This document shows positions 1 through 64,000 of a DNA stretch of 64,000 nucleotides, piece after piece (positions within the stretch are counted from its first letter, which is position 1; the number at the start of each line of letters is the position of its first letter). The stretch spans positions 1,120,001 to 1,184,000 of the forward strand of contig CM000434.1 in the NCBI GenBank assembly GCA_000165345.1. The letters run 5' to 3'. Made by a program: the position numbers and the translations under genes. The notes below the pieces were generated by a model. That model did not search any database and was not told where the DNA came from. It saw only the letters and a list, made by a program, of their open reading frames with translations.

Positions 1-818
1 TCTGTAATTACTTTATAGTATTTATTAAACATAATAGACTCCAGACAATAAGATTTAACCAGTTTAATATTATTAAAAGTTTCAAATGCCAAAGCTCCAG
101 ACTTGGAATAGACTCTCTGAGTAGTGGTTCCCCAAGATCTGTGTATCTTAGTTATTAAGAATCCAGCTGCTGCTACTATTGGAAGAGAAGCAGACATTAC
201 AAGTGCCATCTTCCATCCTCTGTAGAAACCCACAATAAAGCCAAATAAAAATTGTGAGACATTTGATATAAGCTGGGAAAACTTTATTCCATATCCCTCT
301 CTAATTAAAGCACAATTTGCTATAATCTTAGAAGATACAGAACCACAGTCATTATCTCTATGCCAGTCCTCATCCATTTGTAAAATATACTGAAAGCTTT
401 CCCTTTTAATATCCTTAACAAATTTTTCAGCAAGACTCTCAAAAATGGCAATTGAAAGCCATCCTGAAAAGAATGAATTGAGAGTTACTCCGATTAAATA
501 GTATATATACCGCATAAAATCATTATATTGGTCTTCAGTATAGTTTGGGGTTAGAGGTATTTTTTGTAATGCTAACCCAAAATAAAGCAAAAATAGAGGA
601 ATAGAGATTCCACTCAATACACTCATAATAAAGCCTATTACAACTTTCCAAAAGTTATGTAAGCTAAAAAACTTAGCCTCAAACTTAATTTCGTTCTCAA
701 TATTATCATTCTCTCCTAAATCATTACTTTTCTCAAAGGTTTTATTGCCTTCAACATCTTCATTATTATCCTTAACATGAACGTGGGACTCCGCTCCTTC
801 AACTTCTAATGGCTTCAT
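1..818 (-). CDS. ABC transporter (ABCB/MDR-like), N-terminal transmembrane domain; the gene continues beyond the window start (partial)
   Basis: The minus-strand frame is open from ATG at 818..816 to the window edge, with an in-frame TGA just upstream of the ATG. The translation is MKPLEVEGAESHVHVKDNNEDV...WKVVIGFIMSVLSGISIPLF...KFSQLISNVSQFLFGFIVGFYRGWKMALVM. A hydrophilic N-terminus followed by TM helices and ABC_membrane-type motifs is typical of ABCB half-domains. Confidence 0.55.
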   Translation of the reverse strand, partial: MKPLEVEGAESHVHVKDNNEDVEGNKTFEKSNDLGENDNIENEIKFEAKFFSLHNFWKVVIGFIMSVLSGISIPLFLLYFGLALQKIPLTPNYTEDQYNDFMRYIYYLIGVTLNSFFSGWLSIAIFESLAEKFVKDIKRESFQYILQMDEDWHRDNDCGSVSSKIIANCALIREGYGIKFSQLISNVSQFLFGFIVGFYRGWKMALVMSASLPIVAAAGFLITKIHRSWGTTTQRVYSKSGALAFETFNNIKLVKSYCLESIMFNKYYKVIT

Positions 819-1056
819 ATGTGTATAAGTGGGGAGTAATGCTCACAAACTGTTCTACATGCGTAAAAATTAACTGCATGCAAACATTATCGTATTTAGG
901 CGCCAACATGCGAATGGAAAGAGCAGAAAACAATTAGAAAGTGGACAAAAGAGAAAAATGGGAAATCTTTTAACTATATTATAGAATTAAAATGAGAGGA
1001 AAACATATATAAATTTTGTCTACGTAATAGATATATACCCGAATTGTTTAATATTC

Positions 1057-3477
1057 TTAACTACTTTTTGCTTTCTTTTTTCCTGGAGAAGAATCGTCAT
1101 CATTTTCTGCTACTTCAATAATTAGATGCCTCCCGTATAAGTGAGTATGTTGGAACTGTTCCAATGCTGAAATAGCCTCTAATTTTCCAAGAAATTCGAT
1201 AAAGCAGTAGCCCTTATTAGTTCCATCTGATTTCTTTGGAATTCTAATGGAAGTTACCGTTCCGACAGAGTTGAAAAGTGACATAATGTCAGATTTAGTT
1301 GCTTGGAATGGAAGATTCTTAATAAGAAGTTTGTTAGATACATTCTTTACTCCAATATCAGTAAGTTGGCTTCCATATGGAAGTGATGTTTTCTCATCTA
1401 CTTGAGAAGTTTTAGATTTTTTTGAGATTTTAAGTTCCAGTGTGTGTCCATCTAAAGTGACTGATTGCATCCTTTTAATACATTCTTTAGCATTTTCGCT
1501 TGTTTTGAACTCAAGGAAGCCATAACCCATTGATTTTTTAATAATATTCCCATCAGAGTCTGAATGGGTTTTCATTGTTATTGTAGCCTTTCTAAACCCT
1601 TCAACTTTGCTAAATAGATTCTCAAGAGCTTTGTTTGTAGTATCAAAGCTTAAATTCTTAACAAATACATGAACGGCATTTGTATTATCTAAATCTTCAT
1701 TAATATCCAAAATTTCTTTCTTGTTAACAACTTTAGATTCTGTCTCTTTTTCTTTCTGTGTTTCTGTTTCTGAGACAAACAAATTAACTGGTGCCCATTC
1801 TATATAAAGTGGAACACTTTTGAATCTTTTGAATGCTAATCTTTTGAAGGCAGATTCTGCCGAGGATTCCTCCAAAAATTGTACAATTGCAATGGTCTTG
1901 CTTGGAGATAAGCATAATCGATTAATTCTACCAAAAGGAGAACAAATTTTCTGAAGGTCGGATAATGTTACTTGATCTGAAGGTAAATGTTTAATGATAA
2001 TGGTATCTTTGCTTCTTTCAACATTTTTGACTCCTTCAAATTTTAGTTTTGCTGTAAATATGTCGCTTCCCTCTACTTCAAAAGCCTTAACTGAAATTCC
2101 TTCCTTCTTTAACCATTCTTTAGTAGCTGAAATAACATGAGTTTCCATTAAGGATACTCTGGAGGCCAAATCTGGTGCTTGTATATCAACAATATCATGC
2201 TTTTTAACATCCTCATTATCTATGAAAGCATTAACTGCAGAATTCCCACTGATATAAAGAAGATTCCAAGTTTTTTTGTCTATTGAAGATTCTTTCCTTT
2301 TGTTTAAAGCTTTCAATTTATAATCCGAGTGTACAATTACATTGGATTCATTGAAAGAATCCGTGATAGTTTTTGTTGGTTTATTAAAAGCTGGAGATAC
2401 TCTTAGTACTCTCCCATGTAGAAGAGATAAATGAGCTTGGGATAAAGCAGAAACTGCATGCTCAACAAATTCGTATTGGACAAATCCATATCCTTTTGAA
2501 ACTCCAGATTCTGGCGAGCGAATAATATTTACTGATTTGACTTCTCCCCATTTGGAAAAAAACTTATTCAAATCCTCTTCTGTTGTGGAATATGAAATAT
2601 TTACCACCATTAACCTGGAAGTTTCCATTGGAGATGTAACAATCTGTTCTCCAATATCAACAACTTCCTCAAGTTCCTGATTATCATCTGAATCCGTATT
2701 CGATTCAGATGACAAATCAGACTCAGATACATTTGTGCTAGAATTATCATCGTTTTCATTAAATGTCTCATGTTTTAACTCTGAATCTTGATCAGAATTC
2801 TGATCAGGATCAGGATCAGAATCAGATTCAGGCTCAGATTCAGACTCTGAAAACTGTATATGTTTTCTTACATTCGAGACACCTGCTTTAGTTGGTTTTA
2901 CAATTTCACTTGAAATCTTGACAGATGAATCATTCTTAACAGAGTTAATCTCGTTATTATCTATAAGATCTGCAGAATCTAGCCAACTTTTGTTTGAATT
3001 CTTTTGGGAAATCCATTTCTTAAAGTTTTCCTTCTTTGAATCATCTTCTTTACTTAAAGTGATTGGTTCTTTTTCATCAACCTCTGTATTTTCTTTAATA
3101 TTATTTCTCCTGTTATACTGAGAACTACCAATTGAATATTTACTCCAAGGTCTAGGAAGTAAATCTGATCCAGGAGGAAAAGCATACTGAACATTAATTC
3201 TACAAGTATCTATAAATGTTCCATTAAAGTATTCCAAAACTTTTTTTGCATCTTCTTCAGAGTAAAAACCAACAAATCCAAACTTCCTACTTGATTCTAC
3301 TTCTGGGTTCTTCTCAGATCTCTTTTTAACTATTTTTACATCAGTTATGTTGCAACCAATAGAAGATATATGATCTTTTAGTCTCTTTTCTGAGAGATAA
3401 CTCGGAAGATTTTTGATAATTATTCTGGATGAAGTAGCCTCACCCTTTGTACCACCTCCAGAAACATCAGATGTCAT
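1057..3477 (-). CDS. MRD1: Multiple-RRM RNA-binding protein (MRD1/RBM19-like, five RRMs), ribosome biogenesis
   Basis: This is an 806-aa ORF. The track start at 3495 is TTG; the first ATG is at 3477. Five RRM units carry RNP1/RNP2-like motifs: RIIIKNLP...FGFVGF, RLMVVNISY...GYGFVQY, TIIIKHLP...AIVQF, VFVKNLSF...GYGFLEF, LLIKNLPF...KGYCFIEF. An acidic SD/PD-rich linker is encoded by a GAT/TCA repeat near 2690-2860. Confidence 0.8.
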   Translation of the reverse strand: MTSDVSGGGTKGEATSSRIIIKNLPSYLSEKRLKDHISSIGCNITDVKIVKKRSEKNPEVESSRKFGFVGFYSEEDAKKVLEYFNGTFIDTCRINVQYAFPPGSDLLPRPWSKYSIGSSQYNRRNNIKENTEVDEKEPITLSKEDDSKKENFKKWISQKNSNKSWLDSADLIDNNEINSVKNDSSVKISSEIVKPTKAGVSNVRKHIQFSESESEPESDSDPDPDQNSDQDSELKHETFNENDDNSSTNVSESDLSSESNTDSDDNQELEEVVDIGEQIVTSPMETSRLMVVNISYSTTEEDLNKFFSKWGEVKSVNIIRSPESGVSKGYGFVQYEFVEHAVSALSQAHLSLLHGRVLRVSPAFNKPTKTITDSFNESNVIVHSDYKLKALNKRKESSIDKKTWNLLYISGNSAVNAFIDNEDVKKHDIVDIQAPDLASRVSLMETHVISATKEWLKKEGISVKAFEVEGSDIFTAKLKFEGVKNVERSKDTIIIKHLPSDQVTLSDLQKICSPFGRINRLCLSPSKTIAIVQFLEESSAESAFKRLAFKRFKSVPLYIEWAPVNLFVSETETQKEKETESKVVNKKEILDINEDLDNTNAVHVFVKNLSFDTTNKALENLFSKVEGFRKATITMKTHSDSDGNIIKKSMGYGFLEFKTSENAKECIKRMQSVTLDGHTLELKISKKSKTSQVDEKTSLPYGSQLTDIGVKNVSNKLLIKNLPFQATKSDIMSLFNSVGTVTSIRIPKKSDGTNKGYCFIEFLGKLEAISALEQFQHTHLYGRHLIIEVAENDDDSSPGKKKAKSS

Positions 3478-3710
3478 TCTTCCAAGACAATTCAATTAAG
3501 GATTCAACCAAACTTTCCTTTTTATTTTTTCTCTATATCACTCCCATTTAAGTTCATTCCAATAGCAAAAAGCACTCCCGCCTAGTCGATTATGACATGA
3601 GCGCCAAATAATAAAAAAGCATGCCAGGAAAATTAATGGGTTGAAGGAAAAGAAGGGGATTTAAAAAAAAACAATTTAAAAAAGGAAAATATCTATAAAC
3701 AAAGAGAAAA

Positions 3711-4580
3711 CTAAGTATTAGGGGCAAATAGTTCATCAGAATTGTTAAAAATATGTGAGTTTCTTATCTTGATTCTTCTTCGTTTCAGTTCCATGTTGTT
3801 AGAGGATGAAGTTTTGTTTTGACGTCTCTTGGAAGTAGATTCGGAAGAGTTGGAAGTTTTATCAAGACCAAGAAGTTTTCTAACCGCCATTTCACCTTTT
3901 GTAGTACGAATAATATCTTCCAAATTCATTCCTTTTTTGCTTATCAAAGATTTCCACATTTCCTTAATATCATCATCCATCTTAATTTCTTCTATTCCTA
4001 CATTCTCAGTTAAGGGATAAAGAACTACTCCTTTTAAAGAAGAACAAGCTTCACAGGGTCTTTGAGATGATAACGGACAACCAGTTCCTGTTGAAGAACC
4101 TGTACTCGCAAGTCCTCCATTTTTGCATCTTATTCTACCTGCTGTTTGCTGTTGTCTTAGGCACCTAACTGCTTTTTTGCACATCAAGTTCCGAATCCAT
4201 CTCTCCATACTGGAATTTGTCTAGGAATTAAGTTAAGTTCAAACTCGATCAATATTGTTAGTTTTAATATAACTTACCTTCAATAGTTCTTCATCAATTA
4301 AAAGACCATCTTGATGTTGCCTCACGAATGCTAATAGAGAAATCTCACTATTCAGCTTATCATATGGAGATTTATAACTATATTTACCTGTCGCCTGGTC
4401 CAAAAATATTCTGTCATGTAGATGAATTTTTGTCCAAAAATCGCTTTCTAGAGATATTTGTACTCCATCCTTGCAAAGTATGTTGTGAATCTCCTTCCTT
4501 CTTAATGGAACTGTGTTTGACTGCAGAATATTCAGTACCTTATGTATTAAATATGAAAATGGTTTCTCTTCATTTGACAT
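3711..4580 (-). CDS. General transcription factor TFIIE beta subunit-like (winged helix), two exons
   Basis: Exon 1 is 4580..4278 (101 codons) and ends ...DEELLK followed by GTAAGT at 4277..4272. A 57-nt intron follows. The acceptor AG is at 4222..4221, and exon 2 is 4220..3711, in frame: TNSSMERWIRNLMCKK... The winged-helix block IFLDQATGKYSYKSPYDKLNSEISLLAFVRQHQDGLLIDEEL aligns with the TFIIE-beta WH ([42 protein letters not shown]). An E2F-like box at 4641..4650 lies 60 bp upstream. Confidence 0.55.
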
Positions 4581-4640
4581 TTAATTTCTTATTTTACTCA
4601 ACAAATCTCTTTTTCCTTTAGATAAATTGTTTTAAGTAGA

Positions 4641-4650
4641 TTTTGGCGGG
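4641..4650. promoter_or_regulatory. E2F/DP-like box TTTTGGCGGG upstream of the TFIIE-beta-like gene
   Basis: The GGCGGG core is flanked by T-runs, and similar boxes recur in most 5' intergenic regions of this window. Confidence 0.5.
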
Positions 4651-4903
4651 TTTTTTTAAATAATTTTGGCATAACCCAATATTTTTATTCGAAATAACAA
4701 TCCTGGAATAAACAATTGACAACAGAATATGCAAATATTAATGCATTTTGATCGATCTTAGTTAGCAATTGATACTATAATTAAATGTTTATTGTTTTTT
4801 CAAGTTTGTGAATAAATTCTTTAGGTTATTTTAAATCTCTAATTATTATAATGTTAACATAATCATCAACATTTTTTGGACCCAATCAAAAGTTTGCCTT
4901 TGG

Positions 4904-4924
4904 GATGCATGCATGCATGCATTT
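4904..4924. repeat. (GCAT)n microsatellite / tandem GCATGCA motif array
   Basis: The sequence gatgcatgcatgcatgcattt lies inside a 2.4-kb ORF-free region. Confidence 0.7.
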
Positions 4925-6812
4925 ATCCCATACTCTAACTAAAATACCTATAGAATTTCAGTTATCCTTTTTTTTGTTTATATTTAGCCCATTTGCCAAT
5001 GTTATTGCATAATAACAATAAACTATTTGTTATTTTCTAACCACACAGTATGAATTATCAGGGATTATATTAAAGCAAATTAAAATGTAATTAAATACCT
5101 TATTTTGTTTATTACTAGTATTTTTCAAATTACAGCATTCAAAATTTGGAAGAACTTAAGATTAATTTTTAAATTAAGTAGAATACAACATATCAATATT
5201 ATGAATTTTTTTATATTCAATTTTCATCTAATTAAGGAATTATCTTAAAAGCTTAAATATTGATCAATCCTAACCTGTCCTATAATATAAGATGAATCAA
5301 AATCAATTTTTTTTCTACTAAAGTACAAAAATCTTATAGTTTTTTCTTTTTATTATTCAATCTAATAAAATTACAAATAGTCCTTTCAAAATTCAAATTT
5401 GAACCTTCTTTCCAATTCATGAGCATTTTATCACAATTAACTTGTTTAAACAAAGTTGCCGCCATTTATATACCGGCATGTCAAATTTGTGAGTTACAAT
5501 TTATATTTTTTGCATTTAAAAAACTATATTTATGGTTTAGATGATTATTTGTTTAATCTTAGACGCTTCCAATATTTAATAAATTTTTAGTTTTAATTAT
5601 AGTATCAATGATAGAAGACAAATAATAAACTTATTGAACGTGAGAATGAGTGGAATAACTTGTAAATTTGCAGTTAATTTAAACATAGTCTTATTGTACA
5701 TAGTTATCTGATGGAAATATGGAGTTTCCTCAATGAACTTCTTATAAGAAATATTTTAGAATTTGTAATATACGTACTTTAATTTTACTCACTATTTAGC
5801 TTATACAAACTGTTTTTTATTGTAAATCTCGTATCCACTATAATTGATTATAAAGGCAACCTATAGGATATTTTGCAGATTAATTCTTCAAATTTGGTTC
5901 TTAATTCTCATACTCTTTGTTTTACATACATTTTTTATCCAAGTCAACACAATTATGACCTTTTTCATCATTTGTAAACTTATTATAACAAGTTTAAGGA
6001 AACAAAATTTTCAAAATATAGATTATTTCAAAAAATCCTTTCAATATTATTAATAATATTTTCAGAAATGTCTGATTCTACATTATCCTTACAATACTGT
6101 GTAAAAGTGGAATGTTTAATAAACTTTCCGATATTCTTCATTTTTAGTTTGATTTTGGTGATCATCATCATTTAAATATATCTTGTTACTAAATAAAATA
6201 TAAAAACTTGTTTGAGAAATGATATTAATAATCCAACATCTCGTCTGATTGATATAAATAATTATAGAAGAAGTATTCTTCTCTAAATCTATTATTCATG
6301 TATTTAATTGGATTAAGCTGATTTCAAAAGTTTAATCATTGTTAACGACTATTTGATGTCTTTTCAAAATGTTTATTTCATTATCACAACCCCATTTTCT
6401 TCAAGTTTTTTGAAATTTCCGTATTTCACTATTGTTGATAATTTTAATATAGAATATTTAATTAATTCTTTAGAGTTTAGGCGGGCTTTAAATGAATGCA
6501 TAAATGCATGTTATAGAAAGTTTTGGTTAAGAAAAGTTTTAATTGGTACATCTTTAAATAAGAATTTTGGTTTATATTAATTGTTTATTTAAATTAATTT
6601 TTTTGCAAAGTTTTACTAGAAAAGATTCTAAGTTGATTAAAATATAAATTTAACCTAAATTCATGTTATTAACAGAAAATCTGAAATAATTAATACCTAA
6701 ATTACAAATTAGTCTAATAACTAATTGTTTCTATATATCTGTTTGTTTTTTTTTTAATAAAATTCTTGGTTACTAATATTTCCAAATAATCTTTTATGAC
6801 TTTTCCCCACAT

Positions 6813-6823
6813 TTTGGGCGGGC
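6813..6823. promoter_or_regulatory. E2F-like box TTTTGGGCGGG about 170 bp upstream of the TVP38-like gene
   Basis: GGCGGG core motif. A further box lies at 6477..6486. Confidence 0.45.
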
Positions 6824-6982
6824 AAATGGCAATATTGTAAGATATTACCTGCAAATCAGGGCTTGAATTTGGAGAGTAGAAAAAAAAATTTGAAGATCTA
6901 AAATAAGAATCAAAATAGTTTGAAGGATTCATAAGATTGTAGCTGGGTATTTCTACCAGTTAAATTCCAACAATAATTCAAG

Positions 6983-7819
6983 ATGAGCAAAAATTTGGAA
7001 AGATTTTCTGCTTTAAGAAAAATAGATGTGAAAATATACTCATATATGGCATTAAAGCTAGCATTTACAACAATATTAACAGTGTCAATAGTACTTATTT
7101 TATACCATTTTCGAGATACAACTCATTGGATAGAAAAGTTTTCTGTGGAAGTTAAAGAAAATGTTATAATAACAACAACCATCTCAACAATAATTATTTC
7201 ACTATTAATGACCATTTCAGTACCTATTGAACCAATCTTAGTATCTATGGCATTTTTTACCTCAAGTATTAATGGACCCACTATTGATGTACTTTTGTGT
7301 TTATTTATATGTTTTAACGCCACACAAATCAGTACATTCTTGACGGTTATTGTTACCAGATTTTGTTTTCCAAAATATTTGGGGGAAAAGGCTCGTCAGT
7401 ACAAATTTTTTTCTGCATTCAACGAAATAGCAAAAGAAAGAGGGTTTCTACTACTTGCATTGATTAGACTCTCTCTTTTTTTACCTTTTGTTCCAAGTAA
7501 TTGTTTACTGGGTTTAACAGATATTTCATTTTTTAACTTATTTCTAGGTAACTTTGCAGTTATCCCGGCTCAAATTTCATTAATATTATTCGGAGCCTCA
7601 ATCTATGACAATAATCATCTCAAGAATGAACTTAATACCAACTATATTCATCCTAAATATGCACTATTATTTTTCTCATTTTCCATTATTTCTATGTCTT
7701 TACTTTTTTATATTATATTTCAGAAATTTCGGGAAATCAATCAGAAAACTGAATCATTGTTAGAGCATGTCAACACTCCCCTCTCTTCTGCTCCTTTCCA
7801 TCGTATTGATAATTTATAA
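6983..7819 (+). CDS. TVP38/TMEM64 (DedA/SNARE-associated) family multi-pass membrane protein
   Basis: 278-aa ORF with an ATG start and about 6 hydrophobic helices. The family-like core is LALIRLSLFLPFVPSNCLLGLTDISFFNLFLGNFAVIPAQISLILFGASI. Confidence 0.6.
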   Translation: MSKNLERFSALRKIDVKIYSYMALKLAFTTILTVSIVLILYHFRDTTHWIEKFSVEVKENVIITTTISTIIISLLMTISVPIEPILVSMAFFTSSINGPTIDVLLCLFICFNATQISTFLTVIVTRFCFPKYLGEKARQYKFFSAFNEIAKERGFLLLALIRLSLFLPFVPSNCLLGLTDISFFNLFLGNFAVIPAQISLILFGASIYDNNHLKNELNTNYIHPKYALLFFSFSIISMSLLFYIIFQKFREINQKTESLLEHVNTPLSSAPFHRIDNL

Positions 7820-8783
7820 TTCATTCCTATTATTGCTCAAGATCACATGAAATGCATATATATATTGGTGTCAGCTATACCTATCCTAATTTTGTTTATA
7901 AAAACCAATCACTATTCTGAGTTAATATTACTCTTTCGATTATTGTAATTTTCAGAAAACTAAATTTATCTCTACTTTGCTTTATAACTACAAAAAAAAT
8001 CAGTAAATAGATCCTTGTTTTACAATATTCAATTAATCTAATATATTTTTTATTTAATTTCTAAAAATCAATTTTTTAATAAAATTACTTCTCCCGCCTA
8101 AACATGTAAAAAAGCCTAATAGTAGAGAAATAAGATTTTTTTTTAGAGAATTTCATAAATATTCGTTGTATCTGAAATAGCTGTATAATTTGTCTAAATA
8201 TGTGGGAAACAAATGTTTTCTTGCAAAAATATTAAATTTTCTAGAGAAGTGTCATTTTCCCTTGTAATATTTTACTTAAGATCATCACTAACCATTTTCT
8301 TGTATAAAATATTCTTTAAAGAACTTATCATTTCTTCAAGAACATTCTTATATTTTGTTTTTATTATAATCTATATATATATTTGCTCAACTACCAGACG
8401 AAGAGCTAACCCTAAATCCAAAATACTTTATAATATCTAAACCCTAATTTATTCAAAAGCTCGAGGGAACAACATGTTCCCGCCAAAAATAAAAATATTT
8501 GTTTTGAAAACTAACAAAGTTAAATAATTAAAAAAACTATTTTAACTACTTAGTTATGGAGTTTTAATTCATTTACTCTCTCTTAAATTTGTTCAAAACT
8601 TCAACCCCGATTTATAATTTTTATTATTTATTAAATTTCTCTCCGGCGTCCGCCTAATTTTTTGGTTGGAAATATATAAAGGATATAATTTGCCGCCAAA
8701 TATTTTCTAAGTAATTCTGTCACCCCTTGTACTCTAAAAAATATTATTACGATTCTTTTCTTTTTAATTTAATAAAAGATCAA

Positions 8784-9617
8784 ATGACTACTCAAACTGA
8801 TTCAAGATCAAGTTCTTCCAAAATATTGAGGAATGCAACAATAGCATTCTTTCTCATTCTGGCAATAGTTTTATTTGTCGTTATTTCCAGGACTACTATT
8901 TATTTGATAGACAATTTATACTTCTTTAAAAAAATTGAACAAATTTCAGGTGGAAATCTTTTTATTTTATACAGTTTAATACTTTTAAATTCTATTTTCT
9001 ATGCTTTACTTCCATTCAGCTTTGAACCATTAATCTTTTTGTCCGCAGTTTACTATTACAAGAATTTCCCATTCTATCAAGGATTAGCTTTATCCATGCT
9101 CTCTATAATTATTGCAGTTAATGTTGGCTCAATTATAATTATGTTAATATCTCGTAAAATAATTTATCCATATATTAAGAGAAAACAAGAAAACTGGGAT
9201 TACTTAAATGCTTTAAATGATGCTTCAGATAATCTTGGACTTGTGTTCGTAATATTGGCGAGACTCATTATTACTCCTCATTTCTTCTATGACATCATCT
9301 TTGGTCTTACTAACATCTCAATTCCACAACTAATCATTGGTAACTTTACCTTTTTCCCTCGATACCTTTCCATTTCAATCTTTTCCGTAGTTATTAATAA
9401 TATCGATATTTTCAAGGATAGATTAATTAACTTAAACTCAGATCCATCTAGTGCAATGTTCTTCGCATCCATTTCTTGGATATCGTTCTTAATCCTAGTT
9501 GGTCTACTCCACAGAAGCTATCTAAAAGTCAAGGGAAGAATTCCTCTCCCTACTGAAGAGAATCATTCAAGTCTTAAAAATTCCACTAATGCGTTAAATG
9601 TTGAAGCCCGTGTATAG
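8784..9617 (+). CDS. Second TVP38/TMEM64 (DedA) family membrane protein, tandem paralog of 6983..7819
   Basis: The track start at 8727 is TTG; the first ATG is at 8784 (MTTQTDS...). The core LVFVILARLIITPHFFYDIIFGLTNISIPQLIIGNFTFFPRYLSISIFS is co-linear with the upstream paralog motif (L.RL...P....N...GLT.IS...L..GNF...P). E2F-like boxes lie at 8477..8490 and 8689..8701. Confidence 0.55.
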   Translation: MTTQTDSRSSSSKILRNATIAFFLILAIVLFVVISRTTIYLIDNLYFFKKIEQISGGNLFILYSLILLNSIFYALLPFSFEPLIFLSAVYYYKNFPFYQGLALSMLSIIIAVNVGSIIIMLISRKIIYPYIKRKQENWDYLNALNDASDNLGLVFVILARLIITPHFFYDIIFGLTNISIPQLIIGNFTFFPRYLSISIFSVVINNIDIFKDRLINLNSDPSSAMFFASISWISFLILVGLLHRSYLKVKGRIPLPTEENHSSLKNSTNALNVEARV

Positions 9618-9836
9618 TTTGGTTAAATGTTTTACATGCGCGCCTAAAATGCATACAATCTACATGTACTTGTGTCCGAAAAATTGTTGAAATACGAAGG
9701 AGACTATTTTTAGGGATAATTTAATTTAGTTTGATGTTAATGTTCTTAAAAAAGTTATTGGGGTGATTTTTATTAGTTATGTAGTACTAATTGATAATTA
9801 CTTATTTGTTACTTTTTTTCTAGTTTTAATAAAATG

Positions 9837-12800
9837 TTAAATAAAGTAATAAAATTCATTGATATCAAAATTCCTATTTCCAATTTGTGGAATTGGTGGA
9901 AAGAATGGAACCAAAGAGTCTTGGCTTCCAATATATAAGTTATTATAAATTCTCCAATAGACACTTCTAACTTTCTTTGCTGGGTGGAAGAGCCCCTGCA
10001 AAAGGTAGTTTAAGATAACTCCAGGACCTAGGGCGACTCTAAATGCATCTAGGGCTTCGTATACAGCTTGAACTAAATGAGGAGAGTTCTCAAAGACGTT
10101 TGGCCAAAGAAAGTTAAGTAGATGGATTAGAGCATCATTGCATCCTGTCCCTGCTACTCCTAAAGCCAAATGCTTACAAGCCCATGCTGCTGTTTGCCTA
10201 TGAACCTGATCTCTATCTGTAAGAGCTACCTCCAATAAAGGAGTTAAAGCATAAATATAATCCTTTGACATTGTTCCAATGTATTCAAACATAAATGAAA
10301 GAGTCTTTAAAACTCCATTTTGGACATTAAGGTCTGGAATCCTATATTCATTCATTATAGCTGGAAGTACTGTGTAAGGCATACAAATTTCTGAAATTAT
10401 AGCAATAGCAATAGTAGTACAAACTCTAAGTTGTCTCTCTTGTACTCTTAAGTTGTTTAACAAAGTTACTAATACATCTTGTGGTCCTATAGTCTTTGCA
10501 ATATGACCAAAAGTTTTGACTGATGCTCTCCTAATAGACTTCTTATTAGCTTTAAGACTATCTAAAAGATCAAAACAAATTCTGTCCCATTCTTTAGGAG
10601 ATACAAAATCACCTCCTTTCTTTGCACAGCATCCTAAAAGCTGTATGATATTTTCTTGTACTTTTTCATGTCTATTTTTCAGAATTGGGGTTAATCTTGG
10701 AACTAATTCTTTGATTGGAGGGCTTAATTTCTCTACTCTTACTTGAGTTACTATTGCATGTAATGCTCCAATAATACTCCCAAGAACTTCTGGATATTCT
10801 TCGCCTAAATATTCGTATAGAAATAATCCAATATGAGCAATCATTTGTTCTTCTTCACATTGTTTCATAACTCCAATAATACCAGCTACTAAATCTGCAG
10901 CTGTTTGTCTTGCTCTTGGAGAAGGAGTATTAAGACGCCATCTAATAATTGAGGATATTTGGGGTAAGTATTGTTTAGATCTTGTTCCAAGTAAAGTTAA
11001 TATTCTACCTACATTTTCAACAACAGACGAATCCTCGTCAGTAGAACTTTCCTGAAAGATGTATAATATTCCATCAACTAAGAGTTTTTCCAGTCTCTGT
11101 TCCAAATGAATTACTGGAACAATCTCCATTACATTTCTGACAGTTTCTAAGGCTTGAATTCTAAATGTCTCACTACCATCTCTGAGAAATATTAGTAATC
11201 CATCCAAAATAGGCTCCAATCCAACTTGTTTAGAAAGTGAAACTGTTGTATTTATGACCAATTTTGAGGTTCTTTTATCCAAAGAATTACGACTAGTCCA
11301 AAATTGTCCAAAGAAAGGTCCAAGAAGCTTTTGCTTAACAAACTCTGACCCAATTTCTTCAACAGAAACACATTGTTCCAGAACTCTCAGGACGATTCTT
11401 TTCATTTCATCATCCTGTGAACCAAATTCCCTTACTAGTACAGGAGAGATTTCCTTAATATAATAACAAGCTTGATTTGTTTCCATAAGAGAAATCATTT
11501 GTCCCATGGCTTTAAGGTAACTTGCCAAATTTCGACTTCTATATTCAGAAATCCCTTTCCAAATTTGTCCCAGAATTGGTTCAAAAGCCTCAATGCCATA
11601 AGGTGACGAAGCTTCAGCTAATGATGCAAGTGAGAGAGCTGTAATTACTCTAACTTTTTGATTTTCATCACTTAAACCATGAGAAATAATTTGGACTAAA
11701 CTCTTCAAGTGAGGGAGAACTGAGCTCCCATGCAAAATAGCTATTTGTTGGACAATCCTAATTCCAGTATGCCTTGCTTGCCAACTCTTCTTACTCTGAC
11801 AAACCGCTTGTAGAAAGATAACCAATGAGGGAATTCCCATAGCTGAGGCCAGAATAGCAAAAGCCTTAGCAGTAGTATTCCTCACATACTCATCAGGATG
11901 ATCTATATCTGGTCTCATAGTTGCAATCATAGTAGCCAGTCCAACAGCCTTTGCAAGATTTGAAATGATTTCTCTTCCTTCTTGGCGAGCATAATAATCT
12001 TGATCTATCAACATTGGTTCTATTACAACCAAAATCTTATGAACATATGGTTTAACTTTCTCTCCTAGACGTTGGAGGATTCTGTCTAAAGCTTTAACAA
12101 GCATATGCCTTTCCTGCTCTTCCAAAGTAGATTGCATTAGCAATGGAAGAAGATGATTTAGAATAATTCCAGGTCCATGATCACGAGCAGTTTCTACAAT
12201 CTGTTTCATTGCCTTTCTTCTAAGTATTGGAGCTCCATTTTTTATTTTCAATAAAAGTGTTAATACAAGTCGCTCGTTAACTTCCTCAGGAGAAAGGTCA
12301 TCATCAGAAATATTAGAAAAGAGTTTCCCAAAGAAATGGAAGTCTTCTATTCTTAGAGATAACTCTCCAAGTTCAGAATGAAATACCTGTCTCATAAAAC
12401 CTTGCTGGGGAACATCCTTACTTTCTCCCAATTCTTCTTGAAAAGATTTGGTTGGTTCAGGAATATCATATAAAGTAATTTTAGGTTCTAAAAGCTTTCT
12501 TTTGTTCTCCAAATTAGCTCTTCTAAGCTTCTCATATCCTTCAGGAGGTTTCACAATCTCGTACCCTTCTGAAGGGAGGATCTTGTCCAATTCCTCGTCA
12601 GTAAACTCTTTTTGAAAAGGTGGATGAAACCTTCCTTCTTCAGAAGTAGTTCTCTGGGCAGAACAAACCTCTGATGATTGTTCTGAACTATTAGTTTCAA
12701 CCGTTTCCTTAGCCTCTCTAAGGGTTTCCACTTCCCCATTGTCCCATCTTGACTTCTTTTGGTCCAGCTTCCCGCAACTACTAACTTCCTGATCCTCATC

Positions 12801-12932
12801 AGGTACAATATCCCATCTTTTCTTACGTCTTTGAGGTCTTGTTGGAGCCTTTTCCTGTTCTAAAATGACGAGCCCCTCTCCTCGTCCATCCTCCATTGCT
12901 GTCCAATCCAATTTACCTACCTCATCTGACAT
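9837..12932 (-). CDS. SF3B1: Splicing factor 3B subunit 1 (SF3B1/SAP155), HEAT-repeat protein
   Basis: The ORF is 1040 aa in the track, but the track start at 12959 is TTG; the first ATG is at 12932. HEAT repeats run throughout. The C-terminal signature ...KKVRSVYWRIYNNLYIGSQDSLVPFFPPI matches the SF3B1 C-terminus ([22 protein letters not shown]). E2F-like boxes lie at 13089..13100 and 13293..13307 upstream. Confidence 0.9.
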   Translation of the reverse strand: MSDEVGKLDWTAMEDGRGEGLVILEQEKAPTRPQRRKKRWDIVPDEDQEVSSCGKLDQKKSRWDNGEVETLREAKETVETNSSEQSSEVCSAQRTTSEEGRFHPPFQKEFTDEELDKILPSEGYEIVKPPEGYEKLRRANLENKRKLLEPKITLYDIPEPTKSFQEELGESKDVPQQGFMRQVFHSELGELSLRIEDFHFFGKLFSNISDDDLSPEEVNERLVLTLLLKIKNGAPILRRKAMKQIVETARDHGPGIILNHLLPLLMQSTLEEQERHMLVKALDRILQRLGEKVKPYVHKILVVIEPMLIDQDYYARQEGREIISNLAKAVGLATMIATMRPDIDHPDEYVRNTTAKAFAILASAMGIPSLVIFLQAVCQSKKSWQARHTGIRIVQQIAILHGSSVLPHLKSLVQIISHGLSDENQKVRVITALSLASLAEASSPYGIEAFEPILGQIWKGISEYRSRNLASYLKAMGQMISLMETNQACYYIKEISPVLVREFGSQDDEMKRIVLRVLEQCVSVEEIGSEFVKQKLLGPFFGQFWTSRNSLDKRTSKLVINTTVSLSKQVGLEPILDGLLIFLRDGSETFRIQALETVRNVMEIVPVIHLEQRLEKLLVDGILYIFQESSTDEDSSVVENVGRILTLLGTRSKQYLPQISSIIRWRLNTPSPRARQTAADLVAGIIGVMKQCEEEQMIAHIGLFLYEYLGEEYPEVLGSIIGALHAIVTQVRVEKLSPPIKELVPRLTPILKNRHEKVQENIIQLLGCCAKKGGDFVSPKEWDRICFDLLDSLKANKKSIRRASVKTFGHIAKTIGPQDVLVTLLNNLRVQERQLRVCTTIAIAIISEICMPYTVLPAIMNEYRIPDLNVQNGVLKTLSFMFEYIGTMSKDYIYALTPLLEVALTDRDQVHRQTAAWACKHLALGVAGTGCNDALIHLLNFLWPNVFENSPHLVQAVYEALDAFRVALGPGVILNYLLQGLFHPAKKVRSVYWRIYNNLYIGSQDSLVPFFPPIPQIGNRNFDINEFYYFI

Positions 12933-13845
12933 TCTCAAAAATCCTAATAACCCCACCAAAAAAGCTCAACAAGAGCAAAAAATAAGTGTGTTAAGAACTT
13001 TCTTATTTCTTAATCCACTTCTCTTTAATTTTGGGAAAATAACCTACAGGGATTTTCTTACTATATTAATATTAATCAATTCTGTTTGTTTTTGGCGGGC
13101 TATACTCCAAGTCAAAGAGCCTGAATTAATAAGGGCAAAGGTTGAGGGGAGAGAAAGAGTTAAAGAAAGTCCAAAGAGAGAAGTTATGACTTCATTTCTC
13201 ATTACCAGTTAGAATTTTTCAGTGTAATCCAAACTAATTTCATGCAATATGATAGTTCTATACTTAAAGAAGTAAGGAAGGAAGAGAAAACTTTTGGCGG
13301 GAAAAGTATAAAGGACAGAATTTATGAATTCAAGTATATATAGTTTTATTTAGCTTTCATCAAATTCGCACTAGTAACATAATAAATTGAGGAAAAACTG
13401 TTAGTTTAGAATATGAACATGAATAAGTTTGTTTTAGCTTAGAATTAGTATGAATACCCAATCTTGTGACTTTGTTAGAGAAGTCTGATAATAGACCGAT
13501 TTCAATGAGCAAGAACCAGAATTCAAGTTGGTCTCAAAGTAGTGATATTCCACAAGGAATACAAGTGAAAATAAATTTTTCCCTTCAAATATAAGGAGTT
13601 TGGTTACTAATATGCCCAATAATTCAGCAGAACCATTGCAGAGGAAGTATCCATCCAAGATGGAAAAATTGTTTGACTAAACGATTTAGAAATGCGAATG
13701 ACTAGCTTATAAATATATTAGTAATTAGGAAAGGTCACAAAAAAGAAAATTAGTTAAATTTTGTAACAAAAAAATGTTCATTTTTTTCAGAAGTTAATAA
13801 TTTAAACTTAAACACCTACATGCTATTTTAACAAATTCCCCACAC

Positions 13846-13870
13846 GGCGCCACCCCTCCGGCGCCACCCC
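13846..13870. promoter_or_regulatory. GC-rich island with two tandem GGCGCCACCCC boxes (E2F-like double site)
   Basis: The sequence ggcgccacccctccggcgccacccc sits in otherwise about 80% AT intergenic DNA, roughly 735 bp upstream of the beta-tubulin ATG. Confidence 0.45.
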
Positions 13871-14598
13871 ACGCATATTCAAGTAACTTCGGGAAGCACC
13901 TCAAGAAATGAAACGGTGGGAGAAACGAATGTAGGAAAACAAGAGGGAGATCTATGAGTTGATAAGTAAATGCTTCAAAAGAATGTACGTGAAGTAGTAA
14001 TATTCATATTTGAACATTTATGCTTTTTTTTTTTTTAGATGAACTAGTAATTTAGGAGTTTAGCGCGAATAAATAGGAACATCATATATTGAGAATAGTA
14101 GAATCCAGGTAGAATGGGAGAAAAAAGAGAAAGAAGTGCAAAGAAAATGTATTTTAATAGCTGTTTTAGTTTAGAGGAAAAAAAAAAAGAAAATTAATGG
14201 AAAAAACATTAATAATAAGCTTGGATAAAATCTACATAGTCCCAATCCCCCCTGACCCGCTTCTATAGTAATCCATATGGAAGCCTGATTTCTGCTTGAT
14301 TTCATACGTAATTTTTACTTAAAAAGTGGGGTCCGTCATTGAATAGTATAATTTCAAGTGTTTTTCTTTGTGTGGAATAATTGGAGGTATAATTCTATTA
14401 ATTATAAGGAATATCTCAAAATAGAATTCGTTAAGATCTCGCAACTTGTGGTAAGTAAATGATCAAAATCCCCAAGAAAAGGTTGGGTAATCTTCTGGCT
14501 ATTGGGGAACTTGAATTATAGATTATAATAAGTTGTTGATTACTATAATTTGTAGGATATTCATATTAATTGATTCCTAATTACCATTAATAAGATAA

Positions 14599-16024
<1,426 letters not shown>

Positions 16025-16324
16025 ACTTCTTGGACATAAATCAAACCATTGGGAAGCTATCCTCATGGGGTGGCTATAGTCGATTTCATCATTTTTCCCA
16101 TAGATCTGCTATCGGGAGAATATTTCAGATTCTGCTACCCTATTATAATACGCGTTTAGCTTGCAGGGCATCATAATTTAGAACTTTTGTAGAATTCCGG
16201 AATTTCTCACAATCCAGGCATCATTTAGCACAAACATTTCAAACCTTCCAACAATAAGCTCATTCTTTAATTTATTTTTTCCCCCTAAACAATTCTTTAA
16301 TCATTTTACACGTATGTGCGCTAT

Positions 16325-16428
16325 CCACATTATGCATGCAATTCTGCAATACTGCCAGCATACCGGTATTCATGCAGTACTTGCGTGTGTGTGGGGAGGT
16401 TTTATCAAGAAATTTCTTGTGGACAAAT
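16325..16428. promoter_or_regulatory. Composite intergenic module (ATCCACAT, ATGCATGCA, ACCGGTAT, GTGGACAAAT) between the convergent beta-tubulin and CWC2 3' ends
   Basis: The sequence ctatccacattatgcatgcaattctgcaatactgccagcataccggtattcatgcag...cttgtggacaaatt shows the same motif set and order as at least 10 other intergenic sites in the window. Confidence 0.4.
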
Positions 16429-16512
16429 TATGATAAGTGAAAAGGAGATTAAAAGTTAATAATTAATAAAAGTTCAATTAAATAAAACAAAAACTAGTTG
16501 ATTAATGTTAAG

Positions 16513-17541
16513 CTATAGAATAACATCGTAGATAGAGTTTTCTTGTTTTTCTGATTCATCATCCTCGGAATTGCCTTTTTCAATGTTTGTAGATTTGCAC
16601 AAATTTTTTGTTTGGCAGCTTTTAATTGACTCTAGAATTTTCTCAACTCTATAATAATCTTTTTGAATCTTCAATACTTCTTCTGATGGAACATTGTGAC
16701 TTGTGCTATCAATATGGCTAAAAAAACCTTCAGTTTCATTATTTACCTGTAAATCTGATCTGGATTTCTTTTCTATGTCCAAGTTCGACACGAATTCCTC
16801 CACTTCCTCTGCATTTCTCTTCTTACTATTCTCCATACTTGTTGGATTTGGGTCATCATATGCCCATCTCACGGTAATTGGATCTGTCTGCCCTTTGAAA
16901 ATTATCTGATTTTCCATGGCTGCTTTGGCAAACTCCGCTGATGATCTTAAGAAGTATCGAACAAATGCAATATTCTTACTTGGAATCACTCTTATGTAGT
17001 CCACTGGGCCCCAAACTGAAAACTCCTTTTTAATGACCTTGTTTACTCCCTCCAAGTAATTACTTTTTGACCTATTAATATAAAGGTCTCCAACAAATAT
17101 TGTTCTACATTCCTTGTTAAAAGAACCTGTCCCAGTCATATCATCTTTGTGTTGAGCATGCCTTTCTCTCCCAAATACATCATACATTGGAGAAACTAAT
17201 CTATCATCCTCCTCTGTTGGAATTCTATGAAAGTATTTGCATTTTGAACCATTCACACAAGCTCCTTTTGCGAAATAAAGACAAAAATAACTCTTAGTGT
17301 TTGGATCCTGGTCTGCTTTTGTCCATCCAGAGTCTTTATCAGGGATACATTTTGTCTTTGAAGCCACTTTCCCCCTCTTATCATAGTCAAATTGGTACTT
17401 TCCATACCATATATTATATAGTTCTCCTCCTTCCTTATATGCCAAGTTGCTCTGGAGAGAACCATCACTCTGAGCTCTAGCTGGCCTCTTCAGTTCTTCA
17501 ACTGTTGGCTTCCTTTTAAATTCGACTGGAACTTTGTCCAT
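16513..17541 (-). CDS. CWC2: Pre-mRNA splicing factor CWC2 (RBM22 family): CCCH zinc finger plus RRM
   Basis: 342 aa. [28 protein letters not shown] matches yeast Cwc2 [61 protein letters not shown] matches [33 protein letters not shown]. The RRM contains [11 protein letters not shown]. An E2F-like box at 17613..17624 lies 72 bp upstream. Confidence 0.85.
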   Translation of the reverse strand: [342 protein letters not shown]

Positions 17542-17736
17542 TCTCTCAGAACCTCATATTTATGTGACTTTCTCTATTTCTTTCTTCTTAATTATTAATA
17601 TTATCATCCTTATTTTGGCGCCATATTCTAAATAATTATTAATATAAAGTTAAGCACAAATAAGAAAGAAAAAAAAGTTGAAAAAATTTTCCTGAAATTG
17701 AATATTCAGGAAATTCAAGATCACTTGGTTAATAAC

Positions 17737-18957
17737 ATGGAAATGGATATTTCGTCTTCCAACTTTGAGAATGATAATCAAACAAATACTGAGCTTTTTG
17801 AAAGTAAAGGCTTAATGCCTTCACAATATTATGTGGATTTATTCTATAGTCAGTTAGCTTATTCATATTATGGATCTCTTCACTTTCATTGGAGGGAAAA
17901 CTTTTGTAGAATTATAAAAGAGAAAGGTCTTTCAGGTTTGGGTGAAAAATCACTCAATATAGATTTTATTGATCCACTTTCTCACTTGGCAGATAAGGGA
18001 ATTACTAATTTGTTGAATAATCACTCAGATTTTAGTCAGGATTTAGGTCCTCAGATGCAATTGACTGGCTCTGTATACTACAGAGGTGATTCAGATCAGG
18101 TTCTATTGGCTCAGGCTTATGATAGTTCCATCAGGAATCCTAATGAGTGCGAAGTAACTACAGAGTTTGCCCTAATTGCTGAATATGAAAGCCAAAATAA
18201 GGCATTCTCTTATCCAGGAGAGAAGAAATACTCTATTAATCCTTGGGAAAGGTATCATATTTCAATTTTGATGAAAGCAATATTTGTATTCATGTTCTTT
18301 GATGTTTCTAGGGAATTCTACATTGTTTTGATTTCTCTCTACTTCTTGTACATAAGAGGTTTATTTGATGGACTTCAAGATCTATTTGAAAGGATTTCTT
18401 CCAGTCAACCAATGGATACTACTCTTGCTGAACTAAGAAGGAGAAGGGCTGAGATTGAACTTGAAGCTCAGTTAATTCAAGAAAGAGAACAAGAGTTACT
18501 TATCAATTCTGAACTTGAACAAGTTAAGGAACAAACAGAGGACAGAGCTGTGGATCAAGAAAACTCAGATTTGCCCAAGTCTCAAATAAATTCTTCAAAT
18601 GGGGTATCTGAGGACGAGCCCTCACAAGAGGTTCCACAAAATGAAGATTTTGATGATGGTTCTTCCGTGATATCTACCCATGAAGAAGCTCACTTTTTGG
18701 ACCCATTGGGCGTATTAGGGCCTAATGAAATTCTTGGTGCTTCACAGACTGAAGAACTACAACATTCTAGTGATAATTTGAGGAGAGAGAATACCACAGC
18801 AGCCCAAGAAAACACTCAAGAACATTCAGAAGATTCACAAAGTAACAACCGAGCTAAGACCGTTAACTACTTGACATGCGCCATTTACCAAACAATAGGA
18901 ATGTACATTTTCACACTCATGCCCTGGTGGAATCCAGATCCCACATATCTAGTCTAA
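17737..18957 (+). CDS. Hypothetical protein with one predicted TM segment and an acidic, low-complexity C-terminal half
   Basis: The track start at 17698 is TTG; the first ATG is at 17737. A hydrophobic stretch reads IFVFMFFDVSREFYIVLISLYFLYI, followed by an E/Q/S-rich tail. No recognisable domain. Confidence 0.4.
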   Translation: MEMDISSSNFENDNQTNTELFESKGLMPSQYYVDLFYSQLAYSYYGSLHFHWRENFCRIIKEKGLSGLGEKSLNIDFIDPLSHLADKGITNLLNNHSDFSQDLGPQMQLTGSVYYRGDSDQVLLAQAYDSSIRNPNECEVTTEFALIAEYESQNKAFSYPGEKKYSINPWERYHISILMKAIFVFMFFDVSREFYIVLISLYFLYIRGLFDGLQDLFERISSSQPMDTTLAELRRRRAEIELEAQLIQEREQELLINSELEQVKEQTEDRAVDQENSDLPKSQINSSNGVSEDEPSQEVPQNEDFDDGSSVISTHEEAHFLDPLGVLGPNEILGASQTEELQHSSDNLRRENTTAAQENTQEHSEDSQSNNRAKTVNYLTCAIYQTIGMYIFTLMPWWNPDPTYLV

Positions 18958-19110
18958 GGGACACCTCTTAATATTGCTACACTATTAGATATGAATAAAG
19001 TTATACTAATTGTTTTCTATGAATATATGCATATATGCAATTGTTAGACTAAGTAAAATGACTACTTTTTATTATTTCCTACTTTGCAGTTACCACCTTT
19101 TCAGTAATTT

Positions 19111-19311
19111 CTAATTTGTATTCATTTCCTCTTTTGGCCTTTCTGCATTTCTTATCCTCTTAAAGAACTCAGTCTAAATGAGTTGGTTAAAATTTCAATT
19201 TTGGCGCCATATGGGAGTATCAAAAAAGCTTACCTCTAGTTCCTTGCTTGTAATACCTGAACAGACCACAGTTCCTTCATCAATCTGGTACTGTATGAAT
19301 GGCTTTGACAT
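19111..19311 (-). CDS. Candidate unannotated two-exon small ORF (46 aa), hypothetical
   Basis: ATG at 19311..19309. Exon 1, 19311..19234, reads MSKPFIQYQIDEGTVVCSGITSKELE and ends phase 0 at GTAAGC (19233..19228). The acceptor is TCATTTAG with its AG at 19175..19174. Exon 2, 19173..19111, reads TEFFKRIRNAERPKEEMNTN then stop. The region lies between two convergent 3' ends yet carries three E2F-like boxes (19199..19210, 19441..19450, 19644..19655). Confidence 0.25.
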
Positions 19312-19745
19312 ATTCATCTGTTTTATAACTTCAAGAGATACTGGGTCACTTTGAAAGTTAGATTAGAAATCAAAAAGTTGAGTAAGTTCTCGGATCCTGT
19401 GGCTTGCAACGAAGAGGCTTTCCTAGAAGTTACACTAAATCCCCCCGCCATATTTTAGCCACTAAATCCATCCCCTTAGAAACTCTTTTTTACTCAATAT
19501 GAAAACATACCTCTGAACAAATAATCCTCTTTGACAATTTACCATTAAATCAAACAAAAATTCAAAACTAATATTATTATCTTTGAAGAAACGAAAAAAA
19601 AAAGTTAGACTTAATATATTATTAATATGAAAATAATTACGGGTTTGGCGCCAATATAACCTGAAAATACATGCATTAAATGACGTGGCAATGGAAGAAT
19701 AAAATTCAAACTTGCGTATATTAGCAGGCTATTGACAAGGACATT

Positions 19746-22700
19746 TCAAGAGAATGAGCCCTCTTTAAAAATATGTTGAAAATCATTAGAAGCATGGGAA
19801 CTTTTGGTAGAAGGAATGCGATGGCTTTTTTCAACATTATGATGATTATCCAAGTTGAATCTAACCAGACTTTGGTTATTTTTGAGATGATTTGAGCTTT
19901 CAGAATTGTGTTTAGAGAGATTAACTTCACGAGTGGATTTTTTTTCTTGATCAGACATGCTAGTATGTTCTTGAATATCAGAATGGGTTGCATGTGTACC
20001 ATTCGTTTTTTTTACTTTAGAATTTTCAAGATGGCTATCTTTGTAATTATGATTTTTAGTTTCAGATTCTAGTTTTTGGTTTTGAATAGATGTATCAGTG
20101 AACCTATCACTATCTTCAAATTTTATTGAGGATCTATGTCTGGATCCAGGGAGAATACTCGAAGGTTTTGATGATCTGGAACCTTTCGAGGATTTTGGAG
20201 AACGTGTTATCCTTCTATGCCTAACAATGATACCATCTAGGATTTGCCTCCAATACTTGAGTGGTTTCTTTTTTGTATGGTTATGAATAGAGTCCAGCCA
20301 AATGAGTTCACTATCTTTTGTTGGACAAATAAATGTAATTGTAGCTGCATTAGAATAACTTGAATTGTTATTTTTGTCATTAGTGGCGGTGTTAGAGGGA
20401 AGAGAACGACCGTGATCCCTGTATTCAAAACCAAAGTTGTTTGAATTTGATGAGTTATCGTTACTTGTTGGGGATTCTTTTAAGTTGGATGAAATAATGG
20501 AGAATCTAGAGGATACATCGTTAGGATGAGTAGAATCACTCAATTGAATATTATCTGTAAAGCATTTTTCATGTATAGAATATTCATCCAAAAGTAAATC
20601 ATGTGAAAGGTTTTTTTCAAAGATTTCAGCAGAAGTGATATATAGATTGCTCTTGGTTAAAACAACGACTTGTAAGGGATTTGCATTTAATGATGATCCA
20701 ATAACATATAATTTTTCAATTTGAATAACTGGTTCCTTTCCTACTTTAAGGATTGATGGTATCATAAGCTTTTCGAGAGATTTAGTTTTCTTTGCAGAGA
20801 GTTTTCTATCCAGCCTGATTGACATAACATCTGGTAAATCAATTTCTTGTTCTTCATAATACTCTCCTTCATCATCCTCATAAACAATTGTTTGAGTGAG
20901 TTCATGATGATCAGGTTGAGTAGAAATAAGGAGTTTCTCTCTAGTATTATTTGGTACATTTGGCACAACATCAATAAATGCTCGTTCATCATTACTTCCT
21001 GTTGGATTCTTGGTCAATTTAGAGTTGGACATTTTAAAACTATTTCTCTTATTAAGTGATTTGACGCATAATCTAGCGGTTCCAATCTTTTGTATGCAAG
21101 ATTTGACATCTGAATCCTCACCTTTAAGCATTGAAATCCATTTTTCAGCATTGTTAAAATCTATACATGAAAATACCCAAGAATCAATAGTATTTCCTTT
21201 AATTACATTACTAATTTCAAATCCATCTTCAATAGGTTTCCAAGAGTTAGCTGCTGCACCCAGGAATTTGGAAGTCTCAGGTGTAATAGAATTGGAGTGT
21301 ATTGATTGGATTCTGATATTTGATTGACGTATATCTGCAACAAATAACGAATTCCTGGGTTTTTCTATTTTCCCAAGGATAATTGGGATATCAATTCTCT
21401 CTAATCCTGGGGATATAGTAGGTAATGTATATCCAATTTCTCCTTTAACAGAATGAGCTTTATCAATAATATTAGAATTTTCTCTTATAGAAGAATCTTT
21501 GGAATTTTGATCTCCAGTATTACTTGCATCATAAATTACAATAAATGGAAAGCAGTACTTGATGTTAATTTGAGTTAGTTCATAGTCCATCTTAAACACT
21601 TCACTTCCATCCTCTTTTTTAGTATATATACATGCACCCATAAGTGTACCAGTAAAATGTACTTGAGATTCATAGAATTCTTCTGTCTTTAACTTTTCTT
21701 CTTTTGTTCTTCCTATAGCTTCAAGTTTCTTATCTCTACCAATTGTCATAATTTCGATATCTTTTTCAACAATTTCATCAACTTTGATATCTCCATCAGA
21801 AAGTGCTCTCATCAAACCAAAATCATCAAAAATGGACTTTTTGGCTTTATTGGCAGAATTATTAATTTCATTCATCATTTTAAAAGCTGGTAGATTTTTA
21901 TTTATTGTAACATTTTGTTTCTTTGATTGATTATTCTTCCAATCACGTAGTCCCAGCCATTCTTGCAATTTGGGGCCAGTTTGAGCTGCTTTTGATTTTG
22001 CCTTGCTTTTTGTTGGATCAAGCTTGAGTGAACTTTTTGGAGCAATTAAAGGATTTTGAATATTCTTCAGCTTCTCATGCTGAATCATTTTTAGTTTGCT
22101 TGTAAATATTTTATGAACTTTGGCTCTAGCAGCTCGATCACCTTGTTTGCCTTGTGAATAAACTTGAACATTAATTGGTCCAATGTCCTCAACAACAGAA
22201 ATATCTCCTGAGGCAATTTTTGTAATTGCATCAGATAATTTCATTGCATGATCTATATGCTCCTGAGTATATTTATTTGTATCATTTAACACATCATCAA
22301 TGACATCCGGAAATAAATTCCAATATGGAACACTCAAATGTTGAAGTTCCGGAACCAATACTCTATATGAAGAATCTAAAGTTCCCTTAACAACATTACT
22401 AATCTTTACATATCTATTAAGGGAATGGCTTGGAGAGTCTTTGGCTAGCTGAAGTATAATACTAACCTCACCACAAACACTTACGAGTAATTCTTTAAGA
22501 TCAACACAACTATTGCATATATCTTTCCCTCCACGATCAAGTTTGCTCGCTAATAGGTTAAGTTCTGTGAATAGAAGCTGTTCTTCTGATGTTATTGCCC
22601 TTGTTAAGGATTTTTGGGTATCTTCAACATTTAATAGGTTATTTTCAAAGATAGTTTTGCGCTGCTCTGCTAAGGCCGAAATCTCCGAAATCTTTTGCGA

Positions 22701-23222
22701 CATATAAAACGAAGCTGCATTAAGAGATGAGAGAGATTGCAGAAGAATTTGTCTTCCCCTTGGAATAGCTTCAGCCAATGTTAATAACAGATGAGACCCA
22801 TGCCCGTCTATAATTATACATGTTTCACAAATTAACATATAATTACAGCTTGTACAGCAATAAGTCAATTCTTTATTTTTATGTCTTTTACATTGATTCT
22901 TTTGCTTTTCCTGAAGGCTCTTTGCTGTATCTGTTCTAGATATTGACAAATGTTGTACTGATATAATGTCATGGTAACTACCCGCAGAAACATGATTCAT
23001 ATGAGCACATGATGCACAGTAGAAGCACATACATGTGCTACAGTAGAGAGTGCTTTTAGAAATCCAACAGTGCATACATATTCTATCATCCATATTGATC
23101 TTGGATTCTTCACTAGAACTGAACTGTTCAAATAGCTTCCCTATGCTATTATTTATATTCATTGCTCTCGGATCCCGCGTGCTTGCGTTATCCTTATTTG
23201 CTGAATTTTTGTTTTCGAGCAT
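19746..23222 (-). CDS. Large hypothetical protein with tandem B-box-type zinc fingers and a coiled coil (TRIM-like without RING), and a possible PH-like region
   Basis: 1158 aa. The Cys/His-rich N-terminus contains CMHCWISKSTLYCSTCMCFYCASCAHMNHVSAGSYHDI and CKRHKNKELTYCCTSCNYMLICETCIIIDGHGSHLL, followed by a heptad-rich segment. Serine-rich, low-complexity C-terminus. Confidence 0.5.
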   Translation of the reverse strand: MLENKNSANKDNASTRDPRAMNINNSIGKLFEQFSSSEESKINMDDRICMHCWISKSTLYCSTCMCFYCASCAHMNHVSAGSYHDIISVQHLSISRTDTAKSLQEKQKNQCKRHKNKELTYCCTSCNYMLICETCIIIDGHGSHLLLTLAEAIPRGRQILLQSLSSLNAASFYMSQKISEISALAEQRKTIFENNLLNVEDTQKSLTRAITSEEQLLFTELNLLASKLDRGGKDICNSCVDLKELLVSVCGEVSIILQLAKDSPSHSLNRYVKISNVVKGTLDSSYRVLVPELQHLSVPYWNLFPDVIDDVLNDTNKYTQEHIDHAMKLSDAITKIASGDISVVEDIGPINVQVYSQGKQGDRAARAKVHKIFTSKLKMIQHEKLKNIQNPLIAPKSSLKLDPTKSKAKSKAAQTGPKLQEWLGLRDWKNNQSKKQNVTINKNLPAFKMMNEINNSANKAKKSIFDDFGLMRALSDGDIKVDEIVEKDIEIMTIGRDKKLEAIGRTKEEKLKTEEFYESQVHFTGTLMGACIYTKKEDGSEVFKMDYELTQINIKYCFPFIVIYDASNTGDQNSKDSSIRENSNIIDKAHSVKGEIGYTLPTISPGLERIDIPIILGKIEKPRNSLFVADIRQSNIRIQSIHSNSITPETSKFLGAAANSWKPIEDGFEISNVIKGNTIDSWVFSCIDFNNAEKWISMLKGEDSDVKSCIQKIGTARLCVKSLNKRNSFKMSNSKLTKNPTGSNDERAFIDVVPNVPNNTREKLLISTQPDHHELTQTIVYEDDEGEYYEEQEIDLPDVMSIRLDRKLSAKKTKSLEKLMIPSILKVGKEPVIQIEKLYVIGSSLNANPLQVVVLTKSNLYITSAEIFEKNLSHDLLLDEYSIHEKCFTDNIQLSDSTHPNDVSSRFSIISSNLKESPTSNDNSSNSNNFGFEYRDHGRSLPSNTATNDKNNNSSYSNAATITFICPTKDSELIWLDSIHNHTKKKPLKYWRQILDGIIVRHRRITRSPKSSKGSRSSKPSSILPGSRHRSSIKFEDSDRFTDTSIQNQKLESETKNHNYKDSHLENSKVKKTNGTHATHSDIQEHTSMSDQEKKSTREVNLSKHNSESSNHLKNNQSLVRFNLDNHHNVEKSHRIPSTKSSHASNDFQHIFKEGSFS

Positions 23223-23593
23223 TTTTACTCCCTTCTTGACTTTTCTAGTTGAATTTATTACCTGATTACCGTGGGATTAAGCTTGATCTTTACTTTTAAT
23301 ATTTAAAAGTTGTTTTTTTCTCGTTTCAAACTTATTAATTGTTAATCACCAACTGAGTTTCTGGTAAATTAGTATTTAAGTCAAATTGTAGTTTTTTAAA
23401 AAAATTCTCATCCAACTTTTAATTCACAAGTTTATTACCTTTTATGTATGACTATTAACATTTAAAATTCTTTCGTCCCAGTTTCTTTGACTAGTTATTA
23501 CTTGGCTCTTACATTACATGCGTTATGTCTACCAAGACTTGACATTTAGTCTTTTGACCAGAAATGTTATGAAAATATAAATAGTAAAAATGT

Positions 23594-24913
23594 TCAGAAA
23601 AATTGGCATTCTGACTCAACCAAACCAATTTTATCAAAAATTGCACATACATATTTTCCTATTGGAAGTCTATTGGATTTGAAAATTGTCCATCTCAAAA
23701 TTCTCAAATTGTGGGGAGCTAGATTATTACATGCATTCGGGTTTCCCGCGTATTCTTCGTGCACTTTTCCAATATTTTCAATAAGTATTCGATTATGAGG
23801 TGAGAGAAACCAATTATAGTCAATTTCTGTTGAAAATGCTCTTGTTGGTGGAGGCATGTAGAATGTTCCAAATCCTTCACAATGAACGCTTTTTGGGTAA
23901 TTGACATCGCATAAAAGCTGATTTGAGCAGTAGCCAAGGACGGTGTTAGTTTGTTTAATAGATTGTTTAGCGAGTGAAGTTACAACTGAAGATATATTTA
24001 GAGCCTTAGATACATACCTAATTAATCTCCCAACTATAAAGACCTTTTCTTTGACTTCTTTATAGTAATTATTAGAAAGTTCTTGAGCTTCAATAAAGTT
24101 ATGGGATCCCAGCAATGATGTAATTGGGTCAATAACAACTAGTTTGAGTCTTTTTAGTTCTTTTTGTTTGATTCTTGGTAGGTCATATAGTAGTTTTTGT
24201 AGTTGAGCACAATCATCTACAGTCACTACACAAATGTTCGAGAGGAGGAGTTCCAAATTATGACTAATTTCTGTTGAATATTGTGAGTTTTGAGTCATTT
24301 CAAGTTCTCCACACAATCTTTGAAAACATTTCTTCATGAAAATTGGATCAAAACTATTGTCGGTTGTTTGAATGTAAATAACTTGATATGGAGAAATTCC
24401 TTCTAACTCTGTTTCAACATTTAAGCTTTCTAATGTTGAGTTAAACATAGTATTTGATATAATCCAGTGAACAACCCTTCTGATAACTGGTAGATCATGC
24501 CCAAAAAGTTCAGTGGTTTCACCTGCAAGAAATCCTCCATCAAAAAAATCCATTAGTATATCGGATCCTAGGTTTATATGCGATCTTAAGTCTCCATTCT
24601 GGGACCAGTTTTCTCTAGCTTCCTCTAATAATTTTTTACCTGTTACAAATCCAGTTTCAATACCAATACCACAAAGGTTAATTTTTTGGTCTTCTGTGAC
24701 GTTATTAGGGAAGCATGTAATTTTTTCTCTACATTTTGAGTAAATCCTTGCTTCTTGAAAGCTTTTTAGCCCTTTTTTTCTTAGGTTATCTAATAAAAGC
24801 TGTGGAATTGTTTTTATATCATTTTTAACGAGCTCATTTTTTGTTTCCTCATCAAGTTCAAGAATGTCAAAGAGATCGTTGTTCTCTTTACTTTTACTGA
24901 AATCGTCAGGCAT
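23594..24913 (-). CDS. RAD51/RecA-family paralog with a degenerate Walker A (probably ATPase-inactive)
   Basis: 439 aa. It has an N-terminal HhH-like segment (IKTIPQLLLDNLRKKGLKSFQEA). LGSDILMDFFDGGFLAGETTELFGHDLP aligns to RAD51 [32 protein letters not shown] with the GKT replaced. The Walker B-like stretch LKLVVIDPITSLL matches ALLIVDSATALY. FIVGRLIRYVSKALNISSVVTSLAKQ matches [27 protein letters not shown]. Confidence 0.55.
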   Translation of the reverse strand: MPDDFSKSKENNDLFDILELDEETKNELVKNDIKTIPQLLLDNLRKKGLKSFQEARIYSKCREKITCFPNNVTEDQKINLCGIGIETGFVTGKKLLEEARENWSQNGDLRSHINLGSDILMDFFDGGFLAGETTELFGHDLPVIRRVVHWIISNTMFNSTLESLNVETELEGISPYQVIYIQTTDNSFDPIFMKKCFQRLCGELEMTQNSQYSTEISHNLELLLSNICVVTVDDCAQLQKLLYDLPRIKQKELKRLKLVVIDPITSLLGSHNFIEAQELSNNYYKEVKEKVFIVGRLIRYVSKALNISSVVTSLAKQSIKQTNTVLGYCSNQLLCDVNYPKSVHCEGFGTFYMPPPTRAFSTEIDYNWFLSPHNRILIENIGKVHEEYAGNPNACNNLAPHNLRILRWTIFKSNRLPIGKYVCAIFDKIGLVESECQFF

Positions 24914-25195
24914 TGTAAAAATATCAAGTAATTATTTTGACCAGTTTTAGATACTTTTAATCTACTAGATAAGTCCATACATATATATACATATACATAA
25001 GTTTATTTATTATTTTGATTATTCCAACTTAACTCCTACTTATCCATTAAGTATAGTGGGGGAACGGTATAATTAACCAAAAGTTTATGAAAAAATTACC
25101 CATAAAAAAAAAAAATCAACAATTAACTGGAAGACTCAATTATAGTTTATTTTGATCTTAGAAAGATGCCACCAGATTCATTAATAAATATTTTC

Positions 25196-25281
25196 TATCC
25201 ACATGAAGTGTCAAATTTGCATGGTATATTTTATGCATGCAAACACCGGTATAGGAATGTGTGCAATAATGTGGACAAATA
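25196..25281. promoter_or_regulatory. Composite module (ATCCACATG, GTCAAATTTGCATGG, ATGCATGCA, ACCGGTAT, GTGGACAAAT) in the divergent promoter between the RAD51-paralog and the COWP-like gene
   Basis: The sequence is atccacatgaagtgtcaaatttgcatgg...tatgcatgcaaacaccggtatagg...atgtggacaaat. Confidence 0.45.
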
Positions 25282-25518
25282 AATAATAATAGATTAAAGA
25301 ATATAATTAAATATTTAAAGAAAATTTTTCGTTAATAATGACTAATCATGAAAGTTATAATATGAATCTTTAATTGATTTTAAAAAATGCATATTTTCAC
25401 ATAAATTAAAAAGAGGTAATTATTTTTCAATTAGAAAATTCAATAAGCAAGCTCGCAAAAATGTTTAAATAAATCAGTCAAATTTAGCAATTAGTATGAA
25501 AAGTTGGAATTACTAGTA

Positions 25519-27096
25519 ATGATGAGCAAAAAGGAGTTTGAGCGTTTACAAGCAGTTATTTTAGTATGTTTATTATATTTATGTATCCATGTTGAAGGAA
25601 ATGGCAGAAATGTAACAGGATTTGTACCAGAATTTAGGAATTCAAGAAGAGAGCCAATTCTTACAAGAGCACCTCCGGTTACAATACTTGGAGATCCAAG
25701 CATATCACTAACTATTCCAGCAAGAAAAGTTTGTTATAAGGGCTCATTTGATTCGAAGTATAATTCGTGTACTTATATAGATAAGAATGATGAGGCAGTT
25801 CCAATTTATAAGGTAAGTAATATGAAGGATTTCCAACTAATATAAATTTAATAACAAAATGGAAATTAATATTTCTTTGTAAAGCCTTGTATAGGTAATT
25901 CAACATTGGTAGATGGATATTGCATTGGAACAATGATTTCAGATTACGAAAAGTATTGTCATGGATAGTAAGTGCAATTGAAATGAATTATGAGATTTGG
26001 TTAATTCAGGTAAATTAAAGCTTTAGATTGAATAATGAGGATTTATGCATAAATTACTCAACCTATACTCCGCCTAGAAGGATTTGCCCTGAAGGATTTG
26101 AGTTGAAATCGGTAGGTCAACAACAATTGCAAGTTAAAAGGTGTGTGAGGAAATTGTATTCGAGACCAATAAAAATTCCTGTAACGGATTCTTTGGGAAG
26201 AGAAAAGTATAAAACAGAATGTAGTCACAAAGATAATAAGTATTGCCCAATAGTTAGGGCACCACAACCTGCTAAATATGTAATGCAATGCCCTAAAGGC
26301 GCAAAGTTAGTTAGTTCTTTTGATAACTCAAAAGCAACATGCGAAACCAAAGTAACAGTTGTTCCAGACTTTGATAGAAGATGTGGGGGAGAGCAGTCTG
26401 GGTGGTTTTGGGATGGGGAATTAAATGTATGTTTAAAACTAAGAACACATGAGCCAAAGTTACGCTGCCCACATCCAAGACCAAAATTAGGGATGGAAAT
26501 AGGAAATTGGGATACACCAGAATATGAACCTCATCCAATATATACATGTTTGGCAAATAGAGCTAGAGCAATAGTAAAGGGTAAGTGTGTAAATATATTC
26601 AGTTAATTAATTTATACAAATATTTCAAAAAACAAATTTCAGGTTGCCCACCTGGTTACACGTTAAAAAAAAGAAAGTGTTTCAGACTTATTAGGCTTCC
26701 TTATGAATTGGATTGTGAGCATGCTGAAGGGTAAGTTTTAATTAATATGTTCTTAAACAATAGTTAAAATCACATCAAACTATTTACTCTTCTTATTTCT
26801 TCCCCACTATTTATATTTCTAGGTTCAAGTTTGAATATGACGCCTCTACAAAAAAAGCAGTTTGTAGATTCAAATTTAATCAGCAGGACTACATTGGTCT
26901 TCCAAGTTATCCTTCTTCAAGAGAAGCATTGACTTCCCATAAAATATTTAAGCATGCTAATATTGAGGATATAATTCGGGCATATCAGCAAGGTACTTTA
27001 AATATCAGGACAATAGAGGAGGAACTAGTAAAAGAATACGACCTATTGGCAAAAATGGAACAAGGAAAGGAGCAAGTTGAACGCCCAGAAGAGTAA
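25519..27096 (+). CDS. Secreted cysteine-rich COWP-like protein (oocyst-wall-protein type I CPxG[FY]xL repeats), five exons
   Basis: The exons are 25519..25812, 25885..25967, 26021..26580, 26643..26730 and 26823..27096. All four donors are GTAAGT (25813, 25968, 26581, 26731). The acceptors are AAAG, AAAG, TTTCAG and TTCTAG, and the phases are consistent (0, 2, 1, 2), giving about 432 aa. The signal peptide reads MMSKKEFERLQAVILVCLLYLCIHVEG. Repeats include RICPEGFELKS...C, QCPKGAKLVS...C and GCPPGYTLKKRKC. The track showed only fragments, with TTG called as M at 25504 and 26028. Confidence 0.55.
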
Positions 27097-27172
27097 TACT
27101 CATATTAATCGTTATTTAAATAATTCATTATACTAGTATTTATACATTTAGAATAATATAAAGATAAACTGT

Positions 27173-27187
27173 CTGGCGCCGGCGGGA
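27173..27187. promoter_or_regulatory. E2F-like composite box TGGCGCCGGCGGGAA, 85 bp upstream of the DEAD-box helicase ATG
   Basis: Overlapping GGCGCC and GGCGGGAA cores. Confidence 0.5.
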
Positions 27188-27257
27188 ATGCATAACTGTA
27201 AAAGCTGACATTAATTATTTATTCGAAGGCGAAATAAAGAGGAGAGAGAAAATAAAG

Positions 27258-28889
27258 ATGTGGAGTTCTTTAGAGTTAAGTAGGCCTTTATTAAAGGCAT
27301 TAAGCGATTTGAACTTTGTAGAAGCAACGTTAATTCAGAAGGAGGTAATTCCATTGGCATTATCGGGAAGAGATATTATGGCTGAGGCAGAAACAGGAAG
27401 CGGAAAGACAGCAGCATTTTTATTACCTGCATTGGAAAGATTATTGAGGTCACCATATGTTCGAAATTCCAGGGTATCATCATTGGGAAGAGTTGGTGGA
27501 GCAGTTGGTACAAAGGTGTTGGTATTATTGCCAAGTCGTGAACTAGCAATGCAATGCTTTGGAGTATTAGAATCTTTGACAAAATATTGCCCAGTGATAA
27601 CCAGGGCAGTAGTAACAGGTGGGATGAATATTCAACAGCAAGAAAGAATACTTAAATGCCAACCACATATTGTTATAGCAACACCAGGAAGAATTTTGGA
27701 TATGCTATTAAATACATTAAGCATACAGTTAGAATTATTGGAAATAATTATATTGGATGAAGCTGACAGATTATTGGATATGGGGTTTCGTCAAGAATGT
27801 TTGGAAATTCTTAAATATTCATCTAGAACTCGCCAGACAATGTTATTTTCAGCAACATTAAGTAGAAGTGTAACAGATTTAGCTTTATTGGCTCTAAATA
27901 ATCCATGCAAAGTATCTACAGTTGGTCTCAAATCAGGGATCAAATCTGTAGGAAGTTCAGGAGAATCAGAATTATTATCTATTACAGGTTTATCATCAAC
28001 ATTAGAACAAGAATTTCTTGAGATTACTAAAGAAGAAGAAAGAGAAGGCGCTTTGTTTTATATTTTAAATAAGATATTTACAAAAAGGGTTATAGTCTTT
28101 TTCCAAACTAAAAAAGAAGCTCATAGATGTGCAATTTTAGGAAATATTTTTGGATTATCATCAACAGAGTTACATGGATTCTTACCACAAGAAAAACGTT
28201 TAGAAAATTTTTCAAAGTTTAAATCTGGACAAGTTGATATTTTATTTGCTAGCGAACTAGCAGCAAGAGGATTGGATGTACAAGATGTTTCTGCAGTTAT
28301 CAATTTCACTATTCCATTAGAAGCTTCTAGATATATTCATAGAGTTGGAAGAACTGCAAGAATTGGATCTAAAGGCAATTGCATTACAATTTACACTCGA
28401 AGCGAAAGAAGCCAGTTAAAAGCTTTAATGAAACAGGTACTAAGAGCAGGTAATAAGTCTTCTGTTGCAGGAAGAGACACAAAAGAAAATGTATCTTCAA
28501 TTATGAAGAAGAGAACTCTTGCTACTAATAACATTAATCAATGGGTTGAGAAAATATCTAATTCTGAAAAACAAGTCAAAGATGCAATAAAAGCAGATAT
28601 TACAGAAAAAGAACTTAGAATTGCTGAGATGCAAGTAAATAAAGCGCAAAATATTCTTTTACACAAAAAAGATATTGAATCCAGGCCAAGAAAAAAGTGG
28701 ATAAAAAGCAAAAAAGAAAAGGATTTAACTAGAGAATCTGCAAAAAAGGATTTATTAAAATCTTGTTCTTCACTAATTGGCCAACATTCGGCATTTAATC
28801 AAGTTAAGAATACTCTTCAAAATGATTTAAAATCCAGTAACAAAACGGTTACTAATAAAAACAAAAAAAGAAAATTATCACAAAAATGA
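27258..28889 (+). CDS. DEAD-box ATP-dependent RNA helicase (DDX27/Drs1-like) with a basic C-terminal tail
   Basis: 543 aa. The Q-motif region is followed by motif I AETGSGKTAAFLLP, Ia PSRELA, II DEADRLLDMGF, III SAT and VI HRVGRTAR. The C-terminus is K/R-rich. Confidence 0.85.
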   Translation: MWSSLELSRPLLKALSDLNFVEATLIQKEVIPLALSGRDIMAEAETGSGKTAAFLLPALERLLRSPYVRNSRVSSLGRVGGAVGTKVLVLLPSRELAMQCFGVLESLTKYCPVITRAVVTGGMNIQQQERILKCQPHIVIATPGRILDMLLNTLSIQLELLEIIILDEADRLLDMGFRQECLEILKYSSRTRQTMLFSATLSRSVTDLALLALNNPCKVSTVGLKSGIKSVGSSGESELLSITGLSSTLEQEFLEITKEEEREGALFYILNKIFTKRVIVFFQTKKEAHRCAILGNIFGLSSTELHGFLPQEKRLENFSKFKSGQVDILFASELAARGLDVQDVSAVINFTIPLEASRYIHRVGRTARIGSKGNCITIYTRSERSQLKALMKQVLRAGNKSSVAGRDTKENVSSIMKKRTLATNNINQWVEKISNSEKQVKDAIKADITEKELRIAEMQVNKAQNILLHKKDIESRPRKKWIKSKKEKDLTRESAKKDLLKSCSSLIGQHSAFNQVKNTLQNDLKSSNKTVTNKNKKRKLSQK

Positions 28890-29031
28890 ATATAATTTTA
28901 TCATTCTAGTTTTAATTAATTTATATTAATTCTTAAAGTTTATTTTTTCTTCTCATTATTATGATTATTCTTTAAACCCTGATTTGTCACTTTTACCGTT
29001 TTATTACGTGGCATTTTTTCTGATATATTAT

Positions 29032-29080
29032 TATCCACATTAATTCCAAATGCATGCATGCATGCAAAAAACACGTAATT
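29032..29080. promoter_or_regulatory. Composite module (TATCCACAT, TGCATGCATGCATGCA, ACACGTAATT) in the tail-to-tail region between the DEAD-box and roadblock genes
   Basis: The sequence is tatccacattaattccaaatgcatgcatgcatgcaaaaaacacgtaatt. Confidence 0.4.
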
Positions 29081-29151
29081 ATAGGTTAACAATTATTCAG
29101 TTTCTTTATTATTATATTTTGAAAAATTTTTAGATAACTTAATTAATTTCA

Positions 29152-29876
29152 TTATCCAGATAAAGCGTTATTAATGTTGTTAAACTTAATATGTACTTTT
29201 CCAATAGAAGCATTATATTCAAACCATACAATTAAGAATAGATTTTTAAAGTGCGTGTGACCAATGATAAATTTCCCATTAGAACTTTCTAAATAAAAGT
29301 CTTTAATAGTGTGATTATTAGAATTATATTCGTTAAAAGAGCTAACTAATACTGAAGAAATATGTTTAATTTGTGAATTTGTTTCTGAATTTTCTTTTTT
29401 CATTCCCAAAGAAAAAATACCTCCTTCTTTATTTACTAAGCTAAAGTAAAACAATTTAGTTATTTGCTTGTTTCCTTAAAGAAATATGATTAGCCTCCTT
29501 GAATATATTTTAAATATGTCAAATAATAGTGTTGAAGTCCTGTGAAATATAACTAAAAATAATCCCAAAATTTCATTTGGAATTTTGTTATTTTTAACTG
29601 AAATATATCCCACCCAAAAAAATTATTTATTGTAAGGATAATATTTCCAACACATACACACACAACCTCTCAAAGCTTTTGATTTGTAGGATTCAAAGAA
29701 TTATTGAAATAAATATTTATATTTATTTAATATTTATAAATACTTATACAATATATATTATTCTGTTGATAGAGAAATGGAGACAACCTAGCTCAAACTT
29801 ACATTATTGCTTTTATTTCATCACTTTCACAAATTTCTCGATTTAAAAGTTCATTCAAGTTTTTTGAATTGATCAT
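29152..29876 (-). CDS. Roadblock/LC7 (MglB) family dynein light chain-like protein, two exons; absent from the ORF track as a complete gene
   Basis: Exon 1, 29876..29803, has ATG at 29876 and reads MINSKNLNELLNREICESDEIKAI plus AT. The donor GTAAGT is at 29802..29797 and the intron is 362 nt. The acceptor TTTTACTTTAG has its AG at 29442..29441. Exon 2, 29440..29152, reads (I)LVNKEGGIFSLG...FKNLFLIVWFE... The 120-aa product aligns to roadblock ([35 protein letters not shown]). The track ORF 29152..29454 starts at a TTG. E2F-like boxes lie at 29930..29942 (54 bp upstream) and 30186..30198. Confidence 0.5.
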
Positions 29877-30603
29877 TTTTTATTTATTATATTACCATTT
29901 TTTCTTCAATATTGAAAAATGGCCCAAAATTCCCGCCAAAATTTTTATATTTTCAAGTTAAATCAAATATGCATGCATACATGCATATTACATGTATATT
30001 AACAAAAAATTAATTTTTCAAAATAAAAAGAAAACAATAATAAACAATAATAACTAAACAATTGATTATATTTATTCCAATACAAATGTTTATATTGAAT
30101 TTGTTCTTCTTCTATTACAATAATAAATTTCTTTTATTATTGTAGATTCAACAAATTATTTTAATATTAAATTTCATCATGAATCTTTTGGCGGGAACGT
30201 CCAACATAGAAATCAGAATAACAGAAAAAATAAATTTAAAACTTTACAGAATATTAAATCAAATGGTATCGAGACGAGACGAGACAAATAACAATACAAG
30301 ATTTTTCTTCTTCATATTGGCAGAATTAATTTTTTTTACTTGATAGTGATTTTTTTAAATTATAACTAACGAATCTAATATATAGGTATAAATTTTGAGC
30401 ATATTTTTGGTGGATTTACTATAGGAAATTTGACTTCATAAAAATCTCTTTGAGACTGCGATAAGCTTGATAAATGACTTCCTCAGCTAAATAAGTATTT
30501 CAAATATGTTTTTTCTTTCCTTTCTTACTTTTCTCCTCTTTCTCTCACTTTCCTTCTTCCCTTCTTTCTCTCCCCATTCTATTTAGCTAATCCTTCCAAT
30601 CAT

Positions 30604-33600
30604 TCATGAATCTAACCTACCAAATTCATTTTCTTCAACATCTCTTGCTTCTCTTGAAACCCCAATTTCCTTTTCTTCATCATCATCCTTTTCTTCCTCT
30701 AAATCTTTAGAAGATGATTGAGCCTGGTTTACCTTTTCTTTAATTGCAGTGATAGAAACTGGGATTATTGAGGCTGCTCCATCTGATGAAGATACTTGAA
30801 TCTGGCCTTTGAAGGTTTGATCTTCAAAAGTTGAGGGAATTACAGCTTTCCAACCAACTTTGTAAATCATTTGAGCTCTTTGTAAAGGAGGAACAATTGT
30901 CTCACTAAGTTGAAACCAAGGAACCTTTGGATTCTCTGGATACAATTCTATTGAAAATTCTGATGTAGGAAACTTTTCAGTACATGGTATTCCAACTCCT
31001 AAAGATATTAATATAGAAATTAGTTAGTTAATTCTGTTTCTCTATTATTTAAAAAAAAACTTAATATAACTTACCTCTTATCCCATCAATACTTTCCCAT
31101 CCAAGCATTGTTGAAGATGAAATTCTACTAATTGCCAAACTTCCTTTCTCTGAGGATGAAATTCCTCTAGAATCTTCTAAATCCTCCCAGGGAATACTCA
31201 AATAATTGAATTTCACTGATCCATTACTGTTCAACACACATTGAAATGTTGCTGATTTTGAATTGTATTGTTCAGATTTTAGAAATACATTTCTCCATTC
31301 TATTACAAACTCCCACCTCCTTTTCTTCCCCTCTTCCTTTTCTTCTCCATCATCCTCTTCTTCATACTCTAGTCTTTCCTCTCTTCTATATCTACTACCA
31401 ACTCCACTACCAAATCCTCCTCCAAAATCTTCCTCATCTTCTTCAGTCTTTAAGAATGTCACAATTTTCGTATTCTCTCTTCTTCCTCTTGTTGTGAAAT
31501 CTGTCCATAAAGGGGCTAAAATACCATGAGGAGGAGCATATGAGGGTAATGCTGGTACAAATGCTTCACTATATATTGGACTGAAAGAAATAAATCCATT
31601 TACTGAGACATAAATCTCGTCAATCTTCTCCCCAAGAAAGTACCAACTTCTTGGAAGATTTACTTTTTGCACTCCATCATCTGAGTTAGATAAGTCTGTG
31701 AGAATTGTTTCTTGATTAATTCCAATATTTACCCAATCAAACTTTACATTAGCCTTGGGTAAAATCACATCATCTAAAGATACATATAACTTATTTTTAC
31801 CTTCTTCAGAATCCATTCCTTCTAATCTATGAATAATCCTCTTCTTAGAAGGAAGATTCTCTCCAGAAAGAACCATCTTAAAGTAAGATTTTGATGGAGA
31901 TAGATCTTTAATAGAAGTATTACTTCTTGAATAGTCTTTTCTTTTACTTTCTCTTTCAAATCCTGTTGAACTTGGATCTCTTAAAGACTTAAATCTTAAG
32001 TAAATTCTAGGCTTAAATGAATTCTCTAATCCTTTAAATAATATAAAACCAGAAATTGTTGTTTCTGGAATTCTGATTACTCTATTAATTGAAGGAGGAC
32101 GAATTTCTATTCCATATCCTTTACAATAAAGTTTGATTGCAAGTCTTTCAGTTCCAACTGGGAATGAACTTGATGAAGATGATGACAAGATATAGTTACT
32201 GTTTGGGGATATAATATTATTTGATAGAGTATTTATTATTGATGATGTCTCTGTAAATAAGTTACTTCTTACATATGGTATCTTTGTAGACTTGGCTGAT
32301 ATCTTATTTGATGAAAATGAAGAAGATGAAGATGACATTCCTCCTTTGTTATATCTCAACATTAAATGACCACTTATAAATCCTTCTAAAGAGTGTGGAA
32401 TACAACTCACTTGAAGATCCTTGTTTGTCTGATCCTCACCTACTGTTAAAATGGTACCCAATGGTGGATATACTTTAAACTTTCCTTTTCTTTTAGATCC
32501 TAATTCTCCTTCCATATTGACAAATTCAACCATATATTCTAAGGTACCAATACCTGAATTAGAAATTGGAATCAATGTTTTTGTTCCTTCTAATCCCATA
32601 AAAGATAATCCAAGATTTGTACTATTTCCATTTGGTAAAATCGCTTTTGGTTTTGGAATACTAACAACATTAATTATTGTTTTAAGCCTACCTTGAGCCA
32701 AAGTAACTTCACGATCATTAGAATCCACTAGCTTGACAACCAAAGTGGATGTAAAAGATCCAGGCTTCTCCCCAAAAGCTTTAAGTTTAAGTATTGAACT
32801 TGATTGAGGTCCTATAGTATCAGGAGCTTTAAAAGTGATCCAAGAGGTACCAATTCTAGGAAATTCTTTACCATTTTCTTGGTTATAAGCTTCCTGACTC
32901 ATCATTTGAACAGCTCTATGAATATTTAATGTCCCAGAGGTACGAACAGAATTTCTTAATGTTGTAAGTACTGTTACTGATCTTAATATAAGCGTTTTTG
33001 CTTGATCAAAAGTCATACTTGGATCAAAAGCATATAATAAAGCTGCAGCTCCTGAAACAAATGGACATGCCATAGAAGTCCCTGATAACCTCTTATAACC
33101 TTTATTGGCACTAGTAGATAATATATCTACTCCTGGAGCTGCCATATCTACACTTCTATGACCATAATTTGAAAAGACACCAAGTCTTCCATGTATATCA
33201 ATTGCAGCTACAGATAATACATTTGGAAGCTGGTAAGCTGATGGATAAGTTGGTCTAATATCATTATTATTTCTATCATTACCTGCTGCAACAACAAAGA
33301 GCATGTTCTTATCAATACTCCTCTTAATAGCATCATATGTAGCCTGGGAAAATGATCCTCCTCCCCAACTGTTAGATAAAATATTAGCTCCCATCTTAAT
33401 AGCATAGTTAATAGCTTTAACACTATCACTTAGAAAACCAACTCCATTTCCTCTTAGAAACTTAAGAGCCATAATTTTAACTCCCTTCCAGTTAATCCCA
33501 GAAATACCTTCATGATTATTCCCTTTTGCTGCAATAGTACCTGCACAATGTGTACCATGTCCTTCATCATCAACTGGTGCTCCTCTATTATTTGCAAAAT

Positions 33601-34654
33601 CATAGCCATATATATCATCAACATAACCATTCATATCATCATCAACTCCTGGTCTTCCATATAACTCTTTTTCATTAACCCACATATTCTCAACCAAATC
33701 TGGATGAGTATAATCTACACCAGTATCTATAACAGCAACAATTACTTCCCTTTTTGGATGGTTTTCAGGAGTATAATATACTCCAGATCCTTTAGATACG
33801 GATGTATTAATACCTAAATGTTTCCATGCCATCAAAACTTTTGAGTCAGTGTTTGCAACTCTATTATACATTCCCCATTGTTCAGAGAATTTGGGATCAT
33901 TTGGATATATTGCTCCAGAATCTGAACTAATTCCAAAATCTGCAAGCCTAACTTCCTGATCTGGTTCAACATATTCAACTTCATCACTATGTAAAAAACT
34001 TGCAGAAAGTTTTGAAATATATTCAGATGCTTTAGAATTGTTAAATACTTCAACAATCATCATATCTAATGCTTCGAGAACTGTAGCAGATTTGATTCCA
34101 ACAAGCTCATCAGCAGATTCTGATAAAGCTGAAACAACTCTTGTTAAGAATGCTACACCATCTAATTTAGGATATTGACCATTTTTTGACATAATTCCTG
34201 CAACTTTCAACTCTTTGACAGCTTTACTTAAGACTTTTTCCTTATACTTAATAATAAGCCTTCCTGGAATAACTTTAGATCTCCTTCCTTGACCTCTAGA
34301 GACTTTTTCTGAATTAAATTCTTGATTTGAATCCTTTTCTTGGTAATAATAATCATCTTCATCATCCATATTACCCATTTCTGAGAATTCTCCAAGGATA
34401 TGTTCTTGTTCATAATCTTCTTCTGGAGGTTTTTGTTGTTTCATAATATATGGACTAAATACTTTCTCAACAACTTGTACTTCAGGAGTTGCTGATTGGT
34501 CTGCAGGGTTTTTTATAACTAACTCTAAATCAGAGCTCCGACCTTCAACTACATTAATTGAAATTGAGCTGGTATTGAATATATTACAAATAACCCTTTT
34601 TTGAAAAAATACCAATAAATATGGCAACAACTTGAAAATATTTACCTTTTTCAT
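30604..34654 (-). CDS. SUB1: Subtilisin-like serine protease (SUB1-like subtilase), two exons (34654..31075 and 30998..30604)
   Basis: The catalytic triad motifs are VAVIDTGVDYTHPDL (Asp), HGTHCAGTIAA (His) and GTSMACPFVSGAAALL (Ser), with a signal-anchor-like N-terminus. The track ORF 31061..34654 runs into a GTAAGT donor (31074..31069) after ...SIDGIR, phase 1. A 76-nt intron follows. The acceptor CTTTAG has its AG at 31000..30999. Exon 2 is G-VGIPCTEKFPTSEFSIELYPENPKVPWFQLSETIV... and contains the track ORF 30604..30945, whose M is a TTG. The spliced product is about 1324 aa. Confidence 0.8.
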
Positions 34655-35003
34655 TTTGTTAGGCTGAATTGAATCCTCTTTCTTTTGATGTTATTTGAGA
34701 TAAATGTATTTGACTTTTCTCCTCCTTTACTATTTTTCTTTAGATTTCAATTCACTTTCCTTTAGAACTTTAGCTTATCATTATTCAATTTCTGACTTAT
34801 TTCTACTTATTTTTGTAGAATTTTCAATTTAAAAATTCTACAACTGATCGTACTATTTCTCTACTAACTTTTTCTACTGAAATTCTAAACTTATTTTCAA
34901 TTCTTCCTTTTAATTCCTGGAAAAAATTTTCCCTTTGACTATTTTTGTCAAAATTCTACATTTTTTACGCACCTGTGTCTTTTTGCATGTTTACCATTTT
35001 TTT

Positions 35004-35120
35004 CATCCACATGCTCGAATACGATTTTGCATGTATACCGGTATGCAAATTTTTTTTAAGAATTAAAATAATTTTTTGTAATACCGGTACCGCCCCACAT
35101 TTGGGCGGGAATTTCCCGAG
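35004..35120. promoter_or_regulatory. Divergent promoter block between SUB1 and PRP19: composite module (CATCCACATG, TTTTGCATGTATACCGGTATGCAAAT, ATACCGGTACC) plus the near-palindromic E2F-like box TTTGGGCGGGAATTTCCCGAG
   Basis: The motifs lie at 35004..35014, 35025..35050, 35081..35096 and 35100..35120. Confidence 0.45.
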
Positions 35121-35472
35121 TCAAAAATAATATAGAAAAGATTGGAGATCAAAAAGTGGAACAAAAGGAAAATTTTGAAAAAAAACAAAACGTTGAATAG
35201 CAAGTATAAAGATTTGGGAAGGAAAAGAAAGGTTGATTAAAAGGAAAGGGAGAAAAGTTTAGAGAATTTGAGCAGGAGTTTTTTTTGTTGTTATTGGGAA
35301 AACAGTTTGTTTTAGCAGAAGTTAAGATTTTGTTACCATAAAGTACTATTTTAAGGATTTAAGAACTTAACAAATATTGCGTTTATTATTGAAAGCTTGA
35401 AATCTTAGCCAAGCTATACAAAATAAGTTGCTTTTTTTTCTTTTTTTCCAGGTTTCTATAAACTTGATAATT

Positions 35473-37131
35473 ATGTCATTAATTTGCTCAATTTCAGGAA
35501 CTACTCCTGAAGATCCTGTGATCTCAAAGACAGGATATATCTTTGAAAAAAGACTCATAGAGGAGTACATAAGATGCAATAATAGCTGTCCAATCACAAA
35601 GAGTGAGCTTTCTTTGGATGATTTGATTCAAGTTAAGTCCAAAAGTAATTTAAAGCCAAGATTGATTAAAAATACAAGTATTCCAGGTATTCTTGACTCC
35701 CTTAGAACAGAATGGGATGCAATGGCAATGGAGATGTTCCAGCTTAGATCTGAGCTTGAACAGACCAAATCACAACTGACTCATAGTCTTTATCAACATG
35801 ATGCTGCTTGTAGAGTGATTGCCAGAATTACTAGAGAAAAAGACCAAGCCATTAGTAGGTTAGCTGAAATCCAGAATAGTATTCTTGAGAAGGATGAAGA
35901 TAATATTACTAGTCTTCAAAGTGTAGGAGGTAAAAGGATTAGAGCAGAAGATAATTTCGTTAATATCCCAGAAGACGTTATAGACCTTTTTACTGAATAT
36001 TCGGATAAAATGCGACCAATTCGAAAAAAACAGTCATTCCCAGACCTTATACCTGCTGAACAAGTCAAAGAATTTTCATTAAAGAGTGAAATAAAACTCA
36101 AAGAGAACTGTAACATAGAGGTTGGAGTAGCTTTCAATGACGAAATTTACGTCTCTGGAATGGAAAATGGCGAGATTCTTGTATCAAGCATAGAATTTGA
36201 TAGAAATGAGATATCTTCTATCCCTATAAGTTATCCACAAAATTGTGAACAAGCCGTTTCTATTTTCGCCATCGAAAAATATTCAGGAAGTCAATACTCA
36301 TCTAAAAATACTAGCCAGCTCCTCTCCTCCTTAAATGTTCTTGCTTGCTTTCAAAACTCAAATAAGATTCATATATTCTCTAGAAACCAAGAAGATGATG
36401 AATCTTTTAACTTATCGCTCATGGATTTTAACTCTTCTTTTGAATCAAACATCATTATCAACTCACTCGAAAAACACCCTTTAGGAATGCATATAATTGC
36501 AAATTCTTCAAATAAAGGCCTATTTTCCATGTTTGATCTGGAATCCAGAAAACAACTTTTCCTACATCAACTTGAACAAAATAATTCATATTCACAACTC
36601 AAACCACATCCTGATGGCCTTATTCTTGGAGGAATTGTACCCAATGGGAATATTGTTGATATATGGGATATTAGAAATCTAGAGAAAATTTCATCCCTTG
36701 AACACCCCACGAAAAATAATAATATTGACCATAACGACCCAAATATTAGCAGAAACTCCAGCCTTTGCTTCTCAAATAATGGATACTATTTGCTTTCTAC
36801 CTCCCTTGACAATAAAATCCACCTTTGGGATCTTAGAAAATCTGCTATTCTTGATTCTCTTGAACTATCCACACTCCCTAACAATTCTAACCTGATTTTA
36901 CAAATTGATGAAAGTGGAAAATATGCCTCCTGCTTTAGCAAAAACCATTTCTCCATTTTCTCACTCTTCAATAAACACAAACTACAACTTATCTCATCCT
37001 TGTCCAATTTCTCTAATAGAAATAATAATAATAATCTCCCAGACAATATCCACCATATTCACTTCAACCAAAATCTTAATTCATTCTCCTCATTATGCCA
37101 CAGTGGAATTATTCGTATGTGGACAAATTAA
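35473..37131 (+). CDS. PRP19: Pre-mRNA-processing factor 19 (PRP19/PSO4): U-box E3 ligase plus coiled coil plus WD40
   Basis: The track start at 35428 is TTG; the first ATG is at 35473. The N-terminus MSLICSISGTTPEDPVISKTGYIFEKRLIEEYIRCNNSCPITKSELSLDDLIQVK matches the PRP19 U-box ([32 protein letters not shown]...). The C-terminal half has WD-like repeats (IWDIRN, HLWDLRK). Confidence 0.85.
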   Translation: MSLICSISGTTPEDPVISKTGYIFEKRLIEEYIRCNNSCPITKSELSLDDLIQVKSKSNLKPRLIKNTSIPGILDSLRTEWDAMAMEMFQLRSELEQTKSQLTHSLYQHDAACRVIARITREKDQAISRLAEIQNSILEKDEDNITSLQSVGGKRIRAEDNFVNIPEDVIDLFTEYSDKMRPIRKKQSFPDLIPAEQVKEFSLKSEIKLKENCNIEVGVAFNDEIYVSGMENGEILVSSIEFDRNEISSIPISYPQNCEQAVSIFAIEKYSGSQYSSKNTSQLLSSLNVLACFQNSNKIHIFSRNQEDDESFNLSLMDFNSSFESNIIINSLEKHPLGMHIIANSSNKGLFSMFDLESRKQLFLHQLEQNNSYSQLKPHPDGLILGGIVPNGNIVDIWDIRNLEKISSLEHPTKNNNIDHNDPNISRNSSLCFSNNGYYLLSTSLDNKIHLWDLRKSAILDSLELSTLPNNSNLILQIDESGKYASCFSKNHFSIFSLFNKHKLQLISSLSNFSNRNNNNNLPDNIHHIHFNQNLNSFSSLCHSGIIRMWTN

Positions 37132-37144
37132 TCACACGTAATGA

Positions 37145-37203
37145 AACACCGGTATATGCTTGCATGCAGAAAAATTTGCAATGCATGCATTTTATAATAT
37201 ATA
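37145..37203. promoter_or_regulatory. Composite module (CACACGTAAT, CACCGGTAT, GCTTGCATGCAG, CAATGCATGCA) in the tail-to-tail gap between PRP19 and the DDX21-like helicase; the GTGGACAAAT element overlaps the PRP19 stop codon (37127..37139)
   Basis: The sequence is atcacacgtaatgaaacaccggtatatgcttgcatgcagaaaaatttgcaatgcatgcattt. Confidence 0.4.
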
Positions 37204-37329
37204 AAGAAACAAAATTAACAAATCAAATAAGCAAGAAAAGTAAGAAAAAAAAATTACCAAAGAAAAAACTAGATAGAAACTCTAAATATCTTTTTTTGTA
37301 ATTATTAATTTCTAAAATACTTCATTCAT

Positions 37330-39477
37330 TTAAAAACGCCTTCCTCCCCTTGAGAACCCACCTCTGGAACCCATTGAGCCAGAGCCTCCTCCTCTGGAAC
37401 CCATTGAGCCAGAACCTCCGCCTCTCGAACCTCCTGATTGTCTATATCCAACCTTGTTTGAAATATGTTGGCTGTTCATTCTGCCATTATGGCCAAAATC
37501 AGCATTATTATCAGTAACTGGTATTGATAACTCTGGTAAATTACTTGTAGCTGGAATAATCTGGAAGAAGCCTGAACCGTTATTATTCTTTGGAGTAAAG
37601 TTAGAAATTGCACTCTCCCACTGCCTAATTGAGCCCAGTGGAACATCAAAAACTGCACCATCTCCTTTCTTTAACAACGTCATACATTGTATTCTTTCTA
37701 TTAAACCCTCACAACCTCTTAAATTGCTCTTAAGACATCTCCATACGTAACTATTACTTGCAATTGGCTCTTTAAGCCTATTAAAAGTAATCATATAGCT
37801 CTTAAAATCTTCTCTACCATTCAATACTGAGCGATGAGGAATCTTCTTTAGATCATTATTTATACCTGTTAACTCTAATAAACAATGACTTAAAGCTCTT
37901 ACAGCACAATCCGGAATCTCTGGCATATCATCATCCATATCATTATCATTGATATTTGACTCAGCTTCAGTCTCCTCATCATCAGAATTACCTAATCTAT
38001 TCCTTTTTCTAGATGCCTTACCTGTTAGCTTTCTCCATAAACCTTGAATGATATGCTTAGCAGGATCTCTAACGCAATCCAACATTGCTGAGGGTATATC
38101 TTTTTCTAATAGATCCTTACCTATAGAATCAGCAGTCTTTTGTAAAATCTCTTCATATTGAGGTACACCAATTCTTTGAAAACTTATCTTACTTGCCTTC
38201 TCAATGCTTGATAAGAATGGATAATCTGACATATTACAAAACATTATAGCAGTTCCGAACTTTCCTGCTCTTCCTGTTCTTCCTGATCTATGTATATAAG
38301 TATCAATATCACGTGGAGGAGCTAATTGTATTACTACTGCAACATCATCAATATGTAATCCTCTTGCTGCAACATCTGTTGCTACTAAACAACGATACCT
38401 TCCTTCTTTAAAAGCTTGTAAAGCTATTTCTCTTTGATTTTGTTGTATATCACCATGTAATACCTGACACATCTTACTAATCTCACTTCTCATAGCTATT
38501 TCATTAGCTGTTTGCTTTGTTTCTGTAAATATAATACATTTTCCATTAATTCCCGCATACATTGTTATAATATCTCCTAATAAACCAGTTCTTTGAGGAT
38601 ATGCACACTGTATTGCCAAATGCCTAATCCTACTTCTGGCTGCTGCCTCATCCTCCTCCTCTCCATGAATTGAAATATGAGTCACGTCTACTGTAACAGT
38701 ATCACTTGACATAATCTCAGTTAAAATATTCTTTACCCATGGAGGCACAGTAGCACTGAATAGTAATACTTGAAATTTATTTTGTCTACTATGTGTTTCT
38801 CCATCTCCCGTTTCTTTTCTGACGCAGTCAATAATCTTATCAACAGTCTCTTTAAATCCCATCTCCAACATCTTATCAGCCTCATCCAATGTTAGCACTG
38901 ATATTTTACTAACATTTAAAATACCACGCTCAATAAAATCTAAAACTCTTCCTGGACATCCTACAACAATATCAACTCCCTTCTTTATTTCCTGAATTTG
39001 AGGATATTCAGGAGAACCACCATATACGCTACAAACTTTATACCTATCCTTTCCCTTCATTAACTCAAATTCATTTGATACCTGTTGTGCTAATTCTCTT
39101 GTTGGAAGTAAAACTAAAACTAACGGACGCCTACCATGCTTATTTGGATCAAATTTACCCTTCTTTAACAGTCTCTCAATGACTGGAAGAACAAATGCCA
39201 ATGTCTTACCTGTCCCAGTTTTCGCTTTCCCTAATACATCCTTCTTACCATATATAGACTCGAATGACTGAGCCTGAATAGGAAATAATCTCTCAATACC
39301 TCTACTCCTCAAAATCTCCCTACTCTCATCGCTTAATGGGAACCTATCTATTGAGCCATCTACCTCACTCTCCAACTTTCTTTTCTTATGATCCATATTG
39401 CTTTCCTTTTTCTTTGTTCTTCCTGTCAATAATGACATAACCACTACTATCCCGTCCTTAAGAGTCATAAGCGCCAC
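37330..39477 (-). CDS. DEAD-box RNA helicase, DDX21/DDX50 (Gu)-like, with a GUCT-type C-terminal domain and an RGG/GS-repeat tail
   Basis: 715 aa. Motif I is AKTGTGKTLAFVLP, II DEADKMLEMGF, III SAT and VI HRSGRTGRAG. The C-terminus reads GGSRGGGSGSMGSRGGGSGSMGSRGGFSRGGRRF. The ATG at 39477 directly abuts an E2F-like box (39479..39491), so the true start may be a downstream in-frame ATG (M4, M14 or M27). Confidence 0.8.
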   Translation of the reverse strand: MALMTLKDGIVVVMSLLTGRTKKKESNMDHKKRKLESEVDGSIDRFPLSDESREILRSRGIERLFPIQAQSFESIYGKKDVLGKAKTGTGKTLAFVLPVIERLLKKGKFDPNKHGRRPLVLVLLPTRELAQQVSNEFELMKGKDRYKVCSVYGGSPEYPQIQEIKKGVDIVVGCPGRVLDFIERGILNVSKISVLTLDEADKMLEMGFKETVDKIIDCVRKETGDGETHSRQNKFQVLLFSATVPPWVKNILTEIMSSDTVTVDVTHISIHGEEEDEAAARSRIRHLAIQCAYPQRTGLLGDIITMYAGINGKCIIFTETKQTANEIAMRSEISKMCQVLHGDIQQNQREIALQAFKEGRYRCLVATDVAARGLHIDDVAVVIQLAPPRDIDTYIHRSGRTGRAGKFGTAIMFCNMSDYPFLSSIEKASKISFQRIGVPQYEEILQKTADSIGKDLLEKDIPSAMLDCVRDPAKHIIQGLWRKLTGKASRKRNRLGNSDDEETEAESNINDNDMDDDMPEIPDCAVRALSHCLLELTGINNDLKKIPHRSVLNGREDFKSYMITFNRLKEPIASNSYVWRCLKSNLRGCEGLIERIQCMTLLKKGDGAVFDVPLGSIRQWESAISNFTPKNNNGSGFFQIIPATSNLPELSIPVTDNNADFGHNGRMNSQHISNKVGYRQSGGSRGGGSGSMGSRGGGSGSMGSRGGFSRGGRRF
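37361..37435. repeat. 30-nt tandem coding repeat (2.5 copies) encoding the RGGGSGSMGS units of the helicase C-terminus
   Basis: The repeat cctctggaacccattgagccagagcctcct occurs in two copies plus a partial third on the + strand. Confidence 0.7.
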
Positions 39478-39696
39478 ATTTTCCCGCCCAATTTTCTGAT
39501 GTGCCGGCTTATGGCCACCGGCACTAATTTTTAAGGATGAAAATTTTCAAAATAATAAATATATAGTAAAATTATGTATTATCTAGTAAAATAGAGGTAT
39601 ATATTATATTGACTCACTAAATGTATGTGTATATATATATACATATGTATATATACATTTATTTCTAATCCTCAATGAGTTTCTTGACATTGTTCA

Positions 39697-41391
39697 TTAA
39701 AGCTCACTTAGAAATGAAATGATACTTGATTCTGAACAATTATCATCCTCAATTGGCTGCTTTCTATTAATGTAGATCTCCTCCTTCCCAATTGAATAGT
39801 AAGCGCCATTTTCAAAAGTATTTTCATTCTGTAGGACTTTACTGTTATTTTGGTAATATTGAGCTTGATTGATTACCTGGTCGTCATCAATATTATCTGA
39901 GAGGTACTGAATCTTCTCTAGAATAGATTGGTGATCTTTGGAAGCTTGAGTTAAAACTTTCATAGTTTCTTTTACTAATTCTGAATAATTTGGGGGAATA
40001 TTTTCGGCCAATTCTTGATAGGAAATATTTTCATTGTTAGTAAAATCATTCTGGACTGTATTTGAACCTTGTAAAGAATTTAAATCCACAGATTTTGAAT
40101 GTGATTGTGATTGTGACAAGATGAAAGGAGAATTTGAATTGTTGTTGCTTACACATTGACTGTTATTAGCCGTAATAATTCCAGAAGATGCTGTTGTTGC
40201 TATTGTTAATGGATTATTATTTATCAAAGAATCATTATTCTCAAATAATCTTAAATTAGATGAATGATTTTCTTGATTCCTTCTTCCTGGATTAATTTCT
40301 TCCATTTCAGAAGTATCCAATTTTTGGTTTTCGCCTAAAATTACTGGAACAAATGATTGAATTTCCGTTGTAATTCTTCCAGTATGAACAGGATGGTTTT
40401 GTTGTCCCTTGATTGAATGATGATTTTTCTTTATCATCTTGTTCTTCTCAAATTTATTCACCAAGTTTGTTAATGCCGTTAACTGTATTCTCACAGAAGA
40501 TTCAAAATCTGAAATCTTACTAGTAATAAAATCTTCCACTTTTTTACCTGCAATATAGTATTCATAATACTTCTTATTATTTGAATTTTGATCCTGTAAT
40601 TCCTTAATGCTATTATTATTACTCTTAATAATGCGATTTAATTCCCATATCTCATCATTTAATAAGATATTCTTTTTTTGTAACTCATCAATTTCTGCAT
40701 TATATTTCTTACATAAACTATCAATTTCGTGAGATAACTTTTCTTCACGCATACTGAAACGTTTTCTCTCATTTTCTTCTTTTCTTTGTTTTTCTCTCAA
40801 TTCACGTAATTCATATTCGTTTGCCTTATTCTTGGCTTTCAAACTAGCAACTTCACCAGAAAGTTCGTCTCTTTCCAAATTAACATTTTGATAATTCATT
40901 TCCAACTGTTCAATTCTTAATAATCGTTCATCCAACTGATTCTTTAAATTCATTATTGTACTTTCATAACTTTCTATGTATGTTCCATTATTGATCGAAT
41001 CTTCACCTGAATCCATGATTGTTGACTCTAAGAACTTCCTTAAGGAAGCTTTTGATTCACTTGTTCGGCCTTTCCAAACCTCTACCTGCTTTTGTGTATG
41101 TTGTAATTCCATTTTAAGTGTTTCAATTTCATTACTTAGAGCACTTGAAATTTTCTGACTATCCATCGCTAATTTCTTTTTCTCTTTTTTTAAAGCCCTA
41201 TCACTTTCCTGTAAAAGCTCAATCTCATCTCTGGATGCACTTAATGCCATTTCTAAAGATTCAATCTCACTTTTTTGGTTTGTAATGATATGAGCTGCAT
41301 TCTCCAACTCTGAAACTATCTCTTTGAAGTGGCTTTCTGTCAAGTTTATGCATTTTTGACCTGTTTTAGTTACTTTACATGAATTTTTCAT
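39697..41391 (-). CDS. Hypothetical coiled-coil protein
   Basis: 564 aa. The N-terminal 300 aa are heptad-rich (LEMALSASRDEIELLQESDRALKKEKKKL...), and the C-terminus is N/S-rich and low-complexity. Confidence 0.45.
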   Translation of the reverse strand: MKNSCKVTKTGQKCINLTESHFKEIVSELENAAHIITNQKSEIESLEMALSASRDEIELLQESDRALKKEKKKLAMDSQKISSALSNEIETLKMELQHTQKQVEVWKGRTSESKASLRKFLESTIMDSGEDSINNGTYIESYESTIMNLKNQLDERLLRIEQLEMNYQNVNLERDELSGEVASLKAKNKANEYELRELREKQRKEENERKRFSMREEKLSHEIDSLCKKYNAEIDELQKKNILLNDEIWELNRIIKSNNNSIKELQDQNSNNKKYYEYYIAGKKVEDFITSKISDFESSVRIQLTALTNLVNKFEKNKMIKKNHHSIKGQQNHPVHTGRITTEIQSFVPVILGENQKLDTSEMEEINPGRRNQENHSSNLRLFENNDSLINNNPLTIATTASSGIITANNSQCVSNNNSNSPFILSQSQSHSKSVDLNSLQGSNTVQNDFTNNENISYQELAENIPPNYSELVKETMKVLTQASKDHQSILEKIQYLSDNIDDDQVINQAQYYQNNSKVLQNENTFENGAYYSIGKEEIYINRKQPIEDDNCSESSIISFLSEL

Positions 41392-41968
41392 GGTTTCTCA
41401 CTTTATTTCATACAATTCTTCACTTTCAATTTAAAGCCTTAGTTTGAGCATTTCGTTCCTTTCCTAACTTAATCACTCAATGATTTTAATTGTCCATTCT
41501 ACATATATTTTTTTATACCTGATTGTTACCTTTTTAATTCTTAATAATTATTTTTTCCCTTTTTTATATTTTTTATTCCAATTTATTTTCATGTGGTCAA
41601 TAAAAACCTACACGTATAATATACTTTACGTACTCGCTTACATGCAGCAGGCTTATGCAGAGGGGCAAAATTGAATTTTTGAATATTCAATAATTGAAAT
41701 TAATAAGAATTTGCCAATTATTTAGGGATTTAAAGTTTAATTAGTCGGTTTTGTTGGCTTTTTTAATTTAAAGGATTATTATTGAAGTAAGAACAATAGA
41801 ACGTCCATAAATTATCTTGATTGCTTTCTTTAGCCAAACATTTTATTAAAATCAATAAATAATTAAGTATGGAATGCTTATATATATGAATAGATTGTTC
41901 ATTTGAACTAAAATTATCTCTGAGAATGCTGAAATATATTAGAATTACTTAGTCAAACACTGAAATGC

Positions 41969-43174
41969 TTATATTGATTGATTAATCACTGGATACACTG
42001 GCTCAACCAATATACCACATGTTCCCTTCTTTCCAGAATGAAGAGCTAGTTTGATGTATCCTTTCTCTCCCCACGCTTCACCCCAGCTATTTCTTACTAG
42101 CCAATATTCTTTATTAGTATCTTCATCCATATCATATCCAACTAGAACAACTCCATGATTAACCTTGGTTCCACAAGGAGCATCGAATACTCCACTTTTA
42201 TAAAACTGGAAAGGGGTTTGATCGGCCTGAATTGCAACTGAAATTGGTCCATACTTAGCCAAAGCAGTCTTTAATGCATTAATATTTCTCGGAAATACAT
42301 ATTTGTAGGCTTTTACAGGAATCTCTATATAATTCTCGCAAAATGAATCCATACATGTTTTTTCCTCAGCAAAGTAAGGGTAATCATCATTAGTACATAA
42401 ATATTTGTTCTTAATTGCATACTGAAAAGCCAATCCCATTGTTCCTCCATCACATCCAAAGTTGCCATTTTGTTTACTGCAATCAACAAATTGCTGTTCA
42501 CTCAAGCTTGGTAATCCTCGGTTTGTTTGAGCACACGTTGCTCCCTCCAAAGCTGCAACAGCAGAGAAAGCCCAACATGACCCACAATTCTTTTGATTTC
42601 TTATTGGGTTCACGCATCCAGCTTCCACCCAATTAATAGAATTTGGGGGAACAAATTCCTCTTCTGATTCGCTTGCTGAGACTCTACTTGACTTAAATAC
42701 CCTTTCATCATCTTTGGAATCTTTTATATATCCTGTGAATCTTGCCATAAACTCTTCTTTCGACAAATCACCAAATTCATTCATTTCTAACACATAACTG
42801 AATCCTTGGCTATTTGTTGTTTTAATAAAGTTCATATTTTGCTTATAAATTTCAAATCTTTGATTTTCCTCCTCCATAGAGCTATATACTTTGTGGTATT
42901 TCTTTTTGAACTCCTCAAAACTCTTTCTATACTCCCTAGTTGCTGGATCAACATAATCACCAGGTACGAAATCGTCAATTTTGTCACTGGTGTTATTAGT
43001 AATATACAAAGATACAGTAACAACCAAAACTATAAAGATTGCAATCAACGTTGCAATTATTATGTTTTTCAACTTTTTATTCGGTTCCCTTTGTTGATTA
43101 GTGCCATTAATTAATGCAATGTATGGTCCAGAAATATATTCCTGATGTTCTTCCACGTTGTTTCCTATGTCCAT
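41969..43174 (-). CDS. Cathepsin L-like papain-family (C1A) cysteine protease with an N-terminal signal-anchor (cryptopain-1-like)
   Basis: 401 aa. The TM anchor reads IIIATLIAIFIVLVVTVSLYI. The pro-region has an ERFNIN-like EENQRFEIYKQN. The catalytic Cys is in QKNCGSCWAFSAVAALEG, the His in VNHGVVLVGYD, and the Asn/Trp in WLVRNSWGEAWGEKGYIKL. Confidence 0.9.
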   Translation of the reverse strand: MDIGNNVEEHQEYISGPYIALINGTNQQREPNKKLKNIIIATLIAIFIVLVVTVSLYITNNTSDKIDDFVPGDYVDPATREYRKSFEEFKKKYHKVYSSMEEENQRFEIYKQNMNFIKTTNSQGFSYVLEMNEFGDLSKEEFMARFTGYIKDSKDDERVFKSSRVSASESEEEFVPPNSINWVEAGCVNPIRNQKNCGSCWAFSAVAALEGATCAQTNRGLPSLSEQQFVDCSKQNGNFGCDGGTMGLAFQYAIKNKYLCTNDDYPYFAEEKTCMDSFCENYIEIPVKAYKYVFPRNINALKTALAKYGPISVAIQADQTPFQFYKSGVFDAPCGTKVNHGVVLVGYDMDEDTNKEYWLVRNSWGEAWGEKGYIKLALHSGKKGTCGILVEPVYPVINQSI

Positions 43175-43287
43175 TTTACTTAATTACTTTTTAGTTCAAT
43201 TAACTTCAACATATAATCATCAAATTTTTTTGAATATCTTGTCATGTCATCTTATTATTATTCTTGAAAAACTATGACATGCCCACA

Positions 43288-43380
43288 TAATTGCATGCAA
43301 ATAATTATTTACATTTTAGTCATACAAAATTGCATGCAAATGCCGGTATAGAGAAAATAATTCATTTATCCACATGAAAA
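43288..43380. promoter_or_regulatory. Composite module upstream of the cryptopain gene (ATTGCATGCAAAT x2, GCCGGTATAG, TTATCCACATGAAAAT)
   Basis: The sequence is attgcatgcaaat...attgcatgcaaatgccggtatagag...ttatccacatgaaaat, 115-205 bp upstream of ATG 43174. Confidence 0.45.
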
Positions 43381-43507
43381 TAAAACAAACTTTCTATTAA
43401 TTAGTAATACATTGAGAAATTAGGAAGTTTTAAAAGTCATTAAAAAAAATAAAAAAATTTTCATCTTTTTTAAAATGAATTAAATTCTGAAAATAATTGC
43501 TAATTAG

Positions 43508-44848
43508 TTATGAACTATGGAAATGAGATGAATCATATTCTATATTAAAGGAACAAGTAGTTGACGAAGTATTACTTTTAATTTTATCAATTGTTTCTTT
43601 GGAATATGTCATTGAACTTAATTCGTAGTAATCTCTTTCTGGTTCCTCTTCCGTCTGTATTTCCTCTTCCTCCTGATTAATCTTCACTGATCCAAGTCTA
43701 TAGAGAATTAATCCTAGAATTAAAATAAGTATTCCAATTAAGTCTTCCACTTTCGGCTCAGTTGCTTCTTTCCCTACTAATCTTGGAGAAAAAAATACCA
43801 AAGTAGTAACTGGTAATCTTAGAGTTGAGACAATAAATCCTGTTGAAGCAGTCCCATGCTTCAATACTAATACACTGAAAACATTGCAAATTACATTTGC
43901 AATAAAATATATTAAGACAGGAAATTGTGCTGAATTACAGTTATCACATGGTCTTTGTAATTCTCCTCCACAGCTTTCAGTGATTGAGTTTCTCTTCAAA
44001 AAAAGGCAATTTGCTCCATCAAATAATAAAGAAGGAATTTGATTCATCTCTATTTTCTGAGGACCAAGAATAGACAAACTATTGATTGGTACCAATATAA
44101 ATCCTATGATCACTTGAGTGGCTGCAACGCAAAATTGTAGATAATTCTCATTTAATGACGAGTATTCTCTAAATGAGAGGTCTTTGTAAACTGAACTGGC
44201 TGAAGCTGGAATACATGCAATTACAAATAGAATATTGAATATCAACTGATTTGAATTTTCTGCTCCGCTACTTTTTCTTATCCCTAATATTAATGTCGAC
44301 TTTACTATAAATATGCCCATCACCATAACCGTTGCTCCAATATATTGTAACTTATGAAATCGATCCTTACATATCGATGAAAGCATAACCAGAGTTATTG
44401 GAGTGCACATTTGTCCAAGAACTACTTGCATCACTCCTGATGTGTGAGTGCTTGCAAGTAGAGTTAAGATACTGCTAAATGCGTCAAAAAATCCCATCAT
44501 CCAAAATTTTGACATTGGAAACTCTAAATTATCTCTTGAAAGCTCACCTCTAAAGTATGAAATCAGTAATACCAATCCAAATAATGGGATATATAAAGCA
44601 GAAGTTAATTGTGTTAAAAACCAAACATGGTTTGGCATTGCTGAAGTCATTTTCTTGAAAAATACTGAGTTAAATACAGAAGAAATTAAGAGGCTCATCA
44701 TGCAAACTATCAGAAAAAAGTTCTCTTTGCATGGTTTAATAACTCCTTCGTTAAGTGCACTCATTCCATTTTTTATTAATGTTATTATTTGAATTTGCTC
44801 ATTTTCGCTTTCACTCCCTAACAATAACTCTCTTCCTGAGCCATTCAT
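43508..44848 (-). CDS. CRT: Chloroquine-resistance-transporter (CRT)-like drug/metabolite transporter family membrane protein
   Basis: 446 aa with about 10 TM helices. [43 protein letters not shown] aligns to PfCRT [83 protein letters not shown] aligns to [42 protein letters not shown]. The PfCRT alignment is from memory. Confidence 0.75.
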   Translation of the reverse strand: [446 protein letters not shown]

Positions 44849-45601
44849 ATTAGTATGAACTGATTAACCTTCCAACAAAAGTAATCTCTTTAATTTTCTG
44901 AATATATCTCAACTTATTAAAACCAGTAATCTATACATGAAAAAAAGAAATGTATTGACAAAAGTTATTTAGCTTTTAATTTATATGTTTCTAGGCATCC
45001 CAACTAAAAATTCTAATTTGAATTCCTGCATGCAACGGTGATTAGGTTTGCATGCAGGAATTATATTTTTTATCTTTTTGAAAGCAAATTCTAAAAAAAA
45101 ATATACTAAGTTCTGATTTCCTTATCAAATCCTAAATTTCCATTATTTCCGCTTTTCTTAATTTTTCCTCCAATCAAATACACACTGAATACTATCTTTT
45201 ATTAATTGTATGTATACCAAATCCAATAAACATCCATTCTAATTCCCAACTTCCCCACCTTTAGTAGTTCTGTCTTTATTATTACGAAATACATTGCATG
45301 CAATTTATAAATAATTAGGCGGGAAATTTGAGCCATATTCATCAGTTACGAATATTGAAAATAAAAACTCAAAAATTAAAGGTATATAATCTCATAGAAG
45401 CTTCTACTTTAAATATGTATAGTTTGTGAAATTGGCTAAGAAAAAGTATCTGTCTAAAGCCATTTGTATCAAGCCAAATTGTCTAGTTCAGAACAATAAG
45501 GAGCTCAATATTTATATTATTTGAGCCAACAAAGGACAATCAATAGCCGTCTTTTCCCATAAACCCAATGGTGGAAGCGAATTAAAAGACATGCTCAAAA
45601 T

Positions 45602-45973
45602 TTAAGCATCACATCTTATTCTAAATGAGTTAAATGCGTGTTCTTCCACAGTACGACGATTGGAGACTACGCACTTTTCAATTGTGGAACCGGGACTACC
45701 TTCCCTTTCCAAAAAATCAATCCTAAAGACAAGCATTAAATAATACTAGTGTTTGTGTAATTAAACATACATTTTGATAACAGAATCTTCGTCTCCCTCC
45801 AACTCGCCAATAACCGTACCAGAAGGGGTATTTTTGCACCATCCAAAGACGTTAAGTTCATTAGCCTTAAGAAAAGTGTATTTCCTAAAAGAAACACCCT
45901 GGACTTTACCAAAGACTTCGAACTCACACTTTAACATTCTTAAAACGTCTAAGCTATGTACAATTGAACACAA
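45602..45973 (-). CDS. Acylphosphatase, two exons (45973..45771 and 45722..45602)
   Basis: Exon 1 carries signature 1 FEVFGKVQGVSFRKYT and ...GWCKNTPSGTVIGELEGDEDSVIK. The donor GTATGT is at 45770..45765 and the intron is 48 nt. The acceptor TCTTTAG has its AG at 45724..45723. Exon 2 completes (M)IDFLEREGSPGSTIEKCVVSNRRTVEEHAFNSFRIRCDA, which matches human ACYP MQEWLETRGSPKSHIDKANFNNEKVILKLDYSDFQIVK. About 107 aa in total. Confidence 0.7.
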
Positions 45974-45989
45974 TCTATTCTTATTATTA

Positions 45990-46009
45990 TTTTTTTTTTT
46001 TTTTTTTTT
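45990..46009. repeat. Homopolymeric T20 tract (A20 on the gene strand) 17-36 bp upstream of the acylphosphatase ATG
   Basis: A run of 20 T following ttattattat. Confidence 0.8.
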
Positions 46010-46053
46010 ACTATTAAAGATTATTTATTCACATTGTGCCTTTAATAAATCTG

Positions 46054-46065
46054 TTTGGCGCCAAC
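46054..46065. promoter_or_regulatory. E2F-like box TTTGGCGCCAAC, 81 bp upstream of the acylphosphatase start
   Basis: Palindromic GGCGCC core. Confidence 0.45.
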
Positions 46066-46659
46066 AGCCAGCATATTTTCGAATAATCAAAGAGCGATAT
46101 CTTTTGAAAAAAAATTTATTTTCACACCAAAATGGTAAATTGCCTCGTTTAAAAATATACACAAATTAATACGTATTATTCGATATCCAACAATAGACAA
46201 ACACTGATATGTTCCTCAAAATCACAAGAAATAATACGTCATATAAGTTTCCCGCGTCTCTCCAATCTTGGATATGTATAATTAGACTATAATGGACGAT
46301 ACAGGATAACTATGGACCCAGTATAACTGCCTAGGTCGCACTATACGTGTTATTATCTGACATTTTAATGAGACATAACATTAAATCGTCGGTCGAAAAA
46401 TAATCCTGTTGGGTAACCATCAGGTTACAAAAGGTCGATTTAAATTTTTCCGAGGAATTTGAGACGAGGAGTAAGAGTTCACTACTTAACGCTTAAATAT
46501 AACAGCTACAAGTGTAATATTATGTTCTTTGACCAAAGACTTTCTTCAGAGAAACGGAATATATATATTTTCAACAATTGAGCTTCAACAACTGAATATC
46601 TAAGTTTATTGTTTTAATATATTAAATAGTATTGTTAATATTTATAAAGAGTTGAAAAA

Positions 46660-48423
46660 ATGCCTTTGAGCCAGAATATGAGTATGACTGAACTTTCACG
46701 TTTCAGGACAAGAATATGTGAGAGAAAGGCTTTACATGGAGTATGCGAGCTTGACGAGAGGTGTCCTTTTTCACATTGTCTTTCCTGGCATCGTAGAAAT
46801 CCTTACGAATATGCGTATAGACCGAACTTATGTCCTAATGTAGTTTTCCAGAATGAGAATAAGAAGATGCGTGTTAAGAACTATTGCCAAAGAGGCAGAA
46901 TGTGTATGTTTTCTCATACAAAAGAGGAGCAAATGTATCATGTTTTAGTATATAAGACTCAATTATGTCGCGAATATCCGTTATGTACAAAACATTATTG
47001 TCCATTTGCTCATGGCTTAGATGAATTAAGAAATCCAGAAACTATAGAATTTGACCCAGTACAAGGACCAGAAGTAATTGAACGTCAAAGACTTGTTCAT
47101 GATTGTAATAAATTCAATGAAATTGATTTATCCGAAGATTTGAATGACTCCATAATTATAAGGAATAAGGAGGCTATAATAAGTAACGTTACAACTTCCC
47201 CAATATCTCCATCAAATTCTCCTTTACATTCAAATATGACCGCTTCAAGCCTAGCACCTGTAATGGATCAAACAAAGAGTCAAAATAGTAAATATTCTTT
47301 AAGGAATAAATCTCAAACATCTGCATCAAGTACAAATAACTCACCTAAAAAGGGTGGTAGGGGAAGTAGTTTTAATCACAATAAGGCAAATTCTAATAAT
47401 CAAAATAGACAATTTACAAATCATGAATTATTAAAGGGAGAGTTAACTCCTATAAACAATACAAATGAGTCTCCTGTTACACCATCAACAGGGTGTGAGA
47501 CCCCTCTACATTCTCAAAATCACATTGCTTCAACAGGATTTAAGAATGATGCTCGTAAAACTGTAAATAGAGATTTTCAGAGAAAGGAAGTCGATAGAGC
47601 TAGAGGTGCTTCTCCGAATACAAGAAGTGCGTTTCCTAAAGTTATAGATGGAGACGAAGTTGCTCATGCTAGAGATAATGTGAATATTCCTCCACCTCCT
47701 TATAATGCAATAGGCTTAAATTTTCCATGTAATGAAGGATTAAATGACAATACAGATCCTTCGTCACTATTACCAAACTATGATTTTGGAAGATTTGCAT
47801 GGAATGGCTACTTTGATAGAAATAAGAATTTATTAAATAATAGACTAATCGACTATGAAAAGAATAAAATGGTTCAAGAGCCATTATGTAGTATTGATGA
47901 TTATGGAAATGGGGCAAGTGTCGAACAAATGTCTTATTTAATGCACTTACAATTGCTTTCATTATCAGACTCTCCAGAAAAGTTATTAGAGACAATGAAT
48001 AACAATGATTCAGATTGGAGTTTATCGAATCCTGCTTTTGGAATTACAGGGATTTACAATACTCAACAAAATAGAGATTCAAGTGCATGCAATAGTCCAT
48101 GTAACTTTTCTACAGAATTAAATTCAAATCCTATTCCTTCTACATCTCACCAAGATGCAATAAGATGTCAGAATGAAGTCAAAGTTACTCCTAATTCTCA
48201 ACTTTTCTTATCAAACAACTATTTTGATGATTATAGGTTTGATTTTATTAATGACAATGTTCCTAATCATGACAAGATGGGACTAAGGGACATTAATAAT
48301 TTGTACAATAGATCAGATATTAACTTAAAGATCGATTGTACAGATAATTCATGGAATCTGTTTCATCCAAGCTTACTTGGTTCAAGTACCAGAGATGGAG
48401 ATTTTTGGACGGAAGGGAAATGA
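46660..48423 (+). CDS. CCCH-type zinc finger protein (tandem C-x-C-x-C-x-H fingers), hypothetical RNA-binding
   Basis: 587 aa. The N-terminal 130 aa contain several CCCH fingers (RICERKALHGVCELDERCPFSH; YCQRGRMCMFSH; LCREYPLCTKHYCPFAH). The rest is S/N-rich low complexity. Confidence 0.6.
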   Translation: MPLSQNMSMTELSRFRTRICERKALHGVCELDERCPFSHCLSWHRRNPYEYAYRPNLCPNVVFQNENKKMRVKNYCQRGRMCMFSHTKEEQMYHVLVYKTQLCREYPLCTKHYCPFAHGLDELRNPETIEFDPVQGPEVIERQRLVHDCNKFNEIDLSEDLNDSIIIRNKEAIISNVTTSPISPSNSPLHSNMTASSLAPVMDQTKSQNSKYSLRNKSQTSASSTNNSPKKGGRGSSFNHNKANSNNQNRQFTNHELLKGELTPINNTNESPVTPSTGCETPLHSQNHIASTGFKNDARKTVNRDFQRKEVDRARGASPNTRSAFPKVIDGDEVAHARDNVNIPPPPYNAIGLNFPCNEGLNDNTDPSSLLPNYDFGRFAWNGYFDRNKNLLNNRLIDYEKNKMVQEPLCSIDDYGNGASVEQMSYLMHLQLLSLSDSPEKLLETMNNNDSDWSLSNPAFGITGIYNTQQNRDSSACNSPCNFSTELNSNPIPSTSHQDAIRCQNEVKVTPNSQLFLSNNYFDDYRFDFINDNVPNHDKMGLRDINNLYNRSDINLKIDCTDNSWNLFHPSLLGSSTRDGDFWTEGK

Positions 48424-48684
48424 AAGGATATTACAGCTAATTATTAATTTATTAAAAATTTAAATTTCATGCTTACAGCTTTATTCTTATTGGTTTTCTC
48501 CTTAGTACTTTCTCGGCTAATTAATCAATTATGGTCGAGATAATTCATGCTTAACGTTCTTTTGTTTGTGATTTTTAAATAAAGGAATCAGCTAAACAAT
48601 TTTATTCTTTAATTGGGCCTAGATTACTTATTGTTTTTTTTCTTAGTGATGAAGTTTTGTATTAATTAATTTTTATCTTTACGA

Positions 48685-48786
48685 TTTGCATGCATTTCTT
48701 TTTTTATTATTGACTACATGCGCAATACTCACATGCAAATTTAGTACCGGTGTTTTGATTACGTGTAATAATTTTATGTGGACAAC
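48685..48786. promoter_or_regulatory. Composite module (TTTGCATGCATTT, ACATGCAAATTT, TACCGGTG, ATTACGTGTAAT, ATGTGGACAAC) upstream of the gene at 49246
   Basis: The sequence is tttgcatgcattt...acatgcaaatttagtaccggtgttttgattacgtgtaataattttatgtggacaac. Confidence 0.45.
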
Positions 48787-49245
48787 ATTTTATTCTGTAT
48801 GTTTGTATTTTTAATTCTTGTGTCTGTAGTTTGATTAAAATTAATCTCGGAAATGTAAGAAAGAAGAAGAGATTATGGCAATTTAAAAGTTATTTTTGCG
48901 ATAGATGTGGAAACTAAGACGATGTTAGTTTTTGAGAAGTAGGAGAGTCAGTTTTTATTTCATTTATTGATTTTATTTCAAGGTTTACAAGTCAAAGAGG
49001 TTAAGGTAAAATTCAAATGACGGGATTACAGCAAAATATTGCAAAGTAGCAATATTAGACCTAAATGTTTTTTGTATTGTAAATCAACCAGAATTTTTAG
49101 CATAAATAATACAAAGGTCAATTTATTAAACACCCAAAATTGGTGTTTTGTTAAGTGTGCAAAGGGTGACCGCAAAATGTCAAAAAATCAAAAATATTGC
49201 AACTAAAGGAAAAATCACTAAATACAACATAAATGTTGAGATAAT

Positions 49246-50967
49246 ATGAAAAGTAATGAAATTTTTGAAAGAATCAAAAAGAGCTTTAAGACAAGGGTGG
49301 AGGACTTTAAGCAAGGCAGACAGAGTTGGAGATTGAAGGAATGGCATCATCTACAATCAATACTGTATTTAATCTATGGAGCAGGAGCGCTCGTTTTTGT
49401 GAGATTGATAGCTAATTCAAACCCAGATAACAACAACTATGATCATTTTGTGAATGATCCAAATGATCCAGGGAGTTCATTCACCCATTGTGGGATTACT
49501 CCAATGTTTAATATGATACCAATTCCGGGATCTTACATATTATTAATATACTCAGTTTATTCTTTATCAATAATAAGCTTGACAATTTCATTCTTATCAT
49601 TTATATTGGGATTCAGTTTCAAATTTTTCAGCAGAATTCCTAGAAGCTACTTTTTCTCTCCATCAAAAAGAACAAGAGTATTGGGTTTTTGCTGCAAGAT
49701 ATTACCAATAATTATCAGAATTTTGAATTTGTTTTTTATTCTACTTTTGGTCATCCCATTTATATATATCACAACCAGTGGAGCTTGTTACAGGAGATTA
49801 GTTAGATTTGAAAGAAATAAAGTACAAAATTGCAGGATATGGGTTAATAAATGTGCAAAAGACCACCGAATTTTTGGAAGGCATTTAGAATGCAGTTTAA
49901 GAAAAAACTTTAAACACTTTCCAACGGAAATTGTTGAAGATCCCACAATTGGCGAAAATCTCGACATTATTATTGGAGGTCCAATGCCTCTGTTATGTCC
50001 TATGTGCAATGAAGTGAGAATGGACCCAAAATCACCTTTATATAAAGGAGAAGCTTATGTTGAGCAACTTAAGTCATCTATCTCTAAAATGGAAGCAATT
50101 AATATTAAAGACAGGTCATTATATCAGGTAGAAGCATTATCGCTTATTCAATTAAGTAATCATATTTCCACAAGATCCGAGAATATTCCTAATATTTATA
50201 CAATCCAAGATTACGAAGAGATGATAAAGCCTATTATGTTTAATAATATTTCACCATTAATGCAAAAGATCATTAGTAATCGCCAGAATTTATATGGCTA
50301 TTTTAAACTTTTGCCATTTTCACTTATCCAACTCGAATCTAATGTGAAAGGCAAGACCAATGAAAAAGAAAAAAATGATGATTTGGTTTCTCTAGAAGAG
50401 CCTATTAGTATTGATTTTAATTCTGAATATATTAAAAATTATGATAATTATAGACCCTCCATACAACTACCTTCAAAAGTTAGTATTCCATCCAAATTTA
50501 AGTCAATTGTTGAAAAATATGCTGCAGCTCTTTCATCACAGGTAAATGGTGATACTTTATTTAGTGAAGAAGTTACTCAAAAAAAAGATACTTTTCCAAA
50601 CAAAAATCCTAAAAAGAATCAACATAAAGAGGTTGACAAAGCAACTCTAAATAATTCATATAAAAGCACATTTTATTTTAGTGGCGACTCTAACCCCACT
50701 CCACTAACTATAGATCAAAGTATCGATTTAAACAGAGAATTTGAAGCTGCAAGATATCAAATACAAGTTTCCATGCACGAAGGAAGCAACTTTTCAAGAT
50801 CAATCTTTGTATTTATGCTCATCTCTCTCATTTTTTGGGCATTGACACGCTTCTTTTCTTTTGCTATCTTTGATACTACCAGAAATGAGGCCTGCTTTTA
50901 TGTTCCTAATTCAAAAAGAACGCTCATTTGGTCCAAGCTAAGAACTTTCTTGGACATACTAAGCTAA
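49246..50967 (+). CDS. Hypothetical polytopic membrane protein
   Basis: 573 aa. Hydrophobic helices are at about residues 35-55, 95-120 and 150-175, with a C-terminal TM (IFVFMLISLIFWALTRFF). It has a CPMCNEV motif and no recognisable domain. Confidence 0.45.
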   Translation: MKSNEIFERIKKSFKTRVEDFKQGRQSWRLKEWHHLQSILYLIYGAGALVFVRLIANSNPDNNNYDHFVNDPNDPGSSFTHCGITPMFNMIPIPGSYILLIYSVYSLSIISLTISFLSFILGFSFKFFSRIPRSYFFSPSKRTRVLGFCCKILPIIIRILNLFFILLLVIPFIYITTSGACYRRLVRFERNKVQNCRIWVNKCAKDHRIFGRHLECSLRKNFKHFPTEIVEDPTIGENLDIIIGGPMPLLCPMCNEVRMDPKSPLYKGEAYVEQLKSSISKMEAINIKDRSLYQVEALSLIQLSNHISTRSENIPNIYTIQDYEEMIKPIMFNNISPLMQKIISNRQNLYGYFKLLPFSLIQLESNVKGKTNEKEKNDDLVSLEEPISIDFNSEYIKNYDNYRPSIQLPSKVSIPSKFKSIVEKYAAALSSQVNGDTLFSEEVTQKKDTFPNKNPKKNQHKEVDKATLNNSYKSTFYFSGDSNPTPLTIDQSIDLNREFEAARYQIQVSMHEGSNFSRSIFVFMLISLIFWALTRFFSFAIFDTTRNEACFYVPNSKRTLIWSKLRTFLDILS

Positions 50968-51010
50968 ACTATTAAATTATAATCTTCTTTGTCCCGGGTT
51001 CCTGTGACGA

Positions 51011-51092
51011 GTCGATCTGCCCGAGTGGTTAAGGGGCTTGACTAGAAATCAAGTGCGGTCTCCGCGCACAGGTTCGAATCCTGTGGTCGACG
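51011..51092 (+). tRNA. tRNA-Ser (anticodon AGA), class II with a long variable arm
   Basis: The sequence is GTCGATC-TG-CCCGAGTGGTTAAGGGG-C-TTGAC-TAGAAAT-CAAG...long variable arm GTGCGGTCTCCGCGCAC...AGGTTCGAATCCTGT-GGTCGAC-G. The 7-bp acceptor stem pairs, including one G-U. U33 precedes AGA. The T-loop is GGTTCGAATCC. 82 nt. Confidence 0.85.
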
Positions 51093-51099
51093 GTTTTTT
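51093..51099 (+). terminator. Pol III oligo-T terminator (GTTTTTT) immediately 3' of tRNA-Ser
   Basis: A T6 run follows directly after the discriminator base. Confidence 0.5.
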
Positions 51100-51992
51100 A
51101 GGTTTTTAAAGTAATATATTTTAATTAACAATCTCATTTTTTACCATTATATTTGGTCCATCCTTTTAAAAAAAGAATGGAAAGAAGTAGCTAACTAATT
51201 AATCAAATTTTATTTTTATATTTTATCTCTTTCATAGTTACCTAAGTCTAACCCTGAAAAATAACTATCATGTAATATTTTATTTTTTAGAAAATAAAAA
51301 ATCGGCGCCAACTAGTTTTTTTTTTACACACAAATTGTAATAAATACCTATTGATACCTTTAGAGTTTAAATAAAACTTGTGAATTGACTAAAGTGATTG
51401 CTTAAAGAATAAAAGAAATATGAAGACAAATTTGAGTTATAGATATTATTTAAGGAATAATATCTCCCGAATTTACTACTTTTACATACTATTATCAATG
51501 TTACACAAAGTAATGGCTCAGAGTGAAAAAAGAAAGTTGGCATTAGATCCTGATACATATACATCAAAAACTGTGTCTGAATATTTTTTGTCAAATCCTG
51601 TTACATTCTTTATAATGATTTGGATGTGTGTTCACGTTTTCCTGGGGATTCTATTCTTTTGCTTCCTATCTAGTGAACGATCTCTAATGAAGCCTACTTC
51701 CGTAACTTTATAAAAATTTACCAGATAATTTACTAGATATTATGTAAATTAATTATTTGAGTCTAAAAGATAAATAAAGAATTCATATTATCTATTTCTG
51801 AGGGGTTTCCTCATTAAAGTCAACTAAATAAAAATCTAAAAGCTAATATCTTGCAAAATGCATCTCCAATCATTCTCGTTTGGTCATTAAATTTTAAAAA
51901 TCGAAAAATTTACATCAATTTAAGCTTTTTAATATATCACTTAGAATTTAATATAATTTTATTATTATTTTATTACCCTTTTTTTCAACTAT

Positions 51993-52067
51993 ATACCGGC
52001 GCAGTACACGTAATTTTTTTTGAATTTCTTAAAATCCTATACCGGCATTTTTAAGTACCGGTATGCG
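51993..52067. promoter_or_regulatory. Composite module (ATACCGGCGCAGTACACGTAATTTT, ATACCGGCATTT, TACCGGTATGCG), 83-157 bp upstream of the beta-adaptin ATG
   Basis: Three ACCGG(C/T)A elements and one ACACGTAAT. Confidence 0.4.
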
Positions 52068-52149
52068 AAAGCAAAAGTTTTAAAAAAAAAAAAATTTGTG
52101 TAAATTTGTGGGAACTCAAAAAATACCCAAATTATTTCACAACGAATAG

Positions 52150-54804
52150 ATGCGAAAGGGAGTTGTTTCTATTAATTATGGAGATACAGCAGTTGCAGCT
52201 GAGGAAAATATTGAAAACCAAAATGGGAACGAATTATTTGTGGACCATAGAAGAGGAGAAGTTAATGATTTATATGAGAAACTTCAAGATATTACTCTGA
52301 TTAAGGATAGAGAAAAGAGGATTGAGCTTTTCCAAAAAGCTATTGCATTAATGACTCTAGGTGTAGATGTCTCTTCTCTTTATAGTCTAATGATTCTTGC
52401 TAGTGCTACACATGACCAAGTTGAGAAGAAAATCATATATCTATATCTTACTCATTATGCTGAGAGAAATTCAGAACTTGCTCTTTTGATGGTAAATACT
52501 TTAAGAAAAGATAGTGAAGATGAAGATCCTGTTATTAGGAGTCTTGCATTAAGAAGCTTCTCATCGCTTAAGATTCCTATTGCTATTGAATATATTGAGC
52601 CTATTCTGAAGAATGGATTGAGTGATTCTGTTGGATATGTCAGAAAAACTGCTGTAATGGGATGTCTCAAGTTTTTTCAATATTCTAAAGAAGATTTCTT
52701 CAATACTAATATATTGGACATTTTAATTTGTATGTTAAATACCGAATTAGATCCAAATACAATTACTAACTTAATTTATGTATTAAATGAAATTAATCAA
52801 GAAATAGGAGGAGCAACTTTTACGAAGCAATTTATTATCAAAATTCTTAACAATATTAAATCTTTTAATGAATGGAGTCAATATCATATCTTACAACTCA
52901 TCTTTCAAAATCTTTCAAATATTCTTCAACAAGATCAATCATATTCTTCAGAAACCAATTTTAAGGAACAGGTACCCTCTTCTGATGTTTTTCATATATT
53001 AAATGCTTTAGAAGAAGTAATTCGGCATTCAAGTGTTAATGTATTATTAATAAGTATTCAAATATTCATCTCTTTGACGAAACCTTATCCAAAGTTATTT
53101 TCTCAAGTAATACAGAGAATTAAGGGTCCACTTTTTACTCATGCATCCACTTCTATACCGGAGATCTCAGTAATAGTTTACTCACATATGCGACTTTTGT
53201 TTTCATATTTTTCAAATTATTCCAAAGATGGAGTATTTGTAAAAGAAGAAAACAAATGCTTTTATTCTTCATCTTCAATATTATCCTTTTATTATGATGA
53301 ATATAAATTACTTATGTTAAGAAATGGAGATCCTTTTTATATTCAAGATATTAAACTGGACCTAATTCCTTTTTTAACTTCTGAAGATAATATTGAACAT
53401 ATATTAGAAGAACTTTACCATTATTCCTATGAACTTGGGAATTCTTGTTTAATACATAAATCTGCCTATTTAATGTCGATCTTAATAATAAAATATATTC
53501 AGATCAAAGTTGATAATGATTCAGATAACTTTAATCCCCATGAGACACTTGAAAATGATCATATAATTAAATCCTATATAAATTTTTCAAAGGATTTAAT
53601 GGAATCAGAAAAAGAACAAGTTCTTAGCCCTGTTTTAATGGGGCTTGAATTAGTTTCAGAGTCTTTTCCTTGGGTAATAGAAGAAGTTGTTGGAAGATAT
53701 TTCTATATGATACTTGTGGAGAAGCTTAGCTTTAACACTGGTGGTATTTGTTCATTTTTGTGGATTATGGCAAAATTCCCAGATTATGTATATTGTGACA
53801 AAGGAGAAGTTTTAGATTATGTTGTAACAAATTTACTTGATATTTTTGAGAAGGATTCAAGTAATATAGAAAACTTGGTAAATAGACCATCAAATATATT
53901 TAGTATTCTTATTACAAGTTGTTGTAGGCTTTTGTTTGACTCTCCTGAAGATGTGAGACCAGTATTAGGAAGACTTTTAGCCTTTTCAATAGAAAGAATG
54001 GACTATCCAGATGTTAAGGATTTGGCTTTATTTTACTATAGATTATTACAGTTTGACTACAAGATTGCAAGAAACATAATTTTGAATGATTCAATATATT
54101 ATGAAACTAATGAAAACTTTCCACCTTCAGTTTCTATTCTCAAAGATTACTTTTATAGATGGAAGAATGAGAATCTATTTCAAAAGTTTAATACATGTTC
54201 TATAATATCTGAAGAATATAAAGAAATGGGAATAAAATTTGATTTTTTTGGATATTGCCAGAATGATGAGACAGAAACAGAATTAGAAGATTCTAACAAT
54301 ATTGAAAATAGGAAAGTAATAATAAGTGATAATATTTTAAAAGCATCACAAAATTCAACAGATTTGAAGCTAAAAGAATCAGTTTTTGTAGAGCCTGACG
54401 AATTTGAGAGACTTTGGAACAAAATTAATGATAGTTTAGAGATTCAAGAAGAAATTGAACATTTTAATTTTGAAGACTTTGAATTTATGGCTCTCTTTGA
54501 GGACAACTTAGCTACAGAAGGAATAATTTGTATTGCTTCAGGAGAAGTAGACGAGAGATCCTTTGAACTTTTTACATTTTGTATAGTAGAGGACTCTCAG
54601 AATTCGATAGATCTTCCTCTTTTGTGTAAAATTATCATAAATTACTCAAACTCAGAAAAAGTACATTACATATTAACTCAAATGAAGGTAGATACTCAAG
54701 ATACAGAAGACTTAAATATCTCACTGCACTGTAACTTTACTTGGTCTTGTATTAGAAACATTTTTGAGTCAAATATAAGACGACTACAAACCCCTGATTA
54801 CTAG
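52150..54804 (+). CDS. Adaptor-protein complex beta subunit (beta-adaptin-like large chain)
   Basis: 884 aa. The N-terminal adaptin region LYEKLQDITLIKDREKRIELFQKAIALMTLGVDVSSLYSLMILASATHDQVEKKIIYLYLTHYAERNSELALLMVNTLRKDSEDEDPVIRSLALRSFSS...VGYVRKTAVMGCLKFF aligns to beta-adaptin ([81 protein letters not shown]...PYVRKTAAVCVAKL). The class (AP-1/2/3/4) is not resolved. Confidence 0.75.
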   Translation: MRKGVVSINYGDTAVAAEENIENQNGNELFVDHRRGEVNDLYEKLQDITLIKDREKRIELFQKAIALMTLGVDVSSLYSLMILASATHDQVEKKIIYLYLTHYAERNSELALLMVNTLRKDSEDEDPVIRSLALRSFSSLKIPIAIEYIEPILKNGLSDSVGYVRKTAVMGCLKFFQYSKEDFFNTNILDILICMLNTELDPNTITNLIYVLNEINQEIGGATFTKQFIIKILNNIKSFNEWSQYHILQLIFQNLSNILQQDQSYSSETNFKEQVPSSDVFHILNALEEVIRHSSVNVLLISIQIFISLTKPYPKLFSQVIQRIKGPLFTHASTSIPEISVIVYSHMRLLFSYFSNYSKDGVFVKEENKCFYSSSSILSFYYDEYKLLMLRNGDPFYIQDIKLDLIPFLTSEDNIEHILEELYHYSYELGNSCLIHKSAYLMSILIIKYIQIKVDNDSDNFNPHETLENDHIIKSYINFSKDLMESEKEQVLSPVLMGLELVSESFPWVIEEVVGRYFYMILVEKLSFNTGGICSFLWIMAKFPDYVYCDKGEVLDYVVTNLLDIFEKDSSNIENLVNRPSNIFSILITSCCRLLFDSPEDVRPVLGRLLAFSIERMDYPDVKDLALFYYRLLQFDYKIARNIILNDSIYYETNENFPPSVSILKDYFYRWKNENLFQKFNTCSIISEEYKEMGIKFDFFGYCQNDETETELEDSNNIENRKVIISDNILKASQNSTDLKLKESVFVEPDEFERLWNKINDSLEIQEEIEHFNFEDFEFMALFEDNLATEGIICIASGEVDERSFELFTFCIVEDSQNSIDLPLLCKIIINYSNSEKVHYILTQMKVDTQDTEDLNISLHCNFTWSCIRNIFESNIRRLQTPDY

Positions 54805-54865
54805 TATAATCCTTTATTATTTTATTCAATTTTAATATTTCTTTACTTTCCTAAATAGTAATTTC

Positions 54866-54937
54866 ACACGTAATTTGTGCATGCATGCAAAAAAGTTTAC
54901 AAGAAAATAGATGACGTGTTTGCATGTGGACAATACG
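54866..54937. promoter_or_regulatory. Composite module (CACACGTAATT, TGTGCATGCATGCAAAA, GACGTG, TTTGCATGTGGACAATACG) between the beta-adaptin gene and the next gene
   Basis: The sequence is cacacgtaatttgtgcatgcatgcaaaaaag...gacgtgtttgcatgtggacaatacg. Confidence 0.4.
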
Positions 54938-55210
54938 ATTTTGCGAGGATAAGAAATTTCTGTAGTAGTGGCAGACGGTTTATAATGTGTGTGCATTAGA
55001 GGAAAAGAGATAAATAAAAAATTAGAATAATTAACTCGCTCGAAAAGAAGGGGTTTATTGAAGAATACAAATAGAAATTCTACATAGTTAAGCTCTAATT
55101 TGCAGACTTTGATGGTTAGAATGAGTTTATCTAAGTCAAAATTATGATGAATAAGATTTGTTAATATAACTGGATAATAGGTTGAAATAATACTGGCAAT
55201 GTGTTGGGTA

Positions 55211-55224
55211 TTTCCCGCCAAAAC
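55211..55224. promoter_or_regulatory. E2F-like box TTTCCCGCCAAAAC, 79 bp upstream of the candidate first-exon ATG (55290)
   Basis: GGCGGGAA core in the reverse orientation. Confidence 0.45.
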
Positions 55225-55289
55225 CTATAAATAGATAACACAAGGAGAAGAAGGAACAATAGCGGAAATTGATAGAAAAATATTGAAAA

Positions 55290-56794
55290 ATGGAAGTTCC
55301 AATATTTTCAGAAACACCTCTTTCAATGCAGAGGAATAGAGAGGCCTTTGTTCAACAGATTAAGAGGTAAGTGTGTGTGGGGGTCTAAAGAGATCAAAAA
55401 GGCTCTGGATAAGGTTTTAACTAAAGTAATAATAAATGAATAGGGATTTAGGGGAATATTTTGCTATAATGGGTATAAAAGATTGCGAGTATTATAGTTT
55501 AGAAGAAGTTTTGGAGAGAGTAAAGACTTCAAATATAAGATTTAATAGAGATGTGATGAGAAACGTATTTTTATCAATAAAGCCAACACATATAGATAAA
55601 TGTAGTGGAAAGCAAATTAAGGATAACTATTTGAAAAGAAGATGGGAACTTCAGACAATGTTAGACACTTGTTTTAGGGAGTTTGAAGCTTTGGAACAAC
55701 TTAGACAGCAAGCTGAGAATAATTTGAGGAGGTATGAGAATGTTGCAAGTAAATACGACCAAGAGGAAAGCAAGTTAATGATTCAAGTGGTCAGTTTAGA
55801 TTTACAAAAAGAGATGAATTTGGAGGTAGGATATAAGGTTCACTTGGAATGTCAGGATCAAGTAATTGAGACTCAATGGAAAAGGTATCAACATGATAAG
55901 AAGTGCGTATTTTGGAATGAGTTGTTCAGTTTTGAGATTGAGAGAAAATTTGCAACTGAGGCAAATATTTTAGATATAATATTATTGGATAGTAGAAGTA
56001 ATTTGCAGCTAGGAGGATGCAATGTAATCTTAGATGAGCTTGCAGACCAAAGAAAACATGAATTGAGAAAGGAGATTTACAGTAATACTGATGAAGTTGT
56101 AATAGGATCTTTATTGATTTCTTGTCAATGGTTATATTCGAGACATATTTTATATAAAAGTTATGTAAGAGAATTTAAGCAAAAAAGAGATCAGAAAATG
56201 GAGGATTTGAATACTTATCAAAATGAACTGGCTTGTTTAGATGAACCTTTCTTACCAAAATCAAACAATCTTTCTTTATATTCTTATTTATCATCAGTTC
56301 CAGATTATTTAGCAAATAAACTGGATAACTCACTAACTCAATTTAAAATAAATGGCCCAGAAGTACTTTACAAATATGTAATCTTTATTTCATTTCTTCT
56401 TCAATGGATTGCTAGTGCTACAAGATCATGCTACTTGGATTCTTTGACAACTTGTTATATATTTTGGTGTAATCTTGGTAATGAGGGATTTGCTTCTTCT
56501 AGATGGACTAATAATGGATTCAAGTTTATCCTTTATTCCATATTTATTTCACTTATTATTGATATATTCTGGATGAACATATTCTTTCCAGCATGGAGTG
56601 TTAGCTCTGAAGAAGGTGACCTTCGCAATTTCTCTAAAGTCTTTACATTCTTTAACTTTGTTTGGAAGATCATACTTTTTTTTATAATCTGGAAATCTAG
56701 AAATGATTTTATTAAATTCCAGCAATACGATGAAGCCCTATTGAGAAAAAACAAACATGGAAATCTAAGTCTACAAAATCATCTCAATTATTAA
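55290..56794 (+). CDS. Hypothetical protein with a C-terminal multi-TM region; candidate upstream mini-exon (55290..55366) spliced to 55444..56794
   Basis: The unspliced ORF 55436..56794 (452 aa) is certain as an ORF. Upstream, ATG 55290 opens MEVPIFSETPLSMQRNREAFVQQIK plus AG, ending at GTAAGT (55367). The acceptor AAATGAATAG has its AG at 55442..55443 and joins in frame (AG+G=R) to DLGEYFAIMGIK..., the same frame as the long ORF. C-terminal hydrophobic helices include VIFISFLLQWIASA and FILYSIFISLIIDIFWMNIFF. Confidence 0.45.
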
Positions 56795-56955
56795 ACATTT
56801 CCCGCCTATTCAATTCATGCACCATTCTCATAGTCTAGTTTGACAACAGATTTCAAATTTAGAAATTAATCAATTAATTACCCTAAATAATTGTCTAATT
56901 AATTTACAACTAATAACTATTCTATCCTATTTCTTTTTTTTTTATAAATATATTT

Positions 56956-57027
56956 GGTACCGGTACCTATCATAAATTTTTATATTGTCTCGAGATCCAA
57001 TTTTTAGATATGCATGCATGCAAAAGT
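56956..57027. promoter_or_regulatory. Composite module (12-bp palindrome GGTACCGGTACC and ATATGCATGCATGCAAAAG) in a tail-to-tail intergenic region
   Basis: The sequence is ggtaccggtacctatcataaatttttatattgtctcgagatccaatttttagatatgcatgcatgcaaaag. Confidence 0.35.
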
Positions 57028-57489
57028 AAAATAAAGAAAATCAATAGAAATAGAAATAAAATATAAGGTAAGGAAATGAAAGAGTTCCAATGTATAAATA
57101 TAATAAGTTTTCTCTTTTGATTTCCATCTTTCTTTAATTAACTTCTAATGTATAGACTTGTAATAGCAGTAAATGTACAAATAAAACTTATAAGAAGGAC
57201 TAGAAATTTACTCCTCTCTTTTTTTCTCCATTTTATCCCTTTCTTTCTCTTTGTTTCTCTCTATAATAAATAAGAATGAGTTCCCCCAAGCTCTTCTTGT
57301 TCATAAATATAGAGAAACATTTAATATATAGTTTATAGTAATTTGAGAAATTGGATTCAACCAAGTAAAACTAGACTTTTAAATTTTGTCCTTCTTATAT
57401 TATTTCTTCTTATTCTCTTTCTCTGTTATTCCTTTCCTCTCTTCATTCCTCATAATAAACTATTTCCTAAGTAATTTATTATTACCAAA

Positions 57490-58278
57490 TCACTTCCTCC
57501 AAGACCAACCAATATTCTTAATAGAGCTTCCCAAAGCTGCAATCTTTGACTTATGAACTTCTGGATGTCTGTAATGATAAATTTTCTCATAAATTCTATG
57601 GAAGAATCCATAAATGAAATAATAGACTTTCTTTGGATATCCCAAAGGATTATTCTTGATATTTAGTATTATCTTATTCACTTTTTTGTAGAAGATTCCC
57701 CAGTTCTTCTTTAAAAAGAAAATAATTTGATCACAAAATCTTATAGAATTCCTTAAAAAGCTAAATGCTTTACATATTAATTCTTTAATATTAACAAACA
57801 CTTTTATTGATCCTGATTTTAGAAAATGATATATGTTATATCCACAGGATCCAATCTTTGAAATGAACTCACTCTTCTGAATCTTTTCCTTTGAATCTGT
57901 TATAGCTTGAGATAATGATTCCAAACGAGGAGTTGGATAAGAAAATACTTGACTCTTACTCTTAATCTTCTCCTCATATCTAATCTTAAACTCCTCTGGT
58001 TCAGAACTCTCCACTTCCCTTGCTGTTGTTGAAGCTAAATCTATTGCTTCTTCTGTTGATATATAACCTCTATGGTAATCTTTCCATACAAATGAATCTG
58101 AAAGTGAATTCTTTCCAGATTCAACAAATTCCGAAACTTGACCAATTATTGGCTTTGCAAATGTTGCTGATGCTCTTGCTACATTTACCAAGTTATATTC
58201 CTTTTCATCTGATCCCATTATAAAGTTACCAATTCCATTTGCTATGTTTCCTAAAAATGATCTTCTTGTTTCTGACAT
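57490..58278 (-). CDS. Hypothetical protein
   Basis: 262 aa with an ATG start. It has no recognisable domain and a Y/K/I-rich C-terminus. Confidence 0.4.
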   Translation of the reverse strand: MSETRRSFLGNIANGIGNFIMGSDEKEYNLVNVARASATFAKPIIGQVSEFVESGKNSLSDSFVWKDYHRGYISTEEAIDLASTTAREVESSEPEEFKIRYEEKIKSKSQVFSYPTPRLESLSQAITDSKEKIQKSEFISKIGSCGYNIYHFLKSGSIKVFVNIKELICKAFSFLRNSIRFCDQIIFFLKKNWGIFYKKVNKIILNIKNNPLGYPKKVYYFIYGFFHRIYEKIYHYRHPEVHKSKIAALGSSIKNIGWSWRK

Positions 58279-58602
58279 TTTGAAAAAATATTATAGAATT
58301 TACTCCTATTTATTTCTTTCAGATTCTATTTAACAATACTCACTCTTTTTACAACTCTGTAAAAAATGAATCTATCTTATATTATTTAGGTACCTTATTG
58401 GTACCCAGATAATCTAGACATCACGTATTATTATGATCTTTTTCTCATATCTACATGAAATACTTTGGATTCATTCTCTTTACACTTTCTTTACACTTTC
58501 TTTTTCCAACATAGACCGGACATTCCGTCTTTTGGTAGTATTTTCATGTGCTTTTCTTTTGTTATTTGCCTATTTATTAATTTTTATAATTATGTGCATC
58601 AT

Positions 58603-58616
58603 TTAGGCGGGAAAAC
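58603..58616. promoter_or_regulatory. E2F-like box TTAGGCGGGAAAAC plus adjacent ATGCATGCA in the divergent promoter between 57490..58278 and the kinase gene
   Basis: The sequence is ttaggcgggaaaacatgcacaaattatgcatgcacaat. Confidence 0.45.
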
Positions 58617-58767
58617 ATGCACAAATTATGCATGCACAATTTTTAGATAATATTAAATATTTATTAAAGTATAATAAAATTATTGAAAGAAAAGATGAAG
58701 ATTGAAAATTGAAGGGATATAAAAGAAAACAACTAGATATAGAGAGACAAGGCGAGTGAGTAAAAAT

Positions 58768-60224
58768 ATGATTTTTAAGATTAAAAGTTTATTAAATTTA
58801 GATAGAAATGGTTTTCTTTGGGTATTAGTTAAGACAAATATAGAAAATGACGATTTGAGTGTTAACTACTGCTTAAATAATTATGCCTACAATTCATCAA
58901 AGGAAGGATTCTTAGGTGAAGGTAGTTACTTTAGGGCATATAGGGGTAGGAAACTTTTTTCTTTTAATAAGGATAGTGTTGGAAGTATCTTAACCACACT
59001 TAAAATAGGGTTATTATCATGTCTTAAATCTCATAAAGTTGCTTTGGTTATGGAAAATAACCAAAAGATAATTTTATCTGTGTATGAGAGGGTGATTTTG
59101 GAATATTTAATAATGAGAAAATTGAATCATTCCAGTATACCAAGAGTTCTTGACTTGATTGAGGTACCAGAATCGAATCAAATAGTGCTAGTTCATGAGT
59201 ATCTACCTTTTCAGTTGATGTATTGGAATAGGTATGGTAAATTTTATAGTGTAATTAATAATTCTAGAAGGATTATGGTTTATAGTGAGAAGATTTCAAT
59301 AATAATATTGTACCAATTACTTGTTTGTGTTGATTATTTACATGAACATAGAATTGTACATAGGGATATTAAGCCAGAAAATATCTTTTTAACAGAAAAA
59401 GTTGATGAATCAGATTTGATTTGCACTTTTGAAGATCTGAATAGTTTGGATGAGGATGAGGAAGATGAGGATGAATTGTTTGAGGAAAAGTGTCTTTGGG
59501 AGGATGCTCCCATATTTGAGTCAACTTCAGGAGCAAAAGCTGAACAAATAAGATTATTAAGAGAAAGAGATGTGGAAGAAGAAGAAGAAAAAACGGATTT
59601 CTTGGGGAGGAGCTCCTTAATGCAGTTATTGGTGCTCAAAGAATATATGGAATACTTCAAAAAAGACTTTCCTTCAACAAATAAGGAGTCTGATACCGCA
59701 CTTAAGTTTATTTCCAAGTTCCAAGTAAAACTTTCCGATTTCAACTCATCTATTATAGTTAATGACTCTGGGTTGATATATGATTCTGGTAAGTTTAATT
59801 ATATTTTAAGGTGATTTATAGGAGGGAGAGGGAGTAAACTTCTAGGAAATATCATCATCATCATAATTACCATTAATTAATTAACTCTTGATTACCATTT
59901 ATAATAGAAGGATCTATGTTATTTACTCCTCCAGAGTGTTTTAAGTTGGAATGTACCAAAGATGGAATAGATGGATTTAAAAGAGATATTTGGTCAATAG
60001 GATGCGTTATGTATTGTATCTTGAATGGAAGCCCTCCATTTTTTGGACAAGATACAAGAGAACTTTTAAGATCCATAAAAGAGAACTCTGAAAACTTAGT
60101 TTTCAACCGAGAAGGAATATCATTGGAAACAAGAATGCTGATTCAAGATATGTTGTGTATAGATCCAATTAATAGAATTTCTGTCAAGAATGCGATTGAA
60201 AGAGTAAGAAAAATGTTGAATTAA
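58768..60224 (+). CDS. Serine/threonine protein kinase with a DFN variant of DFG and a long acidic insert, two exons (58768..59788, 59908..60224)
   Basis: The track start at 58756 is GTG; the first ATG is at 58768. The kinase motifs are LGEGSYFRAY (G-loop-like), HRDIKPENIFL (VIb) and SDFNSS (VII). The donor GTAAGT is at 59789, phase 1. The acceptor ATAATAG has its AG at 59906..59907. Exon 2 opens with subdomain VIII GSMLFTPPE, then DIWSIGCVMYCILNGSPPFFG. A D/E-rich insert (DEDEEDEDELFEE...EEEEEK) lies between VIb and VII. Confidence 0.7.
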
Positions 60225-60367
60225 ATATTAATTTAGAGGTTATTGTATTTTCTTGGTTGGTTTAACTTTAACTTGATTTATTTGAAATGAATGAAAATAT
60301 ATAAAATTTTGTCTTCTATTGCTTTGATTGCTTTCTTAGTTAATTTGTATGAGAGTATATACAAACT

Positions 60368-62233
<1,866 letters not shown>

Positions 62234-62349
62234 CTATTTCTCTATGATATCTCAATTCCTTCTAATAATCAGAAAAAAACACCAAAGTTCCTCCTTTTCT
62301 TTAATTACAGGCTTCGTGATGAAAAAAAAATGTTTTTTCTGTCAAGAAC

Positions 62350-62364
62350 TTTTCCCGCCAAAAT
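62350..62364. promoter_or_regulatory. E2F-like box TTTTCCCGCCAAAAT, 126 bp upstream of the Cpn60 ATG
   Basis: GGCGGGAA core in the reverse orientation. Confidence 0.5.
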
Positions 62365-62393
62365 AAATGTCATTTTACCAAAATTCGAGCATC

Positions 62394-62470
62394 ATGCAAA
62401 CATTTGTAACATTGCCAGTAAAAATGACTGCATGTGGAAATATGTCATTGCATGCAGACACGTGTAAATA
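62394..62470. promoter_or_regulatory. Composite module (CATGCAAAC, TGCCAG, CTGCATGTGGAAAT, CATTGCATGCAGACACGTGTAAAT) upstream of Cpn60
   Basis: The sequence is catgcaaacatttgtaacattgccagtaaaaatgactgcatgtggaaatatgtcattgcatgcagacacgtgtaaat. Confidence 0.4.
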
Positions 62471-62791
62471 ATATGCAATTTCTGCTGCAATACAATAATT
62501 GTGCGAATATTTAGTGGAGCTAAGAGAAAGAGAATAGTACTTAAGATTTGAAGAATTCATATAAGAGTTTTCTAAGTAGCACACATCAAATTTAAAAATA
62601 AATAAAAGAGTAAATACATCCATATTTACAACAATTGGCTGTATAGATAAGAATAAGAGCATATTTTTGAAGATTTGAAAATAAACTAGGGGTACAAACA
62701 AATTATATATAATAAAATGAGATAGAATTAAATGATTAATTAATATAAAATTGGTCATAAAGTCAAAAATGATAATAATTGTCTCTAAATA

Positions 62792-63943
62792 TTAAATTAC
62801 AGAGTTAATAAAAGCACCAATTTTTTGGTAGTACTCTTTCTTGGGGTTTGGTCCTGGAAGATTATGGTTAGCTCCCTCAATCCACCAAGTAGTTACTGGA
62901 GGATGGAATTTATTTTCTTTCGCATTCTCAAACAACTTCTTAGAGTTTGAAATATGAATAACTTGGTCATTAGTTCCATGCAAAATAAGAATTGGAAATG
63001 GCACTTTTCGAATATTCCTATAGTTTGGAAATACATCACATGGTATATCTTTCTTATAATCTGGAGCTAAAAGAGCATTTAAACCCGAAGCTATTCCAGA
63101 TTGAATAATAATTCCTCCTAAAGGGAGCCCAGACCTATTACAATCAATATTGGATTTATCAGAAGTTGTTCCTGCACCTGTATTCTTTTTCAACTTCTTC
63201 CTAAGTTTTCTAGCAAGGTGTACTGTTGGAGCTGAACCTATACTTTGTCCTAACAGAAAAATTCGATCAGTTGGAAAATTTAATTCATCTCTTGCATATT
63301 CATAAACTGCTTTGATATCTGCATAAATCCCTCTCTCTGTCGGTTTTCCTTTGGAAAGTCCATATGATCTATAATCATAAGCTAAAACATGCGCATTTAA
63401 CTTTAAGCTCAAATTTACAAACCAAGGTAGCATGCTTCCAATATCTGTCGCATTTCCATGACTAAATATGAATACTGGAATCTTTTCTCTAGTACCATCT
63501 CCATTATGAACTGGGGATATACTAATACAAGAAATAGGTATCTTTGATCTGCCACTTTCCAACCAAGTACAAAAAATATCAGCCTTTCTCTCTCCAACTA
63601 ACAAATCTTCCAATCTCTTTTCTATATTAGTCACAGATCTTAAGGTAATCTTTTCTAACCCAAATCTCATGCGTATATACTCCTTCTTAAACTCTATTTC
63701 GCTTCCATCTCGATCTCTCAATACTAGACCGCTCAATTTCGGAGGAAAGAATGAGAATGATGATACCACTTTTCCTCTCAAACCCAAAGCTGACAAGCAA
63801 CATAATGTTGCTATTATGGGACCACTTGGAATCTTATTTTCGTTCTGAGTTTGTCCTTGCCCTTGTCCTTGTCCCTGACCTTGTGCTTGCTGTTCTGAAC
63901 TGTCCAACCTATACTCCAAATTCTTTTCACTAAAATCTGTCAT
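62792..63943 (-). CDS. Alpha/beta-hydrolase, ABHD17/ABHD13 (BEM46)-like serine hydrolase with an N-terminal Cys cluster and a (GQ)n repeat
   Basis: 383 aa. The nucleophile elbow is GQSIG, within FIFSHGNATDIGSMLPWF...LLGQSIGSAPTVHLA. Asp/His-region motifs are ILILHGTNDQVIHI and GANHNLPG. The N-terminus reads QAQGQGQGQGQGQTQ then TLCCLSALGL, resembling a palmitoylation-site cluster. Confidence 0.7.
   Translation of the reverse strand: MTDFSEKNLEYRLDSSEQQAQGQGQGQGQGQTQNENKIPSGPIIATLCCLSALGLRGKVVSSFSFFPPKLSGLVLRDRDGSEIEFKKEYIRMRFGLEKITLRSVTNIEKRLEDLLVGERKADIFCTWLESGRSKIPISCISISPVHNGDGTREKIPVFIFSHGNATDIGSMLPWFVNLSLKLNAHVLAYDYRSYGLSKGKPTERGIYADIKAVYEYARDELNFPTDRIFLLGQSIGSAPTVHLARKLRKKLKKNTGAGTTSDKSNIDCNRSGLPLGGIIIQSGIASGLNALLAPDYKKDIPCDVFPNYRNIRKVPFPILILHGTNDQVIHISNSKKLFENAKENKFHPPVTTWWIEGANHNLPGPNPKKEYYQKIGAFINSVI
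63850..63891. repeat. Coding (GGN CAA)n microsatellite giving a (GQ)6 run in the hydrolase N-terminus
   Basis: The + strand reads ttgtccttgcccttgtccttgtccctgaccttgtgcttgctg, the reverse complement of caa ggt cag ggacaaggacaagggcaaggacaa. Confidence 0.7.
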
Positions 63944-64000
63944 TTTCCTCCCTTATTCTCTCCACAAAAAAAGCTCCAAAGCAAACCAATATTGCTTTAT

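What the first reader, a model, noticed from the sequence alone, without database searches (positions are those of the whole stretch)
43288..43380. Recurrent composite intergenic cis-module (GCATGCA + ACCGGTA + CACGTAAT + GTGGACAA/ATCCACATG) present in at least 12 copies
The same small vocabulary recurs in loose order within 60-120 bp windows. The elements are (A/T)TGCATGCA(A), (T/C)ACCGG(T/C)A(T), (C)ACACGTAAT(T), (AT)GTGGACAA(AT) or its reverse ATCCACATG, plus minor GTCAAATTTG and TGCCAG. The copies are at 5468-5492, 16325-16428, 25196-25281, 29032-29080, 35004-35096, 37127-37203, 43288-43380, 45025-45058, 48685-48786, 51993-52067, 54866-54937, 56956-57027 and 62394-62470. Most sit 80-250 bp upstream of start codons: cryptopain, Cpn60, beta-adaptin, PRP19/SUB1, the COWP-like gene and the 49246 gene. 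GCATGCA alone is a known AP2-type motif in apicomplexans. The tight co-occurrence with ACCGGTA, CACGTAAT and GTGGACAA as a cassette is not something I can attribute to a described element.
Basis: seen in the sequence. Interest (0 to 1): 0.7.

Follow-up and report, generated by a model that had tools for sequence, protein, structure and literature searches.

The report
Conserved multi-motif promoter module in Cryptosporidium
Short clusters of four DNA words, one a known AP2-factor site and one (TACCGGTA) apparently undescribed in this parasite, recur between genes on Cryptosporidium parvum chromosome 6, are conserved across species, and most likely act as a second class of promoter distinct from the common E2F type.

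Summary
The window is C. parvum chromosome 6 (cgd6_47xx-49xx). The motifs are real and far above chance. In noncoding DNA, GCATGCA occurs 46 times vs 1.0 expected, ACCGGTA 13 vs 0.56 (none in 44 kb of CDS) and CACGTAAT 6 vs 0.26. ATGTGGAY occurs 10 times in the whole window vs 3.8. They cluster with each other but not with the equally intergenic E2F motif. Eight sites carry at least 3 of the 4 motif families within 120 bp (null 0.7, p<=0.001), fewer than the "at least 12" claimed. The minor words TGCCAG and GTCAAATTTG are at chance level.

The target module upstream of cryptopain keeps its order and spacing from C. parvum to C. felis. Four modules lie between convergent genes. One abuts the 5' end of a published antisense lncRNA, so "upstream of start codons" is only partly right.

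Best reading: a heterotypic transcription-factor-site cluster, that is, a non-E2F promoter class. There is a hint of 48 h (sexual-stage) specificity.

TGCATGCA is the known AP2_1 motif. ATGTGGACAA and CACGTA already appear unnamed in supplements of earlier papers. I found TACCGGTA in no Cryptosporidium paper I could search. This is a new member of a known kind, of moderate interest.

The parts
43281..43288 (-). Target module, element nearest to cryptopain: GCCCACAT (reads ATGTGGGC on the cryptopain strand). It is G-box-like.
   Evidence: Sequence. ATGTGGG is conserved in parvum, meleagridis, ubiquitum, canis and felis.
43292..43299 (.). Target module: TGCATGCA (AP2_1 palindrome), proximal copy.
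   Evidence: GCATG is invariant across 6 species.
43331..43338 (.). Target module: TGCATGCA (AP2_1 palindrome), distal copy.
   Evidence: Conserved.
43341..43349 (.). Target module: TGCCGGTAT, the B motif (TACCGGTA family). Its centre is 10 bp from the distal AP2_1 centre.
   Evidence: TA(T)ACCGG is conserved parvum to felis with the same spacing.
43368..43376 (-). Target module: ATCCACATG (reads CATGTGGAT on the cryptopain strand), the D motif. It points toward cryptopain, whose ATG is at 43174.
   Evidence: TGTGGA aligns in parvum, ubiquitum, canis and felis. C. meleagridis has TGTCGA, and in C. ryanae only TGGA aligns.
16308..16426 (-). Four-family module (C-like, D, A, B, G-box, D) between the convergent tubulin and CWC2 genes. 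It abuts the 5' end (16328) of the published antisense lncRNA Cp_lnc_291.
14220..16328 (-). Cp_lnc_291, a published lncRNA antisense to the whole beta-tubulin gene. It is assigned to lncRNA cluster 4, the 48 h-specific set.
   Evidence: Li 2021 supplementary FASTA mapped to the window. Expression row and cluster meaning.
25197..25278 (.). Module D-A-B-D in the divergent promoter between the 439-aa (-) and 432-aa (+) genes. The two D sites point outward.
29003..29079 (.). Module C-D-(TGCA)4-C, 114-190 bp downstream of the DEAD-helicase stop, in a 3'-3' region.
35005..35089 (-). Module D, B (flanked by GCATG half-sites), B, followed by G-box/E2F, in the divergent subtilisin/PRP19 promoter. D points to subtilisin.
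   Evidence: The B sites are conserved out to C. ryanae.
37117..37189 (+). Four-family module D-C-B-A-A. It starts in the last codons of PRP19 and fills the 198-bp gap between the convergent PRP19 and GU2 stop codons.
   Evidence: The A-A-B part is conserved in meleagridis, ubiquitum and canis, and two CCGGTA sites remain in felis.
45027..45056 (.). Two TGCATGCA copies only, 179-208 bp upstream of the CRT-like gene. Not composite.
   Evidence: Conserved.
48687..48785 (.). Four-family module A-B-C-D between the CCCH gene and the 573-aa gene. Cp_lnc_292 (-) starts 185 bp away at 48500.
   Evidence: Present in meleagridis, ubiquitum and canis.
51994..52063 (+). B-C-B-B cluster with no AP2_1 site, 87-156 bp upstream of beta-adaptin.
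54866..54933 (+). Module C-A-C-D, 62 bp after the adaptin stop and about 360 bp upstream of the 457-aa gene.
56958..57022 (.). A B (GGTACCGGTACC) plus A (TGCATGCATGCA) pair in a convergent 3'-3' region.
62432..62465 (-). D-like, A and C-like cluster 208-241 bp upstream of the TCP1/Cpn60 ATG. It lies inside the 3' end of an annotated 127-aa ORF.

Best explanation
The finding is a heterotypic cluster of transcription-factor binding sites. It forms a cis-regulatory (promoter) module of about 60-120 bp that defines a class of C. parvum promoters distinct from the dominant E2F/DP class.

It has four components. TGCATGCA is the established AP2_1 site for several ApiAP2 proteins. TACCGGTA is a palindrome, so it is probably bound by a dimer of unknown identity. 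It usually lies 8-14 bp from a GCATG core. (A)CACGTAAT has an ACGT core and looks like a bZIP site. ATGTGGA(C/T) is a directional word related to, but distinct from, the G-box. It usually points toward the transcript.

The module drives protein-coding genes such as cryptopain and subtilisin. When it lies between convergent genes, it drives antisense lncRNAs.

Shown: enrichment, mutual clustering, exclusion from E2F regions, cross-species conservation, and coincidence of one module with a published lncRNA 5' end.

Inferred: that proteins bind B, C and D, which proteins they are, that the other three convergent modules also start antisense transcripts, and that the module confers 48 h (sexual-stage) expression.
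For: (1) Each word is strongly enriched in noncoding DNA and nearly absent from CDS. In about 400 kb of genome-wide lncRNA sequence, TACCGGTA occurs only 4 times, which is chance level.

(2) A, B, C and D cluster with each other, and the intergenic control motif E2F does not. An unbiased neighbourhood scan recovers the same words. Eight clusters with at least 3 families compare with a null of 0.7.

(3) Independent genome-wide data from Li 2021 Table S3, covering 143 lncRNA upstream regions: motif5 (my D) co-occurs with AP2_1 (odds ratio 4.8, p=0.004). Strict GTCCACA sites do so in 8 of 10 cases (odds ratio 10, p=0.002) and are depleted with E2F.

(4) Phylogenetic footprinting: motif columns are 0.72 identical vs 0.51 for other intergenic columns, with B at 0.82 (p=6e-17 per column). 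The order and spacing of the target module are kept from C. parvum to C. felis even though C. felis is 50% GC.

(5) Cp_lnc_291 starts at 16328, 5 bp from TGCATGCA, about 33 bp from ATACCGGTAT and about 90 bp from GTGGACAA.

(6) A and B are palindromes and C and D occur in both orientations, as expected for sites on double-stranded DNA.

(7) The only two mRNA cluster-5 (48 h-specific) genes in the window, subtilisin and cryptopain, each sit directly downstream of a B+A+D module. Cp_lnc_291 is in the 48 h-specific lncRNA cluster.
Against: No binding, accessibility or transcription-start data were available.

The main statistics rest on one 64-kb window plus non-independent orthologues. About 19 kb of new C. 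parvum flank contained only 2.1 kb of noncoding DNA and no noncoding B, C or D site, so B and C were not replicated there.

The motif set was defined after inspection, although searches recover it without prior input.

Three of the four convergent-region modules have no published transcript starting at them (with a truncated file).

Several modules flank genes in other expression clusters (3, 6, 2), so stage specificity is weak: 3 of 5 assignable cases, counted post hoc.

The orientation rule for D is underpowered. Only 3-4 cases are informative, and the split is 8:4 in Li's table.

The module is largely absent from the orthologous C. andersoni locus.
Confidence: 0.72

Rival explanations
1. 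The module is a chromatin-boundary, nucleosome-depleted-region or roadblock-terminator element. A general regulatory factor of the Reb1/TTF-I Myb type binds TACCGGTA (compare yeast Reb1 TTACCCGG, recalled from my own knowledge). It insulates or terminates transcription between tightly packed genes, which would explain modules between convergent stop codons and just after stop codons.
For: Four of 13 modules lie in 3'-3' regions, and 4 of 7 convergent regions carry one. One begins inside the last codons of PRP19, and one lies 62 bp after the adaptin stop. The convergent PRP19/GU2 module is conserved. The resemblance of B to the Reb1 site is from memory only.
Against: TACCGGTA is not the Reb1 consensus. 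The module contains the activator-type AP2_1 site. One convergent module coincides with an lncRNA 5' end, which a promoter explains directly. Three short convergent gaps have no module. B also occurs in plain 5' positions such as adaptin and subtilisin. This rival is not exclusive of the promoter reading.
Confidence: 0.12
2. The words act at the RNA level, as elements in 5' or 3' UTRs (for example UGCAUG-type protein sites or a structured RNA) that control stability or translation.
For: Several modules must be transcribed as part of 3' UTRs, such as those for PRP19, the DEAD helicase and adaptin.
Against: A and B are perfect palindromes, and C and D occur on either strand relative to neighbouring genes. 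Modules also lie in divergent promoters. There is no Rfam match. Folding is unremarkable: z=-1.75, with 11 of 200 shuffles as stable, driven only by the two TGCATGCA copies pairing.
Confidence: 0.04
3. The modules are decayed copies of a dispersed repeat or miniature mobile element, not independently maintained binding sites.
For: In two modules D sites flank the other motifs as an inverted pair (16323/16419 and 25197/25269).
Against: No repeat family links the modules. Similarity is confined to the 6-10 bp cores, and order, orientation and spacing differ between modules. Each module is conserved at its orthologous position across species.
Confidence: 0.02
4. The pattern is a chance or compositional artefact of AT-rich intergenic DNA combined with post-hoc motif picking.
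For: At the 2-family level the cluster count is not above the null (12 vs 9.1). Two listed sites and both minor words are at chance.
Against: See the shuffle and Markov expectations, the E2F internal control, the unbiased scan, the permutation tests for 3 and 4 families, the conservation and the independent Table S3 replication for A-D.
Confidence: 0.02

Closest known systems
AP2_1 motif (5'-TGCATGCA-3'), the binding site of several ApiAP2 factors. Bankier 2003 noted it on this same chromosome. It is motif 1 of Oberstaller 2013 (PMC3734150) and appears in Table 3 of review PMC12246861.
   Same: It is identical in sequence to the A element. It is enriched in noncoding DNA and lies upstream of both mRNAs and lncRNAs.
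   Different: The published descriptions treat it alone, or with the G-box at the level of expression clusters. They do not describe tight physical clustering with TACCGGTA, CACGTAAT and ATGTGGAY, or the exclusion from E2F regions.
'Motif5 [TTGTCCACATK]' found by MEME within 100 bp upstream of C. parvum lncRNAs (Li et al. 2021, PMC7840661, Table S3).
   Same: The table lists TTGTCCACAAG at -97 and AATTGCATGCA at -14 for Cp_lnc_291, which is the 16.3-kb module.
   Different: It is reported only in a supplement, is unnamed, has no factor assigned, and has no noted association with AP2_1 or with mRNA promoters. I derived that association from their table.
G-box-like motifs (DTGTGGGG / G.GGGG) bound by ApiAP2 cgd8_810 (Oberstaller 2013).
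   Same: It shares the TGTGG core. A true ATGTGGG(C) sits at the proximal end of the target module. Oberstaller's Table S3 files TTGTATGTGGAAA under this family.
   Different: D reads ATGTGGA(C/T) with no G-run. G-box sites (TGTGGGG) show no association with A, C or D in the window, and only a weak one with B.
E2F/DP promoters (TTTGGCGCC / GGCGGGAA), the most abundant C. parvum upstream motif.
   Same: It is likewise a short, noncoding-restricted upstream element, found in the same window at 25 noncoding sites.
   Different: E2F sites are not associated with the module: 0-4 lie within 60 bp of A, B, C or D sites, against 0.9-2.5 expected. In the lncRNA set, AP2_1 and E2F are anti-associated.
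Oomycete upstream motif ATACCGGTAT / GTACCGGTA (Plasmopara halstedii streme-5; Phytophthora motif-9 of Seidl et al., as cited in PMC10031896).
   Same: It is the same palindrome as B and is also an upstream element of co-expressed genes.
   Different: It comes from a different lineage (stramenopiles). No factor is known in either system, and homology of the system is untested.

Membership tests
AP2_1 (TGCATGCA) ApiAP2 cis-element | Palindromic TGCATGCA core | tested here: met
   26 exact copies in the window, including two in the target.
AP2_1 (TGCATGCA) ApiAP2 cis-element | Over-representation in noncoding or upstream DNA | tested here: met
   23 noncoding copies vs 0.22 expected, and 3 in CDS.
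AP2_1 (TGCATGCA) ApiAP2 cis-element | Bound by AP2 domains (cgd2_3490, AP2-F and others) at these loci | not testable with these tools
   Only published PBM data exist for the motif itself.
Heterotypic cis-regulatory module (cluster of TF binding sites) | At least 3 distinct motifs clustered more than their individual densities predict | tested here: met
   8 clusters vs 0.70 expected (p<=0.001), and 3 four-family clusters vs 0.02.
Heterotypic cis-regulatory module (cluster of TF binding sites) | Motifs conserved above the flanking sequence in orthologous regions | tested here: met
   0.72 vs 0.51 identity. Alignment.
Heterotypic cis-regulatory module (cluster of TF binding sites) | Located at transcript 5' ends | tested here: inconclusive
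   One module abuts the assembled 5' end of Cp_lnc_291. Eight lie 80-570 bp upstream of ATGs. No TSS data exist for the rest.
Heterotypic cis-regulatory module (cluster of TF binding sites) | Target transcripts are co-expressed | tested here: inconclusive
   Subtilisin, cryptopain and Cp_lnc_291 are all 48 h-specific, but other module-flanked genes are in clusters 2, 3 and 6.
Heterotypic cis-regulatory module (cluster of TF binding sites) | Occupancy by sequence-specific proteins | not testable with these tools
   No ChIP, CUT&RUN or ATAC data were accessible.
E2F/DP promoter class | TTTGGCGCC or GGCGGGAA sites within the element | tested here: not met
   No E2F site in the target. E2F is not associated with A, B, C or D.
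G-box (G.GGGG) element | A G-run core (TGTGGGG) | tested here: not met
   D is ATGTGGA(C/T). Only the separate proximal ATGTGGGC in the target is G-box-like.
Li 2021 lncRNA-upstream Motif5 (TTGTCCACATK) | Sequence identity and location within 100 bp upstream of an lncRNA | tested here: met
   TTGTCCACAAG at -97 of Cp_lnc_291 is window 16419-16426.
Dispersed repeat / MITE | Sequence similarity across the whole element, plus terminal repeats and target-site duplications | tested here: not met
   No family links the modules beyond the motif cores.
Structured or known RNA family | Rfam match or unusually stable conserved fold | tested here: not met
   Only a tRNA-Ser was found in the window. Fold z=-1.75.
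Reb1-type general regulatory factor site / roadblock terminator | TTACCCGG-type consensus | tested here: not met
   B is TACCGGTA. The resemblance is partial and recalled from memory.
Reb1-type general regulatory factor site / roadblock terminator | Blocks read-through transcription or positions nucleosomes | not testable with these tools
   Needs nascent-RNA and MNase/ATAC data.

The most novel reading that the evidence does not exclude
TACCGGTA is the site of an unidentified dimeric DNA-binding protein, possibly shared with oomycetes, which use the same palindrome. It partners with a female or sexual-stage AP2_1-binding ApiAP2 (such as AP2-F or cgd2_3490) at a fixed spacing of about 8-10 bp. 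Together with the directional ATGTGGAY word, this composite code switches on a 48 h sexual-stage programme. That programme includes proteases (cryptopain, subtilisin) and antisense lncRNAs launched from 3'-3' gaps.
Probability: 0.15. Interest if true: 0.7.

Novelty: new member of a known kind. Interest (0 to 1): 0.45.

Why it matters
Gene regulation in Cryptosporidium is poorly understood. The 2025 review lists only six upstream motif families, and factors are known for three of them.

TACCGGTA is conserved and restricted to noncoding DNA. In this window it is the third most enriched noncoding word after AP2_1 and E2F, and it is physically coupled to AP2_1. It would therefore add a concrete bait for finding a new transcription factor.

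The module suggests a two-class promoter model (E2F versus AP2_1-module) that can be tested genome-wide. It also offers a sequence-level explanation for antisense lncRNAs that start at gene 3' ends, and possibly a handle on sexual-stage expression, which is a transmission-blocking target.

The evidence comes from one chromosome segment and no binding data, so this is a well-supported lead rather than a discovery.

Tried and rejected
- **ncRNA genes:** Rfam and tRNA scans found only tRNA-Ser at 51011-51092.
- **RNA structure of the target:** not significant.
- **Dispersed-repeat hypothesis:** rejected.
TGCCAG and GTCAAATTTG are not enriched.
- **My own candidate AAATTTGATGA:** not enriched.
- **Replication in new C. 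parvum flanks (L017, L018):** too little noncoding DNA (2.1 kb) to test B or C.
- **Published lncRNA at the PRP19/GU2 module:** none found in the truncated FASTA.
- **Literature on a factor binding TACCGGTA:** only cloning primers turned up.
- **Papers I could not read:** Bankier 2003 could not be fetched, and the PBM supplements of Oberstaller 2014 are not held. An earlier mention of B there cannot be excluded.
- **F-RBP preprint:** its motif (CAMCAACAR, in CDS) is unrelated.
- **Oberstaller 2013 clusters for cryptopain and subtilisin:** not found in the stored file.
- **Correction to my notebook:** That was my error.

Full report
**Identity and context.** Exact protein look-ups place the window on Cryptosporidium parvum chromosome 6. 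They identified cryptopain-1 (cgd6_4880), a CRT-like transporter, PRP19 (cgd6_4850), the GU2 helicase (cgd6_4860) and CWC2. Pfam hits on the public gene calls added beta-tubulin, and those calls gave a gene map for the whole window. The target interval, 43288-43380, lies between the stop codon of the CRT-like gene (43508, minus strand) and the ATG of cryptopain (43174, minus strand). That is 114-206 bp upstream of cryptopain.

**The observation.** All 13 listed sites contain the stated words. I call the four word families A, B, C and D.

| Family | Word | Noncoding count vs Markov expectation | Whole-window count vs shuffles |
|---|---|---|---|
| A | TGCATGCA | GCATGCA 46 vs 1.0 | not run |
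| B | TACCGGTA family | ACCGGTA 13 vs 0.56, none in 44 kb of CDS | TACCGGTA 5 vs 0.13 |
| C | (A)CACGTAAT | CACGTAAT 6 vs 0.26 | CACGTAAT 7 vs 0.55 |
| D | ATGTGGA(C/T) | not in the top list | ATGTGGAY 10 vs 3.8 |

ATCCACAT is simply the reverse complement of the D word. An unbiased k-mer survey of noncoding DNA puts A first, the known E2F words second and B third.

**Is it a cassette?** The main risk was that any two intergenic motifs would look clustered in a genome with intergenic regions of about 500 bp. E2F is just as noncoding-restricted and more abundant (25 noncoding sites), so I used it as an internal control.
- Every pair among A-D lies within 60 bp at about 5-11 times the permutation expectation (p<=0.006). 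E2F is not associated with any of them.
- With no prior motif list, the k-mers most enriched within 70 bp of noncoding GCATGC are CCGGTA, CGTAAT, ACACGT and ATGTGG(A).
- Objective enumeration gives 8 sites with at least 3 families in 120 bp (null 0.70, p<=0.001) and 3 sites with all four (null 0.02). At the 2-family level, 12 clusters is not above the null of 9.1.

The cassette is therefore real, but robust copies number 8, with 3-4 partial ones. The sites at 5468 and 45025 are not composite.

**Independent replication.** Table S3 of Li et al. 2021 lists MEME hits in the 100 bp upstream of lncRNAs genome-wide. Its unnamed 'Motif5 TTGTCCACATK' is the reverse complement of D. I read two parts of the table, covering 143 lncRNAs. 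Motif5 co-occurs with AP2_1 (odds ratio 4.8, p=0.004). Strict GTCCACA sites do so in 8 of 10 cases (odds ratio 10, p=0.002) and are depleted with E2F. I could not replicate B and C, because the 19 kb of new C. parvum flank held only 2.1 kb of noncoding DNA. As a background, TACCGGTA occurs 4 times in about 400 kb of lncRNA sequence. That is chance level, and about 30 times less dense than in the window's noncoding DNA.

**Conservation.** I fetched syntenic loci from C. meleagridis, C. ubiquitum, C. canis, C. felis, C. ryanae and C. andersoni.
- The target module keeps the order CATGTGGA, about 20 nt, TATACCGG, 3-4 nt, TTGCATGCA, about 35 nt, TTGCATGCA, ATTATGTGGGCA. This holds from C. parvum to C. 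felis, which is 50% GC.
- It is partly kept in C. ryanae and is reduced to TGCATGC plus a G-box in C. andersoni.
- Over six intergenic regions, motif columns are 0.72 identical against 0.51 for the rest, and B is the most conserved at 0.82.

**Position.** Only 4 of 13 sites lie 80-250 bp upstream of an ATG (cryptopain, CRT, adaptin, TCP1). Four more lie 240-570 bp upstream. Four lie between convergent stop codons:
- tubulin and CWC2;
- the DEAD helicase and subtilisin;
- PRP19 and GU2;
- the 457-aa and 262-aa genes.

The PRP19/GU2 module begins in the last codons of PRP19, fills much of a 198-bp gap, and is conserved out to C. canis and C. felis. The tubulin/CWC2 module abuts the assembled 5' end (16328) of the published lncRNA Cp_lnc_291, which runs antisense across the whole tubulin gene. 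Li et al. themselves list AATTGCATGCA at -14 and TTGTCCACAAG at -97 for that lncRNA. Cp_lnc_292 starts 185 bp from the 48.7-kb module. The simplest reading is that convergent-region modules are promoters of antisense transcripts. This fits Li et al.'s statement that antisense lncRNAs start near the 3' ends of sense genes and carry AP2_1 or E2F motifs upstream.

**Internal architecture.** There is no fixed order, but some tendencies recur.
- Half of the noncoding B sites lie 8-14 bp from a GCATG core. The spacing is exactly 10 bp centre to centre in the cryptopain module and the 25.2-kb module, and is kept in the orthologues.
- All seven noncoding D sites that have an annotated or published same-strand transcript nearby point toward it. 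The transcript starts 0-470 bp downstream.
- Only 3-4 of those cases are informative, and Li's table shows a modest 8:4 bias, so this tendency is tentative.

[quoted passage not shown] I mapped gene IDs using three anchors: tubulin is CPATCC_0016390, GU2 is 0016490 and CCCH is 0016540. On that mapping, the only two cluster-5 genes in the window are subtilisin and cryptopain. Each lies directly downstream of a B+A+D module. Cp_lnc_291 is in lncRNA cluster 4, with values of 5.5, 5.6, 5.5, 5.9 and 8.65. Other module-flanked genes fall in clusters 2, 3 and 6. The link to sexual-stage expression is therefore suggestive and post hoc. Several AP2_1-binding ApiAP2s are female-specific, which would fit.

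**Rivals.**
- A Reb1-like boundary or roadblock role for B would also explain 3'-3' positions, and it is not excluded. However, B does not match that consensus, and one convergent module sits at an lncRNA start.
- An RNA-level role is unlikely. A and B are palindromes, C and D occur in both orientations, there is no Rfam hit, and the fold z-score is -1.75.
- A dispersed repeat is excluded.
- Chance is excluded for the core claim.

**What is known and what is new.**
- A is the well-known AP2_1 motif, first noted on this very chromosome.
- D is recorded unnamed in Li 2021 Table S3. A D-like word was filed under G-box-like motifs in Oberstaller 2013 Table S3.
- The CACGTA core of C is a FIRE hit in the same table.
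- B has no hit in the main text or held supplements of Oberstaller 2013, or in the main texts of Oberstaller 2014, Mullapudi 2007 and the 2025 review, or in full-text searches. Table S3 of Li 2021 contains B-like ATACCGG sites only inside its unnamed 'motif4'.
- The same palindrome is an upstream motif in oomycetes.
- I could not read Bankier 2003 or the PBM supplements.

**Verdict.** The module is real, conserved and most likely a non-E2F promoter module. One component (B) and the combination itself appear undescribed. It is a new member of a known kind, of moderate interest.

Noticed in passing
window 51011-51092 (+): A tRNA-Ser (AGA) gene sits only 44 bp after the stop codon of the 573-aa gene (49246-50967). 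It is the only Rfam or ARAGORN hit in the window.
   Followed up: partly
window 8094-8693, 13094-13863, 17614, 19200-19644, 39484, 46054: These intergenic regions carry E2F words (TTGGCGCC, GGCGGGAA, TAGGCGGG) and none of the module words, apart from one G-box at about 13.8 kb. This suggests two largely exclusive promoter classes. TAGGCGGG (6 vs 0.08 expected) looks like a distinct E2F variant.
   Followed up: partly
L017:19525-19590 (C. parvum, about 6 kb beyond the window start): CCACATGCATGCA and GCCGGTATGCA lie 28 bp apart inside the annotated Rft-1 coding sequence, about 450 bp upstream of the ATG of the next gene (SAC3/GANP). The true intergenic gap there is only 50 bp. A promoter module may be embedded in the upstream gene's CDS.
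   Followed up: no
window 62375-62758 (-): An annotated 127-aa ORF with no Pfam hit overlaps the TCP1 upstream module (62432-62465) at its 3' end. Either the ORF is doubtful or the promoter lies within coding sequence.
   Followed up: no
window about 29100-29900 (-); L011:19271-19933, L016:19323-20021, L014:20521-20972, L015:18035-18465: A small spliced gene (119-125 aa) is called between subtilisin and the DEAD helicase in C. ubiquitum, C. meleagridis, C. ryanae and C. andersoni. It is not in the C. parvum GCA_031892065 calls, and the old BX526834 annotation has only an 83-aa ORF there. This may be a missed C. parvum gene. TGCATGCA at 29970 would be its upstream element.
   Followed up: no
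window 4581-6982: This divergent 'intergenic' region is unusually long (2.4 kb, about 23% GC) for a genome that averages about 0.5 kb. It contains (TGCA)4 at 4906-4921, a lone B site at 5472 and E2F and G-box words. It may hold unannotated transcripts.
   Followed up: no
window 43190-43227 (-): The block AAATTTGATGATTATATGTTGAAGTTAATTGAAC, between the module and the cryptopain ATG, is conserved out to C. felis. The word itself is not recurrent in the window. It is probably the cryptopain 5' UTR or start region.
   Followed up: partly
L013 (C. felis) and L012 (C. canis), whole loci: The syntenic locus is 50% GC in C. felis and 43% in C. canis, against 30-33% in C. parvum, C. meleagridis, C. ubiquitum and C. 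andersoni. The A and B motifs persist at orthologous positions despite this compositional shift.
   Followed up: partly
window 38880-39457 (+): The published lncRNA Cp_lnc_257 is antisense to the 5' part of GU2, on the strand toward which the PRP19/GU2 module (37117-37189) points, but 1.7 kb downstream of it. The short-read assembly may have truncated its 5' end.
   Followed up: no
L015 (C. andersoni) 12005-12087 and whole locus: In the gastric species C. andersoni this 22-kb locus has no B and no E2F words and only two AP2_1 sites, and its intergenic gaps are much shorter (83 bp between GU2 and PRP19). The regulatory vocabulary may differ between gastric and intestinal Cryptosporidium.
   Followed up: no
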